This document shows positions 1 to 35,609 of a stretch of DNA of 35,609 nucleotides, in pieces. A program made the translations under genes and the position numbers. Every line of letters starts with the position of its first letter. Position 1 is the first letter of the stretch. The notes beneath the pieces were generated by a model. The model saw only the letters and a list, made by a program, of their open reading frames with translations, searched no databases and had not been told where the DNA came from. Location: the sequence record DRR723986_7750. The stretch is one strand, 5' to 3'.

Positions 1-30
1 GAGTTGGTGCGGAAGGGGGGACTTGAACCC
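1..30 (-). repeat. att site: duplicated 3' fragment of a tRNA (probably tRNA-Leu)
   Basis: The minus strand reads GGGTTCAAGTCCCCCCTTCCGCACCA-ACTC (T-loop, acceptor 3' strand, CCA). tRNA similarity stops at position 30, so this is a fragment and not a gene. Confidence 0.85.
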
Positions 31-146
31 ATGATAGCGATGTGTATCGATATTTCCAGAATGTGACTTTAGATCACAAACTATACAGAATTGAAGCCCA
101 CCAAATACTCGGATTTGTAAAGAGAGATAAGAGGTAATAGCCGATT

Positions 147-168
147 AGTGTATGCAATGTGTATGCAG
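147..168 (+). promoter_or_regulatory. Putative integrase arm-type binding sites (left)
   Basis: AGTGTATGCAATGTGTATGCAG contains tandem GTATGCA and matches 35531-35552 at 20 of 22 positions. Confidence 0.7.
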
Positions 169-213
169 TTTTATATATTCAAGCCTGACCACTTGAATAT
201 TGGAGTTCTATTC

Positions 214-1431
214 ATGACGATCAATTTCTACATAAATCGCCCCAGTGCCACCAAAGAGTCAGGAATCTATTTATATGTTCGTGGTATTGCAAAAGGAAAG
301 ACAATTGTAGTGCATACAGGCGAGAGCATCCTTAGCAAGCATTGGGACAAATCTAAGCAACGAGCTAAACGGTCATACATTGGTAGTCCTGAACTCAATA
401 GCTTTTTAGTCAAGATTCAGGAAAGCGTCAAAAAGACCTATCGAACATTAGCACTGGATCAATCCGATTTGGCATTCAACGATGTCAAAAAGGCAATCGA
501 AAAGCTCTTTGCAAACGAGGTTTCAGTTGACTACGAAGCTGAGTTTTTCTCTCGATACGAGGAATTCATTAAAGTTAAAAGCATAAATTGCAAAGCCAAC
601 ACGGTCAATAAGCACAAGTCACTCGTCAACCATCTTCGGCGATTCGCCAAACAGGCCAGCAGACCTATTACCTACGAAAATATTGATCAAGTATTCTACG
701 ATGACTTTTCTGCCTATATGTGGCAGGTTGCTGAGTTGACGAATAATACTTTGGGGAAATATCTGACGGCGTTCAAAACTTTTTTGAATTGGTCGTATGA
801 CCGCAAATTCACATCAAACGTAGACTATAGGAAATACACAATTCCAACTGAGAAAATTGAAATCGTTTACTTAAGTGAGTTGGAGCTGATGCAGTTGTAC
901 GACTTTGACTTTTCAGATTTTCCTACGCTCGAAAAAGTACGAGACGTATTCTGTTTCCAGACATTTACTGGACAAAGATTTTCAGATGTTGCCGACCTTG
1001 AATTTCAAGACACTTATGATGGTGTATGGCACTTGAGAACAACAAAAACAAAGGATGTCCTAAAAATACCTCTTAGTCGGTTTGCTCGGGAGATATTGCA
1101 AAAGTATCAGAGAGCAGAATCACTGCCGATTATGTCACACCAAAAAACGAATCAGTACATCAAAGCTGCATGTGAGCAAGCTGGAATTGTCGCCCCGATA
1201 ACGATCACGCGTTACAGAGCGAAAGAGAAGCTCGTTTTTACAGAACCCAAGTGCAGATTCGTTTCTACTCACACCGCTCGCAGAACCTTCATCACTCTAT
1301 CTTTAGAAAAAGGATTGCGAGCAGAAACCGTAATGAAAATTAGTGGACACACGAGCTACAAGGAATTCAAGAAGTACATCGTTTTGACTGACAAAGTGGC
1401 ACATAATGAAATTCTCAATGCTTGGAGTTAA
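214..1431 (+). CDS. Tyrosine recombinase/integrase (Bacteroidota-type with arm-binding and SAM-like domains)
   Basis: Catalytic set R (GQRFSD), K (TTKTK), HxxR (THTARRT), H (SGH), Y (FKKY). N-terminal 'IYLYV...TGESI...WD' arm domain. ATG at 214 preferred over GTG at 148, which lies within the arm sites. Confidence 0.95.
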   Translation: MTINFYINRPSATKESGIYLYVRGIAKGKTIVVHTGESILSKHWDKSKQRAKRSYIGSPELNSFLVKIQESVKKTYRTLALDQSDLAFNDVKKAIEKLFANEVSVDYEAEFFSRYEEFIKVKSINCKANTVNKHKSLVNHLRRFAKQASRPITYENIDQVFYDDFSAYMWQVAELTNNTLGKYLTAFKTFLNWSYDRKFTSNVDYRKYTIPTEKIEIVYLSELELMQLYDFDFSDFPTLEKVRDVFCFQTFTGQRFSDVADLEFQDTYDGVWHLRTTKTKDVLKIPLSRFAREILQKYQRAESLPIMSHQKTNQYIKAACEQAGIVAPITITRYRAKEKLVFTEPKCRFVSTHTARRTFITLSLEKGLRAETVMKISGHTSYKEFKKYIVLTDKVAHNEILNAWS

Positions 1432-1750
1432 TTGACACTTAGTTTCACTCATAGTACCGAATTTGAGTGTCACAATCGAATAGTAAGTGCCAAACCCCAC
1501 CTAATAATCAATCCAACGCCTTCTCATTGTAACCAGTCAGCCAGTGCGTCAAGGTCGTTCCACTCTCTTGACTTTCTGGCTTTGCCTGGTTTTTCAATGA
1601 GGCGTTTCGTATTTCTTAACTCTATCGAATAATGCGATTTATCATGCTCGTTTTTGTGTTCGAATCCTACGTTTTGATGGTTTGCAAGAGGTTGGATAAA
1701 GGATAGAAGAGCTACCTGAGAGATCTAATATTACTTTTAACTTTATTCAA

Positions 1751-2119
1751 ATGGATATTAAAACTAGACTGCTAATGGATTTACTGAAATGCAGCGAACC
1801 AGATATCGAGTTGATATGCAAGCTTGCTGAGACCTACGATAAGAAGTTCAACATTGACTTTTTCTTTCGGAATTGTTTCCGGGAACGCTGCAACACCGTC
1901 GAAGCCAGGAGAGACCACGTAATTGACTATTTTGCCCAGACTAAGATCAATACTTTCATCCGTGAGTACCTGACTGATATCGACCACATAACGGAGAGTG
2001 CGAGCTTGAACTTCAAACACGACATCTACATTGAAGGGCAAGGGCATGCCGACATTGTGTTTCACGATGAAGGCATCCAAAAAGCGTACAAAAGCTGGAA
2101 TGACAAACAGCCGATCTGA
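1751..2119 (+). CDS. Hypothetical protein, paralog of 6635-7027
   Basis: 122-aa ATG ORF followed by a terminator; aligns by eye with 6635-7027. Confidence 0.75.
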   Translation: MDIKTRLLMDLLKCSEPDIELICKLAETYDKKFNIDFFFRNCFRERCNTVEARRDHVIDYFAQTKINTFIREYLTDIDHITESASLNFKHDIYIEGQGHADIVFHDEGIQKAYKSWNDKQPI

Positions 2120-2148
2120 TACACTTCAGATAAAAATTGTTCGAATAG

Positions 2149-2177
2149 AGCCGGGCTTAGCCCCCGGCTTTTTCTTT
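2149..2177 (+). terminator. Rho-independent terminator
   Basis: AGCCGGG-loop-CCCGGCT stem followed by TTTTCTTT. Confidence 0.75.
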
Positions 2178-2289
2178 GTCGCCATTATAGATCCGAGAAA
2201 TGCCCAATGCAGAGTTGGTTGAATCCATGCAACTATTTCGAGACACCGACGTCCCATACAATTAACCACGTACCTTGTAGAGTTTGTTA

Positions 2290-2385
2290 AGCAAGTTTGG
2301 ATGTGTGCATGCACAGGACTTCGTCCTGACATTTCACACCCTAACTTGCTCAAGAGGGACGTGGTGAAACACCACCGTTCCCCCT
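2290..2385. promoter_or_regulatory. Putative origin of transfer (oriT)
   Basis: Directly upstream of mobC. Inverted repeat AGCAAGTT...AACTTGCT encloses palindrome TGTGCATGCACA and hairpin CAGGAC-TTC-GTCCTG; a second hairpin GTGGTG-AAA-CACCAC follows. Confidence 0.6.
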
Positions 2386-2433
2386 TAAGAATCCCCCAAA
2401 ACAACCTGATCGAAAACAAGGCGTGGAACACCC

Positions 2434-2859
2434 ATGACTCAATCTCCTACACCAAAAACAGACCGTCGTGAGTATTACCGAGAGTACCGAAAGCGAAACA
2501 AGCATAAGTGGAAAAGAGTGACCGTTACACTCACCACTGACGAGTATCAGAGATTTAACAAACTGGCACTGAGGGAAAGTCGAACAGTACCGGAACAGAT
2601 CAAGCTGATGGCACTAACAGAATTCACGAACATCCGACCGGCACCTCGTGAATTGGTCGTAACGGTAAAAGACGCCATCCGTGAACTGAGGAGAATTGGC
2701 AACAATGTGAATCAGTTGACCAAACGAGTCCATTCAGAGCGAGGCGGTATATTTAGAAGACATCTTCGACAGGCACCGGAGCTTCTCCGAACGACTATAG
2801 CGGAGCTTAATCAGATTGAAAGTTCGATCCGTTCAACCATCAATTCCACGAACGAATGA
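2434..2859 (+). CDS. mobC: Relaxosome accessory protein MobC
   Basis: Ribbon-helix-helix-like 'VTVTLTTDEY' and MobC signature 'ELRRIGNNVNQL'; stop overlaps the relaxase start (ATGA). Confidence 0.88.
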   Translation: MTQSPTPKTDRREYYREYRKRNKHKWKRVTVTLTTDEYQRFNKLALRESRTVPEQIKLMALTEFTNIRPAPRELVVTVKDAIRELRRIGNNVNQLTKRVHSERGGIFRRHLRQAPELLRTTIAELNQIESSIRSTINSTNE

Positions 2860-3716
2860 TTATCAAATCACTCTCCCGGAAGGTTCCGTCATTCGGTCAA
2901 CTCTATGCCTATATCCAAGACGGAAGTCGAGGGGTGGAAGAAGATTTTTTCAGCCGAAATTTGAATGTTTCTGACCTCTCGGATACTGGACAAGTTGAGT
3001 TTCGATTCAATGAGAATTATGATGCCCTACGCAAAAAGCAGCAGGGAAATGCTCTTTATCACGAGGTCATTTCCCTTTCGCATCACCCAGACATAAATCA
3101 GGATAGACAGCGTGATCTCTTGCATGAAATTGGGGAATTCTATTTGCAGCAGCGTGGCGATGACTTATTGGCATTTGCCGGAGTCCATTTTGAGACTGAC
3201 CATGTACACTTGCATATCATGATATCGAGCAACAACGTTATGGAGACCAACCGCCATGTTTTGTCGAAAGCTCAGTTTCGCCAAGCCCAGATCAAGACCG
3301 AGCGAATGGTACAAGAGCGGTTTCCGGAGCTGAATGAGCCAACATTGTATCAGACCAAGGAGCGAGCGAAAACGAAACGAATGGGAGAAAAGGAGTACCA
3401 GTTGGTGAAGCGAACGAAGCAGTCTTCCAAGAAGCAGGAATTGACGAAGCATTTGGGAGTGATTTTTCGGGAGGCTCGTTCGATTGACGATATGATGGAA
3501 AGGCTCAAAAGCCAAGATATTGAACTGTACAAGCGTGGACAGTCCGTTTCTGTCAAAGTGAATGGCGTGCGGTATCGGTTGAAGAAACTAGGATTGGAAG
3601 CTGAGTTTACGAAAACCGTAACCGGATTGGAAAGAAGCGAGTTGCGGAGGCAAGAAATCGAGAAGACGGCTCTAAAGCGTAGCCAGCGGGACAGAAATGT
3701 CGAACGAAAGCGATAG
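2856..3716 (+). CDS. Relaxase/mobilization nuclease (MOBP/VirD2-like)
   Basis: N-terminal Tyr (LYAYI), 'YHEVISL' motif II and HUH motif 'HFETDHVHLHIMIS'. Confidence 0.9.
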   Translation: MIIKSLSRKVPSFGQLYAYIQDGSRGVEEDFFSRNLNVSDLSDTGQVEFRFNENYDALRKKQQGNALYHEVISLSHHPDINQDRQRDLLHEIGEFYLQQRGDDLLAFAGVHFETDHVHLHIMISSNNVMETNRHVLSKAQFRQAQIKTERMVQERFPELNEPTLYQTKERAKTKRMGEKEYQLVKRTKQSSKKQELTKHLGVIFREARSIDDMMERLKSQDIELYKRGQSVSVKVNGVRYRLKKLGLEAEFTKTVTGLERSELRRQEIEKTALKRSQRDRNVERKR

Positions 3717-3822
3717 ATCGACTGAGTAACATGCAGTAATAGTAATGCCAACCTGAATTCCTATAAATTTGATTATTTTCGTGAGACGCCATTTCTACTT
3801 AAAAACTGTTACGAGGCTATAA

Positions 3823-4575
3823 ATGGATCTCACGGGAGAACTAGTTGCAGGAATCATCGGAGCATTTATCGCTGCACTGATAGGAGTGATCTGGAAAATC
3901 TGGATTCCTAACGCTGTTAAAAATCGTTTTTCTAAAGAACTAGCCGAATACAAGCGAAAGCAAGATGAGCAATTGGAGACCCACAAACGTAATCTACAAA
4001 TTTCATCGGAGAGATTAAAGGCACATACTTCTAATCAAATTACCGCTCTTAATCAGGTGCGATCTTTACTTAGAGAATTACATAAAAAGGTGATGAAATT
4101 TCATTTTCTTGGAATTGTGAGAATGGAATTTCTAAAGATTGTGAAAAAGCACTATCAACCTAACTCCCCATTGCCTGCAGGTTGGACAATTAGCGAAGAA
4201 TTAGTCTGGGGAACGATGCTTCCTAAGGCAGTGCTTTTCGAACCACTTGATGAAGATATCGAAACGCAACGAATCAAATTATGTGAATTGATAATGGATG
4301 AAATCGTTCCACAGCATTTGGCGTTAGTTGTGTACTTGAAGTCCGAAGGCGAGTTCTATTTAGGGCGGGAGATTTACGACACTATTGAGAGCTATATGAA
4401 TCTTTGTCATACTATGGTCAATGAAGTGTTCTTAGACACCCCGTCAAAATTTGACGAGGAATCTCTTTCCACACATCTCAACGCTATAACAGTAGTCTAC
4501 CGAAAATTGCACTCTGATATTGGTTCAATATATAAAGCTGAATCGGGACAGCCAGATTCTCAACCAGAAAACTAA
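3823..4575 (+). CDS. Hypothetical membrane-anchored protein
   Basis: 250-aa ORF with an N-terminal hydrophobic helix followed by a coiled-coil-like segment. Confidence 0.75.
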   Translation: MDLTGELVAGIIGAFIAALIGVIWKIWIPNAVKNRFSKELAEYKRKQDEQLETHKRNLQISSERLKAHTSNQITALNQVRSLLRELHKKVMKFHFLGIVRMEFLKIVKKHYQPNSPLPAGWTISEELVWGTMLPKAVLFEPLDEDIETQRIKLCELIMDEIVPQHLALVVYLKSEGEFYLGREIYDTIESYMNLCHTMVNEVFLDTPSKFDEESLSTHLNAITVVYRKLHSDIGSIYKAESGQPDSQPEN

Positions 4576-4586
4576 TATCGGATACA

Positions 4587-4823
4587 TTACAACCGTATTC
4601 TCCGATCAAACGGAGCTTTCTTCCTCCGCTCATCCTGCAACCGCTCCACATCTCTCACCAAGAATATCCGGCCACTCTCTGTTGCAAAATACTGCAATCC
4701 GCCCTTAGTGACCGGGCGTCGAGTCAAAGTCTCCAAATACTGATACGAAATACCCAAAAACCGACAAGCTTCACCGCTGGAATAAAGAGACTTTGAGTAT
4801 TCGTTGGATTGTCGTCCGTTCAT
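4587..4823 (-). CDS. Small excisionase/MerR-like HTH DNA-binding protein
   Basis: 'LYSSGEACRFLGISYQYL...GRIFLVRDVERL' matches the HTH_17-like pattern. Confidence 0.75.
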   Translation of the reverse strand: MNGRQSNEYSKSLYSSGEACRFLGISYQYLETLTRRPVTKGGLQYFATESGRIFLVRDVERLQDERRKKAPFDRRIRL

Positions 4824-4936
4824 CGTGATTCAATTTTAGATCACGGACAATTGATCGTATAGTTGAAACATTTAACATTCTCGACAAAACCGATTCACTC
4901 GACAAGTTTTAAGTGTGATCCTTTTTGAGCCCCTGA

Positions 4937-5012
4937 TGGTGGAAGCGACGAGAGTCGAACTCGCATCTCGTGGGTGACGAGCCGACGTGTTTTACCATTA
5001 AACTACACCCCC
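4937..5012 (-). tRNA. Non-canonical tRNA-like RNA (ambiguous anticodon CGT or GTC; possibly a pseudo-tRNA)
   Basis: 76 nt: GGGGGTG TA GTTT-AATGGTA-AAAC A CGTCGG-CTCGTCA-CCCACG AGAT GCGAG-TTCGACT-CTCGT CGCTTCC A CCA. D arm, T arm and CCA are intact; the anticodon arm is 2 nt too long. Confidence 0.75.
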
Positions 5013-5046
5013 CCAGAAATCCATCAGAGGCGTGAATTATGGTATC

Positions 5047-5074
5047 AAAAAGCCCTGCGTTAGCAAGGCTTTTT
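5047..5074. terminator. Bidirectional terminator-like hairpin
   Basis: AAAAAGCCCTGC-GTTA-GCAAGGCTTTTT. Confidence 0.7.
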
Positions 5075-5369
5075 GTCGTCACCCACGATATGTAGTTTAA
5101 CTACACGCCGGTTGTACCTAGAGTATACGCCAAGTGAATCGAGGCGTCAAGATCAGAGTTTGTGTTTTTCTGACCTTGCTGTTTGGCTTGGTTTAGTCTT
5201 TGTTGTAACCCTTCAATGTTTTTGCCACATCCCGATGGCTACGATTGTATCGCTCTTTGAATGTTCAACATGTCAATATGGGGGATGCGATGGATCGTAG
5301 TTGCACCTGTTGTTTCAAGAATATGATCTGCCTAATCAATTTACCGTCGAACCTTGTGAGGAGTTCTCT

Positions 5370-5849
5370 ATGAATTTCTTCAAAGACATTGCCACAGAGG
5401 ACGAAGCAAAACGACTGTATCGAGAGTTGTGTCTGAAACACCATCCTGATGTCGGTGGTGTAACCAAAACCATGCAGACGATCAATGCTCAGTACCGAGA
5501 GCTACTTGAAAAACTCAAACGCAGCTCAGGCATGGTGGATGAAGATGTTGTGGATGAAATGGAAATCGAACAAGAAATCATCGACCAAATCGGGAAGATC
5601 GTGTCCGTTACAGGAATTACAATTGAAATTGCTGGTCGATGGATATGGGTGACTGGAAATACATTTATACACAGAATTCAATTGAAAGAATCCGGCTACT
5701 TTTTCGCCCCGAAAAAGAAGTGCTGGTATTGGCGTTCGCAAAACGAAAAGTCGCACAATCGATCGCCAAAGCCACTGTCTTGGATTCGTGAGAAATATGG
5801 CTCGGTAGAGTATGGCAAAGAAGTAAACGAGAAGACACTGAAAAACTGA
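5370..5849 (+). CDS. J-domain (DnaJ-like) protein of the mobile-element type
   Basis: 'YRELCLKHHPDVGG...MQTINAQY' HPD motif, followed by 'GRWIWVTGNT...LKESGYFF..KKKCWYW'. ATG at 5370 follows GAGGAG. Confidence 0.85.
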   Translation: MNFFKDIATEDEAKRLYRELCLKHHPDVGGVTKTMQTINAQYRELLEKLKRSSGMVDEDVVDEMEIEQEIIDQIGKIVSVTGITIEIAGRWIWVTGNTFIHRIQLKESGYFFAPKKKCWYWRSQNEKSHNRSPKPLSWIREKYGSVEYGKEVNEKTLKN

Positions 5850-5915
5850 GACATCGGAGCAGTGATAAAAGCATTGTCATGTGAAACTTTAAACAAATGA
5901 GAGGAATAATCAGTT

Positions 5916-6293
5916 ATGAAAGTGTTCGAATTTCCAACCACTCCAATGCCTGGCGACGCAGTTCAGTTTGTCGGTGCGAGACGACGCTCTGCCAGCTGTT
6001 ACGATGTTCTGGGAGTGCTTAAGGGAACGATCGGAATAGCTCAGCAGAAATACTCAGTTGCGTTACAGCAGACCGCTGAATCGGAGAATGATCTTGCTTG
6101 TTGTACCGCATTTACCGATGCTAAAATTACCGTTGGAATCACAATCTCGGGAATCTCAATTTCTGACTTGGTGTTTACTGGTGTTTCATGTCCCGTTCCG
6201 TCTTGGTGGTGGAACAATGTCATCAACGCCCGAGAATGCTGCATGCTCAAAGATACGGTCCCCCTCTGGAGTTGGCATGGTCGAATCTGCTGA
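5916..6293 (+). CDS. Hypothetical protein
   Basis: ATG ORF with upstream GAGGA, co-oriented with the J-domain gene; no motif recognised. Confidence 0.55.
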   Translation: MKVFEFPTTPMPGDAVQFVGARRRSASCYDVLGVLKGTIGIAQQKYSVALQQTAESENDLACCTAFTDAKITVGITISGISISDLVFTGVSCPVPSWWWNNVINARECCMLKDTVPLWSWHGRIC

Positions 6294-6634
6294 AGAGCGT
6301 TTGTGCAATCAATCAATGAAATCGAGGTTTCATACGATTCTTGCCAAATTTCCATCAAAGCCTTGTTCATATTTGCAACAAGGCTTTTTCTCTGTAGAAC
6401 CATGAGCTTTACGCTCAAAGTCCGTTTCGGTCAATGAATGTGCCTATGACGCACTGCCGACCGGCAAAGCTGTTTGTCGGAGCGTAAGTTCGCGTCATGA
6501 GAAAGGGATTCGAATAAATGCTTGCCACGATACCAGTCGCAGCCAAAAAGCAATGTCGGACAAGCCTATACATGGCTTTTTGGCCTTCATCGACTGGTTC
6601 TGGAGTGGCACATAATTCGTAATCAATTATTCTC

Positions 6635-7027
6635 ATGATATCCGCTTCACAACAGTTTCTCTGCGACACCTTGCAATGCGGTCAAAGAGACATCGACTAT
6701 CTCGATCATCTGATTGACCGATACGACCTCCGTTTTTCGATCCAAGATGTTCTCAATTCCCACAAAAGCCGTGTTGTTGTTAATATTAATCATGTCATTC
6801 GAGCGGCTTACGAACTGGTGGCTGAATCATTCTGGCAACAAAACAAAGTTGCGATTCGGAAAGTAACAGGATGCTACAATATTTTGGATGTCGAATATGA
6901 CATCCATACCAATTTTGCTGACAGTCGCATTTGGTTCACCGATTCTGCGGTTCACGCCTTGTTTACTCAATGGGATCCACGGGCGTGTACAACTATCCAA
7001 AAACGAGTAGCGGTGCTTTGTCGTTGA
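6635..7027 (+). CDS. Hypothetical protein, paralog of 1751-2119
   Basis: Shares 'D.L.C...DI.....L...YD..F.I' and 'DI.......I.F.D......W' with 1751-2119. Confidence 0.75.
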   Translation: MISASQQFLCDTLQCGQRDIDYLDHLIDRYDLRFSIQDVLNSHKSRVVVNINHVIRAAYELVAESFWQQNKVAIRKVTGCYNILDVEYDIHTNFADSRIWFTDSAVHALFTQWDPRACTTIQKRVAVLCR

Positions 7028-7185
7028 TTGGCTGGTAAATAATACTTGACAAAATTATGATTAAGTATAACGTTTAATCAGATACAGGCTCTTTTACATT
7101 TCTTGATCGGATTATTGCTTTGCCTCCATGAGAAAACTGAAAGGAGGTAATGCTGGTAATCCGAACTCGACTTAAAGGAGTAGCT

Positions 7186-7392
7186 ATGAAAGAGTTATTG
7201 TGCTTGCTGGCCCCGATTAACTTCTGGGTTATCGCACTGTTATCTTTTGCACTTGCCTATTTACTTTCACCGGATGATGCTCTAGGAGTGTCAATTATTT
7301 ATGGCTTGATTCTCTGTTTTCTGGTGGAGCCTTTGATAAGTCTCAATAAATACCTAGATCGAATTTGCCGTCAAAGAGATGATATCGCCTAA
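7186..7392 (+). CDS. Small two-helix membrane protein
   Basis: AAGGAG RBS before the ATG at 7186; two hydrophobic segments. Confidence 0.6.
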   Translation: MKELLCLLAPINFWVIALLSFALAYLLSPDDALGVSIIYGLILCFLVEPLISLNKYLDRICRQRDDIA

Positions 7393-7426
7393 TCCTGCCC
7401 TAAACTGTATCAGCAAGCCCTTTCAC

Positions 7427-8071
7427 TTAGAAAGGGTTTTTTCTCATATCTTCAAAGTTTCGCTGGTAAAGGATTATTTCTATTCTTCGTCGGGCGGAAC
7501 TTGAATCTGTATCTACGTCGAATATTAGGAGGTGATTCGTATCGATTATCTGTCCAGCAGAGTAGGGCAGCCAGTAGCGAATAGATTTTAGATATCCGAA
7601 TTGTCGTCGCTTTTTTAGTACGTTGATAATGGCAACTGCTCGCATCATCCCAAGATCGACATTACTTCCCATTTGCATTAAAGAATCGGGTGCCGAACCC
7701 GAGAGAGTTTTGTAAAGCATGGTATCGAGATTGGACTGCTTATGTCGTCTGTAAGACTTGAGAACGGGTGCCCCATCAGTGTGCCCAATAACCATGATCG
7801 CATCAAAGCCGTGGTCTCGACTTTTTTGGTCGAGCAATGGTATATAGACCTTGTCAAGCGAGTCTATGAAATTCTTTTTTGGACGAGCGGAAGCAAAGTC
7901 AAACCGAAAGTTGTCATTTTCAGGAAAGACCAAAATTGCTGGATGGACGTTTGTGTTCTCGTCACCTTTAGAAATCAGTTTGAGTGTTTGTTCGCGAAAT
8001 GCAAGAGCAACAACAAAGAAAATGAAAGTAAGAACAATAAATAGCTCGGATCGTTGCATGAGTTGTGTCAA
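7427..8071 (-). CDS. MotB/ZorB-like protein with an OmpA-like peptidoglycan-binding domain
   Basis: Single N-terminal TM helix preceded by an acidic residue (SELF), 'F.F.SA', 'VIGHTDG', 'N.DLGMMRA.AI' and 'RRRIEI'. Start overlaps the upstream stop. Confidence 0.85.
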   Translation of the reverse strand: MTQLMQRSELFIVLTFIFFVVALAFREQTLKLISKGDENTNVHPAILVFPENDNFRFDFASARPKKNFIDSLDKVYIPLLDQKSRDHGFDAIMVIGHTDGAPVLKSYRRHKQSNLDTMLYKTLSGSAPDSLMQMGSNVDLGMMRAVAIINVLKKRRQFGYLKSIRYWLPYSAGQIIDTNHLLIFDVDTDSSSARRRIEIILYQRNFEDMRKNPF

Positions 8072-8982
8072 GATTTTACTCTCTCGGATTCGGCTTTAAC
8101 GAGATCAAACAATATCTTAAACTCCTCCACGAGCAAGGAAGATTCATCAATGTATTTTCGAAAGGTTTTCACAGAGGTGCGGGACGTACCGAGTTCCTTA
8201 CCCAATTCGGCGGACATAGTTTTTATTGACTTCAATGCGTCGTTGAGTGGCTCAGTGAAACTGCTTTTAAGTTCTGTTGATGTTGTTTCCAAAACGGTCT
8301 TCATACTTAAGAGAGTTTCTTTCATAGAATTGAGCGTCTCGGACAGGTGAGTCGTCAAATCATGTAGATTGGATTCAAGATGGACAGTTCCACTGCTGGC
8401 CTCTTCATACATTTTTCTCTGTCGTTTGTTTAGATTTTCAAATTCGTACGTACCTCTTTTGATGGTTTCCAGATATTCATCTTGTACGGATCGAAGTTCC
8501 TTCGAAAATGTGTGGAAGTCAGCCATCAAACCCTTCATGGCCCCGAGGACGTCCGTTTCTTTTGATTCTCTGTATTTGTGACTGATAAGGCTGCTAAAAA
8601 ACCAACCGACAATACTCGTAAGAAGGGAAAGAGCAAGCGGTCCTACAAAATGACCTATGTCAAAATTGACATGTCGAAGGTCGAAAATAGCAATCGAAAA
8701 TCCGATCAGGGTATACAAGTAGCCAAATGTACCTATATATCCGCTGAATGATTTGTACGCATTCTCGGGAACAGATATGAAAAATTCGCTATCAAACACT
8801 TCTTTCTTTACATAAAAGTAGCCACGGATTATGGTCGATAGACTGATGGCCGTTAAGAACGGAACAAGCCAAGGTAAGTACCAGACAAATGAAAAGATGA
8901 GAAGTCCCCCTCCAAGTCCGAGGACGATAAAGTAGCCTCTCCGAATCACCTTTTCAGCATGTTGAATATCGCCTAACCTCAT
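8068..8982 (-). CDS. MotA/ExbB/ZorA-like membrane protein with a helical cytoplasmic tail
   Basis: TM pair 'GTFGYLYTLIGFSIAI' and 'LALSLLTSIVG' fits the MotA/TolQ/ExbB pattern, followed by a ~170-aa heptad-rich tail; coupled to the MotB-like gene. Confidence 0.75.
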   Translation of the reverse strand: MRLGDIQHAEKVIRRGYFIVLGLGGGLLIFSFVWYLPWLVPFLTAISLSTIIRGYFYVKKEVFDSEFFISVPENAYKSFSGYIGTFGYLYTLIGFSIAIFDLRHVNFDIGHFVGPLALSLLTSIVGWFFSSLISHKYRESKETDVLGAMKGLMADFHTFSKELRSVQDEYLETIKRGTYEFENLNKRQRKMYEEASSGTVHLESNLHDLTTHLSETLNSMKETLLSMKTVLETTSTELKSSFTEPLNDALKSIKTMSAELGKELGTSRTSVKTFRKYIDESSLLVEEFKILFDLVKAESERVKS

Positions 8983-9761
8983 TTTTTACCCCTTAATAAT
9001 TTGTTTGCGAATCGAGTTGCAGAAGCTGAGAGTTGTTTATTCTTCGTGAATTCTTTTAGGTACTTGGTCACGGCTTCAGAACCACCGATGTCATCAGCAG
9101 CCGTCAGAACTACCATGTCCAGTATGTCATCCGCACTGGTTAAAGTGGTGCATTCTCCACCGGTAATGCGTGCGATTTCTTCAAACGTTTTGATGGTCTC
9201 ATGATGACTTCCAACCACGAAGCAATACACAGGGCGTTTAAGTTGTGCGAGTGCCTCTGCATGTTTGATGTAATCTCGTTCTGGGTGTGGAGGGGCGTCA
9301 CCAATGAGCAGAATACGCGTGGCTCTTTCGTCTTTACTGGCATATTCCAGGCCATACTCAATGGCTTCTGGATAATCACCGCCTCCAAAGCATTGTATGG
9401 TTCCGATAAACTTCTGGAGCTTCTTGGATGAATGGCTCCATCCGGACGCTTCCAGCAGGTCGTCACCATCGCAGTAATCACGAAAGGCCACCCAGTTCAT
9501 GTTGAATTCACCTATATCGGAAATTCGCTGAATGACTTCATTAATATGTTTTTTGGTTGCCGCCCACATCGAATCCATGGAACCGGTTGCATCGGTGAGA
9601 CCCATTATGTTTGAAACACGTATTGGTTTCTGTGCCTGATAGTCACGGAGCGTTTGCTCGCGTATTTTTTGTTGCCGGCTTTGATTTTTCTGTGTATCAC
9701 CGTCACTTAACATCTTTTTTGATTTAGGCGTTGTCAATCGGGGTTTACGTTGAGATGGCAT
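8979..9761 (-). CDS. von Willebrand factor A (vWA) domain protein
   Basis: MIDAS-like 'DATGSM', 'VAFRDY', 'GGGDYPEA', 'LIGDAPPH' and 'IARITGG'; RBS GAAGGAAGG. Confidence 0.9.
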   Translation of the reverse strand: MPSQRKPRLTTPKSKKMLSDGDTQKNQSRQQKIREQTLRDYQAQKPIRVSNIMGLTDATGSMDSMWAATKKHINEVIQRISDIGEFNMNWVAFRDYCDGDDLLEASGWSHSSKKLQKFIGTIQCFGGGDYPEAIEYGLEYASKDERATRILLIGDAPPHPERDYIKHAEALAQLKRPVYCFVVGSHHETIKTFEEIARITGGECTTLTSADDILDMVVLTAADDIGGSEAVTKYLKEFTKNKQLSASATRFANKLLRGKK

Positions 9762-9820
9762 AGCCTTCCTTCATGATTTGTGTTGAGTCGTTCCAGGACT
9801 CGGAAGGGACGTTAAATACT

Positions 9821-11254
9821 TTAGATTCGAGCATCAAAGCCTTCCGAAGTGATGTGTGCCCACATCGAGTACGCTTTGTTGACACGTCGAATCTTTTCTT
9901 CGCAGTCCGTACACTCCGGGTTGAAATCTGGATGATAGCGTTTTACCAGAATGTTTCTTTGTTTGTGAAGTAAAGGTTTCAGTTCTGCCAAAACCTCACT
10001 CGTCGCCGTCTCGAACGTGTAATCAGTGAGTTCCAGATCTGTCAGAATGGACCGAACGGTTTCATCCAGATCAAGTGTTTCCTCGGGATCATCGTCTTCA
10101 TAGGATTCGCCATCTTCGAATGCTTCCGAATCTGTTTCATGTGTGAAGTCCTCTTCGTCAAATGTTGATGCATCTTTCTCTCTGTGTGAAGATCTTGCAG
10201 TGGCGTCAATAGTTTTTAACGTTTCGAAATGAACGACCAATTCTTCTAAAATGTCAGATTCTTTGTCGTCGCATTTTCGCGTGGTCTCAAGGCACTGAAT
10301 GAGCTGATCGATTTTGAGGACGGTGGCGAGAAACATGTCACGATCTCTTGAAAGGAATCGAGATTCTGTTTCCATTTTATAGATTAGTGCTTTGATTTTG
10401 TCTTTGAGCCTCGTGTAGTACGCTCCGAATTCAACCCAGTCAGGGAGTTCTTCTTCCAGCTCATTCATGAGATCGAGTGACATCTCGTGCCAATTGTCAA
10501 ACGAGCGGTTTGTAAAATCATCTTTGAATCGTTGAAAGGGGAGAGAATGCTTCGCAATCTTGAGTTTAAGTTGTGCCACTTTGTGCATGAGTTCTGAAAT
10601 GATGTTGACATGACTCACATCGTGAGTCGCCATCGCCTCGTAGAGGGCCGCGTCTGACAGTTCAGATGAGTCTAAGAGATCGTAGTCGATTGACGCCAAT
10701 TTGCCGAAGAATTCATCAAGAAGGTCTCGCTTCTCTGTCTTTTTCCTGACCTCGTCAAACGTGAAATTGAGACGCTTGATATAGAGCCTGAGAGCTTGAA
10801 ATGCATCGTAATTTTGGGTGAGGGTCACAAGCGGAGAAGGCATCTTTGAGATTCCAATCGTTTGCAAGATTGATTGCAGGGCTTTGTGTTGCACTGGCAG
10901 TGTTCGCGATTGAGGGTCGGTAAAGACCGAAGGCAATTCATAAATTGCATCTGGCTTGTCTTTGGATGTGTACCGAAAGCCACCTGTTTTTTCGGCTGAC
11001 TCTGTTCGAGGGGGAGAGGTTCGTTTTCGGCGAGCATGTTCCTTTGGATCCGATTTGGGTTTCGCCCCTTTAGGACGGTCTTTCCTCGTTTTCGAGGTTG
11101 AATCTCGACGTTCGCCTTTTGGCGATGAATATTCAGCCTTTTCAAATTCCTCCGAGGCAGGCTTTGTGCGTCTTAATGGGTTCTTTTCGCGAATCCAGGA
11201 CGTTGCCATGTCCAACCGAGTCGCCTTTGAAAAGCGCTTCCAGAAGCTCCTCAC
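9821..11254 (-). CDS. Helical protein with a C-terminal J-domain
   Basis: C-terminal 'LVKRYHPDFN...EEKIRRVNKAY' (HPD), basic disordered N-terminus and an acidic linker. Confidence 0.8.
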   Translation of the reverse strand: MRSFWKRFSKATRLDMATSWIREKNPLRRTKPASEEFEKAEYSSPKGERRDSTSKTRKDRPKGAKPKSDPKEHARRKRTSPPRTESAEKTGGFRYTSKDKPDAIYELPSVFTDPQSRTLPVQHKALQSILQTIGISKMPSPLVTLTQNYDAFQALRLYIKRLNFTFDEVRKKTEKRDLLDEFFGKLASIDYDLLDSSELSDAALYEAMATHDVSHVNIISELMHKVAQLKLKIAKHSLPFQRFKDDFTNRSFDNWHEMSLDLMNELEEELPDWVEFGAYYTRLKDKIKALIYKMETESRFLSRDRDMFLATVLKIDQLIQCLETTRKCDDKESDILEELVVHFETLKTIDATARSSHREKDASTFDEEDFTHETDSEAFEDGESYEDDDPEETLDLDETVRSILTDLELTDYTFETATSEVLAELKPLLHKQRNILVKRYHPDFNPECTDCEEKIRRVNKAYSMWAHITSEGFDARI

Positions 11255-11334
11255 TCGTGGTCACCACATTGTGTATTAAACATTGTACGTGTTTATTGCC
11301 TGTATACTTAGAAAAGCGAGTATGCATCCTGCAT

Positions 11335-11625
11335 CTATCGGATGAGGACTTTTTGTGGCATATCCATCACTTCACTCTTTTTGAAATACACATTTCCCTC
11401 TAATCGGTAAAAGGGCAGAATGCCTTTTCGTTTCCATTTGTGAATCGTTGGTCGACTCCGTTTAAGTATTTTGCACACTTCGTCGATCGTAAGAAATTCA
11501 TCGAGTTCATCAGAACCTGTGTCAGGTTCTGAGCGATCGAGCGAATCAAATGCTTTTTGAACCGTTTCGGTCACCAGCATTCTGAATTCTTCCAAGGGAA
11601 TCGGTATGAGAACAATTTCATCCAT
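11335..11625 (-). CDS. Excisionase-family HTH_17 protein
   Basis: 'FLTIDEVCKILKRSRPTIHKW...G.LPFYRL...VYFKKSEV'. Confidence 0.9.
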   Translation of the reverse strand: MDEIVLIPIPLEEFRMLVTETVQKAFDSLDRSEPDTGSDELDEFLTIDEVCKILKRSRPTIHKWKRKGILPFYRLEGNVYFKKSEVMDMPQKVLIR

Positions 11626-11628
11626 AAA

Positions 11629-13224
11629 TCACCGATCCATCCGAGCGGTTTTCATTCGTTTGAGGAATGTTCTATTGTCATAGTAGCGAGTCGCTTTGAG
11701 TAAGAGTGGTTTGTGATTGCTATAGAGAAACAGCATTTGATCATCTGCCATTCGCCGGACTTCATCGGGTGTCATAAGCGGACGTTGTTTTTCCGTTTCT
11801 CTGGCTGTGTCGAGTTGAAAGCCTGTTTCCCGGTGGTTAAGTGTTCGGTTGCCGAGGGTCAATGAGATTTGTTGAGTCGTCTCGTAATTCTGAATGCCTG
11901 GCAAGTAGATTTTACTCGCACAGTTTTCGAGAATCGTTTCTGCATCAGCCGTGCCGTAGAGAGATGAAAGTTGTTTCAGTGACTGAATTCCCAGCGATAA
12001 ACTGACATCGTAGGAACGTGCAAAGGATATGATGTTCTGAAAGCCCGGGACTTTTGGAATGTTGGCAAATTCATCAAGCAAAAAGTAAATGGGTTTTTCG
12101 TCCGGACTGGGCGACTGGCTACAGCAATAGTCAAAGAGATATTTGTATAAAATCGTTAAAATGAATCCGTAATATTCAAGGCGATAAGTAGGTATAGTCA
12201 AAAAGAGTGCTACGGAATCAGTTCGCATGCTGTGAATGTTTAAGGAGTCTCGGCCAGAGGTGACTGCTAATAAATTTTCATCAAAAAAGGCGTCAAGTAC
12301 AATGCGTGCCGCACTTAACATGCCGTCACGACTTTTTTCGGGTTCACCCGTCCAAGATTTATAGATGCGAAAACTGTCGTCATCAAGATGCCGAAAGATA
12401 AGTTGTTCTACCGTTTCCTGTTCGTCCGTCCGGAGCATGGCTAAAAACTGTGCGACTGTTCCGAGGTGTTGTCGATTTGGTTCCAATTGTTTGGTGAGGT
12501 AGAGCAACACACCAATGAGTCGTTCCGCACCACTATTCCAATACACCTGATCGCCAGATGCTTTTGAATACTTTGCTTCAACCAATATATTCGCCAGTTG
12601 CCTCATTTCCGAATAGGTCGAAACGTAGTCCAGTGGGTTAAACACATGCGAATGCCGAGGATCGGCAAGGTTAAACCAACGGATTGTATAACCTTGCGAT
12701 AGAAGGTGCGGAATGACCAATTCGGCAATTTCACCTTTAGGATCGGTGCAGACACATGACTGACCAATCAAATTGCCAGCATTGACCATAAAGAAAGTGC
12801 TAGACTTACCTTTTCCGCTCGGACCAACAATCAGCAAGTGGTTGTAGCTGTTTTTCTCAGAAATTCTCTGAGTGCCATCGATATACAGTCCATCGTTCTG
12901 TTTGGACAAGAGCTTTTTCCGGTCTTTGCCTTCGAGCCACGCTGCCGATCCATAAATGGTACTCGACGTGCGTTTGAGAAGTCTGAAACACTTTTCAGCT
13001 AAGTATTTGAGAACCTTCCACGATGTACGAATAATCCAACCTACGCCGCGAAAAATGCCCCGAAAGATCGATTCAATATCGAGAGGAAATGTTGGTGCTT
13101 TGGAAAACAGAATCCACCTAACCACCGTGTACATGAGCCACAATGATATCCCTAAGCCTATCAGTTGCAGGAGAGCATCATAGACAGATGATCCAATGGA
13201 AGCAAAAGTAGCTGAATCTACCAT
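11629..13224 (-). CDS. Type IV coupling protein (VirD4/TraG family)
   Basis: N-terminal TM, 'YGSAAW', Walker A GPSGKGKS, 'DPKGE', Walker B 'FLLDEFANI', 'IQSLKQL..LYG' and 'RPLMTPDEVR'. Confidence 0.93.
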   Translation of the reverse strand: MVDSATFASIGSSVYDALLQLIGLGISLWLMYTVVRWILFSKAPTFPLDIESIFRGIFRGVGWIIRTSWKVLKYLAEKCFRLLKRTSSTIYGSAAWLEGKDRKKLLSKQNDGLYIDGTQRISEKNSYNHLLIVGPSGKGKSSTFFMVNAGNLIGQSCVCTDPKGEIAELVIPHLLSQGYTIRWFNLADPRHSHVFNPLDYVSTYSEMRQLANILVEAKYSKASGDQVYWNSGAERLIGVLLYLTKQLEPNRQHLGTVAQFLAMLRTDEQETVEQLIFRHLDDDSFRIYKSWTGEPEKSRDGMLSAARIVLDAFFDENLLAVTSGRDSLNIHSMRTDSVALFLTIPTYRLEYYGFILTILYKYLFDYCCSQSPSPDEKPIYFLLDEFANIPKVPGFQNIISFARSYDVSLSLGIQSLKQLSSLYGTADAETILENCASKIYLPGIQNYETTQQISLTLGNRTLNHRETGFQLDTARETEKQRPLMTPDEVRRMADDQMLFLYSNHKPLLLKATRYYDNRTFLKRMKTARMDR

Positions 13225-13421
13225 GTTAATTCGCGTGACTGTTCCCGATCGGGCTTAGCTCTGGATTGTTCCAACTGTTGCTTGCGGATTTCACGCTCTC
13301 CGATCTCGATCAAATAGCCCATCGCTACCGCAAAACCGCGATACGATTCTTGCTGTTTCTTTAGAATGCCGACGGCATCTTGAAGCGTTTTGAGGTCAAC
13401 GTCTTGATTGGATTCATTCAT
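13218..13421 (-). CDS. Small hypothetical protein coupled to the T4CP gene
   Basis: 67-aa helical ORF whose end overlaps the T4CP start. Confidence 0.6.
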   Translation of the reverse strand: MNESNQDVDLKTLQDAVGILKKQQESYRGFAVAMGYLIEIGEREIRKQQLEQSRAKPDREQSRELTW

Positions 13422-13475
13422 AGTGCAAAGTCTTGTGAGTATAAATTGAGGCAATTGAGTGCAAAAACAATTGAA

Positions 13476-13685
13476 TCATTTTCCAGCTGTGGCTTTTCCG
13501 TCCGGATGTTCCTGTCTCGCCTTGAATCCACATTGAGTACACAAAAGAACCGGATATTTGAATCCAGCAAGAACGGTATACTTTACGAAGTGCATGTAAC
13601 CAACAATTCCCGATTTCGGTGTCTTTTTAACACAATACGGACACTTACCACCTTCGCGTAATTGGGCTTGTCTCAAGACTTGCAT
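13476..13685 (-). CDS. Small zinc-ribbon-like protein
   Basis: CPYC...CTQC pairs; GGAG upstream of the ATG at 13685. Confidence 0.55.
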   Translation of the reverse strand: MQVLRQAQLREGGKCPYCVKKTPKSGIVGYMHFVKYTVLAGFKYPVLLCTQCGFKARQEHPDGKATAGK

Positions 13686-13876
13686 ATTCGGCTCCAAATA
13701 ATTGTTAAGAAAGACTGTGTTCAATTGACAAAAAGAAGACAAACTCGTTGGACTCGGCTACTTGTTCGGAGTCTTCAAAAAGAGACCGTCAAAGCAGCCG
13801 GAGTGCCAACGATCCATTACCAAACAGTGAAAAAGCACCACGTACACGGCTCTTCACGTTTAGAATGGGGGGATTC

Positions 13877-14071
13877 TTAGCGTTCTATTTCCGCTTCCGG
13901 TTCGGAAATGGACTTCGTTTGCTCCAAGCCTTGTTCGCGTTCCATTTTTTTGATGATGGCATATGCTTTCTTGAGGCTTTGATAGCCATTGCCAACGGCG
14001 TATCTGAGCTGTGTTAAGTCATCCACTTCCTTTTCAGGAGGGGAAGGGGTTTCATTCGTCGGTTTGTCCAT
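13877..14071 (-). CDS. Small hypothetical protein
   Basis: GGAGG RBS and a 64-aa helical ORF in the co-directional run. Confidence 0.65.
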   Translation of the reverse strand: MDKPTNETPSPPEKEVDDLTQLRYAVGNGYQSLKKAYAIIKKMEREQGLEQTKSISEPEAEIER

Positions 14072-14113
14072 GAGTTATACCTCCAAGGAAAAAGAGTATC
14101 AATTTCAATTGTT

Positions 14114-14716
14114 TTACTGGCTCTCGGTCGAAGCAATAGGCTCTTCTGGCCGAGACATGCGATTTTCATGATTGATGCTAAGGAGTTGCGAAAGTGTATT
14201 GCGTGAGCGAGAAACAACTCGTTTTTGTACCACCGTTAAAGAAAAAAACAGCGAATAGAACAACAGTAAGAAGACAAGATTGACATAACTGTCAATGGGC
14301 GGTGAAAATCCACCTGAATTGAATAAGTGATGTGCACGGAGTGGGATAACCAAAAATGAAAAGGACAAAACCATATAGCAATAACGTAATGGAGTTAACA
14401 ACGCACGCTTCATCGAGAAATTTAGAAGTTCTATTGATATGATTTGAAAAAATGCGAGTAACAGAGCAAGTACGATACTCGAATAGACCGATCCGATCCC
14501 CAAGCTTATACCAAGTAGGGAATAGAAGAGACTTGCAATTATCGTGGCTCTCAAGGCCAGGTAAATCGTGCCTAATTTTGAAAATTCATTGTCCCCGCTC
14601 ACGGTCTTTTTGACCGTGTCAACGCTCACCAATCGAATGTTCTTGCCATGTTCAAGAAAGGGAGGAAGAACGAACACGAGCACCATTATCAGAAAGACAA
14701 GAATCAACCAGAACAT
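14114..14716 (-). CDS. Multi-pass membrane protein
   Basis: About five hydrophobic segments; starts 10 nt after the JAB-E1 stop. Confidence 0.75.
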   Translation of the reverse strand: MFWLILVFLIMVLVFVLPPFLEHGKNIRLVSVDTVKKTVSGDNEFSKLGTIYLALRATIIASLFYSLLGISLGIGSVYSSIVLALLLAFFQIISIELLNFSMKRALLTPLRYCYMVLSFSFLVIPLRAHHLFNSGGFSPPIDSYVNLVFLLLFYSLFFSLTVVQKRVVSRSRNTLSQLLSINHENRMSRPEEPIASTESQ

Positions 14717-14726
14717 TCTGTTGTCC

Positions 14727-16304
14727 TCAGTTTGTGACGAGTGTTAATGTTTTTGCGTCAGCTGCACTGTTTTTGACCCGAGCTTCATTGACCGTTGGCA
14801 ATTGTATGTGCCGATTGCGGTTCGTAAACCAATCAAGGTTTTCACTATCTCCCGAGCCAATGTAAATCTGACAGTTGAGGCAGGTGTTGGATTTGGTTTC
14901 TGGATCTTCAGAAGTCAAAACTCGCCTCAGTTTATTTGCTTCTCCATCTGGATCGTCATTCAATCGCATGAGATCAACAAATACGTTCCAGCTTAACGGC
15001 TTGTATCCAGTTAAAAGATTCAATGTTTCAAGGAGTACAAAGCTGGCAACATTCATATTTAACGGATACACCGAGGGAGCTGGATCATCAGCCGAATCAT
15101 CTCCTTTGATATACCCATGTGCCTTGAAATTGTGCCGAGTGTCAGGGTCAAGAAACGCATGTTGAATCTGTTGTCGATCATAGTAGTCTATGTGGCTACA
15201 ATCCATACATCGCGTAACGCCTGGCATAACGGTTGCCATTCGAATATTGAGAGTGTTAATCTTACCGTTCGTTCCATCGATCAAAGTCCCGGCATCAATG
15301 TAGGGGATGAGATATTGTAGCGACAGGCGATTGAGAAAATACCGGCTTTCATGTGTATCAGTACCGCCAATAATGACGTCACATTGTTTCAGGGCTGACA
15401 CAGCTTCTTCCGAGAAAAGCGTTGTTTGCAAGGCTTCGATTTTGAGCATGGGAAGCATTTGATTGAGCCGTTGCTTGCATACTTCAACCTTTGGCTTGTT
15501 AATATCTCGTTTGCGTCCACCTTGCCAGCGATTGAGATTGTGTGTCTCTACTTTATCGGGATCAATCAGGGTGAGAGTGCGGACACCAAGTCGCACCAAG
15601 CCCTCAGCCACGATGGAACCAACTCCACCGATTCCCACCAGACCTATGTGTGTCGTTGACAATGCCTTTTGTCCCGGTTCGCCAAAGGCCAAAACATGCC
15701 GAGAAAAGAGACCATCCTCCTCGCCAACTCTATTCTCAGACTTTAACGCTCGATTCGTAGGAAAGATATGCCGGATAGGTTCTCCTATGACAGATATCCG
15801 CTCTACGGCAAGAAACGATTTGGATTTGCTATCATAACGATGAGCGGCGATTGTCTCTTGTCCGAATACCATTGATGTCGCTATAACCGTTGCATCCTGA
15901 TTCTTTGAAGCTCGTTCCTTTGGAATCTCCGTTTGCAGGTAGGTGTGTTCGTGTTTGTCATCATTCAAATCCACCGAAGAAAACCACACGTCTCCCTGCT
16001 CGAAAGGATGACTATGACATTTAATGATGGAAGTGTAATCACTGTCAATAAATCGTTTGTGAACTTGTTGAACCAATTCTTTGGCAAGGTGAACATGCCC
16101 TTGACTGCGTTCAAGTTTGCCTTTTTGGTCTTGGATGGACAAGGCTTTATGTGGAAGCAAGATACAAGTGTTCTTGTACCGCACCGTATGTCCAAACAGG
16201 TAACATATTTGCTCTGTTTGATCTTTGAGCAAATGTTCTCGAATGGAATGGTAAAGTTCAGCGGTGAGTTTAATATTCAGATGTTTTATCGAGGGTTCAT
16301 TCAT
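14727..16304 (-). CDS. JAB/MPN metallopeptidase fused to a ThiF/E1-like adenylyltransferase
   Basis: JAB: 'EQICYL' and 'HSHPF...FSSVD'. E1: 'GIGGVGS', 'LIDPDKVETHNLNR', 'GTD..ESR', 'PYIDAG' and Zn pairs CMDC/CLNC. Confidence 0.92.
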   Translation of the reverse strand: MNEPSIKHLNIKLTAELYHSIREHLLKDQTEQICYLFGHTVRYKNTCILLPHKALSIQDQKGKLERSQGHVHLAKELVQQVHKRFIDSDYTSIIKCHSHPFEQGDVWFSSVDLNDDKHEHTYLQTEIPKERASKNQDATVIATSMVFGQETIAAHRYDSKSKSFLAVERISVIGEPIRHIFPTNRALKSENRVGEEDGLFSRHVLAFGEPGQKALSTTHIGLVGIGGVGSIVAEGLVRLGVRTLTLIDPDKVETHNLNRWQGGRKRDINKPKVEVCKQRLNQMLPMLKIEALQTTLFSEEAVSALKQCDVIIGGTDTHESRYFLNRLSLQYLIPYIDAGTLIDGTNGKINTLNIRMATVMPGVTRCMDCSHIDYYDRQQIQHAFLDPDTRHNFKAHGYIKGDDSADDPAPSVYPLNMNVASFVLLETLNLLTGYKPLSWNVFVDLMRLNDDPDGEANKLRRVLTSEDPETKSNTCLNCQIYIGSGDSENLDWFTNRNRHIQLPTVNEARVKNSAADAKTLTLVTN

Positions 16305-16341
16305 ACGAACGTCCTAGCGAATATCCGGTTATGAAAGAAGA

Positions 16342-17070
16342 TTAATGTTGATAGAGGGCTGGTTGCGATAGGGCACGGTAGAGATGTTCAATGTATCCAG
16401 CGAGGCAATCACCTTGAGTGATGTTGTGCGGCACAAAATTCCACTTTCTATTTACATGTTCATCATATCGAAAACACAGCCATTTCCAACCGTTGTTTGT
16501 GAGGTGCTCGGTGCTAAATTCTCGGTTATACATAGCTTGATCAAAAACATGCCCGAGTGCGTATTGAATTCTTGGGAAGTTGGGTGACCCCTGCTTAACA
16601 TGTATACCATTAGGACCAAATTCCGGATAATCGGCGATGACAATGGTGATGTTTTCGTAATCAGGGTCGAAAGAAACTTTCTCACCTGAAGGAAGGGTGC
16701 AATGGTCTGGCAAAGGGAAATTCAAGAGTTGAATCCATTCCAGATAGTCTTTTCCACCTAGAATATATTCTCGAGTGGCATTGTCTGGTTCAAACGTGTT
16801 ATAAAAGCCATGGATTAAACTAAGCTCCTGTTTAATCAGCCTTGTCTTGTAACCCGCCAGTGATACAGGGCGTTGATAGGTTTGAATTTGGTCATATTTT
16901 ATTGCGTCTTCAGACCTAACTTGCTCTGCCGAGAGAATCGTCCAGACTCCATCTGATTCTCTTTGAGCCTGAGCAGGGTTGCCACCTGTTAAAGTTGAAA
17001 TCTTAGTCGAAGAGTCTACTCGCTGGGGTAACATGTTTACCCGTAAGTTCTTGAATGATTGACGAGCCAT
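16342..17070 (-). CDS. Prokaryotic E2-like (UBC fold) protein with a putative N-terminal ubiquitin-like domain
   Basis: 'RLIKQEL', 'WIQLLNFPLP', 'ITIVIADYP..GP', 'GWKWLCF', 'W.F' and 'GDCLAGYI' resemble prokaryotic E2 family E. The first ~73 aa end in 'SLAG'. Adjacent to JAB-E1. Confidence 0.65.
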   Translation of the reverse strand: MARQSFKNLRVNMLPQRVDSSTKISTLTGGNPAQAQRESDGVWTILSAEQVRSEDAIKYDQIQTYQRPVSLAGYKTRLIKQELSLIHGFYNTFEPDNATREYILGGKDYLEWIQLLNFPLPDHCTLPSGEKVSFDPDYENITIVIADYPEFGPNGIHVKQGSPNFPRIQYALGHVFDQAMYNREFSTEHLTNNGWKWLCFRYDEHVNRKWNFVPHNITQGDCLAGYIEHLYRALSQPALYQH

Positions 17071-17123
17071 CACACACTCCTGTAAACATAGTTTAAGTTA
17101 GTACAATTGTTGTATTGCAATTT

Positions 17124-17363
17124 TTAACTGTCAATTTTCGGTCGAGGCTTTGCTGGTTCATTAACAAGACCAGTCCAATCAATTAATCGTTTGCCCTCAC
17201 TATCAAATTCAATTACATTTTGAACTCGTTCTGATGTATTGGGCAATTGTTCATCGGGAATTTCTGAACTGGATATCTGAGAGATTTCCCGTTTAATAAG
17301 GTTGTTCAAGCCAACAGTACTATCTACTTCTTGACTTTCTTGCCGGATTCTTTGACGTGCCAT
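17124..17363 (-). CDS. Small protein with a C-terminal DWTGLxNEP motif
   Basis: Motif shared with 17455-17883 supports coding status. Confidence 0.7.
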   Translation of the reverse strand: MARQRIRQESQEVDSTVGLNNLIKREISQISSSEIPDEQLPNTSERVQNVIEFDSEGKRLIDWTGLVNEPAKPRPKIDS

Positions 17364-17454
17364 GTGATGTGTTGTAAATACAAACACATTTTAGCACGCC
17401 TCGAATACTGTGTCAATAGCTTAGAGCAATATTAATTCCTCCTTGAAATGAGCT

Positions 17455-17883
17455 TTAATTGTTTTTCCTTGTCGGTTCATTGTGTAAACCAGTCCAGTCC
17501 ATTATGATCTTGCCGTCTTTGTCTTTCGGTCTTTGTTCCGAAGCTGGGAAAATGATTCTTCTTGGAGTTCCTCCTGGATTGAGAGGGTCGGGAGCTTGAC
17601 GTTGCTCTGCATTAACGGGTAGAGCACGATTATGATGAGCTTCAACTGGACGATCTGCAACGTGATAATCCGCCCGCGGATTTCTTTGGTGCACTCGACG
17701 CCTTGAAGCAACTGCATCTGATCCAATGTCGAAAAGCCACACTATTGCCTTCCACAGTCCAATAGCTGTATACTTCACCACAAGAAAAGCTCCAATTGCA
17801 GCGTATTTAACGCCAAACCATATCGCAACTAATACAAGCAGGATGAATAGAATTAAAGCCGAGATCAAAATGAAATCAACCAT
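17455..17883 (-). CDS. Membrane-anchored protein with a C-terminal DWTGLxNEP motif
   Basis: Hydrophobic N-terminus, low-complexity linker, and the motif shared with 17124-17363. Confidence 0.7.
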   Translation of the reverse strand: MVDFILISALILFILLVLVAIWFGVKYAAIGAFLVVKYTAIGLWKAIVWLFDIGSDAVASRRRVHQRNPRADYHVADRPVEAHHNRALPVNAEQRQAPDPLNPGGTPRRIIFPASEQRPKDKDGKIIMDWTGLHNEPTRKNN

Positions 17884-18390
17884 AGTAAGCACTTCTAGGA
17901 TTAGATAGTGAAAACACAGCTCGTCCGCACAACCCATTTTGAAGATTGGTCGTGAAAGGATCAGAAAGTAGTTGCCCAGTTAGGCGTTTAAGCTTCACGG
18001 CGACAGGTGGTAATTATTCCGGTAGAAGCACAGAGGTTCTAGACGTAGGTGATGCGTTGCAAATCAAACTGGTACGCGTTTGGCAATGACAGGAGCAAGA
18101 CTAATCTTGACTCTTGGTGAAAGCTCAATAATGTGTATCCAGCAGTTTCGGAAGCTCGGAGGAGTAGTTGGTTCAAGAACTATCTCATCCACCTACGTTT
18201 GGGAAGGTTTAGTTCCCACCGTTGGCCGAGATTGCGTAGCCCGGTACGATTATTCGTCCGGGCTGTTTATGGTATTGATTCTACTGGGGAAAGGATTAAA
18301 TAGTCCGTGCAGAGAATCTTGCACAAGAAAACACTATCTCAAAAGTTTGACAAGTTGCGGAGGTCACTTTATGGGGTAAGTCGGTAGCAT

Positions 18391-19788
18391 TTAAGTCTCT
18401 GGCTGACTTGATGACAGCTTCAGTAATTCTAGGTTCAAATTCATTTTTGTGTGGATGCCTAACTTTTTCCGAATGCTCGATCGGTAGTTTTTCAGCGATT
18501 TTTCACTGACATTCAGCATTTGAGCGTGTTGCTTGACTCTTATATTGGGATCCAGCCAAATTTGGCAGATGACAATGATCTCAAGTTGTTTGAAGGGCAT
18601 TGGATTGTTTAATATCCTATCGATCAGTGTTTTATCGACACGGTTCATTATGGACAATTGATCGGATGGGAAATCAAGAAAATGATCGGATATTTGATGA
18701 CTGAGCTTCTCATGTTCGTCTTTTTGAGTTGAGGGGAGAGCTGACTTTTTCTGAGAAAGTACGTTCAATTGCGACTGAATGTTCGCTAGTAATTGATTTT
18801 TGCTTTCTCTGTCATTAAGCAACTTGTCTATTTCTTTGTGCAAATAGCTATATACCGCTTCCGCGTGCCTCGGAGTTTTATGATAGTTAAACTTTAAGCC
18901 CAAAGTTGTGCCTTTTTGCATTAGGGCGAGGCCCTCTGGGAATCGATTTTGCTTCATTCGAACAGCCGAAAGATTCAAATATGTAATTACCAAGTCTTCA
19001 TGATCATCTAGTGTTTCGAACTGTTTGGTACTAGTCTGAAAGTAATTTGAAGCTTGTTCTAGTTGATCCATCTTTTCATAAACTATTCCCAAATTACACG
19101 TGTTGTGTGCGATACCGCGATCGTTGCCCAATTTTGTAAATAGATCTAGTCCTAGTTCTGAGTAATGCTTTGCTTTCTCCAGGTAGCCATGATCTTGGAA
19201 TTCTCGGCCAAGTGCTGTGTATGTCAACGCTTTTGCATTGTTATTGTTTGTTTGTTCGGCTATGTCGAGAGCTTTCATAAAATATTCTACTGCATCTTTC
19301 GCTCTCCCCAACATAGAAAGTGCATTTCCGATATTCAAATGGCTTGTTGCAAGTATGGATCGATAATCAGGATATTTTTCTCGATGAGTAAACTGTATAC
19401 AACGTTTTTCTATGCGGATTTGAGTTTCAAGTAAATTCATTTTGCCATAGCACATTGCCAATTGACTTTGGATGATCGTCATCATGCGACTGTCTCCAAG
19501 CCTCGAGCAATGGATGGTTGCTTGCACATTCTCTTCTACAGCTGATTCAAAATCGTAAACGTAATAGAAATACAGTCCTTTGATCTTGTGGACGTGTGCC
19601 AAATCAAAATTGCTGTGATTTTTGTGTGCAAGCGTAAACGCCTTTTCGATTGCTTTCAAAGCCACTGCTGTGTCTACGGACAAAGCATGATACGCCGCCT
19701 TGCACAGCTCAAGTACCAAGTTTGCGTCATCCTGTTCCTTTTCAAGTAATACAGTGATTCGGCTAAGCACAGTTCTAAATTCAGACAT
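18391..19788 (-). CDS. TPR-repeat protein with a C-terminal LuxR-like HTH (transcriptional regulator)
   Basis: Repeats such as 'ATSHLNIGNAL...AVEYFMKAL' and 'IAHNTCNLGIVY'; C-terminal 'AQMLNVSEKSLKNYRSSIRKKLGI'. Start uncertain (ORF is open to 19971). Confidence 0.85.
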   Translation of the reverse strand: MSEFRTVLSRITVLLEKEQDDANLVLELCKAAYHALSVDTAVALKAIEKAFTLAHKNHSNFDLAHVHKIKGLYFYYVYDFESAVEENVQATIHCSRLGDSRMMTIIQSQLAMCYGKMNLLETQIRIEKRCIQFTHREKYPDYRSILATSHLNIGNALSMLGRAKDAVEYFMKALDIAEQTNNNNAKALTYTALGREFQDHGYLEKAKHYSELGLDLFTKLGNDRGIAHNTCNLGIVYEKMDQLEQASNYFQTSTKQFETLDDHEDLVITYLNLSAVRMKQNRFPEGLALMQKGTTLGLKFNYHKTPRHAEAVYSYLHKEIDKLLNDRESKNQLLANIQSQLNVLSQKKSALPSTQKDEHEKLSHQISDHFLDFPSDQLSIMNRVDKTLIDRILNNPMPFKQLEIIVICQIWLDPNIRVKQHAQMLNVSEKSLKNYRSSIRKKLGIHTKMNLNLELLKLSSSQPET

Positions 19789-20717
19789 TTGTAGCGACCC
19801 TAACTTTGAGGTTTCTGGTTGACATACATATTTTGAAGTTGAGCATATTTGACCGAAGTGAAATGCTAATGAATAGGATGTTTCGAGTTTGGCACTCAAC
19901 GGCGAAACAACCAGATCAGTTCTAGGTTTGCAACGAGACTGCTTTACTAAAGACGCGGTAGAATAATTCACTTTGGTGCATTCTCAACTCGCTTAACCAA
20001 ATATACTATTGAGATTGAAGTATTGAAACTTACAGGATGTGGCTACCCACCCAAAGTTCCTTCCCATACTCGATTGAAACCACTCTGACACGTCATCCTT
20101 CTTCTCTTAGGAATCTGTGAAATTCTGTTTAATCCGATGGTAATTCTGTGACCCGGTATTTTCTAAATCTCCCGCTCTAGAGTCCTGCATTCAGCGGTGG
20201 TGAGCACACTGAATTGACGCTAAACAGGGCAAGAGAAGGAAATAAATTGTCCCATCTAGATGTATGTGATACGCCAATCGTGACCCGAAAGAGAACCCAT
20301 ATACGAAAATAGAGTTGTCTAAAAGTTTCCTTCCTATTAGCTTTTGCCACTGAACCAACGGTCAAACTGTGGACATAACCACAATTTTAGCCCAAATCAA
20401 TCACATTGAGTCCCGAGAGTGGAAGAAAGGACGGTGACAAATCTTTTGTATGGAAATGGCATGTCAGGGCTGGTTGAATTTCTCGCCGCATGATGCATTC
20501 AGTATGCGTCTTGGAAGCCGCGAGATGTGCGAGGTCTGCCGAGCACAGTGAATTCTCTTGCGTTCCGACTCGACCGAATCGAATAGAGAGTGAGTCTTGT
20601 GAATAGGTCTCACCATCACTGCTGTGCCACCCAGAATGTCCGAAACAGTTCAACTTTGAGTCACTGCCTGATTTTGAACTGTGTGTGGCTACAGAGCCTT
20701 TTACGGTGCTTTATCCA

Positions 20718-20930
20718 CTATTCATCGTAGATGTCATAGATGTCCAGGAATTCAAGCTGGGGACTGAATTGTTGGACAATAGACTGCTCTTGGGTGGGAT
20801 TGCTGTGAATTTGATCGATCGCCGGCTGATTGGCAACCTTGAGCGTATCAATTTCTTGGTAACTGTACGACCCGGGACTGAAAATGGCTCCCAAATACAA
20901 AAGTATACAGAGAAGTGTCTCAAAACCCAT
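20718..20930 (-). CDS. Small secreted or membrane-anchored protein
   Basis: 70 aa, hydrophobic N-terminus 'LLCILLYLGAIF', AAGGAA upstream, divergent from 21103. Confidence 0.6.
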   Translation of the reverse strand: MGFETLLCILLYLGAIFSPGSYSYQEIDTLKVANQPAIDQIHSNPTQEQSIVQQFSPQLEFLDIYDIYDE

Positions 20931-21102
20931 GATATCACGTTCCTTATGTGTGTAGATCCACAAATTGACCGAGGGACGCAGGATAGTGACTTTCGCCACG
21001 TAGAGCGAAATCAAAAATGGGTGAATTGTGACTCGCCTCAAAGTTTTGTGAACCAATTGAATCGACTCAATTCGACCAAAATCTGCCTTTTGAGGAAAGA
21101 TA

Positions 21103-22704
21103 ATGCGTGCTATTCGTGAAATGTATGACTTGGTAAAACGCCTCACCAGCCGAGGGCATGTGGCGGTAGACTACTTTCTTGATCCCGAATATGCGAGCAC
21201 CAAGTTGCTCCGGGGAATAGAAGAAGGACGATATCAGGATGATGAATCTGCTATGGCAGATATGTTTGAGCAGGCTGGCGATAACAAAAAACGTTCGCAG
21301 TCCTATCGAAAGACTAAGTATGATCTCATCCGCCGTCTCATCAATCTGCACTACTTTATAGTGATCCGGTCAGGTACACACGCAGAGTTCAAAGTGAACG
21401 CCTACGCCGCCAAGAAAGAACTGCTCGTTGCAGAAGTGTGTCAATGGTTTCAGTGCCATGAGGCTATGAAGCTCATTGCCCGAAGGGTCTTAATAAAAGC
21501 CAGACACTATCACTTGACCTATGAGCATGTCCGGAGTGCGGAACTTCTGAGGAATTATTACACGTTACGAGGGCCTTCAAAAGACTGCTTGATGCATGCA
21601 GACGAAGCGACATCCGCTGGGAAAGTGTTTCAAGCAGAATTAGCGGCCTCAAATATTCATGCAGCCATCAAATCGGAATTGACTTCCAGACTGGCACTCG
21701 ATCCCGATAAACACAGCTACTACGAAGTTCAGTGTAAGCAGTTAAAAAACTTGGTAGATACACATCAAACTCGTCAGCTCTGGCAAGTGTACAGTGATAC
21801 GGCTGGTCTCGTGTTTCGGCAAATGGGGCATACGGAAAAAGCACTTGAAGTGTATGAAGCGTTTTCTCACTTTCTCAGTGTCAACAAACATTTGAGTTCT
21901 GCCAAAAGGCAAGCTCAAGTATGTTTTTATCTCTTGCGTTGCCACTTGACATCGCGAAACTATGCCGAAGCTCGCCAAGTCATTCAACGCTCAGATCAAT
22001 TCTTGGAATTTGGCACGTTTAACTGGTATCGGCACAAGTTAATTCACTGCATCATCTATATGCACGGCAAGTCTTGGGACAAAGCCATAGAGACTTTTCT
22101 CTGGGTCATTCAGCAGCCGAATTTTACAAAAGAAAGCATTCGGGTTGAACTATGGAGTGTGGTGGAAGGTTATTTGCGATTCTTTTGCGACCAGCATGAA
22201 CTATTGCCAGAAGACAAAACTATTCACGGCCAGGTCTTTCAACTACATCACCTGATGCAAGAAATCGAATTCAGCCGATGGGATAAAGCCGGTATGAATG
22301 TAGCCATCATGATTTTTCAGGGACTGAACTATCTCCAAAAGCACCAATTTGATTTATTAGACGGTCGAATTGATGCCATGCGGAATTACGCATCAAAATT
22401 CCTCAAAAAGGACAAGAGCGGACGCTTTGAGCGAACTCGTACTTTGTTTCGCATGTTTTCCGTGATGAAAACGTGTCATTATGATGCAGTCAAAACGTGT
22501 AAACAAACACAAGACAAGTGGGAAAAGTTAAAAGAGCACAGCTCACCGGGTATGGCCCGAGGCATCCAAATCGAAGAGTTTGTGCCTTACGAAACCGTCT
22601 GGGAAAAAGTTTTGTACGAACTCGAAGCCATTCACGCACAAGGCGTGCTTGTCAATGAGTTTCGCGGAACCGATAAAGAGAATGCCGAAACAGTCCGTGC
22701 TTGA
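21103..22704 (+). CDS. Large all-helical (TPR-like) hypothetical protein, possibly a regulator
   Basis: 533-aa ORF with TPR-like helices and a basic N-terminal 'SYRKTKYDL..RL' segment. Confidence 0.75.
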   Translation: MRAIREMYDLVKRLTSRGHVAVDYFLDPEYASTKLLRGIEEGRYQDDESAMADMFEQAGDNKKRSQSYRKTKYDLIRRLINLHYFIVIRSGTHAEFKVNAYAAKKELLVAEVCQWFQCHEAMKLIARRVLIKARHYHLTYEHVRSAELLRNYYTLRGPSKDCLMHADEATSAGKVFQAELAASNIHAAIKSELTSRLALDPDKHSYYEVQCKQLKNLVDTHQTRQLWQVYSDTAGLVFRQMGHTEKALEVYEAFSHFLSVNKHLSSAKRQAQVCFYLLRCHLTSRNYAEARQVIQRSDQFLEFGTFNWYRHKLIHCIIYMHGKSWDKAIETFLWVIQQPNFTKESIRVELWSVVEGYLRFFCDQHELLPEDKTIHGQVFQLHHLMQEIEFSRWDKAGMNVAIMIFQGLNYLQKHQFDLLDGRIDAMRNYASKFLKKDKSGRFERTRTLFRMFSVMKTCHYDAVKTCKQTQDKWEKLKEHSSPGMARGIQIEEFVPYETVWEKVLYELEAIHAQGVLVNEFRGTDKENAETVRA

Positions 22705-22903
22705 TTCAAATGCTTCGTCAATCACACATGTCAACTTGTTGCCGGCTTAATTGTGGTGTGAAGTAAACACAAAAATAAACATTCATTTTCCCCAGATTCA
22801 TAGCAAGGTTGTGAAACTGGGGGTGGGGATGGTATGCCTTTACCCAATCATGTGCTATTGGCACTAGGTAACATTGGATACGTTCGTAGGGGAAATAGAA
22901 AGA

Positions 22904-23296
22904 ATGGCAAAGTTCGAAATTGTTGATCCGCAGCTCCGACGTGTCTTGGTGGAGAAGACAGGACACGTTCGTCTCATTCACGAATATCAGTACGAAACAG
23001 CATTCGAAATATTCCAGTATGTTAAGTCTCGATTAAATAAACAGATTGCGTGTGATGACAGTGTTCAGCCGTTCCTTGATTACATTGAGCGTTTCTTTGG
23101 ATATTCTGTGGCAGAATACGATCCAAAATCGCCGAGCTATTTGGACGGACTCGTTTTACACATGTCCTCAATTTTTGAGGATAGTGTGTTGAATCATGTC
23201 CAAAAAGCGAGACTGTTGATCGCATCCGGAAATCTATTTGAAATGAACCGAATCCTCATTGATATTGCCAATCAAATCCACAGAGATTCATCATAA
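22904..23296 (+). CDS. Hypothetical protein, paralog of 23381-23776
   Basis: Aligns by eye with the next ORF (I..P.LR; VL.M...F.D..L; A.GNL). Confidence 0.8.
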   Translation: MAKFEIVDPQLRRVLVEKTGHVRLIHEYQYETAFEIFQYVKSRLNKQIACDDSVQPFLDYIERFFGYSVAEYDPKSPSYLDGLVLHMSSIFEDSVLNHVQKARLLIASGNLFEMNRILIDIANQIHRDSS

Positions 23297-23380
23297 TTGG
23301 CAGCTCAGTGATTCGCGACTTTTGTTTAACGAATGTTGTTGAAATAGATGTTCCAAATCCTTCACATTGCAGGTCGAAAC

Positions 23381-23776
23381 ATGTCTGCCGTCAACATCTT
23401 AAATCCTCGATTACGAAGCCTTGTCCGAGAAAGGTTTGAGCAAGCACTCAAACCAATCGAAGTGTTGCCGGCGTATGCGGAAACTCTGTTTGACTTCATA
23501 ATGTTCGTTGATCGAGCATATTATGAAAATCAGTTGCCATCAGACTGTTTTATCATACTGGAGCACTTGGGGACGTGGTTCAGATATGTGGCTCAGTACG
23601 GCAAACTTGATGATCACGAAGCTTTTAACGACATAATCGTTCTCGAGATGGCAAAAGTTTTTGCTGATTATCGATTATCACCGGGAAACCGGATTCAGAT
23701 TATTTACGCCTGTGGGAACTTACCGTATCTGGTTCAATTGCTCGAAGGCTATGCTAATCATCCGTTTCGGTCTTAG
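23381..23776 (+). CDS. Hypothetical protein, paralog of 22904-23296
   Basis: Same shared pattern as 22904-23296. Confidence 0.8.
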   Translation: MSAVNILNPRLRSLVRERFEQALKPIEVLPAYAETLFDFIMFVDRAYYENQLPSDCFIILEHLGTWFRYVAQYGKLDDHEAFNDIIVLEMAKVFADYRLSPGNRIQIIYACGNLPYLVQLLEGYANHPFRS

Positions 23777-23830
23777 GAAAACAAACCGACTAAATTCACA
23801 ACCTCTTGAAGTTTGTTCCGCTAAAGGTTT

Positions 23831-24523
23831 ATGTCTCAATTACCGTTCAAAACAGAAACGGCACAACAACTTCATGCCGTATTTCAACAATTTGTGTCAG
23901 AAGGACATTCACTCAAAAAGGTGTTTGAGGACTTTGTCCAACTCACCGTATATGGCTTTTCTCCTTTTGTAAACGTCCCGGTTATAAACCAAGTGATAAG
24001 CCAATGGCCATTGCGATCTGGAGAATCTTTTGTTGAATCGTTGCAAGCACAATTCCTGAAAGCTATTGCCATACTTGACCGAGGTATGGATCGGGAACAG
24101 TGCGACATATTGGGAGACTATTTCGAGACCGTTTTTTTTGGTGAAAAGTCAAAAGGACAAATATTAACCGGCGATCGATTGGTTGACCTAGTGAATGGTT
24201 TGACCTTCTTGTCCAAAAGCCAGTCAGAAGGAACCATCCTCGATCCCTGTTGTGGGTCTGGAAGATTTCTCTTATCCGCTGGAAACTTGAATCCAAAAAA
24301 CTTTCTCATCGGTGTTGACATTGACCTGCTCATGGCAAATATGTGTGCCGTTAATCTCGCCATGCACGGACTCCGAGGTGTCGTGATCTGGGCTGACATC
24401 TTTGATATTGATTTCGAACACCCGGAATGCACTACTTACAATCGAGTCTACGAAATTGGCATCGTCGCACCACGTGTCATTCGAGTTACGAATACGTTCA
24501 ACTTTCGATTTTGTGAAGAATGA
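23831..24523 (+). CDS. N6 DNA-methylase-like SAM-binding protein (short, no NPP[YF])
   Basis: 'DILGDYF', 'GQILT', 'ILDPCCGSGRFLL', 'GVDID' and 'MCAVNL'. Confidence 0.85.
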   Translation: MSQLPFKTETAQQLHAVFQQFVSEGHSLKKVFEDFVQLTVYGFSPFVNVPVINQVISQWPLRSGESFVESLQAQFLKAIAILDRGMDREQCDILGDYFETVFFGEKSKGQILTGDRLVDLVNGLTFLSKSQSEGTILDPCCGSGRFLLSAGNLNPKNFLIGVDIDLLMANMCAVNLAMHGLRGVVIWADIFDIDFEHPECTTYNRVYEIGIVAPRVIRVTNTFNFRFCEE

Positions 24524-24693
24524 TATTACCGGCTGAATGAAAGCGAAATGTCTTTGCGAACCGGGTTGTTTTCCAACCCCAAAAATGCCATGCGGCATCG
24601 GAAAAACAAGGTAGTACAAAGTCTCCACCTTGTTTTTCCGATTCGTACCTCATGGCTAGATGAAAGGGTTGTCAAACTAACCCTGGATTCGAA

Positions 24694-25440
24694 ATGCCAA
24701 AAATTCGCTTTACTACTCAGTCTGCTAAAAAGCTTCACGATATCTTTAGTCTCTTCGAACGCGACGGTCACGATCTCAGAAACGTATTCGACGATTTTCT
24801 TATCATGTCGATCTGTGCGTTGTCTGGCGGTGCGATGGAGGACCAATATCTTGAAATCGCCCGAAAATGGCCTCGTCGAGACGGAGAAGGCATTGGCGAA
24901 GGACTCATTGACGAATTTCCGAAAGCCTTTGCAACACTCGTCGAAGGGATGGAAACCGAAAAATGCGACGTTCTCGGTGACTACTTCATGGGAGCGATCA
25001 GTCACGGACACAATGGACAGTATTTCACACCCGACAATATCTGCAATTTGATGGCACAAATGATAGAGCCAAAGTCAGGAGAATCAGTTGCAGACTTTTG
25101 TTGCGGGAGTGGTCGCACCTTACTCGCAGGGGCAAAAACGAATCCAAACGGTCTGTTTGTCGGGAAAGACATCGATCTGCGATGCGTTCAAATGTGTACG
25201 ATCAATCTCGCACTAAACGGACTTCGAGGTTTTGTCATCTGGGGGAATGGACTAACTGATGAACAGAATCGAGTCTATCAAACAGGGTTTAATGGTCGAG
25301 GGTTTGTGAAAGAGATTGATCCGGAGCTTCACAGTTTTAGTCCCACTTCAGCGGCCAGCGATGCCCCAGTTTCGGAAATGGAAAAACGTAGTAATGGATC
25401 AGACCAGCTGTCTTTGTTTATTGATTTACAGAATGACTGA
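24694..25440 (+). CDS. N6 DNA-methylase-like SAM-binding protein (short, no NPP[YF])
   Basis: 'DVLGDYFM', 'GQYFTP', 'DFCCGSGRTLL', 'GKDID' and 'WGNGL'. Confidence 0.88.
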   Translation: MPKIRFTTQSAKKLHDIFSLFERDGHDLRNVFDDFLIMSICALSGGAMEDQYLEIARKWPRRDGEGIGEGLIDEFPKAFATLVEGMETEKCDVLGDYFMGAISHGHNGQYFTPDNICNLMAQMIEPKSGESVADFCCGSGRTLLAGAKTNPNGLFVGKDIDLRCVQMCTINLALNGLRGFVIWGNGLTDEQNRVYQTGFNGRGFVKEIDPELHSFSPTSAASDAPVSEMEKRSNGSDQLSLFIDLQND

Positions 25441-25605
25441 TAGGCCCGAAGCTCGAGAAACCGACCTGAAATCCGGAAAATTCTTCTTCTCAATCATGTT
25501 ATTGTGTGCCTCAGCAATTGTTGTTTGCCGACTTTTGGAGAAATTGTTGTAGGGTATAGAAAACGTTTGTAGTATAAATTGAACTAGTCAAGATCTAGAA
25601 TAGAT

Positions 25606-26103
25606 CTATTCTAGATCATATTTCTTGTAATAATAATACGCCCTACTTCTTCTAATTTTTTCTTTCCTAAGATATGATTCAAAGACAGCTTCACTTACAT
25701 TTAAGGGGGTGTCCTCCAATAGCCTTCTGTCACTACTTGAATTGACTTTTAATCCATAGACTTTCACAACATTTTCTTTTACTTCCAGAGCATAAACTTC
25801 TGCATATCTTTTCCCTTTTTCCCAATATGACATGCAAAAATATAGTTGGCTGTTAATTCGGTGAAAAGTTAAGTCAGTATTTAAAGTTGCTTCAGGCCCT
25901 ATAATTTTCATGAAAGCCCAATAGTCATCCTTTTTTCTAATTTCAATTCGAGTATCATCATTAAATTCCCACCCACCTTCAAGCGAATCCTCTATTTTTA
26001 CTTTGTTTGATTCCAATAACACATTGTTCACTCCTGAAGGGCAACCATACAAGGCGAGAATACCAAAGAAAAGAAACAAGCGGTAAAATTTGGACTTAGT
26101 CAT
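25606..26103 (-). CDS. Putative lipoprotein
   Basis: Basic N-terminus, hydrophobic core and lipobox-like LYG-C. Confidence 0.75.
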   Translation of the reverse strand: MTKSKFYRLFLFFGILALYGCPSGVNNVLLESNKVKIEDSLEGGWEFNDDTRIEIRKKDDYWAFMKIIGPEATLNTDLTFHRINSQLYFCMSYWEKGKRYAEVYALEVKENVVKVYGLKVNSSSDRRLLEDTPLNVSEAVFESYLRKEKIRRSRAYYYYKKYDLE

Positions 26104-26372
26104 ATCATTTTTGTTGAGATTGATTGTGTTCGATACATCATTGCCAACAATTGATTTTGACTACCGTTCTTATACTGTCAAGTTAAAGGGATAAGAACAA
26201 TTGCCTATGTATTGCTTGGCTAGTACTAAATCAAAAGTTGCTTGATACAAGGTAGCGTCCGTACTACAAAAGTTGAGTTCTATACGTCGCAATGGACAGT
26301 GCTTGATAAAATTTCAAGTAAATCCGGTGCTAACTCATAAGTTTTTTTATCTCACGATAAATCTTCAATACT

Positions 26373-27023
26373 TTACCAATTAAGACCATATTCAGTGCAA
26401 AAAAAATCCAGTTTGTCTACATTTGCATCAAATTGCCTACGTAGCTCAACCTTCTTTTTTTCAAGTGACTCCATGTACTCGAAATAGTCCATTATTGGGG
26501 TCTGACTATCATCTATAACTTCTATGATCCCCGCTATCAATAGTCCTTCAACGGAATTGTATTGCTTTGCAATGGCAATATCATCTCTAAGATTCCACCA
26601 TTCCTGCATTGTACGAATGGCTCTTGTAAATGCTGATCTAAAATCGGCAGGGCACCCTGTTAAGTCTATTTTCAGGAGAGCATCTGTAGCTGCCTCCTTG
26701 GTTTTATAATTGCCTTTTTCGTTTCTTGCGGTAAATGCCAAAAACTCTTCTCTTACGCGTATTATCGCTCTCTTTTCACTATCAAATTTTTCCTTAGCAA
26801 TTCGCTTCTTCTCGTCTTCTCTCCTAAGTTTCTCTCTCTCTAACTCGAGACGCTGACGTTCAAGCTCAACTTGCTCTTGCTGAAGCCGAAGATCTTGCTG
26901 AAGCCTAGAGCTATTGCTATGGTCTTCCTGCTCCGAACTACATGCAAATATTAAAACTGAAACGCTTAATATTAGTATGGAAAATGCCTTGTTAATCTTG
27001 ATGGTATTGTACAAGAGTATCAT
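26373..27023 (-). CDS. Putative lipoprotein with a coiled coil
   Basis: Lipobox-like IFA-CS followed by a Q/E/R/K-rich coiled coil. Confidence 0.75.
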   Translation of the reverse strand: MILLYNTIKINKAFSILILSVSVLIFACSSEQEDHSNSSRLQQDLRLQQEQVELERQRLELEREKLRREDEKKRIAKEKFDSEKRAIIRVREEFLAFTARNEKGNYKTKEAATDALLKIDLTGCPADFRSAFTRAIRTMQEWWNLRDDIAIAKQYNSVEGLLIAGIIEVIDDSQTPIMDYFEYMESLEKKKVELRRQFDANVDKLDFFCTEYGLNW

Positions 27024-27787
27024 ATGACGCATCCACGTTTAATAGAGGTGTTAAAACTGTTACTCTGTAAGGCAAATGCTGGTTCCTTGACGCACCGCAA
27101 CAATGTTGTAGACGGATTTTATGTCTGGATCGCCGCCAACGAACAGGGAGTAATGGGCTCTATTCAAAAGAATATCATTATACCAAGAAATCAGGCGGAT
27201 TTTGTTTATTCCTGTTTGAATTACTGGCTACCGTGAGTGTAGATTCCCGTGGTTATACTACTGTATTATCTCAGTTATTCCCAGATGATATGAGAAACGT
27301 GATTACAATCTATCCCCAATATTGTGGAATGAATATGCTGCCGGGAAATTGCGATTGCACAGACAACTCCAGTAAATTCGTAAAAGTCGTTTAAATATCC
27401 AAGGATTGTTATAGGCAGATATTGATAATTTTCTCGAAATCAGATCCTTGGGATGATTGATTTAGGAAGGTTTGATACGCCAGAGGCAGTACAGTTGAGT
27501 AAAATTGCAATCTGCAAATGCTTGTATAGATCAAAACTGGCTTCGAGAAGATTTGCTTGATATAGAGCTTTGATGCCAGCACGGATCGTCCCGAATCGAA
27601 GAAATAGAGTTGCGAATTCGCAGTCAGTAGTTCTCAAAACCCTCAAGTCGTGTGTATTAGTCAGAAGTACCAGCACTTAAGTATGGGAGGAGCTTTACTT
27701 TGAGTCCGTCAAATCCATGAACTAAAGATTAAAAGAATGAGTAAATGAGAATCAAGAGTGATGAGGCGATACACGTAGAATTCCGGC

Positions 27788-27988
27788 ATGCCAGCAGATG
27801 AACTAATACGCCAAATAAGAACCGACATCCGCAAAATTTTGTGTGACAAATCATGCAAACGCAAACGACCAATTATTCAAACACAAATCCAATTCTCTCC
27901 CCAAGATCCCGACCACCTCTGGCAAGACGTCTACGAACTCCTCGAATCATTCGATTGGTTTTTTGACTTTAAAGACAAAAACAAGTAG
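27788..27988 (+). CDS. Small hypothetical protein upstream of the serine recombinase
   Basis: 66-aa ATG ORF ending 30 nt before the recombinase gene. Confidence 0.5.
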   Translation: MPADELIRQIRTDIRKILCDKSCKRKRPIIQTQIQFSPQDPDHLWQDVYELLESFDWFFDFKDKNK

Positions 27989-28018
27989 GGAGAATGTAGT
28001 TGCTCATTCTCCCTCAAA

Positions 28019-29785
28019 ATGATTCCATACAATTCCAATCACGTCAAGAATTCGATTCGCGTAGCTCTGTACATTCGCGTTTCTACAAGAGATCAGGAAA
28101 CTGGTTTTGGTCCCGATCTTCAAGAACATGAGTTACTCAAACATGTGGAAAGACATTCGTATAAAGGATGGTACACCAGTAGTAAATGGCGATTCTTTGA
28201 GCAAGAATCTGGCAAGAATAATGCACGACCAGAATTACAAAGACTCCTGAAAATGGCCGCACACGGCGAGTTTGATGTGGTCTTGGTTTGGGATATCAGT
28301 CGGATCAGTAGAGATTTACTGGACTTACTGCACATGTTTGTCAAGCTTCGGAATCGCAACGTAGGTTTTGCATCGCTCAAAGAGGATATGGACTTCACAG
28401 GCCATTTTGGGAAGTTCGTTCTCCAGGTGTTAGGTGCGATTGCGGAACTGGAATGGAACAAGATACAAGAACGGACATTTGAAGGAAAATTAGCGTCTGC
28501 CCGAGCCGGAAACTATATCTATGCCGCTCCAAAATTTGGGTTCAAACGTGTACCAAATGTCGATGGAAAAGGACATAAACTCAAGCTGATTGAAGCAGAA
28601 GCAGAGGTTGTCAGGCAGATTTTTCACTGGTTTGTGCGAGAGAAAAAGGGGCTGACTGAAATTGCCTCGATACTCAATGAGTCGAAGACTCTGAAAGGCA
28701 AGTACTGTCACGTTCGCACGCGTGGAACGAAGTGGTCTGACAACACCATTCGTGGCATTCTAACAAGCGAGGTTTACCGTGGTGTTTTTATCAGTAATAA
28801 GCGATCACTCATCAGCCGGAAGCCTAAACGCTACAAAGAGAACCCGGAAAGTCTCTGGATAAAAACGCCTGTAGAACGAGTCATATCTGATTCAATGTTT
28901 TATCTGGCAGGTCAACGACTCGAAAAGGGCAACCGTGGAGCAAGGGGCGGTGGTCGGCGAGACTATATCCTTGCAGGGAAGCTTTATGATCCAGTCACAA
29001 GACGAGGTTTTGTAGGCTATGAGTCTGCAAAGAAGACCAAAAACTATCGCCGTAAAAAAGTTCACGCGAACATCAGCCCTGACGGAAAAGAATATGCGAC
29101 CATAAGTGTCGCTGAAAAGGAGTTGTCAGAAACAGTATGGCGTTACGTGAAAATGATCGTAAATCAGCCTCAGAGATTTTTGGCACTCCACCAGAAGAAT
29201 CGAGACCATCAAAAAATCAAAGCTTCACTCGAAGCAGAGCAAGTCATTTGGAAGTCATCGATTGAAAGGAGCGATGAGCAAATCGAACGTTTGCAAAACG
29301 ATTTCTACAATGGACACATTGACGAAACCGAACGCAACCGGCGTCGATCTGGCTTCCTAAAAGATCGCGAACAAGCACAGAAGAAGCTACAGGAAGTCCA
29401 AGATCGGATCAGGCATATTGACGACTATGAGAAGGCTCGGGTATCCGTAGAGTCCTTTGGCAAAGCTCTTGAAAATCATCTGGAATCTGCCACATACCAA
29501 GAAAAGAAAGCCCTCATAAATCTTCTCGTAGATCGAATCGAAATACGAGATCATAGGTCATCTCAGGAATTCGTTCGCAAAGCCATTATCTTCTTCAAGT
29601 TCGAACTTGGACATGGTTCAGGGGGATCGTCACAAGGTCGAACTGGATTACCGCATGATGACGGCAAAAACGATCGCAATTCGCCGAAATCCGATGGTAC
29701 TGGCGGGGGAGAACGGAAAGGTTACTATTTGTTTGATTTCAGCGAGACACTTATGAGACGCAAACACTGGAATTGTAAACAGTAA
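28019..29785 (+). CDS. Large serine recombinase
   Basis: 'ALYIRVST..Q' (catalytic Ser), 'SG....RPELQRLL', 'DISRISR', 'FGF', 'EAEVVRQIF', 'IRGILTSEVYRG', coiled coil and 'KKALINLLVDRIEI'. Confidence 0.95.
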   Translation: MIPYNSNHVKNSIRVALYIRVSTRDQETGFGPDLQEHELLKHVERHSYKGWYTSSKWRFFEQESGKNNARPELQRLLKMAAHGEFDVVLVWDISRISRDLLDLLHMFVKLRNRNVGFASLKEDMDFTGHFGKFVLQVLGAIAELEWNKIQERTFEGKLASARAGNYIYAAPKFGFKRVPNVDGKGHKLKLIEAEAEVVRQIFHWFVREKKGLTEIASILNESKTLKGKYCHVRTRGTKWSDNTIRGILTSEVYRGVFISNKRSLISRKPKRYKENPESLWIKTPVERVISDSMFYLAGQRLEKGNRGARGGGRRDYILAGKLYDPVTRRGFVGYESAKKTKNYRRKKVHANISPDGKEYATISVAEKELSETVWRYVKMIVNQPQRFLALHQKNRDHQKIKASLEAEQVIWKSSIERSDEQIERLQNDFYNGHIDETERNRRRSGFLKDREQAQKKLQEVQDRIRHIDDYEKARVSVESFGKALENHLESATYQEKKALINLLVDRIEIRDHRSSQEFVRKAIIFFKFELGHGSGGSSQGRTGLPHDDGKNDRNSPKSDGTGGGERKGYYLFDFSETLMRRKHWNCKQ

Positions 29786-30061
29786 GTCATAAAGTTGGAT
29801 CGACTCTCTTGACATATACTGATTGCTCATTAGCGGCACCTATAGCATTTGACCGTCGATGATCGGTAGCAATTCAAACTATAAATTAATTGGAATTGAC
29901 ACAATTGAATAAAATGGAGAAAGCAAGGAGAATGCCTAATAGGTAAAACCAGTGCAAATGCAAATACTCGGTAGTGTTAATAATCTTCATCCATTGTAAA
30001 AAAAGTGTAAAGATATTTGGAGTGGAGCGGGGTTACCGAGACTCGGGAAGAACTTCTTGCT

Positions 30062-31009
30062 TCAGTAAATCGGAAGACGTGTGTTAAATTTTTCTTTGGG
30101 ATGAGCTTCACAGTTCCATCTTAGGTCGCACGCAACACAGGTCTCTTCTCCAGGATTCAAATTCGGGGATTCAGAAGGTTGCCAATCGTCTTCTTTCCTA
30201 GCCATAATGATTTCGTGAGCAGTTTTGTCGAATTCACTTAAACCAGTTTGGATCAAATTCAGCTCTCCTTCACCCAACTCATTTGTTGACAAAAAATCAA
30301 TTTCGTAGATCGCGGAAACCGGCCGATCTACATAACTACTCTCAGAAGTGTCTAGTTCATCTAAAAAGTACAGAATTGCCTTTCTTGGATATTGTCCCAA
30401 TTTCGCCTTGTACAGTTCTGCATAGACACTCATTTGCCACTTGTACATTTGCAATTCATAAGAAGAGCGGTCCGGACACTTAGAACCTTTATAATCCCAA
30501 ATCTCAAATCCGTCTTCACCATTGGTAGAGGCAATGACATCTACAACTCCTCGAAGAATGTAGTCTTCGTTTTCGGTTTCAAGCCGACATTCGGTATCTA
30601 CAACTCGAGGGTAAAGTGCAGGTCCTTCGATCTTATTAAATACTCTTAACAGCTTCAGTGCATGCTTAGAGACACTAGAAGAGATTGGGTGGGTGCCTTG
30701 CATCTTGAGTGCTTGGTTGACCTCAGTAAAGTATTTCTCAACATCACTTTCATTCGGTAATGATCCCTTAGGTTCAGAATACTGTCCTAAATAGTGCCCA
30801 TGACACCTATCCAAAACCTGATGAATTATTTGTCCGAAATACATTTGAGCTGATCTTGCTGGCTCAAATCCATCGTACGCAAAGTATCCATATTGTCTTG
30901 GGCACTTTCTGTACGATATTATGTCTGAAGTCAAGCTAAACCTTGGTCTAGCGATAATCTGACTGTTGCTTTTGACCAAGTTTGGAGGAAAAACAGAGTT
31001 TGAGTTCAT
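30062..31009 (-). CDS. PD-(D/E)XK nuclease, RecB/AddB/Cas4-like with probable Fe-S cysteines
   Basis: 'YRKCPRQY', 'GQIIHQVL', 'E..L......LRGVVD...IWDYKGS', 'QMSVYA' and C-terminal CxxCxxxxxC. Confidence 0.9.
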   Translation of the reverse strand: MNSNSVFPPNLVKSNSQIIARPRFSLTSDIISYRKCPRQYGYFAYDGFEPARSAQMYFGQIIHQVLDRCHGHYLGQYSEPKGSLPNESDVEKYFTEVNQALKMQGTHPISSSVSKHALKLLRVFNKIEGPALYPRVVDTECRLETENEDYILRGVVDVIASTNGEDGFEIWDYKGSKCPDRSSYELQMYKWQMSVYAELYKAKLGQYPRKAILYFLDELDTSESSYVDRPVSAIYEIDFLSTNELGEGELNLIQTGLSEFDKTAHEIIMARKEDDWQPSESPNLNPGEETCVACDLRWNCEAHPKEKFNTRLPIY

Positions 31010-31026
31010 TAGCTGCGACCTATTAA

Positions 31027-33321
31027 TCAAATTGAAACAGTTCTATTTTTTACCCAGCGTCGTTCGGAACCCAAAGGGACCGATTGTTCGTTGAAGTGCT
31101 TTTGAAGTCCAACCAATATTAAAGCGTGCTTGGCTCGAGAATATGCAACGTAAAATTGTCGAATAACATCAGTGTTAGCACGAGTTTCGGAATCTGACAG
31201 AGCAATTTTTCGACTGGAATGAATAGGATATCTCGAAAACAGCTCTTCAATCTCATGTGTCGAACTAGGGGTTGCTTTTCCGTTTAAATGACCTACAAAA
31301 ACGAAAGGAAATTCAAGTCCTTTGGCTTGATGCATCGTCATAATAGGAAGCATTCCCTGAGGAACTATAACATCTTCGTCTTCAAAGTCATCAATTCCAG
31401 TATTCAAAACGGCTCCCAAAAACAAATGGCAAAATCCACGGAGCCACCATGAGTCTACTTCACCAGGAAACTCATCAGAAGTTTTAATGTAGCCTCTAGT
31501 TAATTTGATTTCCACAGCTCTATTTTTTCCAGCTAGTATAACTTTAGGCCGGCCTGTCTCTCTGTCTAAAATTGGCATCGAGCTATAAACTTCTAGAAGT
31601 GACGTGATTTTTCCCAATCTTTTCCTTTTTACTGGATCTTTTTGCCACGTGGTAAACGGTTCAAGACTCATCAAGAGATAGGCTAACTCTTGCAAACTGA
31701 CCTTCAATGGTTCTCCACATTGACTCTCAATTGCATGAGTCGACGCTCTGATGTATTGAGATAGTTCTTCATATTGATTAATAACTGAGTCAAAATCTTC
31801 GCTAAGCTTGTTTATCTTATCAGAGACGACAGTGGAATTATTTTGGTCAAACATGAATCTTTGTCTTGGGTCAAACAGTCTCAATAAAGCCCCCAGCAGA
31901 AGCTGCACTTCATCCTGTCTAGTAAAAGCTTTGTTTCTAGGGTTATAAACATTGATTCCTGCATCACTTAGAGACTTAATAAATTTTCCTGCGTTATTTG
32001 GGCTGTCTCTCGTGCTTGTGAGAAGCAAGCAACAATCACTAAGGTCGTTGATCACCTCATTTTCCAATAGCGATTGTATCAATGAGACGAACTTTCTATT
32101 CATTTCCGCAACGTTTTTTCCTGCAATTCTACTGACTGCCGGGTAGTTGCCTGAAATTGAGGATTTAGCCCTGATTCTCGGTTTACTCGCTCTTACTCCG
32201 TCAAGCCCCATTATTGGAAATGTGTTAATATAATCATCAAAAAAATCAACAATCTGAGGGTGTGATCTAAAATTATCTACCAATGGATACTTCTTTACGT
32301 TCTGACTCTTCAGATTAAGGAATGCTTCACAAGCCTTATCGAAAGTTACCATACATTCGACAGACCCGCCTCTGAATCGATACATAGCTTGATCATCGTC
32401 ACCAACCACAACTAAATTGTGAGGAGACCGTTTGGCGAGAGTAAAGTAAATCTCTTCTTGCATGGGATTTGTGTCTTGGTACTCATCTACCAAGACCCAC
32501 TTTATTCCTAAATCTTTGTTCTCTGGAACTCCGGTAACTAGATTGTTCACTGGTTCTGAAAGCAAGTAGTCAAGAAATCGAGATTGCAAATGAGGGAAAT
32601 CGCATCTAAAACTTTCTTTCATTTTTTGAACATAATCTTGGTAAATGTCAGTAAGTAATTTGCATTGGTCATCCTCACCTTTTAGTTGTTTTGTATCGAC
32701 TCTATTTTCAACGATCCGATCCAATAGCGTTTTTATGGCTCTTGCACTTTTCCATTTACTAGGAGGGTATTCATAAATAGGTTGCCATTGGTTTGGTCTG
32801 AACATCCAAGAAAACCTTCTCCAAAAGGTTAATTGCCTAGATGGAGGTGTATTTTTAAACAAATCCAATGATTCATGGATAAATAACTCTTGCTCGAACT
32901 CGTCCATCATCCGAACATTTTGGTACTGTGGTGCTCTTTGATCCAAAAGAATGTCCTGACACAGGCTATGTAATGTACCAATTCGAAGTCTAGAAAGGTT
33001 AATTGCCTTTGTCTCTGGAAATCTATTTTGTATGTCTTTTGAGTAGCGACTAATCCTGTCTTCTAAATTTCTAGCCGCTTTCTTAGTAAATGTTGTTACA
33101 AAAATTGACTCGGGTGGTACTTGTTCCTTTTGGACTGGGTCATTACTAACGTATAAAAGCCTCAAAACCATGAGGGTTAAAATTTCTGTTTTTCCAGAAC
33201 CCGGACCGGCCAAAATCCATGCGGGACCATTTTTGTGGTGTAAAATATTTTGCTGATCCTGAGTGAGTATTTTGTCTCCCGCGGCAGGATACAGCAAGTC
33301 TGTTAAATCTTGTGTAGTCAT
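31027..33321 (-). CDS. UvrD/REP-family SF1 helicase
   Basis: 'AGPGSGKT', 'TFTKKAA', 'GTLHS', 'LVDEYQDTN', 'VGDDDQAMYRFRG', 'NFRS', 'MTMHQAKGLEF' and 'YVAYSRA'. Confidence 0.95.
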   Translation of the reverse strand: MTTQDLTDLLYPAAGDKILTQDQQNILHHKNGPAWILAGPGSGKTEILTLMVLRLLYVSNDPVQKEQVPPESIFVTTFTKKAARNLEDRISRYSKDIQNRFPETKAINLSRLRIGTLHSLCQDILLDQRAPQYQNVRMMDEFEQELFIHESLDLFKNTPPSRQLTFWRRFSWMFRPNQWQPIYEYPPSKWKSARAIKTLLDRIVENRVDTKQLKGEDDQCKLLTDIYQDYVQKMKESFRCDFPHLQSRFLDYLLSEPVNNLVTGVPENKDLGIKWVLVDEYQDTNPMQEEIYFTLAKRSPHNLVVVGDDDQAMYRFRGGSVECMVTFDKACEAFLNLKSQNVKKYPLVDNFRSHPQIVDFFDDYINTFPIMGLDGVRASKPRIRAKSSISGNYPAVSRIAGKNVAEMNRKFVSLIQSLLENEVINDLSDCCLLLTSTRDSPNNAGKFIKSLSDAGINVYNPRNKAFTRQDEVQLLLGALLRLFDPRQRFMFDQNNSTVVSDKINKLSEDFDSVINQYEELSQYIRASTHAIESQCGEPLKVSLQELAYLLMSLEPFTTWQKDPVKRKRLGKITSLLEVYSSMPILDRETGRPKVILAGKNRAVEIKLTRGYIKTSDEFPGEVDSWWLRGFCHLFLGAVLNTGIDDFEDEDVIVPQGMLPIMTMHQAKGLEFPFVFVGHLNGKATPSSTHEIEELFSRYPIHSSRKIALSDSETRANTDVIRQFYVAYSRAKHALILVGLQKHFNEQSVPLGSERRWVKNRTVSI

Positions 33322-33461
33322 TTACATTGCTCTTAGTCAATTGCACTGAGTCCTGTAGCGACGGGACTATGGCTAGACCTGTAGAAAAGCCGAGTGCAGA
33401 GTTAATATTTGAAGAGTAGTTAAATGGTTTTTCAACATGGAGTAATAAGGCAAATAGATTC

Positions 33462-35171
33462 TCACTTAAGGCTCTTATATAGCATGAGTGTGTTGTGTGC
33501 TCCTCTTCTTTTATTTCTATTTGCTCCTCTGAAAATCAACATGTGAATACCAACCGATCTGCAAAATCGGCACTTACAGTTTCGCCACGGTTTATCTTCT
33601 AGAGTTTGTTTATAGTTGGCCTTTAAAGACCGCAAATCGGAAGTGCGAATCAGCTGAGAGTCGTATTCTAACACTGCATCCAACACTTCTATTAACGTTG
33701 CTGAATCATTGTCGAAATCGTTAAGCAATTTCATGACATTGACTTCTTGTAACTCTAAATTTTCCAGGTCTAATCCAGATTCTAGAAGTCTAGCTCGCGT
33801 CCGACCGTCTTTTGTCATAGGAACACGAATGGCTGCATACCACTTGCCTGAAACAGACAAATAATTTTGATCTGACCTTAGCCAAGCTTTTCTAAAGTAT
33901 GTTGCACTATCAAAGCTGTTGACCTTCAGTCTTCGAAAAGTGTTTTGCAATTTTGGTCTGAATACTCCAAAGAGATGCACCCAAGGCCGAGGGGTTAACT
34001 TATTTACCACAGCCATAACTTCACTCACAATGGCTTCAATTAGGGTGTCTTGCAATGGCACCAACCCTCCGAGAGCCAAATGCCTGTATCCCATAGAGTG
34101 ATAAAGTTTAGCAGAATGAGCATAATCTTGAGGAGAGAGTCCTTGAATCGTACCAACGGGGGTGAAAGTTGCTTTTCTTGACATGGCAGCATCAAGAAAC
34201 AACTGGGCATTCTGAATTGTCAATTCAACTCTTCTTTTTCGTTCCTTCTTGGTCAGTTCTTTCCGTTTTCCATTATGCTGAACATAAGGTACTGGGATGT
34301 GGTCCACAGAAGCCCCAAAGTCAAATCCATGAAGGTCGTATAGTGACGCTGCATTTTCAACTGAAATCGTTGGAACTTGTTCATTCGAATAGCTAAATGC
34401 CCCACAATCACCGAACAACCATTGATCTTTGCGTAATCCAAACCGTGAACGCATATCTTGTGGTGCTAGAGTTTCAGCTTCTGTTCCAATCAGCTTTTTC
34501 ATCGGCCCTTTGGAAGCATGCTTTTGTGCTAGACTCACCAGAACTCCATCGCACATTCGGTTTGGTTTCATCAGAATTGAACAGTGTTTATCCCCTCGTG
34601 CTTTTGGACTGCTCCCAGAAAATTCATCAGTCTCAAAGTTGAACTTACTGTCCAACCGATCATCCCAGTCAGGCAAGAAATACTTAATCCGATCACTGTT
34701 AGACTCCAGTGTCGTTGATGGTTTTTCTGGAGGGACTGTTGTCGAACTCAGCAGATTTTTGATCTGGCTAAGTTTCATTCCTATTGGTCCCTCAAAAACA
34801 GATGCTTTAGTCTTGAGACTGCCCCCTAAGGAGCGTTGAACGGCAGGCAAGTAATCTTTTCCGAGAGACAAGAAAACCTGCTCGTGATCTGTCGCCCAAG
34901 TTTCCATCGTTTTGATGCAATCGTCTTCAATGGTTGAGGCGATTCTTGCTGTCATTCGTAGATCATAATTCTCAATTCCTGTAAATCCACCCACCAATCC
35001 ATATTTTGCGGATAAAACAGCAACGGACAAATCTGTAGGCCATCCATTCTTTCTTAGATGGCTACGAAGAACGCGATAGGGGGAACCGTCGTATCGATCA
35101 ATGGCAGGTAGTAAACCGTTTGTGGTGCGTTTGGTCTGTGAGCACCCCATAATAAGGAGCGTGCGATTCAA
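33462..35171 (-). CDS. DpdA-like guanine transglycosylase (TGT family) with an N-terminal DUF6884-like domain
   Basis: TGT motifs 'GDCGAFSY', 'GTIQG', 'ALGGLVP', 'HLFG', 'SFDS' and Zn site 'CKCRFC...HN'. N-terminal 'CSQTK...PAIDRYDG...VLSAKYGL...IENYD..M'. Confidence 0.85.
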   Translation of the reverse strand: MNRTLLIMGCSQTKRTTNGLLPAIDRYDGSPYRVLRSHLRKNGWPTDLSVAVLSAKYGLVGGFTGIENYDLRMTARIASTIEDDCIKTMETWATDHEQVFLSLGKDYLPAVQRSLGGSLKTKASVFEGPIGMKLSQIKNLLSSTTVPPEKPSTTLESNSDRIKYFLPDWDDRLDSKFNFETDEFSGSSPKARGDKHCSILMKPNRMCDGVLVSLAQKHASKGPMKKLIGTEAETLAPQDMRSRFGLRKDQWLFGDCGAFSYSNEQVPTISVENAASLYDLHGFDFGASVDHIPVPYVQHNGKRKELTKKERKRRVELTIQNAQLFLDAAMSRKATFTPVGTIQGLSPQDYAHSAKLYHSMGYRHLALGGLVPLQDTLIEAIVSEVMAVVNKLTPRPWVHLFGVFRPKLQNTFRRLKVNSFDSATYFRKAWLRSDQNYLSVSGKWYAAIRVPMTKDGRTRARLLESGLDLENLELQEVNVMKLLNDFDNDSATLIEVLDAVLEYDSQLIRTSDLRSLKANYKQTLEDKPWRNCKCRFCRSVGIHMLIFRGANRNKRRGAHNTLMLYKSLK

Positions 35172-35530
35172 CTTTCTACCTTGGTGTAATTGGAGAGAAT
35201 CAGAGTGTTTTTATTGCCAACATTGTGTGAGTTCATTGGAGATTTTACTGTGCTGTGTTATCCTCACAATTTCATCGAATATACAAATTTTACAGCTTTG
35301 ACCATAGCAGAAACTCTAGCCGAATACATGCTAGTAGATTGACCAATACATCACTCCAAACTTGCTGTCTCTTGGTGACAATTTTGATACCAGTGCAAAT
35401 CTTTTTGAATTTTTAAAACTGACGTTCTAAGCCTGCCAGATCAAAATGAACTCGTAATTCGAACAGACTATAACAAACTATTCACAGTGAATCAGTCCTT
35501 GCGAATTTGACCGTGATCAACTGGTGGGAA

Positions 35531-35552
35531 AGTGTATGCAATACGTATGCAG
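35531..35552 (+). promoter_or_regulatory. Putative integrase arm-type binding sites (right)
   Basis: AGTGTATGCAATACGTATGCAG, same orientation as 147-168. Confidence 0.7.
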
Positions 35553-35557
35553 CCCAC

Positions 35558-35593
35558 AAAAAAAGCCTCACAAACTTTCGTCTGCAAGGCTTT
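35558..35593 (-). terminator. Terminator downstream of the (off-window) target tRNA
   Basis: The minus strand reads AAAGCCTTGCAGAC-GAAA-GTTTGTGAGGC-TTTTTTT shortly after ...CACCA. Confidence 0.8.
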
Positions 35594-35600
35594 AGAGGTT

Positions 35601-35609
35601 GAGTTGGTG
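35601..35609 (-). repeat. Right att site / start of the terminal direct repeat (tRNA CCA end)
   Basis: GAGTTGGTG is identical to bases 1-9. Confidence 0.75.

What the first reader, a model, noticed from the sequence alone, without database searches (positions are those of the whole stretch)
4937..5012. tRNA-like RNA with an Ala-type acceptor end and an enlarged, Asp-derived-looking anticodon arm
Seen: a 76-nt cloverleaf with encoded CCA. The acceptor stem has G1-C72, G2-C71, G3.U70 and A73, plus two more G.U pairs. The anticodon arm CGTCGGCTCGTCACCCACG is 19 nt; deleting two C's gives a perfect Asp arm (CGTGG-CT-GTC-AC-CCACG), while an alternative fold gives a CGT anticodon with C37. Known: G3.U70 with A73 is the AlaRS identity set. 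Inference: a mis-decoding or frameshifting tRNA, a tRNA decoy, or a processed regulatory RNA, not a normal tRNA.
Basis: partly seen in the sequence, partly recalled or inferred. Interest (0 to 1): 0.7.

Follow-up and report, generated by a model that had tools for sequence, protein, structure and literature searches.

The report
Alanine-type tRNA with antisense partner
A mobile element carries a well-formed but abnormal tRNA gene (alanine-type charging end, enlarged aspartate-like decoding loop) next to a small RNA gene that is complementary to that loop, a pairing also seen and co-varying in a distant bacterium, which suggests a switchable mis-reading tRNA.

Summary
It is a 76-nt cloverleaf with encoded CCA, G3.U70 + A73 and a 19-nt anticodon arm. 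Two folds are isoenergetic: a 7-nt loop (anticodon CGU, C37) and an 8-nt loop, C-U-[CGUC]-A-C.

It is cargo of an integrated mobilizable element and has no close homolog in the collections searched. Its nearest relatives are extra tRNA genes in two Hakubella-type genomes. These also combine G3.U70/A73 with Asp anticodons (GUC/AUC), beside a normal tRNA-Asp.

New here: each relative is followed by a promoter-to-terminator small-RNA gene. Its 5' end is complementary to that tRNA's own anticodon stem-loop:
- 14 pairs, 95.7% of cells paired;
- 6 pairs changed on both sides;
- 0 of 500 shuffles reach the score.

The window has the same logic: promoter, an RNA complementary to tRNA positions 33-49 (16/17, including the extra C), then a terminator. 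None of 446 control tRNAs has a complement of 12 nt or more.

Best reading (about 0.4): an AlaRS-chargeable, Asp-derived mis- or frameshift-decoding tRNA, gated by a cognate antisense RNA. Main rival: an inactivated copy of such a module. There are no expression or charging data.

The parts
4937..5012 (-). tRNA gene, 76 nt with encoded CCA. Ala-type acceptor end (G3.U70, A73); 19-nt anticodon arm, read as an 8-nt loop C-U-[CGUC]-A-C or as a 7-nt loop with CGU and C37.
   Evidence: ARAGORN; Rfam RF00005 48.2 bits; fold energies.
4964..4980 (-). tRNA positions 33-49 (UCGUCACCCACGAGAUG): the stretch matched by the antisense partner.
   Evidence: Inverted repeat I1, 17 nt, 94%. Present at only these two places in the window; 0.06 expected by chance.
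5042..5115 (-). Candidate small RNA ('sRNA-X', about 74 nt): a 5' hairpin, a stretch complementary to the tRNA, then a terminator hairpin. The ends are inferred from the promoter and the U-run.
   Evidence: Promoter scan; own fold -32.3 kcal/mol and duplex with the tRNA arm -31.5 kcal/mol.
5076..5092 (-). Anti-anticodon segment CAUAUCGUGGGUGACGA. It is complementary to tRNA 33-49 (16 of 17, 13 contiguous), including the extra C.
5091..5100 (-). UUAAACUACA, complementary to tRNA positions 6-15 (D-arm side), 10 of 10. Not significant on its own.
   Evidence: Inverted repeat I9. The relatives carry an analogous anti-D-arm stretch, CCAUUAAAC.
5046..5075 (.). Terminator-like hairpin with an A-run before it and a T-run after it (bidirectional). 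It is more stable as minus-strand RNA, where one position is a G.U pair.
   Evidence: Inverted repeat I5; -19.6 kcal/mol (minus strand) vs -16.2 (plus strand).
5122..5150 (-). Sigma-70-type promoter-like site TTGACG-17-TATACT (10 of 12 matches), upstream of sRNA-X.
5039..5066 (-). Possible own promoter of the tRNA: TTGCTA-16-TACCAT preceded by TG. Read by eye; it falls below the scan's threshold.
   Evidence: Sequence; inference only.
5026..5113 (+). Degenerate inverted tRNA-like copy ('T2'), the same DNA as sRNA-X. It aligns colinearly with the tRNA once the hairpin is removed.
   Evidence: ARAGORN at a relaxed threshold; alignment with local score 29 vs 13.0+-2.1 in shuffles, 0 of 2000 reaching it.
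4835..4863 (+). Promoter-like site TTTAGA-17-TATAGT (9 of 12 matches), pointing antisense across the tRNA. It overlaps a repeated operator-like motif.

Best explanation
The gene encodes a structurally intact tRNA that is not an ordinary decoder. Its acceptor end carries the alanyl-tRNA synthetase identity set (G3.U70, A73). Its anticodon arm derives from an Asp-type arm (GUC) and is enlarged by two C's.

It forms a two-gene unit with a small RNA encoded about 30 nt upstream on the same strand. This RNA has its own promoter and terminator. It is complementary to the tRNA's anticodon loop, 3' stem and variable loop, and more weakly to the D-arm side.

Proposed mechanism:
1. The small RNA pairs with the tRNA, or its precursor, and opens or masks the decoding end. 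This keeps the tRNA out of translation.
2. When the small RNA is scarce, the tRNA is free and is charged with alanine.
3. It then reads GAC, as Asp-to-Ala missense or as a +1 shift at GAC-G through the 8-nt loop C-U-[CGUC]-A-C. Less likely, it reads ACG.

This would be a gated, potentially toxic mis-decoder on a mobile element, similar in logic to a toxin-antitoxin pair.

Shown here: the cloverleaf, the identity signature, the complementarity and its rarity, and co-variation of arm and partner in the related units.

Inferred: transcription of both RNAs, alanylation, decoding, and the biological role.
For: 1. A real tRNA with an intact core. Rfam scores 48.2 bits. All 16 pairs of the acceptor, D and T stems are paired (12 Watson-Crick, 4 G.U). 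U8, A14, A15-U48, G18G19, A21, U33, G53-C61, U54U55C56 and A58 are present (sequence).

2. The Ala signature is specific. Among 460 scorable phage tRNAs, G3.U70 with A73 occurs in 10, and all 10 are tRNA-Ala.

3. Relatives show the same hybrid identity. A scan of 185,579 species genomes left the anticodon arm and the 3' acceptor strand free. It hit only two genomes. Their genes have G3.U70/A73 with GUC or AUC anticodons. G002 also holds a canonical tRNA-Asp and three tRNA-Ala. The odd acceptor stem equals that tRNA-Asp's stem except for A3>G, with G73>A at the discriminator. Outside the anticodon arm the window tRNA is 80-87% identical to them.

4. The relatives have a cognate antisense partner. 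Each has a second promoter (TTGACA-17-TACAAT, 11 of 12 matches). It drives an RNA whose 5' 13-14 nt complement its own anticodon stem-loop, followed by a conserved scaffold and a terminator.

5. Arm and partner co-vary. Over 5 units there are 14 pairs, with 95.7% of 70 cells paired, against 33-47% when the partner is slid. Six pairs changed on both sides, and 0 of 500 shuffles reach the score.

6. The window shows the same logic: a 10-of-12 promoter, a 16-of-17 complement to tRNA 33-49, then a terminator hairpin that is better on this strand. The leader plus tRNA folds at z = -7.3 against shuffles.

7. The complement is rare. The longest such complement within +-400 nt in 446 ordinary tRNAs is 11 nt (0 of 446 at 12 or more). 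The window has 13; the relatives have 14, 14 and 13.

8. Pairing is specific. Each of 4 tRNAs pairs best with its own partner: -23 to -31.5 kcal/mol, against -13 to -24 for the others.

9. The 8-nt reading keeps U33 and a purine at 37. Three genes of the same scaffold in another order have loops CU[CUCC]AA, CU[ACCC]AA and CU[UGCC]A, with compensatory stem changes.

10. Precedents in print. Allo-tRNAs with G3:U70 insert Ala in E. coli (PMC5389517, passages). Bacterial dual-identity tRNAProX mistranslate (PMC11415595, sections 17-18).
Against: - No expression, processing, charging or decoding data exist for any member.
- There is only one copy of the window's version and no ortholog, so nothing co-varies for this gene itself.
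- The layout differs from the relatives. Here the partner lies upstream with an internal complementary stretch. There it lies downstream with a 5'-terminal one. The two may be convergent, or the window's may be only an inverted-duplication scar (T2).
- Complementarity could be kept at the DNA level by gene conversion between inverted repeats. The co-variation count cannot separate that from RNA pairing. It rests on 5 sequences from 3 paralog lineages in 2 close genomes.
- The anticodon arm is weak (-1.8 kcal/mol) and needs a C.C mismatch or a bulge. That may prevent ribosomal use.
- Three of seven acceptor pairs are G.U. A related scaffold has G-C at exactly these places (G101). G3.U70 could therefore have arisen by C>U drift rather than by selection.
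- One relative (HakB) has a disrupted G53-C61.
- The relatives lack a full CCA, although the 43 ordinary tRNA genes of G002 with a readable 3' end encode it.
- An active GAC-G frameshifter would hit the element's own genes: 51 in-frame GAC-G among 7606 codons. No frameshift target was found.
- The promoter calls are consensus matches only, and the host lineage is unknown.
Confidence: 0.4

Rival explanations
1. An inactivated member of the module. The family (Ala-identity/Asp-anticodon tRNA plus antisense RNA) is or was functional, but in this element the tRNA has been disabled by two single-base insertions in the anticodon arm. Toxic genes on mobile elements are often knocked out this way. What remains is a foldable but non-decoding tRNA.
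For: - The relatives have canonical 17-nt arms with 7-nt loops. Only the window copy has +2 nt, both in the one arm that matters for decoding.
- The arm is marginally stable.
- The acceptor stem is rich in G.U (sequence).
- Other genes of the element look disrupted: the split N6-methylase ORFs at 23831-25440.
Against: - The partner carries the complement of the extra loop C. So the insertion is matched on both sides and is not a recent lesion in one copy.
- Every other stem pair and tertiary position is intact, with no mismatch in 16 pairs.
- The 8-nt loop keeps U33 and A37, as in the 4-nt-anticodon genes of G101 and G475.
Confidence: 0.27
2. A non-decoding role for a tRNA-shaped RNA. It could be an alanine donor for a non-ribosomal transferase, a decoy for tRNA-targeting nucleases, or a sponge for the neighbouring small RNA (or the reverse). 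In this reading the antisense pairing serves to keep it off the ribosome or to titrate the partner.
For: - The acceptor and T-arm half is the best-kept part.
- The anticodon arm is masked by design in all units.
- In the relatives the units sit among rmlA-D cell-envelope sugar genes.
- The element carries defence-type cargo such as DpdA, UvrD/PD-(D/E)XK and a ThiF-like E1.
Against: - The anticodon core is kept as NUC (GUC, GUC, AUC, and GUC in the window) while the stems diverge. This argues that the anticodon itself matters.
- No Fem/MurM-type transferase or tRNA nuclease was recognised next to it.
Confidence: 0.15
3. A DNA-level feature without RNA function. The tRNA and its inverted partial copy would be scars of duplication, inversion or site-specific recombination at a tRNA-type attachment site. 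The 17-bp inverted repeat would be a recombinase or regulator site.
For: - tRNA genes are integration targets, and the element itself sits in a tRNA 3' end.
- T2 aligns colinearly with the tRNA.
- The element has a tyrosine and a large serine recombinase.
- A hybrid origin would explain G.U pairs in the acceptor stem.
Against: - The relatives show the same complementarity with good promoters and terminators in a non-mobile context. It co-varies across paralogs.
- One G.U in a partner pair (Hak2) and the G.U in the window's hairpin fit RNA pairing, not DNA pairing.
- No second copy of either tRNA end lies elsewhere in the window.
Confidence: 0.1
4. A dedicated quadruplet decoder. The tRNA would read GAC-G as one step to express a specific frameshifted gene of the element or host (programmed +1 recoding).
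For: - The loop C-U-[CGUC]-A-C has the layout used for engineered four-base decoders (PMC9094753, abstract only).
- Related scaffolds carry CUCC and ACCC.
Against: - No GAC-G site in the window joins two long open frames. There were 0 hits at >=80 codons each side. The one relaxed hit is antisense to a gene.
- There are 51 in-frame GAC-G sites in the element's own genes.
- Host genes could not be searched because no genome is held.
Confidence: 0.05

Closest known systems
Extra 'Ala-acceptor/Asp-anticodon' tRNA genes of Candidatus Hakubella thermalkaliphila S34 and a related MAG (found here; I found no description in print)
   Same: G3.U70 + A73. The same D arm, 4-nt variable loop and T arm: 80-87% identity outside the anticodon arm. 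An Asp-type anticodon loop. A neighbouring same-strand small-RNA gene complementary to the anticodon arm.
   Different: They have 17-nt arms with 7-nt loops and no full CCA. Their partner lies downstream, with the complement at its 5' end. Their context is chromosomal (the rmlA-D cluster), not a mobile element. There is no DNA similarity beyond the tRNA.
Dual-identity (mistranslating) bacterial tRNAs: tRNAProX of Streptomyces and allo-tRNAs with G3:U70
   Same: A natural extra tRNA whose charging identity and anticodon disagree. Allo-tRNAs with G3:U70 insert Ala in E. coli, and GUC is among their predominant anticodons (PMC5389517, passages; PMC11415595, sections 17-18).
   Different: tRNAProX has Pro identity, A34 and a dedicated ProRSx. 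Allo-tRNAs have 8/4 or 9/3 acceptor/T architecture, and I recall a long variable arm; here the architecture is 7/5 with a 4-nt variable loop. Neither is reported with an antisense partner or an enlarged anticodon arm in the parts I read.
+1 frameshift-suppressor tRNAs with enlarged anticodon arms (sufD, SufA6, SufJ) and yeast mitochondrial tRNAThr1
   Same: One extra base in the anticodon loop or stem. SufJ decodes four bases (PMC4238358, abstract). tRNAThr1 has an 8-nt loop yet reads triplets (PMC3113583, abstract).
   Different: Those are laboratory mutants or an organellar reassignment, and they keep their own amino-acid identity. Here the identity is switched to Ala, there are two extra bases, and no target is known. 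The details of sufD and SufA6 are recalled, not read.
tmRNA (the other natural AlaRS substrate)
   Same: G3.U70/A73 acceptor end on a non-standard tRNA-like RNA. The helix replacing the anticodon arm is formed with distant sequence (recalled).
   Different: An anticodon arm is present. There are no pseudoknots and no tag frame. ARAGORN finds no tmRNA and Rfam gives no tmRNA hit in the window. One related unit gave only a sub-threshold hit, 23.1 bits against a gathering score of 47.
Type I / type III toxin-antitoxin systems (RNA antitoxins)
   Same: Adjacent genes, an antisense RNA specific for its neighbour, several diverged paralogs in one genome, and presence on a mobile element.
   Different: The target is a tRNA, not a toxin mRNA or a protein. 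No small hydrophobic toxin ORF was evident among the 19 ORFs of >=20 aa in 4576-5300.

Membership tests
tRNA (Rfam RF00005) | Cloverleaf scoring above the family's gathering score. | tested here: met
   48.2 bits against a gathering score of 29; also found by ARAGORN.
Canonical elongator tRNA | 17-nt anticodon arm: a 5-bp stem and a 7-nt loop with U33 and a purine at 37. | tested here: not met
   The arm is 19 nt. One fold has a C.C mismatch and C37. The other has a bulged C and an 8-nt loop.
tRNA-Ala | G3.U70 and A73 (AlaRS identity). | tested here: met
   Read from the sequence. In the control, 10 of 10 carriers among 460 phage tRNAs are tRNA-Ala. Charging itself was not tested.
tRNA-Ala | Anticodon NGC. 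| tested here: not met
   The loop is CUCGUCA(C). No NGC triplet follows U33.
tRNA-Asp | GUC anticodon in a 7-nt loop, and G73 (identity rules recalled). | tested here: not met
   GUC is preceded by an extra C, and the discriminator is A73. The canonical tRNA-Asp of G002 has G73.
tRNA-Thr (ARAGORN's call) | CGU anticodon plus G1-C72/C2-G71 (identity rule recalled). | tested here: not met
   CGU appears only in the 7-nt fold, with C37. Position 2-71 is G-C, not C-G (sequence).
+1 frameshift-suppressor / quadruplet-decoding tRNA | Enlarged anticodon loop with a four-base anticodon between U33 and a purine at 37. | tested here: inconclusive
   C-U-[CGUC]-A-C is one of two folds within 0.4 kcal/mol of each other.
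+1 frameshift-suppressor / quadruplet-decoding tRNA | A frameshifted target or measured +1 activity. | tested here: not met
   No GAC-G site joins long frames in the window. The host genome is not available, and activity cannot be tested here.
allo-tRNA | 8/4 or 9/3 acceptor/T-stem architecture. | tested here: not met
   7-bp acceptor stem and 5-bp T stem.
tmRNA | tRNA-like domain without an anticodon arm, plus a tag reading frame and pseudoknots. | tested here: not met
   ARAGORN reports no tmRNA. Rfam gives no tmRNA match in the window, even at E<=10 for 4600-5400.
T-box leader | Stem I specifier plus a T-box antiterminator. | tested here: not met
   No T-box match in the permissive Rfam scan of 4600-5400.
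Type I toxin-antitoxin | Small hydrophobic toxin ORF overlapped by or paired with the antisense RNA. | tested here: inconclusive
   There are 19 ORFs of >=20 aa in 4576-5300. None is an obvious membrane peptide by eye, and no hydrophobicity analysis was run.
Hybrid tRNA + anti-anticodon sRNA module (defined here) | G3.U70/A73 with an Asp-type anticodon core. | tested here: met
   Window: GUC preceded by a C. Relatives: GUC or AUC.
Hybrid tRNA + anti-anticodon sRNA module (defined here) | Same-strand neighbour with >=12 nt complementary to the anticodon arm, between a promoter-like site and a terminator-like hairpin. | tested here: met
   13 contiguous bases (16 of 17). 0 of 446 controls reach 12. 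Promoter and hairpin.
Hybrid tRNA + anti-anticodon sRNA module (defined here) | Same gene order and the conserved sRNA scaffold of the Hakubella-type units. | tested here: not met
   The partner is upstream and its complement is internal. There is no similarity to the scaffold; only the tRNA matched in BLAST of window 1-20000 against G001 and G002.

The most novel reading that the evidence does not exclude
This would be an RNA-only toxin-antitoxin (or abortive-infection) module. The 'toxin' is an alanine-charged tRNA that misreads or frameshifts at aspartate codons. The 'antitoxin' is a short-lived antisense RNA that unfolds its anticodon and D arms. Loss of the element, or a transcription shut-off, would free the stable tRNA and poison translation. 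The diverged arm/seed pairs in one genome would be orthogonal copies, as in other toxin-antitoxin families.
Probability: 0.2. Interest if true: 0.9.

Novelty: new variant of a known kind. Interest (0 to 1): 0.75.

Why it matters
Natural tRNAs whose charging identity and anticodon disagree are rare. They bear on how fixed the genetic code is. Only a few bacterial families are described, and I found none reported with a dedicated regulator.

A tRNA with its own co-varying antisense RNA would be a new way to switch mis-decoding on and off. It would also be the first small RNA I know of whose target is a tRNA's anticodon arm. My two full-text searches returned no such report.

On a mobile element, such a pair could serve as an addiction or defence module.

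The pair is small, about 200 bp, and can be tested directly in E. coli. If it works, it offers a natural template for orthogonal, RNA-gated suppressor or quadruplet tRNAs.

Tried and rejected
- Whole genome of the window: none is held. Host tRNAs and host frameshift targets could not be examined.
- Near and distant DNA searches of the tRNA region against annotated plasmids and phages: no match.
- Viral-contig scans with a family pattern and with the arm sequence: 0 loci each.
- Public sequencing runs for 4700-5400: none was listed, and no RNA holder was listed.
- 'Ala-type body' idea: dropped. The compact D arm is generic. The 48 phage tRNAs carrying it are Gly 22, Trp 14, Thr 10, Ala 1 and undetermined 1. 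The metagenome scan gave 16 tRNA-Ala of 17 loci, but my pattern was biased by requiring TCCAC at positions 70-74.
- att-site idea: rejected. The tRNA's 3' end is not repeated anywhere in the window. The 3' tRNA fragment at the window start belongs to a different tRNA.
- Covariance model R1 of the scaffold: not selective. Ordinary tRNA-Gly(UCC) genes score about 68 bits in that order. I used it only to rank.
- Neighbour protein 3823-4575: one homolog at 32% identity and no family.
- tmRNA-like reading: rejected for the window.
- Leader/trailer pairing I8 (11 nt, 91%) and I9 (10 nt): of a size expected by chance in 700 nt. I did not rely on them alone.
- Supplementary files of the cited papers were closed. 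Lists of odd tRNAs there, for example in Mukai et al., might already include relatives.
Full report
OBSERVATION

The feature is real, but it lies on the minus strand (5012 down to 4937). ARAGORN reports it as the only tRNA of the window, tRNA-Thr(CGT). Rfam's tRNA model scores 48.2 bits (gathering score 29, E 1.7e-7), with the middle of the anticodon arm left unaligned: 13 bases where the model has 11.

Read from the sequence:
- 7-bp acceptor stem: G1-C72, G2-C71, G3.U70, G4.U69, G5-C68, U6.G67, G7-C66.
- A73 and an encoded CCA.
- 4-bp D stem with loop AAUGGUA.
- 19-nt anticodon arm CGUCGGCUCGUCACCCACG.
- 4-nt variable loop.
- T arm GCGAG-UUCGACU-CUCGU.

All 16 pairs outside the anticodon arm are formed (four of them G.U), and the usual tertiary positions are present.

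Two folds of the arm are practically isoenergetic:
- A C.C mismatch with a 7-nt loop, CGU anticodon and C37. Cloverleaf -15.9 kcal/mol; arm alone -1.8.
- A bulged C with the 8-nt loop C-U-[CGUC]-A-C. Cloverleaf -15.5; arm alone -1.4.

Only the second keeps both U33 and a purine at 37. The RNA alone does not fold better than shuffles (z = 0.26), which I recall is common for unmodified tRNA sequences.

CONTEXT

The window is one integrated mobilizable element. It carries:
- a tyrosine integrase (148-1431), MobC and a relaxase (2434-3716), and a type IV coupling protein (11629-13224);
- a ThiF-like E1, a large serine recombinase, and a PD-(D/E)XK + UvrD pair;
- DpdA (NF041059, 346.7 bits).

Bases 5-30 are the 3' fragment of a different tRNA. 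The last nine bases of the window repeat the first nine. The odd tRNA is therefore internal cargo, not the attachment site, and its 3' end is not repeated elsewhere.

The element is remote from annotated records:
- no DNA match in plasmids or phages;
- coupling protein under 30% identical to the listed plasmid proteins;
- one 32% homolog for the neighbouring 250-aa protein.

No genome is held for the window.

RELATIVES

I scanned 185,579 species genomes with a pattern that fixed GGGG at positions 1-4, the D arm and the T loop. It left the anticodon arm and the 3' acceptor strand free. It hit only two genomes: Candidatus Hakubella thermalkaliphila S34 (G002) and a related MAG (G001).

Their genes are called tRNA-Asp (GTC or ATC) but have GGGGCCG/CGGCUCC, that is G3.U70, together with A73.

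G002 has 46 tRNA genes. They include a canonical tRNA-Asp(GUC) in a tRNA cluster and three tRNA-Ala. The odd genes are therefore extra. Their acceptor stem equals that of the genome's own tRNA-Asp except for A3>G, with G73>A at the discriminator.

Outside the anticodon arm the window tRNA is 80-87% identical to them over 54 columns. Nothing else of the first 20 kb of the window matches those genomes.

The compact D arm is not diagnostic. In phage contigs it occurs in Gly (22), Trp (14), Thr (10), Ala (1) and one undetermined tRNA. My metagenome pattern found 16 tRNA-Ala and one G3.U70/A73 gene with a GAC anticodon among 17 loci, but it was biased towards Ala by design.

The acceptor signature, by contrast, is specific. 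Of 460 scorable phage tRNAs, 14 have G3.U70. The 10 that also have A73 are all tRNA-Ala.

THE ANTISENSE PARTNER

In the window, the minus-strand DNA just upstream of the tRNA holds, in order:
- a promoter-like site, TTGACG-17-TATACT (10 of 12 matches);
- a short hairpin;
- the stretch CAUAUCGUGGGUGACGA, complementary to tRNA positions 33-49 (16 of 17, 13 contiguous), including the extra loop C;
- a 13-bp hairpin flanked by an A-run and a U-run. It is more stable on this strand (-19.6 vs -16.2 kcal/mol) because one position is G.U here and C.A on the other strand.

The 194 nt from this promoter through the tRNA fold at -82.5 kcal/mol, against -53.9+-3.9 for shuffles (z = -7.3).

Seen on the plus strand, the same DNA is a degenerate inverted tRNA copy. 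ARAGORN calls it only at a relaxed threshold. Once the hairpin is removed it aligns colinearly with the tRNA. Only the 17-mer is well kept: local score 29 vs 13.0+-2.1, with 0 of 2000 shuffles reaching it.

I then found the same principle in the Hakubella-type units. Each tRNA has a promoter of its own (TTTACG-17-TATAAT with TG). About 35 nt after its 3' end comes a second promoter (TTGACA-17-TACAAT, 11 of 12 matches). The second promoter drives an RNA whose first 13-14 nt are the exact complement of that tRNA's own anticodon stem-loop. It continues with CCAUUAAAC (the complement of the D arm), a conserved scaffold and a 12-bp terminator.

The three paralogous units have different arms, and the partners follow them. 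On five units:
- 14 arm-partner pairs are 95.7% paired over 70 cells, against 33-47% when the partner is slid by 1-3 columns;
- six pairs changed on both sides;
- no shuffle of 500 reaches the covariation score.

Controls and specificity:
- In 446 ordinary tRNAs with 400-nt flanks, the longest same-strand complement to positions 24-50 is 11 nt (0 of 446 at 12 or more). The window has 13. The relatives have 14, 14 and 13, and two have 12-13 of 13 with one mismatch or G.U.
- Each of four tRNAs pairs best with its own partner: -23.1 to -31.5 kcal/mol, against -13.1 to -24.1 for the others.
- The partner RNA matches no Rfam family above threshold.
- The Hakubella-type unit occurs in 2 of 87 genomes searched in that class.

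EIGHT-BASE LOOPS IN THE SAME SCAFFOLD

A looser pattern over 401 genomes of that phylum found one more genome, G101. BLAST and a covariance model over the 104 genomes of its order then singled out G475 and G425. With the model, the three odd genes rank on top at 81.2, 73.8 and 70.3 bits, over ordinary tRNA-Gly at about 68 bits. These denominators include 8 genomes flagged as unpublished; no positive claim rests on them.

These genes have GGGGGCG/CGCCCCC (G3-C70, so no Ala signature) and A73. Their arms are 18-19 nt, with an extra C in the stem. The loops are CU[CUCC]AA, CU[ACCC]AA (ARAGORN calls four-base anticodons) and CU[UGCC]A. These are Gly anticodons preceded by one extra base. The window's loop looks the same way: GUC preceded by C.

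Their stems show compensatory changes. They sit between a small gene and a DDE transposase and have no antisense partner.

They show that this enlarged-arm layout recurs. But the window's three acceptor G.U pairs are exactly C>U changes from their stem. So G3.U70 could in principle have arisen by drift.

WHAT IT MOST LIKELY IS

I read the locus as a hybrid tRNA with an antisense gate. AlaRS identity rests on the acceptor end alone (established knowledge). Allo-tRNAs with G3:U70 insert Ala in E. coli (PMC5389517, passages).

The anticodon core NUC is kept across the units while the stems diverge. This suggests that decoding of Asp codons matters. The partner RNA would open the anticodon arm and part of the D arm, and so keep the tRNA inert. 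Release would give Asp>Ala missense. In the window's 8-nt version it would perhaps give +1 shifts at GAC-G.

Bacterial dual-identity tRNAs that mistranslate are known (tRNAProX; PMC11415595, sections 17-18). Charging by the anticodon-cognate synthetase may compete (PMC10543346, passages).

Two full-text searches for an antisense RNA aimed at a tRNA anticodon arm, or for regulated toxic tRNAs on mobile elements, returned no such report. Supplements were closed.

AGAINST THIS READING

- There are no expression or charging data.
- The window's version has no ortholog.
- The gene order and the position of the complement differ from the relatives.
- The arm is weak.
- DNA-level homogenisation of inverted repeats cannot be excluded.
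- No frameshift target exists in the element, while 51 in-frame GAC-G sites lie in its own genes.
- No small toxin ORF is evident nearby.

I put the gated mis-decoder at about 0.4. The rivals are:
- an inactivated copy of such a module, about 0.27;
- a non-decoding role, about 0.15;
- a recombination scar, about 0.1;
- a dedicated quadruplet decoder, about 0.05.

VERDICT

The new and more interesting fact is the cognate antisense RNA, shared with and co-varying in a distant lineage. I rate this a new variant of a known kind (dual-identity tRNAs), with a bolder RNA-only toxin-antitoxin reading still open.

Noticed in passing
window 1-30 and 35601-35609: Bases 5-30 (minus strand) are the 3' fragment (T loop, acceptor strand, CCA) of a different tRNA. 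The window's last 9 bases repeat its first 9. The window therefore looks like one whole element, integrated into the 3' end of a tRNA gene that lies just beyond the right end.
   Followed up: partly
window 4840-4860, 16038-16058, 18647-18667 (inverted form near 5335-5347): An operator-like motif, ATCACGGACAATTGATCGTAT, is repeated three times (76-100% identity). The first copy sits between the hexamers of a plus-strand promoter-like site, directly upstream of a small minus-strand ORF.
   Followed up: no
window 4587-4823 (-): A 78-aa ORF lies just downstream of the tRNA on the same strand. It has a weak excisionase-type HTH_17 match (E 0.005, below the gathering score) and could be co-transcribed with the tRNA.
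   Followed up: partly
window 23831-25440 (+): Three overlapping or abutting ORFs with N6-DNA-methylase N-terminal matches: 23831-24523, 24548-25051 in the same frame after a stop, and 24694-25440 in another frame. This is possibly a disrupted methylase gene.
   Followed up: no
window 14114-17073 (-) and 30062-35171 (-): Defence-type cargo. A ThiF/E1-like protein has unknown neighbours and a weak match to an anti-phage 6A-MBL cap2_3 model. There is also a PD-(D/E)XK nuclease + UvrD helicase pair, and DpdA with an N-terminal DUF6884 but no other recognised Dpd gene nearby.
   Followed up: no
window 5008-5014 (-): A run of seven G's spans the tRNA 5' end, so two extra G's precede G1. The mature 5' end could therefore differ from ARAGORN's.
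   Followed up: no
L104 9044-9117 (G101), L106 1501-1575 (G475), L107 580-652 (G425): tRNA-like genes with all-G-C acceptor stems, A73 and enlarged anticodon arms. The loops are CU[CUCC]AA, CU[ACCC]AA and CU[UGCC]A, that is Gly anticodons preceded by one extra base. They lie between a small gene and a DDE transposase and occur in 3 of 104 genomes of one order. These may be natural four-base-anticodon tRNAs.
   Followed up: partly
L001 1339-1560, 3290-3512, 5308-5532; L002; L103: The hybrid tRNA + small-RNA units of the Hakubella-type genomes are interleaved with rmlD, rmlB, rmlC and rmlA, each divergent from an rml gene. The small RNAs start with a six-codon frame, GCN...UAA (ALTRRR*, ALTEHH*, AVMGHH*, AVMGRH*). 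One unit gives a sub-threshold permuted-tmRNA hit (23.1 bits against a gathering score of 47). The frame lies in one ungapped block, so the four are not independent. This is unexplained.
   Followed up: partly
L049 7248-7321: A metagenome tRNA gene with G3.U70, A73 and CCA but a GAC (Val) anticodon. No antisense partner lies within 400 nt.
   Followed up: partly

Follow-up and report, generated by a model that had tools for sequence, protein, structure and literature searches.

A probable ubiquitin-like protein-tagging cassette related to the Bub pathway on a bacterial mobile element

Bub pathways were reported in 2024 as the sole ubiquitin-type cascades without any catalytic cysteine. The Type I Bub system (formerly 6E.1) of Citrobacter sp. 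RHBSTW-00271 consists of BubAB, BubCD and BubE (Ye, Gong, Chambers and Corbett, bioRxiv 10.1101/2024.11.21.623953; PDB 9ea4, 9eae, 9eav). The JAB domain of BubCD cleaves BubAB after a conserved Gly, and conjugation is abolished by Y370F in BubCD and also by S333A/H335A (10.1101/2024.11.21.623953). According to the same work, all of 107 BubAB and 400 BubBD proteins keep the catalytic Ser of the E2, and every Bub operon has bubE (10.1101/2024.11.21.623953).

Here we analyse a stretch of DNA of 35,609 nt (DRR723986_7750; the window), in which positions 14114..17070 had been predicted from the letters alone to encode a Ubl-E2 fusion and a JAB-E1 fusion (Table 1). The two-gene cassette is probably a bacterial ubiquitin-like protein-tagging system on a mobile element and a cousin of the Bub pathway. 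Every feature named in the original prediction is present at its place, yet the architecture that it presented as novel is not new: Ye et al. 2024 had already published the fusion, the JAB processing and an E1 without cysteine in Type I Bub operons. The family is set apart from Bub by three things: a near-invariant E2 Cys, the lack of DUF6527/BubE, which is the trimming protease in Bub, and a separate E1 branch. Sequence comparison and fold models together make it likely that the cassette is a three-module Ubl conjugation system, sister to the Type I Bub operons and carried as cargo by an integrative mobilisable or conjugative element. Since the E2 part has numerous relatives (57 at E<=0.001 among 1.84 billion representatives) and the cassette recurs in 93 related loci (13 from genomes and 80 from metagenomes, drawn by two peptide patterns and with near-duplicates among them), its features are not due to chance.

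Table 1. Genes, domains and residues of the cassette and its downstream neighbour. Residue numbers of the Ubl-E2 protein count from GTG 17073 (243-aa ORF); counted from ATG 17070 each is one lower.
Feature	Position	Strand	Basis
Ubl-E2 precursor gene	16342..17073	-	243 aa from GTG 17073; AF2 model, mean pLDDT 90.1
Ubl (beta-grasp) domain, residues 1-74, end ...PVSLAG	16852..17073	-	Fold model and HMM
Predicted JAB processing site, Ala73-Gly74 codons	16852..16857	-	Family Gly column aligns to A73, frequent second Gly to G74
E2 (UBC-fold) domain, residues 75-243	16345..16851	-	VIA-align, hhalign
Cys200 codon, predicted catalytic Cys of the E2 (W-K-W-L-C-F-R-Y)	16474..16476	-	Conservation and alignment; codon checked
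JAB-E1 fusion gene, 525 aa	14727..16304	-	Pfam, alignments
JAB/JAMM peptidase domain, ~residues 1-175 (E31, H97, H99, S109, D112)	15780..16304	-	Invariant residues
E1 adenylation domain, residues ~195-525 (CxxC pairs C366/C369 and C475/C478)	14730..15722	-	ThiF PF00899
Tyr398 codon, cysteine-free crossover loop (HGYIKG), predicted ester-forming residue	15111..15113	-	Alignment to BubCD
200-aa multi-pass membrane protein	14114..14716	-	ORF, hydrophobic segments; starts 10 nt past the E1 stop

The ubiquitin-like domain and its junction with the E2

The Ubl-E2 gene probably starts at ATG 17070 rather than GTG 17073; the ATG has a GGAG (Shine-Dalgarno) 6 nt upstream and yields a product of 242 aa. 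The original prediction regarded its own call of a Ubl in residues 1-73, with a UBC fold in the rest, as weak, and structure models and VIA-align matches now bear out both parts. In the predicted model the Ubl domain has the order b-b-a-b-b-a-b (pLDDT 86.4 when modelled alone). The best VIA-align match of residues 7-73 is Citrobacter BubA(155-229) (9eav_C; Z 5.4, rmsd 2.5, 63 aligned), and the top 50 matches listed are mostly of beta-grasp type (ThiS, MoaD, TGS, Ubl/UBX and 2Fe-2S ferredoxin-type). Foldseek searches of the PDB gave weak rows (E at least 0.1): with the Ubl model most were beta-grasp proteins, and with the whole Ubl-E2 model most were chains that bear a Ubl or are of E2/UEV type. 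The family Ubl HMM matches the window at E 1.2e-15.

In related loci the ~65-aa domain is fused to the E2, free upstream, free downstream of the JAB-E1 gene or joined to other proteins, and gene orders are permuted (Ubl-E2-E1, E2-E1-Ubl, Ubl-E1-E2). Eleven of the 46 Ubl-HMM matches are fused to an E2. Another 26 are free-standing ORFs that end 0 to 6 residues after the Gly column; seven of these stop exactly at the conserved Gly, seven run on by a single residue (G, C or A) and 12 stop 2-6 residues past it. Nine matches have longer tails or other domains, including a NucA/NucB DNase (L009) and the JAB-E1 protein itself (L055). Because the homologous domain occurs fused, free or permuted across the 93 loci, with free forms ending at the junction Gly or shortly past it, we regard the Ubl assignment as strong on comparative evidence. 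The predicted domain boundary at SLAG, closed by the Gly codon at 16852-16854, is likewise where free-standing homologues end.

The column at which free forms end holds Gly in 43 of the 46 matches and Ala in three. At this locus the column itself is Ala73, with Gly74 next to it, and in the closest homologue (73% identity) the two residues are Ala-Ala. This makes it uncertain where the precursor is cut and what kind of C-terminus is activated. In free members of the family the last residues are KG or KGG; here they would be LA or LAG. The JAB domain is expected to cut after A73 or after G74, a position uncertain by one residue. The proposal that it cleaves after the Gly is in line with the cleavage of the related BubAB precursor by BubCD (Ye et al.), and is loosened by that one residue. 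A structure prediction for the complex of E1 residues 185-525 with Ubl 1-74, run without alignments and with an uncertain partner fold, scored 0.00 and speaks neither for nor against binding.

A cysteine in the E2 and a tyrosine in the E1

Residues 77-240 of the first protein match Citrobacter BubB best in VIA-align (9eav_D; Z 8.8, rmsd 3.2, 118 aligned), and the lower matches among the top 50 are mostly E2/UEV-type chains (Z 5.3-7.6) that cover residues ~70-243. A phmmer search of PDB sequences with the Ubl-E2 protein returned nothing relevant, the family profile reached BubB marginally (E 0.048) and Pfam Prok-E2_E (PF14462, gathering cut-off 25 bits) gave no match to the protein at E<=0.1; three of 51 family members match it weakly (best E 7.4e-4). 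Profile-profile comparison by hhalign links the domain to Prok-E2_E-type E2s with a probability of 97.5% (E 8.3e-12). The Prok-E2 families reportedly originate from Burroughs et al. 2011 (Mol Biosyst).

The Cys that had been pointed out in the WKWLCF motif is Cys200. Its column is Cys in 57 of 58 E2 matches with E<=1e-25, and it fits the place of a UBC-fold nucleophile, a loop just ahead of the final long helix. The same hhalign alignment puts Cys200 on the Ser of the F-S-W-H motif in Bub-type E2s and Arg202 on the His, in agreement with the earlier remark that 'family E' E2s often carry Ser at the equivalent position. A His two residues past the Cys is found in 37 of the 58 relatives, where this protein has Arg. 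The surroundings of the active site are unlike those of Bub because the Asp column is Asn155 here. Residues 162-164 (SPN) are, by analogy, what we take to be a possible HPN-like S-x-N. Cys200 could also be non-catalytic. Among the 13 genome loci, 12 have a UBC-fold protein with the conserved Cys beside the JAB-E1 gene; the exception is cut at a contig end.

The features attributed to the second protein (JAB ligands, ATP motifs, two CxxC pairs and no loop Cys) were verified in the sequence. Pfam ThiF PF00899 matches residues 200-437 at E 4.2e-47, while in NCBIfam the closest models are ThiF/MoeB, far below their equivalog cut-offs (for example 106.7 against 275 bits). The only PADLOC models to match are those of CBASS Cap2-type E1-E2 proteins, on the ThiF region (best E 3.6e-21); their best stretches fall within residues 208-371. 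Pfam Prok-JAB does not match the protein here; some distant relatives carry a precomputed match. A family alignment of 43 sequences shows E31, H97, H99, S109, D112, Arg202, the GxGxxG glycines, D316 and both CxxC pairs, C366/C369 and C475/C478, to be invariant, and the codons of all these residues were verified. Across the loci, E31 is kept in 80/80 non-gap sequences and H97, H99, S109 and D112 in 82/82 each; the ATP and Zn residues are likewise conserved over the 94 sequences compared.

No Cys lies between CMDC and PSVYPLN, and the crossover loop is free of Cys in 93 of 94 sequences. Within this cysteine-less loop sits Y398, a residue that the original prediction overlooked. It is invariant in the 43-sequence alignment, and across the loci all but one of 85 non-gap sequences (84) have Tyr at this column. 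The best solved sequence relative of the protein is Citrobacter BubCD (9ea4, E 7.7e-20), and Y398 aligns with its GYI tyrosine, index 372 of the 458-residue chain, which we read as Y370 assuming a 2-residue tag (protein length 456). In a quick IQ-TREE tree of E1 sequences the Cys-type group is split from the Ser-type at 100% SH-aLRT.

Neighbouring genes and mobile-element setting

The window carries mobile-element genes outside the cassette, namely an integrase, MobC, a relaxase, a T4CP and an excisionase-like HTH protein. Related loci show a similar setting, with a T4CP in one (L027), TraG-like ATPases in three (L039, L040, L065) and Replic_Relax in two (L021, L036); homologues of the latter were recognised by likeness in L005 and L043. 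The cassette probably serves in conflict or defence, or in element maintenance, for its mobile element. Its recurrence beside coupling proteins and relaxases suggests a mobile-element role that Bub studies have yet to define. A plasmid megablast with positions 11000-18000 gave no match, viral contigs scanned with the E1 alignment held no relative, and scans for promoter and terminator consensus sequences did not rise above shuffled expectation.

The membrane protein downstream, put forward earlier as a target or effector, is an orphan without support as a partner of the cassette. It has no Pfam, NCBIfam or PADLOC match, no homologue at E<=0.001 and atlas scores <0.9, and it is absent from the 93 related loci. 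We could identify no target, no E3 and no deconjugase dedicated to the system, and no rhodanese, sulfurtransferase or biosynthetic gene is found among the ORFs scanned in the window. DUF6527/BubE (PF20137) is absent from the 9 + 24 + 9 scanned ORFs of the window (each at least 60 aa) and from 82 neighbour ORFs of Cys-type loci; a Bub-type locus (L086) served as positive control and scored 80.8 bits.

Predicted pathway, alternatives and relation to known systems

As the most likely mechanism we propose that translation of the first gene yields a Ubl-E2 precursor, which the JAB domain of the second protein would cut at ...SLA/G/Y, releasing a beta-grasp tag of ~73 aa with a small C-terminal residue and a separate E2. 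The E1 domain, judged by its intact ATP, Mg and Arg-finger residues, would adenylate the C-terminus of the tag. As the E1 loop lacks a cysteine, Tyr398 would take the tag and hold it as an oxyester, as its homologue does in BubCD. The tag may then form a thioester with Cys200 in the E2, a step unlike Bub, whose E2 uses Ser, before it ends on lysines of target proteins. Because no BubE is present, the JAB domain probably also removes tags. Taken as a whole this would be a hybrid of cysteine-based ubiquitination and the all-oxyester Bub pathway, in which a tyrosine-ester E1 feeds an E2 cysteine thioester, one JAB acts as maturase and eraser, and the system, travelling with conjugative and mobilisable elements, may tag proteins of the transfer machinery or of invaders. 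We put this hybrid forward tentatively, as a reading that could well be wrong. If it is true, the family would be an evolutionary intermediate that shows the order in which E1 and E2 cysteines were lost or gained.

In the original prediction the E1 does no more than adenylate, and the Ubl goes straight from its adenylate to the E2 Cys without ever being bound covalently to the E1. A crossover loop without Cys, an acceptor that is Cys in this family and the better nucleophilicity of a thiol than of a tyrosine hydroxyl would all suit such a transfer. The proposal overlooks Tyr398, which is invariant in both the Cys-type and Ser-type branches and aligns with BubCD Y370. Without a role, the residue would not remain unchanged among proteins of 30-45% overall identity, and Y370F cost BubCD its product with the adenylation residues intact (Ye et al.); we therefore think direct transfer unlikely. 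It is more doubtful still that the locus is an ordinary Type I Bub member (BubAB and BubCD), wholly oxyester, with an incidental cysteine, even though the two-gene architecture is identical, the best structural matches of both gene 1 domains and the best sequence match of gene 2 come from Citrobacter Bub, the Tyr is conserved and the E2 profile-profile homology is strong. Against it stand the conservation of the E2 Cys (57/58) where Ser is invariant in the BubAB and BubBD sets of Ye et al., the absence of DUF6527 from the scanned ORFs when bubE is reported in all Bub operons, the lack of a Pfam Prok-E2_E match in this E2, the position of the Cys-type E1s on one side of the fully supported split in the quick tree, and the retention of CxxC zinc pairs where Citrobacter BubCD has non-Cys residues at the first.

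A further reading would leave the N-terminal domain unreleased, as a beta-grasp part of the E2 that works in cis, in E1 docking or in regulation, with some other E1 substrate or with sulfur transfer or peptide modification of the ThiS/MoaD/MccB type as the outcome. It draws on a junction without Gly at the column where the family conserves it, and on an E1 that is closest to ThiF/MoeB in Pfam and NCBIfam and keeps the zinc CxxC pairs as MoeB/ThiF do. We consider it highly improbable, given that homologues exist as free ORFs ending in G or GG in permuted gene orders, that every E1 bears an intact JAB peptidase, that a UBC-fold protein with a conserved Cys adjoins in all genome loci save the one at a contig end, and that sulfur-transfer and biosynthetic genes are missing among the ORFs scanned in the window.

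The hybrid reading gains its interest from the pairing of a Bub-type tyrosine E1 with a cysteine E2, which bears on whether tyrosine-ester to cysteine-thioester transfer exists and on which of the two enzymes was the first to change its chemistry. Ubl genes in fused, split and permuted forms make a natural series for pinpointing the processing site, and a family without BubE is suited to asking whether the JAB alone is enough both to mature the tag and to take it off. Burroughs et al. 2011 (Mol Biosyst) aside, we found no description in the literature of a Cys-type E2 paired with a JAB-E1. Table S1 of Ye et al., in the portion available, contains no Propionivibrio, Sulfurovum, Nitratiruptor, Thiodictyon or Saprospiraceae, and 'Methylobacter' matched only Methylobacterium there, a weak check that named family members were not counted as Bub.

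Among more distant systems, ThiF/ThiS and MoeB/MoaD share a single-domain homodimer-type E1 with a CxxC...CxxC zinc site and a small beta-grasp partner ending in Gly, and ThiS chains are among the best fold matches; they have no E2 or JAB fusion and occur in cofactor-biosynthesis contexts. Type II CBASS (Cap2, E2-E1; Cap3, JAB) has E1, E2 and JAB chemistry in common with the cassette, whereas its substrate is the cyclase C-terminus rather than a Ubl. CBASS was rejected as an assignment, as the CD-NTase cyclase and the E2-E1 fusion are both absent here. The PADLOC matches are limited to the adenylation core. The anti-phage Bil system (BilABCD) likewise has a Ubl that is conjugated to targets, a Cys-bearing E2, a JAB and an E1; on the definition of Bil in Ye et al., the E1 here differs in being a single ThiF-type domain fused to the JAB, without a Cys domain.

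Type II Bub (6E.2; BubA, BubBD, BubE) is closer, with a cysteine-free E1 loop that has the invariant Tyr and with an E2 from the superfamily to which the one here belongs; its E2 is fused to the E1, with a Ser/Lys/His site, BubE and no JAB. The nearest relative is Type I Bub. Both have the Ubl-E2 precursor and the JAB-E1 fusion, a Cys-less E1 crossover loop with an invariant Tyr, an E2 without the C-terminal helix pair and carriage on mobile elements, and Type I Bub supplies the best structural matches for Ubl and E2 and the best sequence match for the E1. They differ in the E2 nucleophile column, which is near-invariantly Cys in this family and Ser in Bub, in the accompanying His (Arg here) and Asp (Asn here), and in the BubE/DUF6527 gene, which is absent here. 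The cassette has one small beta-grasp domain where Bub has up to three, and its E1 keeps two CxxC pairs where Citrobacter BubCD aligns non-Cys at the first pair. The position of the Ubl gene varies in this family, in which the fusion to the E2 that defines BubAB is optional (11/46 Ubl matches).

Gene organisation and predicted folds of the cassette

The cassette is a real, intact system and a variant of the Bub-like kind. Its two genes, encoding a Ubl-E2 precursor and a JAB-E1 fusion, run in the same direction as the gene for a membrane protein downstream. Since GGAG lies 6 nt before an ATG at 17070, the precursor probably starts there (MARQ..., 242 aa); residue numbers of this protein nevertheless follow the 243-aa ORF.

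Coordinates of the cassette and other features in the window
Feature	Coordinates	Strand	Remark
Tyrosine integrase	148-1431		
MobC/NikA-like protein	2434-2859		
Relaxase	2856-3716		
J-domain match	5301-5849	+	sub-threshold, 21.8 bits (cut-off 27.8)
J-domain match	9821-11254	-	sub-threshold, 24.5 bits (cut-off 27.8)
Excisionase-type HTH	11335-11625		
T4 coupling protein (T4CP)	11629-13224		E 1.4e-63
Membrane-protein ORF	14114-14716	-	200 aa; start 10 nt past JAB-E1 stop
JAB-E1 fusion ORF	14727-16304	-	525 aa; start 37 nt past Ubl-E2 stop
Ubl-E2 precursor ORF	16342-17073	-	243 aa
Small ORF directly upstream of cassette	17124-17387	-	87 aa
Small ORF directly upstream of cassette	17455-17937	-	160 aa; hydrophobic N-terminus
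TPR protein, upstream of cassette	18391-19971	-	TPR_12 E 3.6e-17; sub-threshold C-terminal LuxR/GerE-type HTH, GerE E 1e-3, 19.1 bits (cut-off 23.5)
RPN7-like repeat match, weak	21103-22704	+	
N6-methylase fragments, two adjacent	23831-24523 and 24694-25440		
Serine recombinase	28019-29785		
Run of PD-(D/E)XK nuclease, UvrD-type helicase and TGT/DUF6884 protein	30062-35171	-	TGT and DUF6884 matches weak, sub-cut-off (TGT 25.5 bits vs 26.3)

The Ubl-E2 protein has no match in Pfam, NCBIfam or PADLOC and a single close homologue, P0001 (73% identity). Of the 58 proteins that an exhaustive HMMER search returned at E<=0.001, 34 reach E<=1e-10; some relatives are ~230-245 aa long and others, of ~150-170 aa, start at query residue ~76. 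In the AlphaFold2 model (51-sequence alignment, mean pLDDT 90.1) residues 8-65 form b-b-a-b-b-a-b followed by a linker, and residues 73-241 form a helix, then a beta-meander and a final helix. The top chain among 48,161 compared by VIA-align is Citrobacter BubB (9eav_D, Z 8.8, rmsd 3.2, 118 aligned), with mostly E2/UEV-type chains below it (Z 5.3-7.6); as absolute figures these Z values are modest, and the weight lies in the consistency of the lists. Among the top 50 structural matches listed for the Ubl model most are beta-grasp (ThiS, MoaD, TGS, Ubl/UBX, 2Fe-2S ferredoxin-type and bacterial multi-ubiquitin proteins). Model and matches thus bear out the N-terminal beta-grasp and C-terminal UBC folds for which the original prediction had proposed structure prediction as the check. 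Another family member, P0124 (319 aa), carries a DnaJ domain N-terminal to Ubl-E2 (E 3.8e-20); the J-domain matches in the window may be a coincidence.

In the JAB-E1 protein, Pfam ThiF covers residues 200-437 (E 4.2e-47). An alignment of 43 full-length relatives (30-76% identity) shows as invariant the JAMM residues E31, H97, H99, S109 and D112, then Arg202, the GxGxxG glycines and D316, both CxxC pairs (C366/C369 and C475/C478) and Tyr398. Conservation and modelling together indicate that the JAMM, adenylation and zinc sites are intact. The crossover loop, originally described as Cys-less, indeed holds no Cys between CMDC and PSVYPLN, and it is Cys-free in 93 of 94 E1 sequences; across all 94, the Tyr398 column is Tyr in 84/85 non-gap cases. 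The best solved sequence relative is Citrobacter BubCD (9ea4, E 7.7e-20), whose RGYITG aligns with HGYIKG of the window. Its GYI tyrosine has index 372 in a 458-residue chain. The protein itself has 456 residues, and solely from these two lengths we assume a tag of 2 residues, which would make the tyrosine the catalytic Y370.

The membrane protein, 200 aa long, contains four to five hydrophobic stretches. Family searches gave no match, homologue searches were empty and a counterpart is absent from every related locus; on these sequence comparisons we leave it outside the system, and the suggestion that it is a target or effector is not upheld. The two small ORFs directly upstream encode products with a common 19-residue C-terminal motif, (D)xxGKxxxDWTGLxNEP (11/19 identical; pairwise E 1e-6), and for neither product did the searches give a family match or an identical entry in the protein collection.

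The Ubl module and its processing site

Related loci, 13 from species genomes and 80 from metagenomes, were fetched with the E1 alignment and their ORFs searched with one HMM for the N-terminal half of the Ubl-E2 protein and another for the C-terminal half; the loci include several near-identical pairs, and counts are without de-duplication. An E2 homologue adjoins the E1 in 12/13 genome loci, the exception (L005) ending at a contig edge. The Ubl module gave 46 matches in the window and related loci. It is fused to E2 in 11 (window, L001, L004, L015-L017, L021, L026, L027, L058, L066) and carries a longer tail or another domain in nine. The remainder are free ORFs whose stop falls exactly at the last HMM column (7/46), one residue past it (G, C or A; 7/46) or 2-6 residues past it (12/46). 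Free ORFs lie upstream of E2 (as in L002/L003, with the end ...IIKG-stop) or downstream of E1 (as in L006/L008, with the end ...NKGG-stop), and in L018 a free Ubl lies upstream of the E1-E2 pair. Sequence and model together identify the module as a beta-grasp tag with free forms ending in G or GG.

The domain boundary originally placed at SLAG coincides with the ends of these free-standing homologues. Because they end at or near the same column, it is very likely, judging from the alignment, that a tag with a small C-terminal residue is released at the Ubl/E2 junction of the window. As for the junction glycine, on which the prediction had leaned, 43 of the 46 matches have Gly at the terminal column and three (window, L001, L026) have Ala. 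In the window Ala73 occupies this column and Gly74 the frequent second Gly, whereas the P0001 junction is Ala-Ala. The predicted cut may therefore fall after A73 or after G74.

The nine longer forms include fusions in L009 and L055. In a proteobacterial branch, L009 (4413-5240) joins the module to a NucA/NucB DNase domain (PF14040, E 6.7e-9); a NucA/NucB-type protein lies near the cassette in L040 (2011-2616), with BLAST-clustering homologues in L033, L053 and L055. This arrangement suggests nuclease effectors released by JAB. In L055 (4511-6256) the Ubl sits at residues 17-81 on the N-terminus of the JAB-E1 itself (...INKG|AAAA...), and the locus has two further Ubl matches, of which one is a free ORF of 65 aa and the other has a tail of 36 residues. 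A proteobacterial sub-branch (L006-L011, L029-L031, L040, L041, L053, L059 and others) has a conserved five-gene layout of an uncharacterised ~290-aa protein, DUF4407 membrane/coiled-coil protein, E2, JAB-E1 and Ubl, the first two lying upstream of the cassette.

Genomic company

By its gene content the window is a mobile element. The two N6-methylase fragments may be one disrupted gene, the 30062-35171 run resembles DNA-modification or defence cargo, and the TPR and RPN7-like products are possible regulators. Among related loci, L027 has a T4CP downstream of the cassette, just 21% identical to that of the window; L039 and L040 have TraG-like ATPases (L065 a homologue by BLAST clustering), and L021 and L036 have Replic_Relax proteins (L005 and L043 homologues by clustering). 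nSTAND1 NTPases, one with WD40 repeats, are found a few kb or less from the cassette in L004 (3675-7259) and L012 (12041-15217), with clustering homologues in L032, L037 and L038, and other loci have Cas2 or methylase genes. This company points to a putative role in conflict or element maintenance.

Predicted E2 nucleophile, proposed mechanism and relation to Bub

Of 58 E2 matches with E<=1e-25, 57 have Cys at the WKWLCF column; sequence and model together show a UBC fold with a conserved cysteine in the Ubl-E2 protein. The sole exception is the second of two tandem paralogues in L060 (1792-2292 and 2336-2848), which has Asp there and may be an inactive UEV-like partner. Eight Prok-E2_E-like E2s from more distant loci, five reaching the Pfam cut-off, read F-S-(W/F/V)-H, with one variant F-C-W-Q. 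Alignments of the two kinds match in hhalign (probability 97.5%, E 8.3e-12, 119 columns), with Cys200 over the Ser, and the +2 His over the His, of the Prok-E2_E-like proteins. This +2 residue is His in 37/58 relatives by our own count and Arg in the window; the Bub Asp column is Asn155. The F-C-W-Q protein (L089, 266-652) has Cys at the Bub Ser position, and a further E2 (L085, 615-1457) has a related Cys-bearing stretch; both resemble the Prok-E2_E type in that they cluster by BLAST with members that Pfam confirms. More than one Ser/Cys switch may have taken place.

We propose that the JAB domain would mature the precursor and the E1 adenylate the tag, which Tyr398 would receive as an ester and Cys200 as a thioester before it passes to targets. 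The original prediction had the adenylated tag pass directly to the E2 Cys. That route is live but less likely, because Tyr398 is invariant. JAB probably also deconjugates, since BubE is absent and JAB persists even in loci whose tag gene already stops at Gly.

According to Ye et al. (bioRxiv 2024), Type I Bub comprises the Ubl-E2 fusion BubAB, the JAB-E1 fusion BubCD, whose crossover loop is Cys-less and has an invariant Tyr370, and BubE, a DUF6527 Ser-His protease whose gene is present in all Bub operons. BubCD cleaves BubAB after Gly229, and conjugation is abolished by Y370F and by BubB S333A/H335A. Row 6e of Iyer et al. 2006, described there as combining JAB-E1 with poly-Ubl, RWD-like E2s that lack cysteine and a zinc-finger protein, is of the Bub type. 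The features behind the original prediction were thus already published; its fusion architecture is right and its idea of JAB cleavage probably so, but both are known from Bub.

The window family differs in three respects: (i) its E2 nucleophile column is Cys, whereas that of Bub is Ser; (ii) no DUF6527/BubE was found near its cassettes, being absent from 42 window ORFs and 82 neighbour ORFs of Cys-type loci, while the model scores 80.8 bits in Bub-type locus L086; (iii) its E1s form a separate branch. In an unrooted tree of 64 E1 sequences, from a quick IQ-TREE search only, a split with 100% SH-aLRT separates the 47 partners of core Cys-type E2s from 16 sequences, the Ser-type ones and two distant Cys-bearing groups. 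Our literature search found no description of a Tyr-bearing JAB-E1 with a Cys-type E2. What merits experiment is the proposed hybrid Tyr/Cys chemistry.

Follow-up and report, generated by a model that had tools for sequence, protein, structure and literature searches.

The window analysed here is the whole stretch of 35,609 nucleotides from sequence record DRR723986_7750. Its ORF list contains three co-oriented reading frames on the minus strand (30062-31030, 31027-33321 and 33462-35171), as an earlier sequence-only reading of this DNA had stated when it described a compact module of DpdA-like TGT, UvrD helicase and Fe-S PD-(D/E)XK nuclease. The features are as follows.

33462..35171, minus strand: DpdC-like/DpdA fusion gene, 569 aa, TTG start codon (ORF and translation)
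34722..35171, minus strand: DpdC-related N-terminal domain of the fusion protein, DUF6884/YaaA fold, residues 1 to ~150
33465..34688, minus strand: DpdA domain of the fusion protein, about residues 162-569
31027..33321, minus strand: UvrD/PcrA-type SF1 helicase gene, 764 aa (Pfam)
30062..31030, minus strand: Cas4/AddB-type PD-(D/E)XK nuclease gene, 322 aa (Pfam, fold search)
28019..29785, plus strand: large serine recombinase gene (Resolvase 2.7e-32, Recombinase 9.2e-19)

The helicase and nuclease genes nearly abut, again as first described: with the nuclease start placed at the TTG at 31030 the two share 4 nt, and with the ATG at 31009, likely to be the true start, 17 nt lie between them. The placement of the module at a tRNA-proximal end did not hold, since the only tRNA in the window (Thr, 4937-5012) lies ~25 kb away and none is found in 35172-35609 (ARAGORN, Rfam). 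The serine recombinase gene, which has weak CcrC/CcrB-like matches and is convergent with the nuclease gene, is context outside the module and shows that the latter sits in mobile DNA. A scan of the window ORFs also revealed a relaxase, MobC, a coupling protein and an integrase.

By sequence, the "TGT" of the window is a true DpdA DNA-guanine transglycosylase with a complete set of catalytic residues, for which exchange of guanine for preQ0 is predicted. The domain, matched over residues 162-568, scores 346.7 bits against NCBIfam model NF041059 (cut-off 200), a match that extends from position 1 to 403 of the 406 in the model, and the fusion protein matches the PADLOC DpdA profile at 4.1e-100. 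The nearest solved structure is a DNA-guanine transglycosylase, and the DpdA profile aligns end to end with the solved S. Montevideo DpdA 7UI4 (E 3.8e-80). Notable residues of the domain include Q343 and G368-G369. Residues D255, D290 and D421 align with D95, D130 and D256 of SmDpdA (mapping from PMC10164549). All three are invariant in a 20-sequence alignment, and the equivalents of SmDpdA D95, D130 and D256 are kept in 134/135, 133/135 and 134/135 family members, respectively. The cysteines of the Zn site (CxCxxC...H), C532, C534 and C537, are conserved both in the 20-sequence alignment and among the 135 family members, while H559, invariant in the 20 sequences, is presumably the fourth Zn ligand, assigned by TGT spacing. 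Position 343 is Gln in 128 of the 135 family members, the window protein included, and His in the other 7, among them an Enterobacter plasmid DpdA; reading the His181-to-Gln change as a defect was therefore rejected, Gln being the family norm. Full-length relatives of ~570 aa share 59-66% identity with the window protein (best 120 matches listed), and the DpdA domain forms a clade of its own, apart from the DpdB-linked DpdAs. Annotation pipelines label the module proteins 'tRNA-guanine transglycosylase DpdA', which is the PGAP name for the family, or 'hypothetical'.

That name, together with weak archaeal TgtA matches, might suggest a tRNA-modifying enzyme that happens to neighbour an unrelated DNA repair helicase-nuclease. 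Such an arrangement is most improbable: the TgtA model gives the fusion protein 36 bits vs a cut-off of 350, whereas the DpdA equivalog cut-off is far exceeded, the closest solved structure acts on DNA, and the linkage with the helicase-nuclease described below, at 58/69 loci over 14 phyla, is not chance.

The ~150 residues that precede the DpdA domain have, by sequence and predicted structure, the DUF6884/YaaA fold and are probably akin to DpdC in its N-terminal half. Its match to Pfam DUF6884 (24.4 bits) lies under the cut-off of 30, and the PADLOC DpdC profile matches residues 16-81 of the window protein with an E of 0.001 (canonical DpdC scores 9.5e-160). The motifs C10-x3-K14, Y27.G29, L53-S54-A55..G58 and Y69 are invariant in 25 sequences, and canonical DpdC has its own motifs, C10-K14, Y61.G63 and L83-S84-A85-G86.G88, in the same order. 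The AlphaFold model (pLDDT 88.4) has a YaaA-type fold, and an HMM built in a second round from sequences that include no DpdC hit three DpdCs with E values from 5.3e-5 to 1.4e-4 (Z = 1e6). Direct hhalign comparison of the domain gives weak results against single DpdC proteins and against a DpdC alignment (E 0.04 and a probability of 1.3% in the profile-profile comparison), and a search of the domain profile against PDB sequences returned a single chance match (E 1.5). The Pfam DUF6884 label is common to the domain family and to DpdC; a preprint writes 'DUF6884, e.g., dpdC', and the Pfam paper gives CxxxK and LSAxxG motifs for DUF6884. Natural full-length DpdC-DpdA fusions were also found, as was one split DUF6884 + DpdA gene pair. 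The window domain corresponds to the first half only of the full-length DpdC architecture (~310-320 aa). DpdC alone is reported to turn preQ0-DNA into ADG-DNA (PMC10164549). The earlier statement that the element lacks dpdB and dpdC thus stands in part: profiles found no DpdB among the window proteins scanned, but 'no dpdC' is half right, because a DpdC-related domain forms the N-terminus of the fusion protein and had been missed. YaaA/DUF328 and DUF6884 proteins such as B. subtilis YfjM share the CxxxK and LSAxxG motifs; in contrast to these, the domain here is fused to a transglycosylase, and its context points to 7-deazaguanine in DNA and not to oxidative-stress or lesion handling.

The assignment of the second gene to the UvrD helicases is borne out by Pfam matches to PF00580 (1.3e-51) and PF13361 (3e-20) and by the Walker A GPGSGKT and DEYQD motifs. 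Among its relatives Walker A is kept in 57/59, and DExQD and GDDDQ in 59/59; the closest solved structures are PcrA, UvrD and AddA. The helicase also matches PADLOC GajB profiles (best 1.6e-37), a match that reflects the shared UvrD fold only. Gabija was rejected, no GajA (the OLD-family ATPase-nuclease) being present among the window proteins scanned by PADLOC; unlike in Gabija, the partner here is a Cas4-type nuclease.

The third gene product is, on sequence criteria, a Cas4/AddB-type nuclease with four cysteines in an Fe-S pattern, which agrees with its first description as an Fe-S PD-(D/E)XK nuclease, the cluster itself being putative. It matches Pfam PDDEXK_1 (PF12705) at 2.1e-18 and displays RecB-type motifs (D164, D179-Y-K181 and Q199...Y203) alongside the cysteine pattern C43...C298-x2-C301-x5-C307. 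A four-cysteine C...CxxCx5C pattern is the mark of 4Fe-4S cluster binding. C43, D164, D179, Y180, K181, Q199, Y203, C298, C301 and C307 are invariant in 58/58 nuclease relatives. The sequence has no match among PDB sequences, and the structural relation came from a fold search with the predicted model (pLDDT 81.8), for which the best PDB folds are Cas4-family ACE1 (2e-7), AdnA (3.9e-6), AddB (8.2e-6) and Cas4 SSO0001 (5.2e-5), with further matches to RecE and Dna2. A CRISPR Cas4 was rejected, there being no cas genes among the 32 window ORFs scanned. The helicase-nuclease pair thus resembles AddAB, AdnAB, RecBCD and Cas4 in its UvrD-family SF1 motor and its RecB-fold nuclease with C...CxxCx5C, and fused single-chain forms of the pair exist. 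It differs from AddAB, AdnAB and RecBCD in its composition, a single motor plus a single small nuclease from two genes in place of two large subunits, and in having no second, inactive helicase-like subunit; the genes to which it is linked, moreover, concern DNA modification and not recombination.

A genome scan with the single fusion protein as query found no relative, whereas an alignment as query gave 69 loci. The order fusion gene, UvrD-type helicase, Cas4/AddB-type nuclease recurs with all three genes in 58 of these related loci, spread over 14 phyla, with median intergenic gaps of 0.5 nt and 9 nt; this recurrence makes the gene order more than chance and confirms the linkage between transglycosylase gene and helicase-nuclease pair that the sequence-only reading had proposed as a check. 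In 49/69 loci the helicase gene comes immediately after the DpdA gene, and the two frequently overlap. At four loci a HerA pair stands in place of the helicase-nuclease pair, and at three others (L013, L026 and L042, each with 10 kb or more of sequence downstream) the fusion gene occurs without the pair. Judged from these genomes, the three-gene module appears to be widespread among bacteria, and a defence function is predicted for it.

At least one of queC, queD and yhhQ is present in 22/69 related loci, which points to a need for preQ0, and QueC was detected in 5/5 of the carrier genomes tested (relatives, not the window's own host). The window itself has no homologue of QueC, QueD, YhhQ or HerA (tblastn; Pfam scans of 32 window ORFs), as the first description had it for queC and queD. 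These supply genes bear on a second suggestion made at that time, in which the module is a type IV-like, modification-dependent sensor: phage DNA containing 7-deazaguanine would be detected by the DpdA-like protein, which would then call in the helicase-nuclease. Defences against deazaguanine-modified phages do exist, for example GrwAB and Dag1/Dag2 (PMC12137116; 10.1101/2025.10.29.685425), and the DpdA fold binds 7-deazaguanine bases. The reported systems, however, use other proteins (PMC12137116; 10.1101/2025.10.29.685425), and the nucleophile and general acid/base Asp, needless in a pure sensor, are kept throughout the family. Because all catalytic residues are retained and preQ0 supply genes are linked, the sensor reading is disfavoured and must be considered very unlikely.

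The canonical Dpd partners that were looked for are missing from the carrier genomes tested. DpdB was detected in 0/8 carrier genomes, the positive control being detected in 2/2 canonical plasmids; DpdC was found in 0/10 carrier genomes, and only one of 401 genomes swept for it yielded a match. DpdE, the sole member of DpdD-K searched for genome-wide, was above cut-off in 0/5 carrier genomes. In the window, PADLOC found no Dpd protein other than DpdA among the 10 proteins scanned, in keeping with the earlier statement that dpdD-K are missing. A canonical Dpd system was rejected, there being no DpdB, and no DpdE above cut-off, in the carrier genomes tested.

The lack of DpdB in all eight carrier genomes could mean that all three proteins serve modification only, with the helicase providing the ATP-driven opening of DNA that is ascribed to DpdB, the nuclease processing or repairing intermediates, and no restriction taking place. 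ATP hydrolysis by DpdB has been proposed to serve helicase-like local DNA opening (PMC10164549), and the position of the helicase gene directly after the DpdA gene, often overlapping it, would fit such a role. The occurrence of the pair elsewhere makes this rather unlikely. In a Bradyrhizobium plasmid the pair adjoins a canonical dpdB-dpdA-dpdB-queEDC cluster, and in a Scytonema plasmid it adjoins a long TGT and a DGQHR protein; since it co-occurs with DpdB in both plasmids, it is not simply a DpdB replacement. It also adjoins an archaeal TGT/que cluster in a Halobaculum plasmid, and in two haloarchaeal plasmids helicase and nuclease are fused as one ORF. Relatives of the pair are found with no DpdA nearby, alone or in a defence island (Nostoc, beside DISARM genes; Halomicrobium; Natronococcus), so that the pair is not dependent on DpdA. 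The four loci that combine the fusion gene with a HerA pair lack a UvrD helicase altogether, and a processive Cas4/AddB-type nuclease would be an odd helper for base exchange. Among five plasmids compared, DpdE was above cut-off in both canonical plasmids without the helicase-nuclease pair and in none of the three pair-bearing plasmids (Bradyrhizobium, Scytonema and Halobaculum). The range of TGT/DpdA contexts beside which the pair is found suggests, on gene neighbourhood, that it is an interchangeable effector.

The mobile surroundings of the module raise another explanation, namely that it shields the element that carries it, marking the element's own DNA against the restriction enzymes of new hosts and using the helicase-nuclease for exclusion or transfer processing. 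Besides the serine recombinase and mobilisation genes of the window, recombinases follow the fusion gene in L026, and the identity of 50-66% among DpdAs across 14 phyla points to horizontal spread; phage DpdAs are reported to work without DpdB and to shield DNA from restriction (PMC10516641). In many carriers, however, the module resides on multi-megabase chromosomes, and only 1 locus was found in 2.9 million viral contigs. Bacterial DpdA is reported to modify <0.1% of G (PMC10516641), too little for general anti-restriction to be likely, and the constant helicase-nuclease partner is left unexplained. Protection of the element is accordingly an unlikely purpose.

The reading that we favour, with a probability of a little under 0.6, is that the locus encodes a DpdB-independent Dpd-type modification module together with a two-gene restriction module that replaces DpdD-K. 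The first gene would provide, in one polypeptide, a DpdC-like domain bearing invariant Cys and Lys joined to a DpdA DNA-guanine transglycosylase, which would swap guanine for preQ0 at particular DNA sites without DpdB, the preQ0 being drawn from the queuosine pathway of the host. In this way the fused enzyme would label the DNA of its own cell with 7-deazaguanine. The UvrD-type helicase and the Cas4/AddB-type Fe-S nuclease would act as a single ATP-driven helicase-nuclease, the restriction arm in the stead of DpdD-K, and degrade foreign DNA that lacks the mark. Here we infer activity on DNA, the chemical product, restriction by the helicase-nuclease and discrimination between marked and unmarked DNA. 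Complete catalytic residues, the linkage and the que genes make a compact base-exchange restriction-modification system using host preQ0 the best-supported reading, much as first proposed from the sequence, although that picture omitted the DpdC-like domain. Salmonella DpdA is reported to require the DpdB ATPase (PMC10164549), and the failure to find DpdB here counts against the favoured reading. So do the limited extent of the DpdC-like domain and its weak direct match to DpdC, the relatives of the pair that have no DpdA nearby, and the three loci at which the fusion gene lacks the pair.

A more specific version, drawn by analogy and decidedly more tentative, is that a processive helicase-nuclease of the AddAB kind might take sparse 7-deazaguanine marks, probably dADG, as a signal to stop or as a sign of 'self', in the way that Chi restrains RecBCD. 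The fused DpdC-like domain would then let DpdA insert and mature the base without an ATPase partner, and the three genes would make up a self-contained immune system.

Canonical Dpd needs eleven genes, and to our knowledge the way in which its restriction arm recognises 7-deazaguanine has not been solved. The Dpd system of Salmonella Montevideo (dpdA-K) shares with the module a DpdA in which the catalytic Asp residues and the Zn site agree, a DpdC-type domain, modification genes that are flanked by an arm of helicase and nuclease, and the use of preQ0 from the queuosine pathway (predicted here), with que genes sometimes linked. The module differs from it in that DpdB is absent (0/8 carrier genomes), only the first ~150 residues of DpdC have a counterpart, which is carried as a fusion with DpdA, and an SF1 UvrD-type helicase and a Cas4/AddB-type nuclease stand where DpdD-K would be, whereas the canonical arm has helicases of the SNF2 and DEAD-box types together with a PLD nuclease; the DpdA domains, too, belong to separate clades. 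Phage DpdA systems (DpdA1-4) likewise have a transglycosylase that puts deazaguanine into DNA without DpdB, as is predicted here. Unlike them, the window protein fits the bacterial model NF041059, carries a DpdC-like domain, belongs to a type that is nearly absent from viral contigs (1 locus), and is tied to a helicase-nuclease. No description of the three-gene module was found in the searchable literature, although earlier published accounts of clusters may show such arrangements. One survey of Dpd islands required dpdB in its search and so could not have found this class. We infer that the module is a new form of Dpd-type system.

Of the restriction-modification systems discovered so far, canonical Dpd has been described as the largest and the most complex, for reasons that are not understood (PMC10164549, NAR 2023). 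A natural version with three genes would lend itself much more readily to laboratory reconstitution, since its single modification protein would work without DpdB and its putative restriction arm consists of two proteins of a well-studied type; it could address why DpdA needs an ATPase, the chemistry of the DpdC-type domain and the sensing of modified bases by a helicase-nuclease. If the stop or 'self' signal reading is true, this would be the smallest 7-deazaguanine restriction-modification system, and the modification arm of Dpd would be portable, with UvrD-Cas4, HerA pairs and DpdD-K as interchangeable effectors.

The module comprises three genes on the minus strand, which together span exactly the coordinates that the sequence-only reading had given, and Pfam supports its assignment of the nuclease to the PD-(D/E)XK group and of the helicase to the UvrD type.

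Genes of the module
30062-31030, minus strand: nuclease gene, 322 aa (Pfam PDDEXK_1, 2.1e-18)
31027-33321, minus strand: UvrD-type helicase gene, 764 aa (Pfam PF00580, 1.3e-51; PF13361, 3e-20)
33462-35171, minus strand: DpdA fusion gene, 569 aa (NCBIfam DpdA, 346.7 bits)

The nuclease carries C43, C298-x2-C301-x5-C307, D164, D179-Y-K181 and Q199...Y203, and the helicase the motifs GPGSGKT and DEYQD. The helicase stop overlaps the TTG at 31030 that opens the nuclease ORF; as predicted start, the ATG at 31009, 17 nt beyond, fits better, being closer to the length of relatives. The DpdA stop and the helicase start are 140 nt apart. This end had been described as tRNA-proximal, which is not so: the sole tRNA is a Thr tRNA at 4937-5012, some 25 kb away, and no tRNA or other RNA was found by ARAGORN or Rfam between 35172 and the window end.

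The 569-aa protein, earlier called a DpdA-like TGT, is a DpdA by the NCBIfam equivalog model, which covers residues 162-568 (346.7 bits against a cut-off of 200), and by PADLOC (4.1e-100); Pfam TGT falls just under its cut-off (25.5 bits against 26.3). When a profile of 20 full-length relatives was compared with 7UI4, the solved S. Montevideo DNA-guanine transglycosylase, positions 158-569 aligned from end to end (E 3.8e-80). This comparison speaks against the rival reading of tRNA modification; some members of the family do carry the PGAP name 'tRNA-guanine transglycosylase DpdA'. In the S. Montevideo enzyme, general acid/base catalysis is assigned to Asp95 and the role of nucleophile to Asp256, and Asp130 and His181 are placed at the edge of the base (PMC10164549). 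On that mapping, the corresponding residues of the window protein are, in turn, D255, D421, D290 and Q343. Aspartate occupies the D255, D421 and D290 columns in 134, 134 and 133 of 135 family members, and Q343 is normal for the family because Gln, not His, is usual in the His181 column (128/135). C532, C534 and C537 are conserved in the DpdA family, and H559, invariant in the alignment of DpdA-fusion relatives, is probably the fourth Zn ligand, as we take it to be from TGT spacing. Since the catalytic Asp and Zn residues are kept, the domain looks catalytically complete.

That the element has no dpdC had also been noted, a reading that leaves out of account the N-terminal 150 residues of this protein, which form a DpdC-like domain. 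Over residues 1 to ~150, the Pfam families DUF6884 (24.4 bits; cut-off 30) and YaaA match below threshold, and the top PADLOC match of this N-domain alone is DpdC (E 0.001). DpdC is described as a DUF328/PF03883 protein (PMC12839542; PMC5699537). DUF6884, for which the motifs CxxxK and LSAxxG and a predicted pocket for base flipping are described, is distantly related to YaaA (PMC11701544), and dpdC is the example given for it in a survey of dpd islands ('DUF6884, e.g., dpdC'; 10.1101/2025.02.24.639861). The canonical enterobacterial DpdC (318 aa; PADLOC DpdC, 9.5e-160) and the N-domain share collinear invariant motifs, namely C10-x3-K14, Y61.G63, L83-S84-A85-G86.G88 and Y99 in DpdC, and C10-x3-K14, Y27.G29, L53-S54-A55..G58 and Y69 in the window family. 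Direct alignment by hhalign is weak (E 0.04). A window-type N-domain profile finds, in its first round, DUF6884-like domains fused C-terminally to other DpdAs (down to 3.5e-9), and its second round, built from 144 domains with no DpdC among them and with database size fixed at one million, matches three canonical DpdCs (5.3e-5 to 1.4e-4). At one related locus (L068), a separate DUF6884 gene (39.4 bits, over the cut-off) overlaps at its end an unfused DpdA gene. To judge from these motifs and profiles, we conclude that the N-domain is probably a homologue of the DpdC N-terminal core. The window protein has no counterpart of the C-terminal half of DpdC. DpdA relatives also include full-length DpdC-DpdA fusions (P0159, P0150), shorter fusions to the DpdC N-terminus, DpdA-DpdB fusions and DpdAs joined to the 138-residue PADLOC 'PDC-M57A' domain. 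P0181, P0219, P0229 and P0159 are examples of such fusions, covering DpdA-DpdB, full-length DpdC-DpdA and an arrangement in which an N-terminus resembling type IV restriction enzymes is followed by PDC-M57A and DpdA.

A search of 5.8 billion proteins returned 1046 at E <=0.001 among 8000 candidates scored, the best 120 of which are 538-628 aa long, 59-66% identical and cover 94-100% of the query; among representatives clustered at 50% identity, 2019 matched at E <=0.001 and 235 at <=1e-30. The sequence-only reading had proposed neighbourhood conservation as a check, and the linkage recurs: when the alignment was used to scan a single genome of each species, 69 loci emerged, of which 58 have both helicase and nuclease homologues, always adjacent to each other, and these full modules span 14 phyla. 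The helicase lies directly downstream of the fusion gene on the same strand in 49/69 loci. Gaps, computed with longest-ORF starts, are short (DpdA to helicase, median 0.5 nt, <=30 nt in 41/50; helicase to nuclease, median 9 nt, <=30 nt in 57/61). Nucleases of at least 280 aa invariably keep the four cysteines, D164, D179, Y180, K181, Q199 and Y203 (58/58), and helicase relatives keep Walker A (57/59), DExQD and GDDDQ (59/59 each). The predicted nuclease model (pLDDT 81.8) has as its top folds Cas4-family ACE1 (2e-7), AdnA, AddB, RecE, Cas4 SSO0001 and Dna2. One locus, on a 6.6-kb contig (L040), has the helicase only and ten have neither gene: in three the sequence ends less than 2.6 kb downstream (L029, L068, L069), three carry other genes there (L013, L026 and L042, with recombinases after the fusion gene in L026) and four have a HerA ATPase and a 480-830-aa protein instead (L030, L034, L054, L062).

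This HerA ATPase (PADLOC HerA, 1.4e-75) and its partner, which lacks a Pfam or PADLOC match, also occur at L009, L010, L012, L015, L018 and L019; in six loci they are inserted between the fusion gene and the helicase-nuclease pair. A ~310-aa protein without a Pfam match, whose sole lead in the Atlas is DUF6414-like, flanks the module in 10/69 loci (L003, L005, L006, L037, L039, L041, L046, L049, L051, L067), in three of them beside a HAD hydrolase; it resembles in size and position a 304-aa hypothetical protein of the canonical dpd cluster of Agrobacterium vitis (L071), which likewise stands with a HAD hydrolase. The sole match in a viral contig collection, a 143-kb contig (L077), has the three genes in identical order.

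In a quick FastTree phylogeny without bootstraps (135 DpdA domains, 29 fragmentary rows of 164 having been dropped), the window protein falls in a 26-row clade (local support 99) of 22 window-type fusions and four shorter rows, separate from most long-N fusions. The DpdB-linked DpdAs of Enterobacter and Agrobacterium plasmids lie in a separate 29-row clade (support 99), and the canonical plasmid DpdAs are 29-37% identical over the C-terminal domain only. DpdB (NF041060) was found in 0/8 carrier genomes, the control being positive in both canonical plasmids, and a rival proposal has the helicase substitute for DpdB. DpdC (PDLC02818) was found in 0/10 carrier genomes and DpdE over its cut-off in 0/5; DndB-type proteins occur in 1/5, far from the locus. 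Recurrent neighbours of related loci, identified with Pfam from two representatives each, are QueC (13 loci), QueD/PTPS (9) and the Vut_1/YhhQ transporter family (7), at least one of QueC, QueD/PTPS and YhhQ being present in 22/69; QueC was present in all five complete carrier genomes tested. The window itself has no QueC, QueD or YhhQ genes, as had been noted for queC and queD, and the module would presumably use host preQ0.

The helicase-nuclease pair also travels. Its relatives adjoin dpdB-dpdA-dpdB-queE-queD-queC on Bradyrhizobium pB41S5, a 714-aa TGT and a DGQHR protein on a Scytonema plasmid and, on an archaeal Halobaculum plasmid (L075), queC-folE-queE-PTPS and a 968-aa TGT-like gene, the nuclease there being 42% identical to the window's, which suggests an archaeal counterpart of the module. 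In this comparison of five plasmids, DpdE exceeds its cut-off in none of these three and in both canonical plasmids without the pair. The pair follows the DISARM genes drmA-C on a Nostoc plasmid and is a single fused ORF on Halomicrobium and Natronococcus plasmids (1047 and 1073 aa), in each case with no DpdA. As far as gene structure can, the single-ORF fusions show that helicase and nuclease would act as one unit, and the free-standing copies that this predicted unit needs no DpdA.

An imperfect 22-nt direct repeat, AGTGTATGCAAT at 147-168 and GTATGCAG at 35531-35552 (20/22 identical, 35,384 nt apart), whose left copy overlaps the start of a tyrosine integrase ORF (148-1431), may have served as attachment sites for a single large integrative element, the module included; that the module protects the mobile element is a further alternative. 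A strong terminator-like hairpin on the minus strand (35562-35593; 14 pairs, then a T run), leftward at the window end, hints at the end of a minus-strand gene immediately outside the window. A ThiF/E1-like gene (14727-16304; PF00899, 4.2e-47), with neighbouring ORFs of 200, 243 and 160 aa that match no family on its flanks (14114-17937) and adjoining a type IV coupling protein (11629-13224), may belong to a cassette for ubiquitin-like conjugation carried by the mobile element. The adjacent ORFs at 23831-24523 (230 aa) and 24694-25440 (248 aa) both match the same N-terminal-to-central part of N6-adenine DNA methylases (HsdM/MAD2-like); a methylase gene may have split, duplicated or decayed here.

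In the proposed mechanism, the DpdA domain would insert preQ0 in place of guanine at specific DNA sites, and the fused DpdC-like domain, by analogy with DpdC, would flip the new base and convert its nitrile to the amide (dADG). On the model of QueF and nitrilase chemistry, the N-domain Cys would attack the nitrile. The helicase-nuclease unit would destroy DNA without the mark; a less favoured alternative makes the module a sensor of modified phage DNA. DpdC is described as converting the base independently of DpdA and DpdB (PMC10164549). The searchable literature yielded no paper on the DpdC-like/DpdA fusion, DpdB independence or the UvrD-Cas4 partner, and an earlier description is possible; the GATOR-GC survey, as described, could not find a DpdB-less class because it demanded dpdA and dpdB together (10.1101/2025.02.24.639861). 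The three-gene module appears, by its sequence, to be a new version of a Dpd-type system, with a predicted function.
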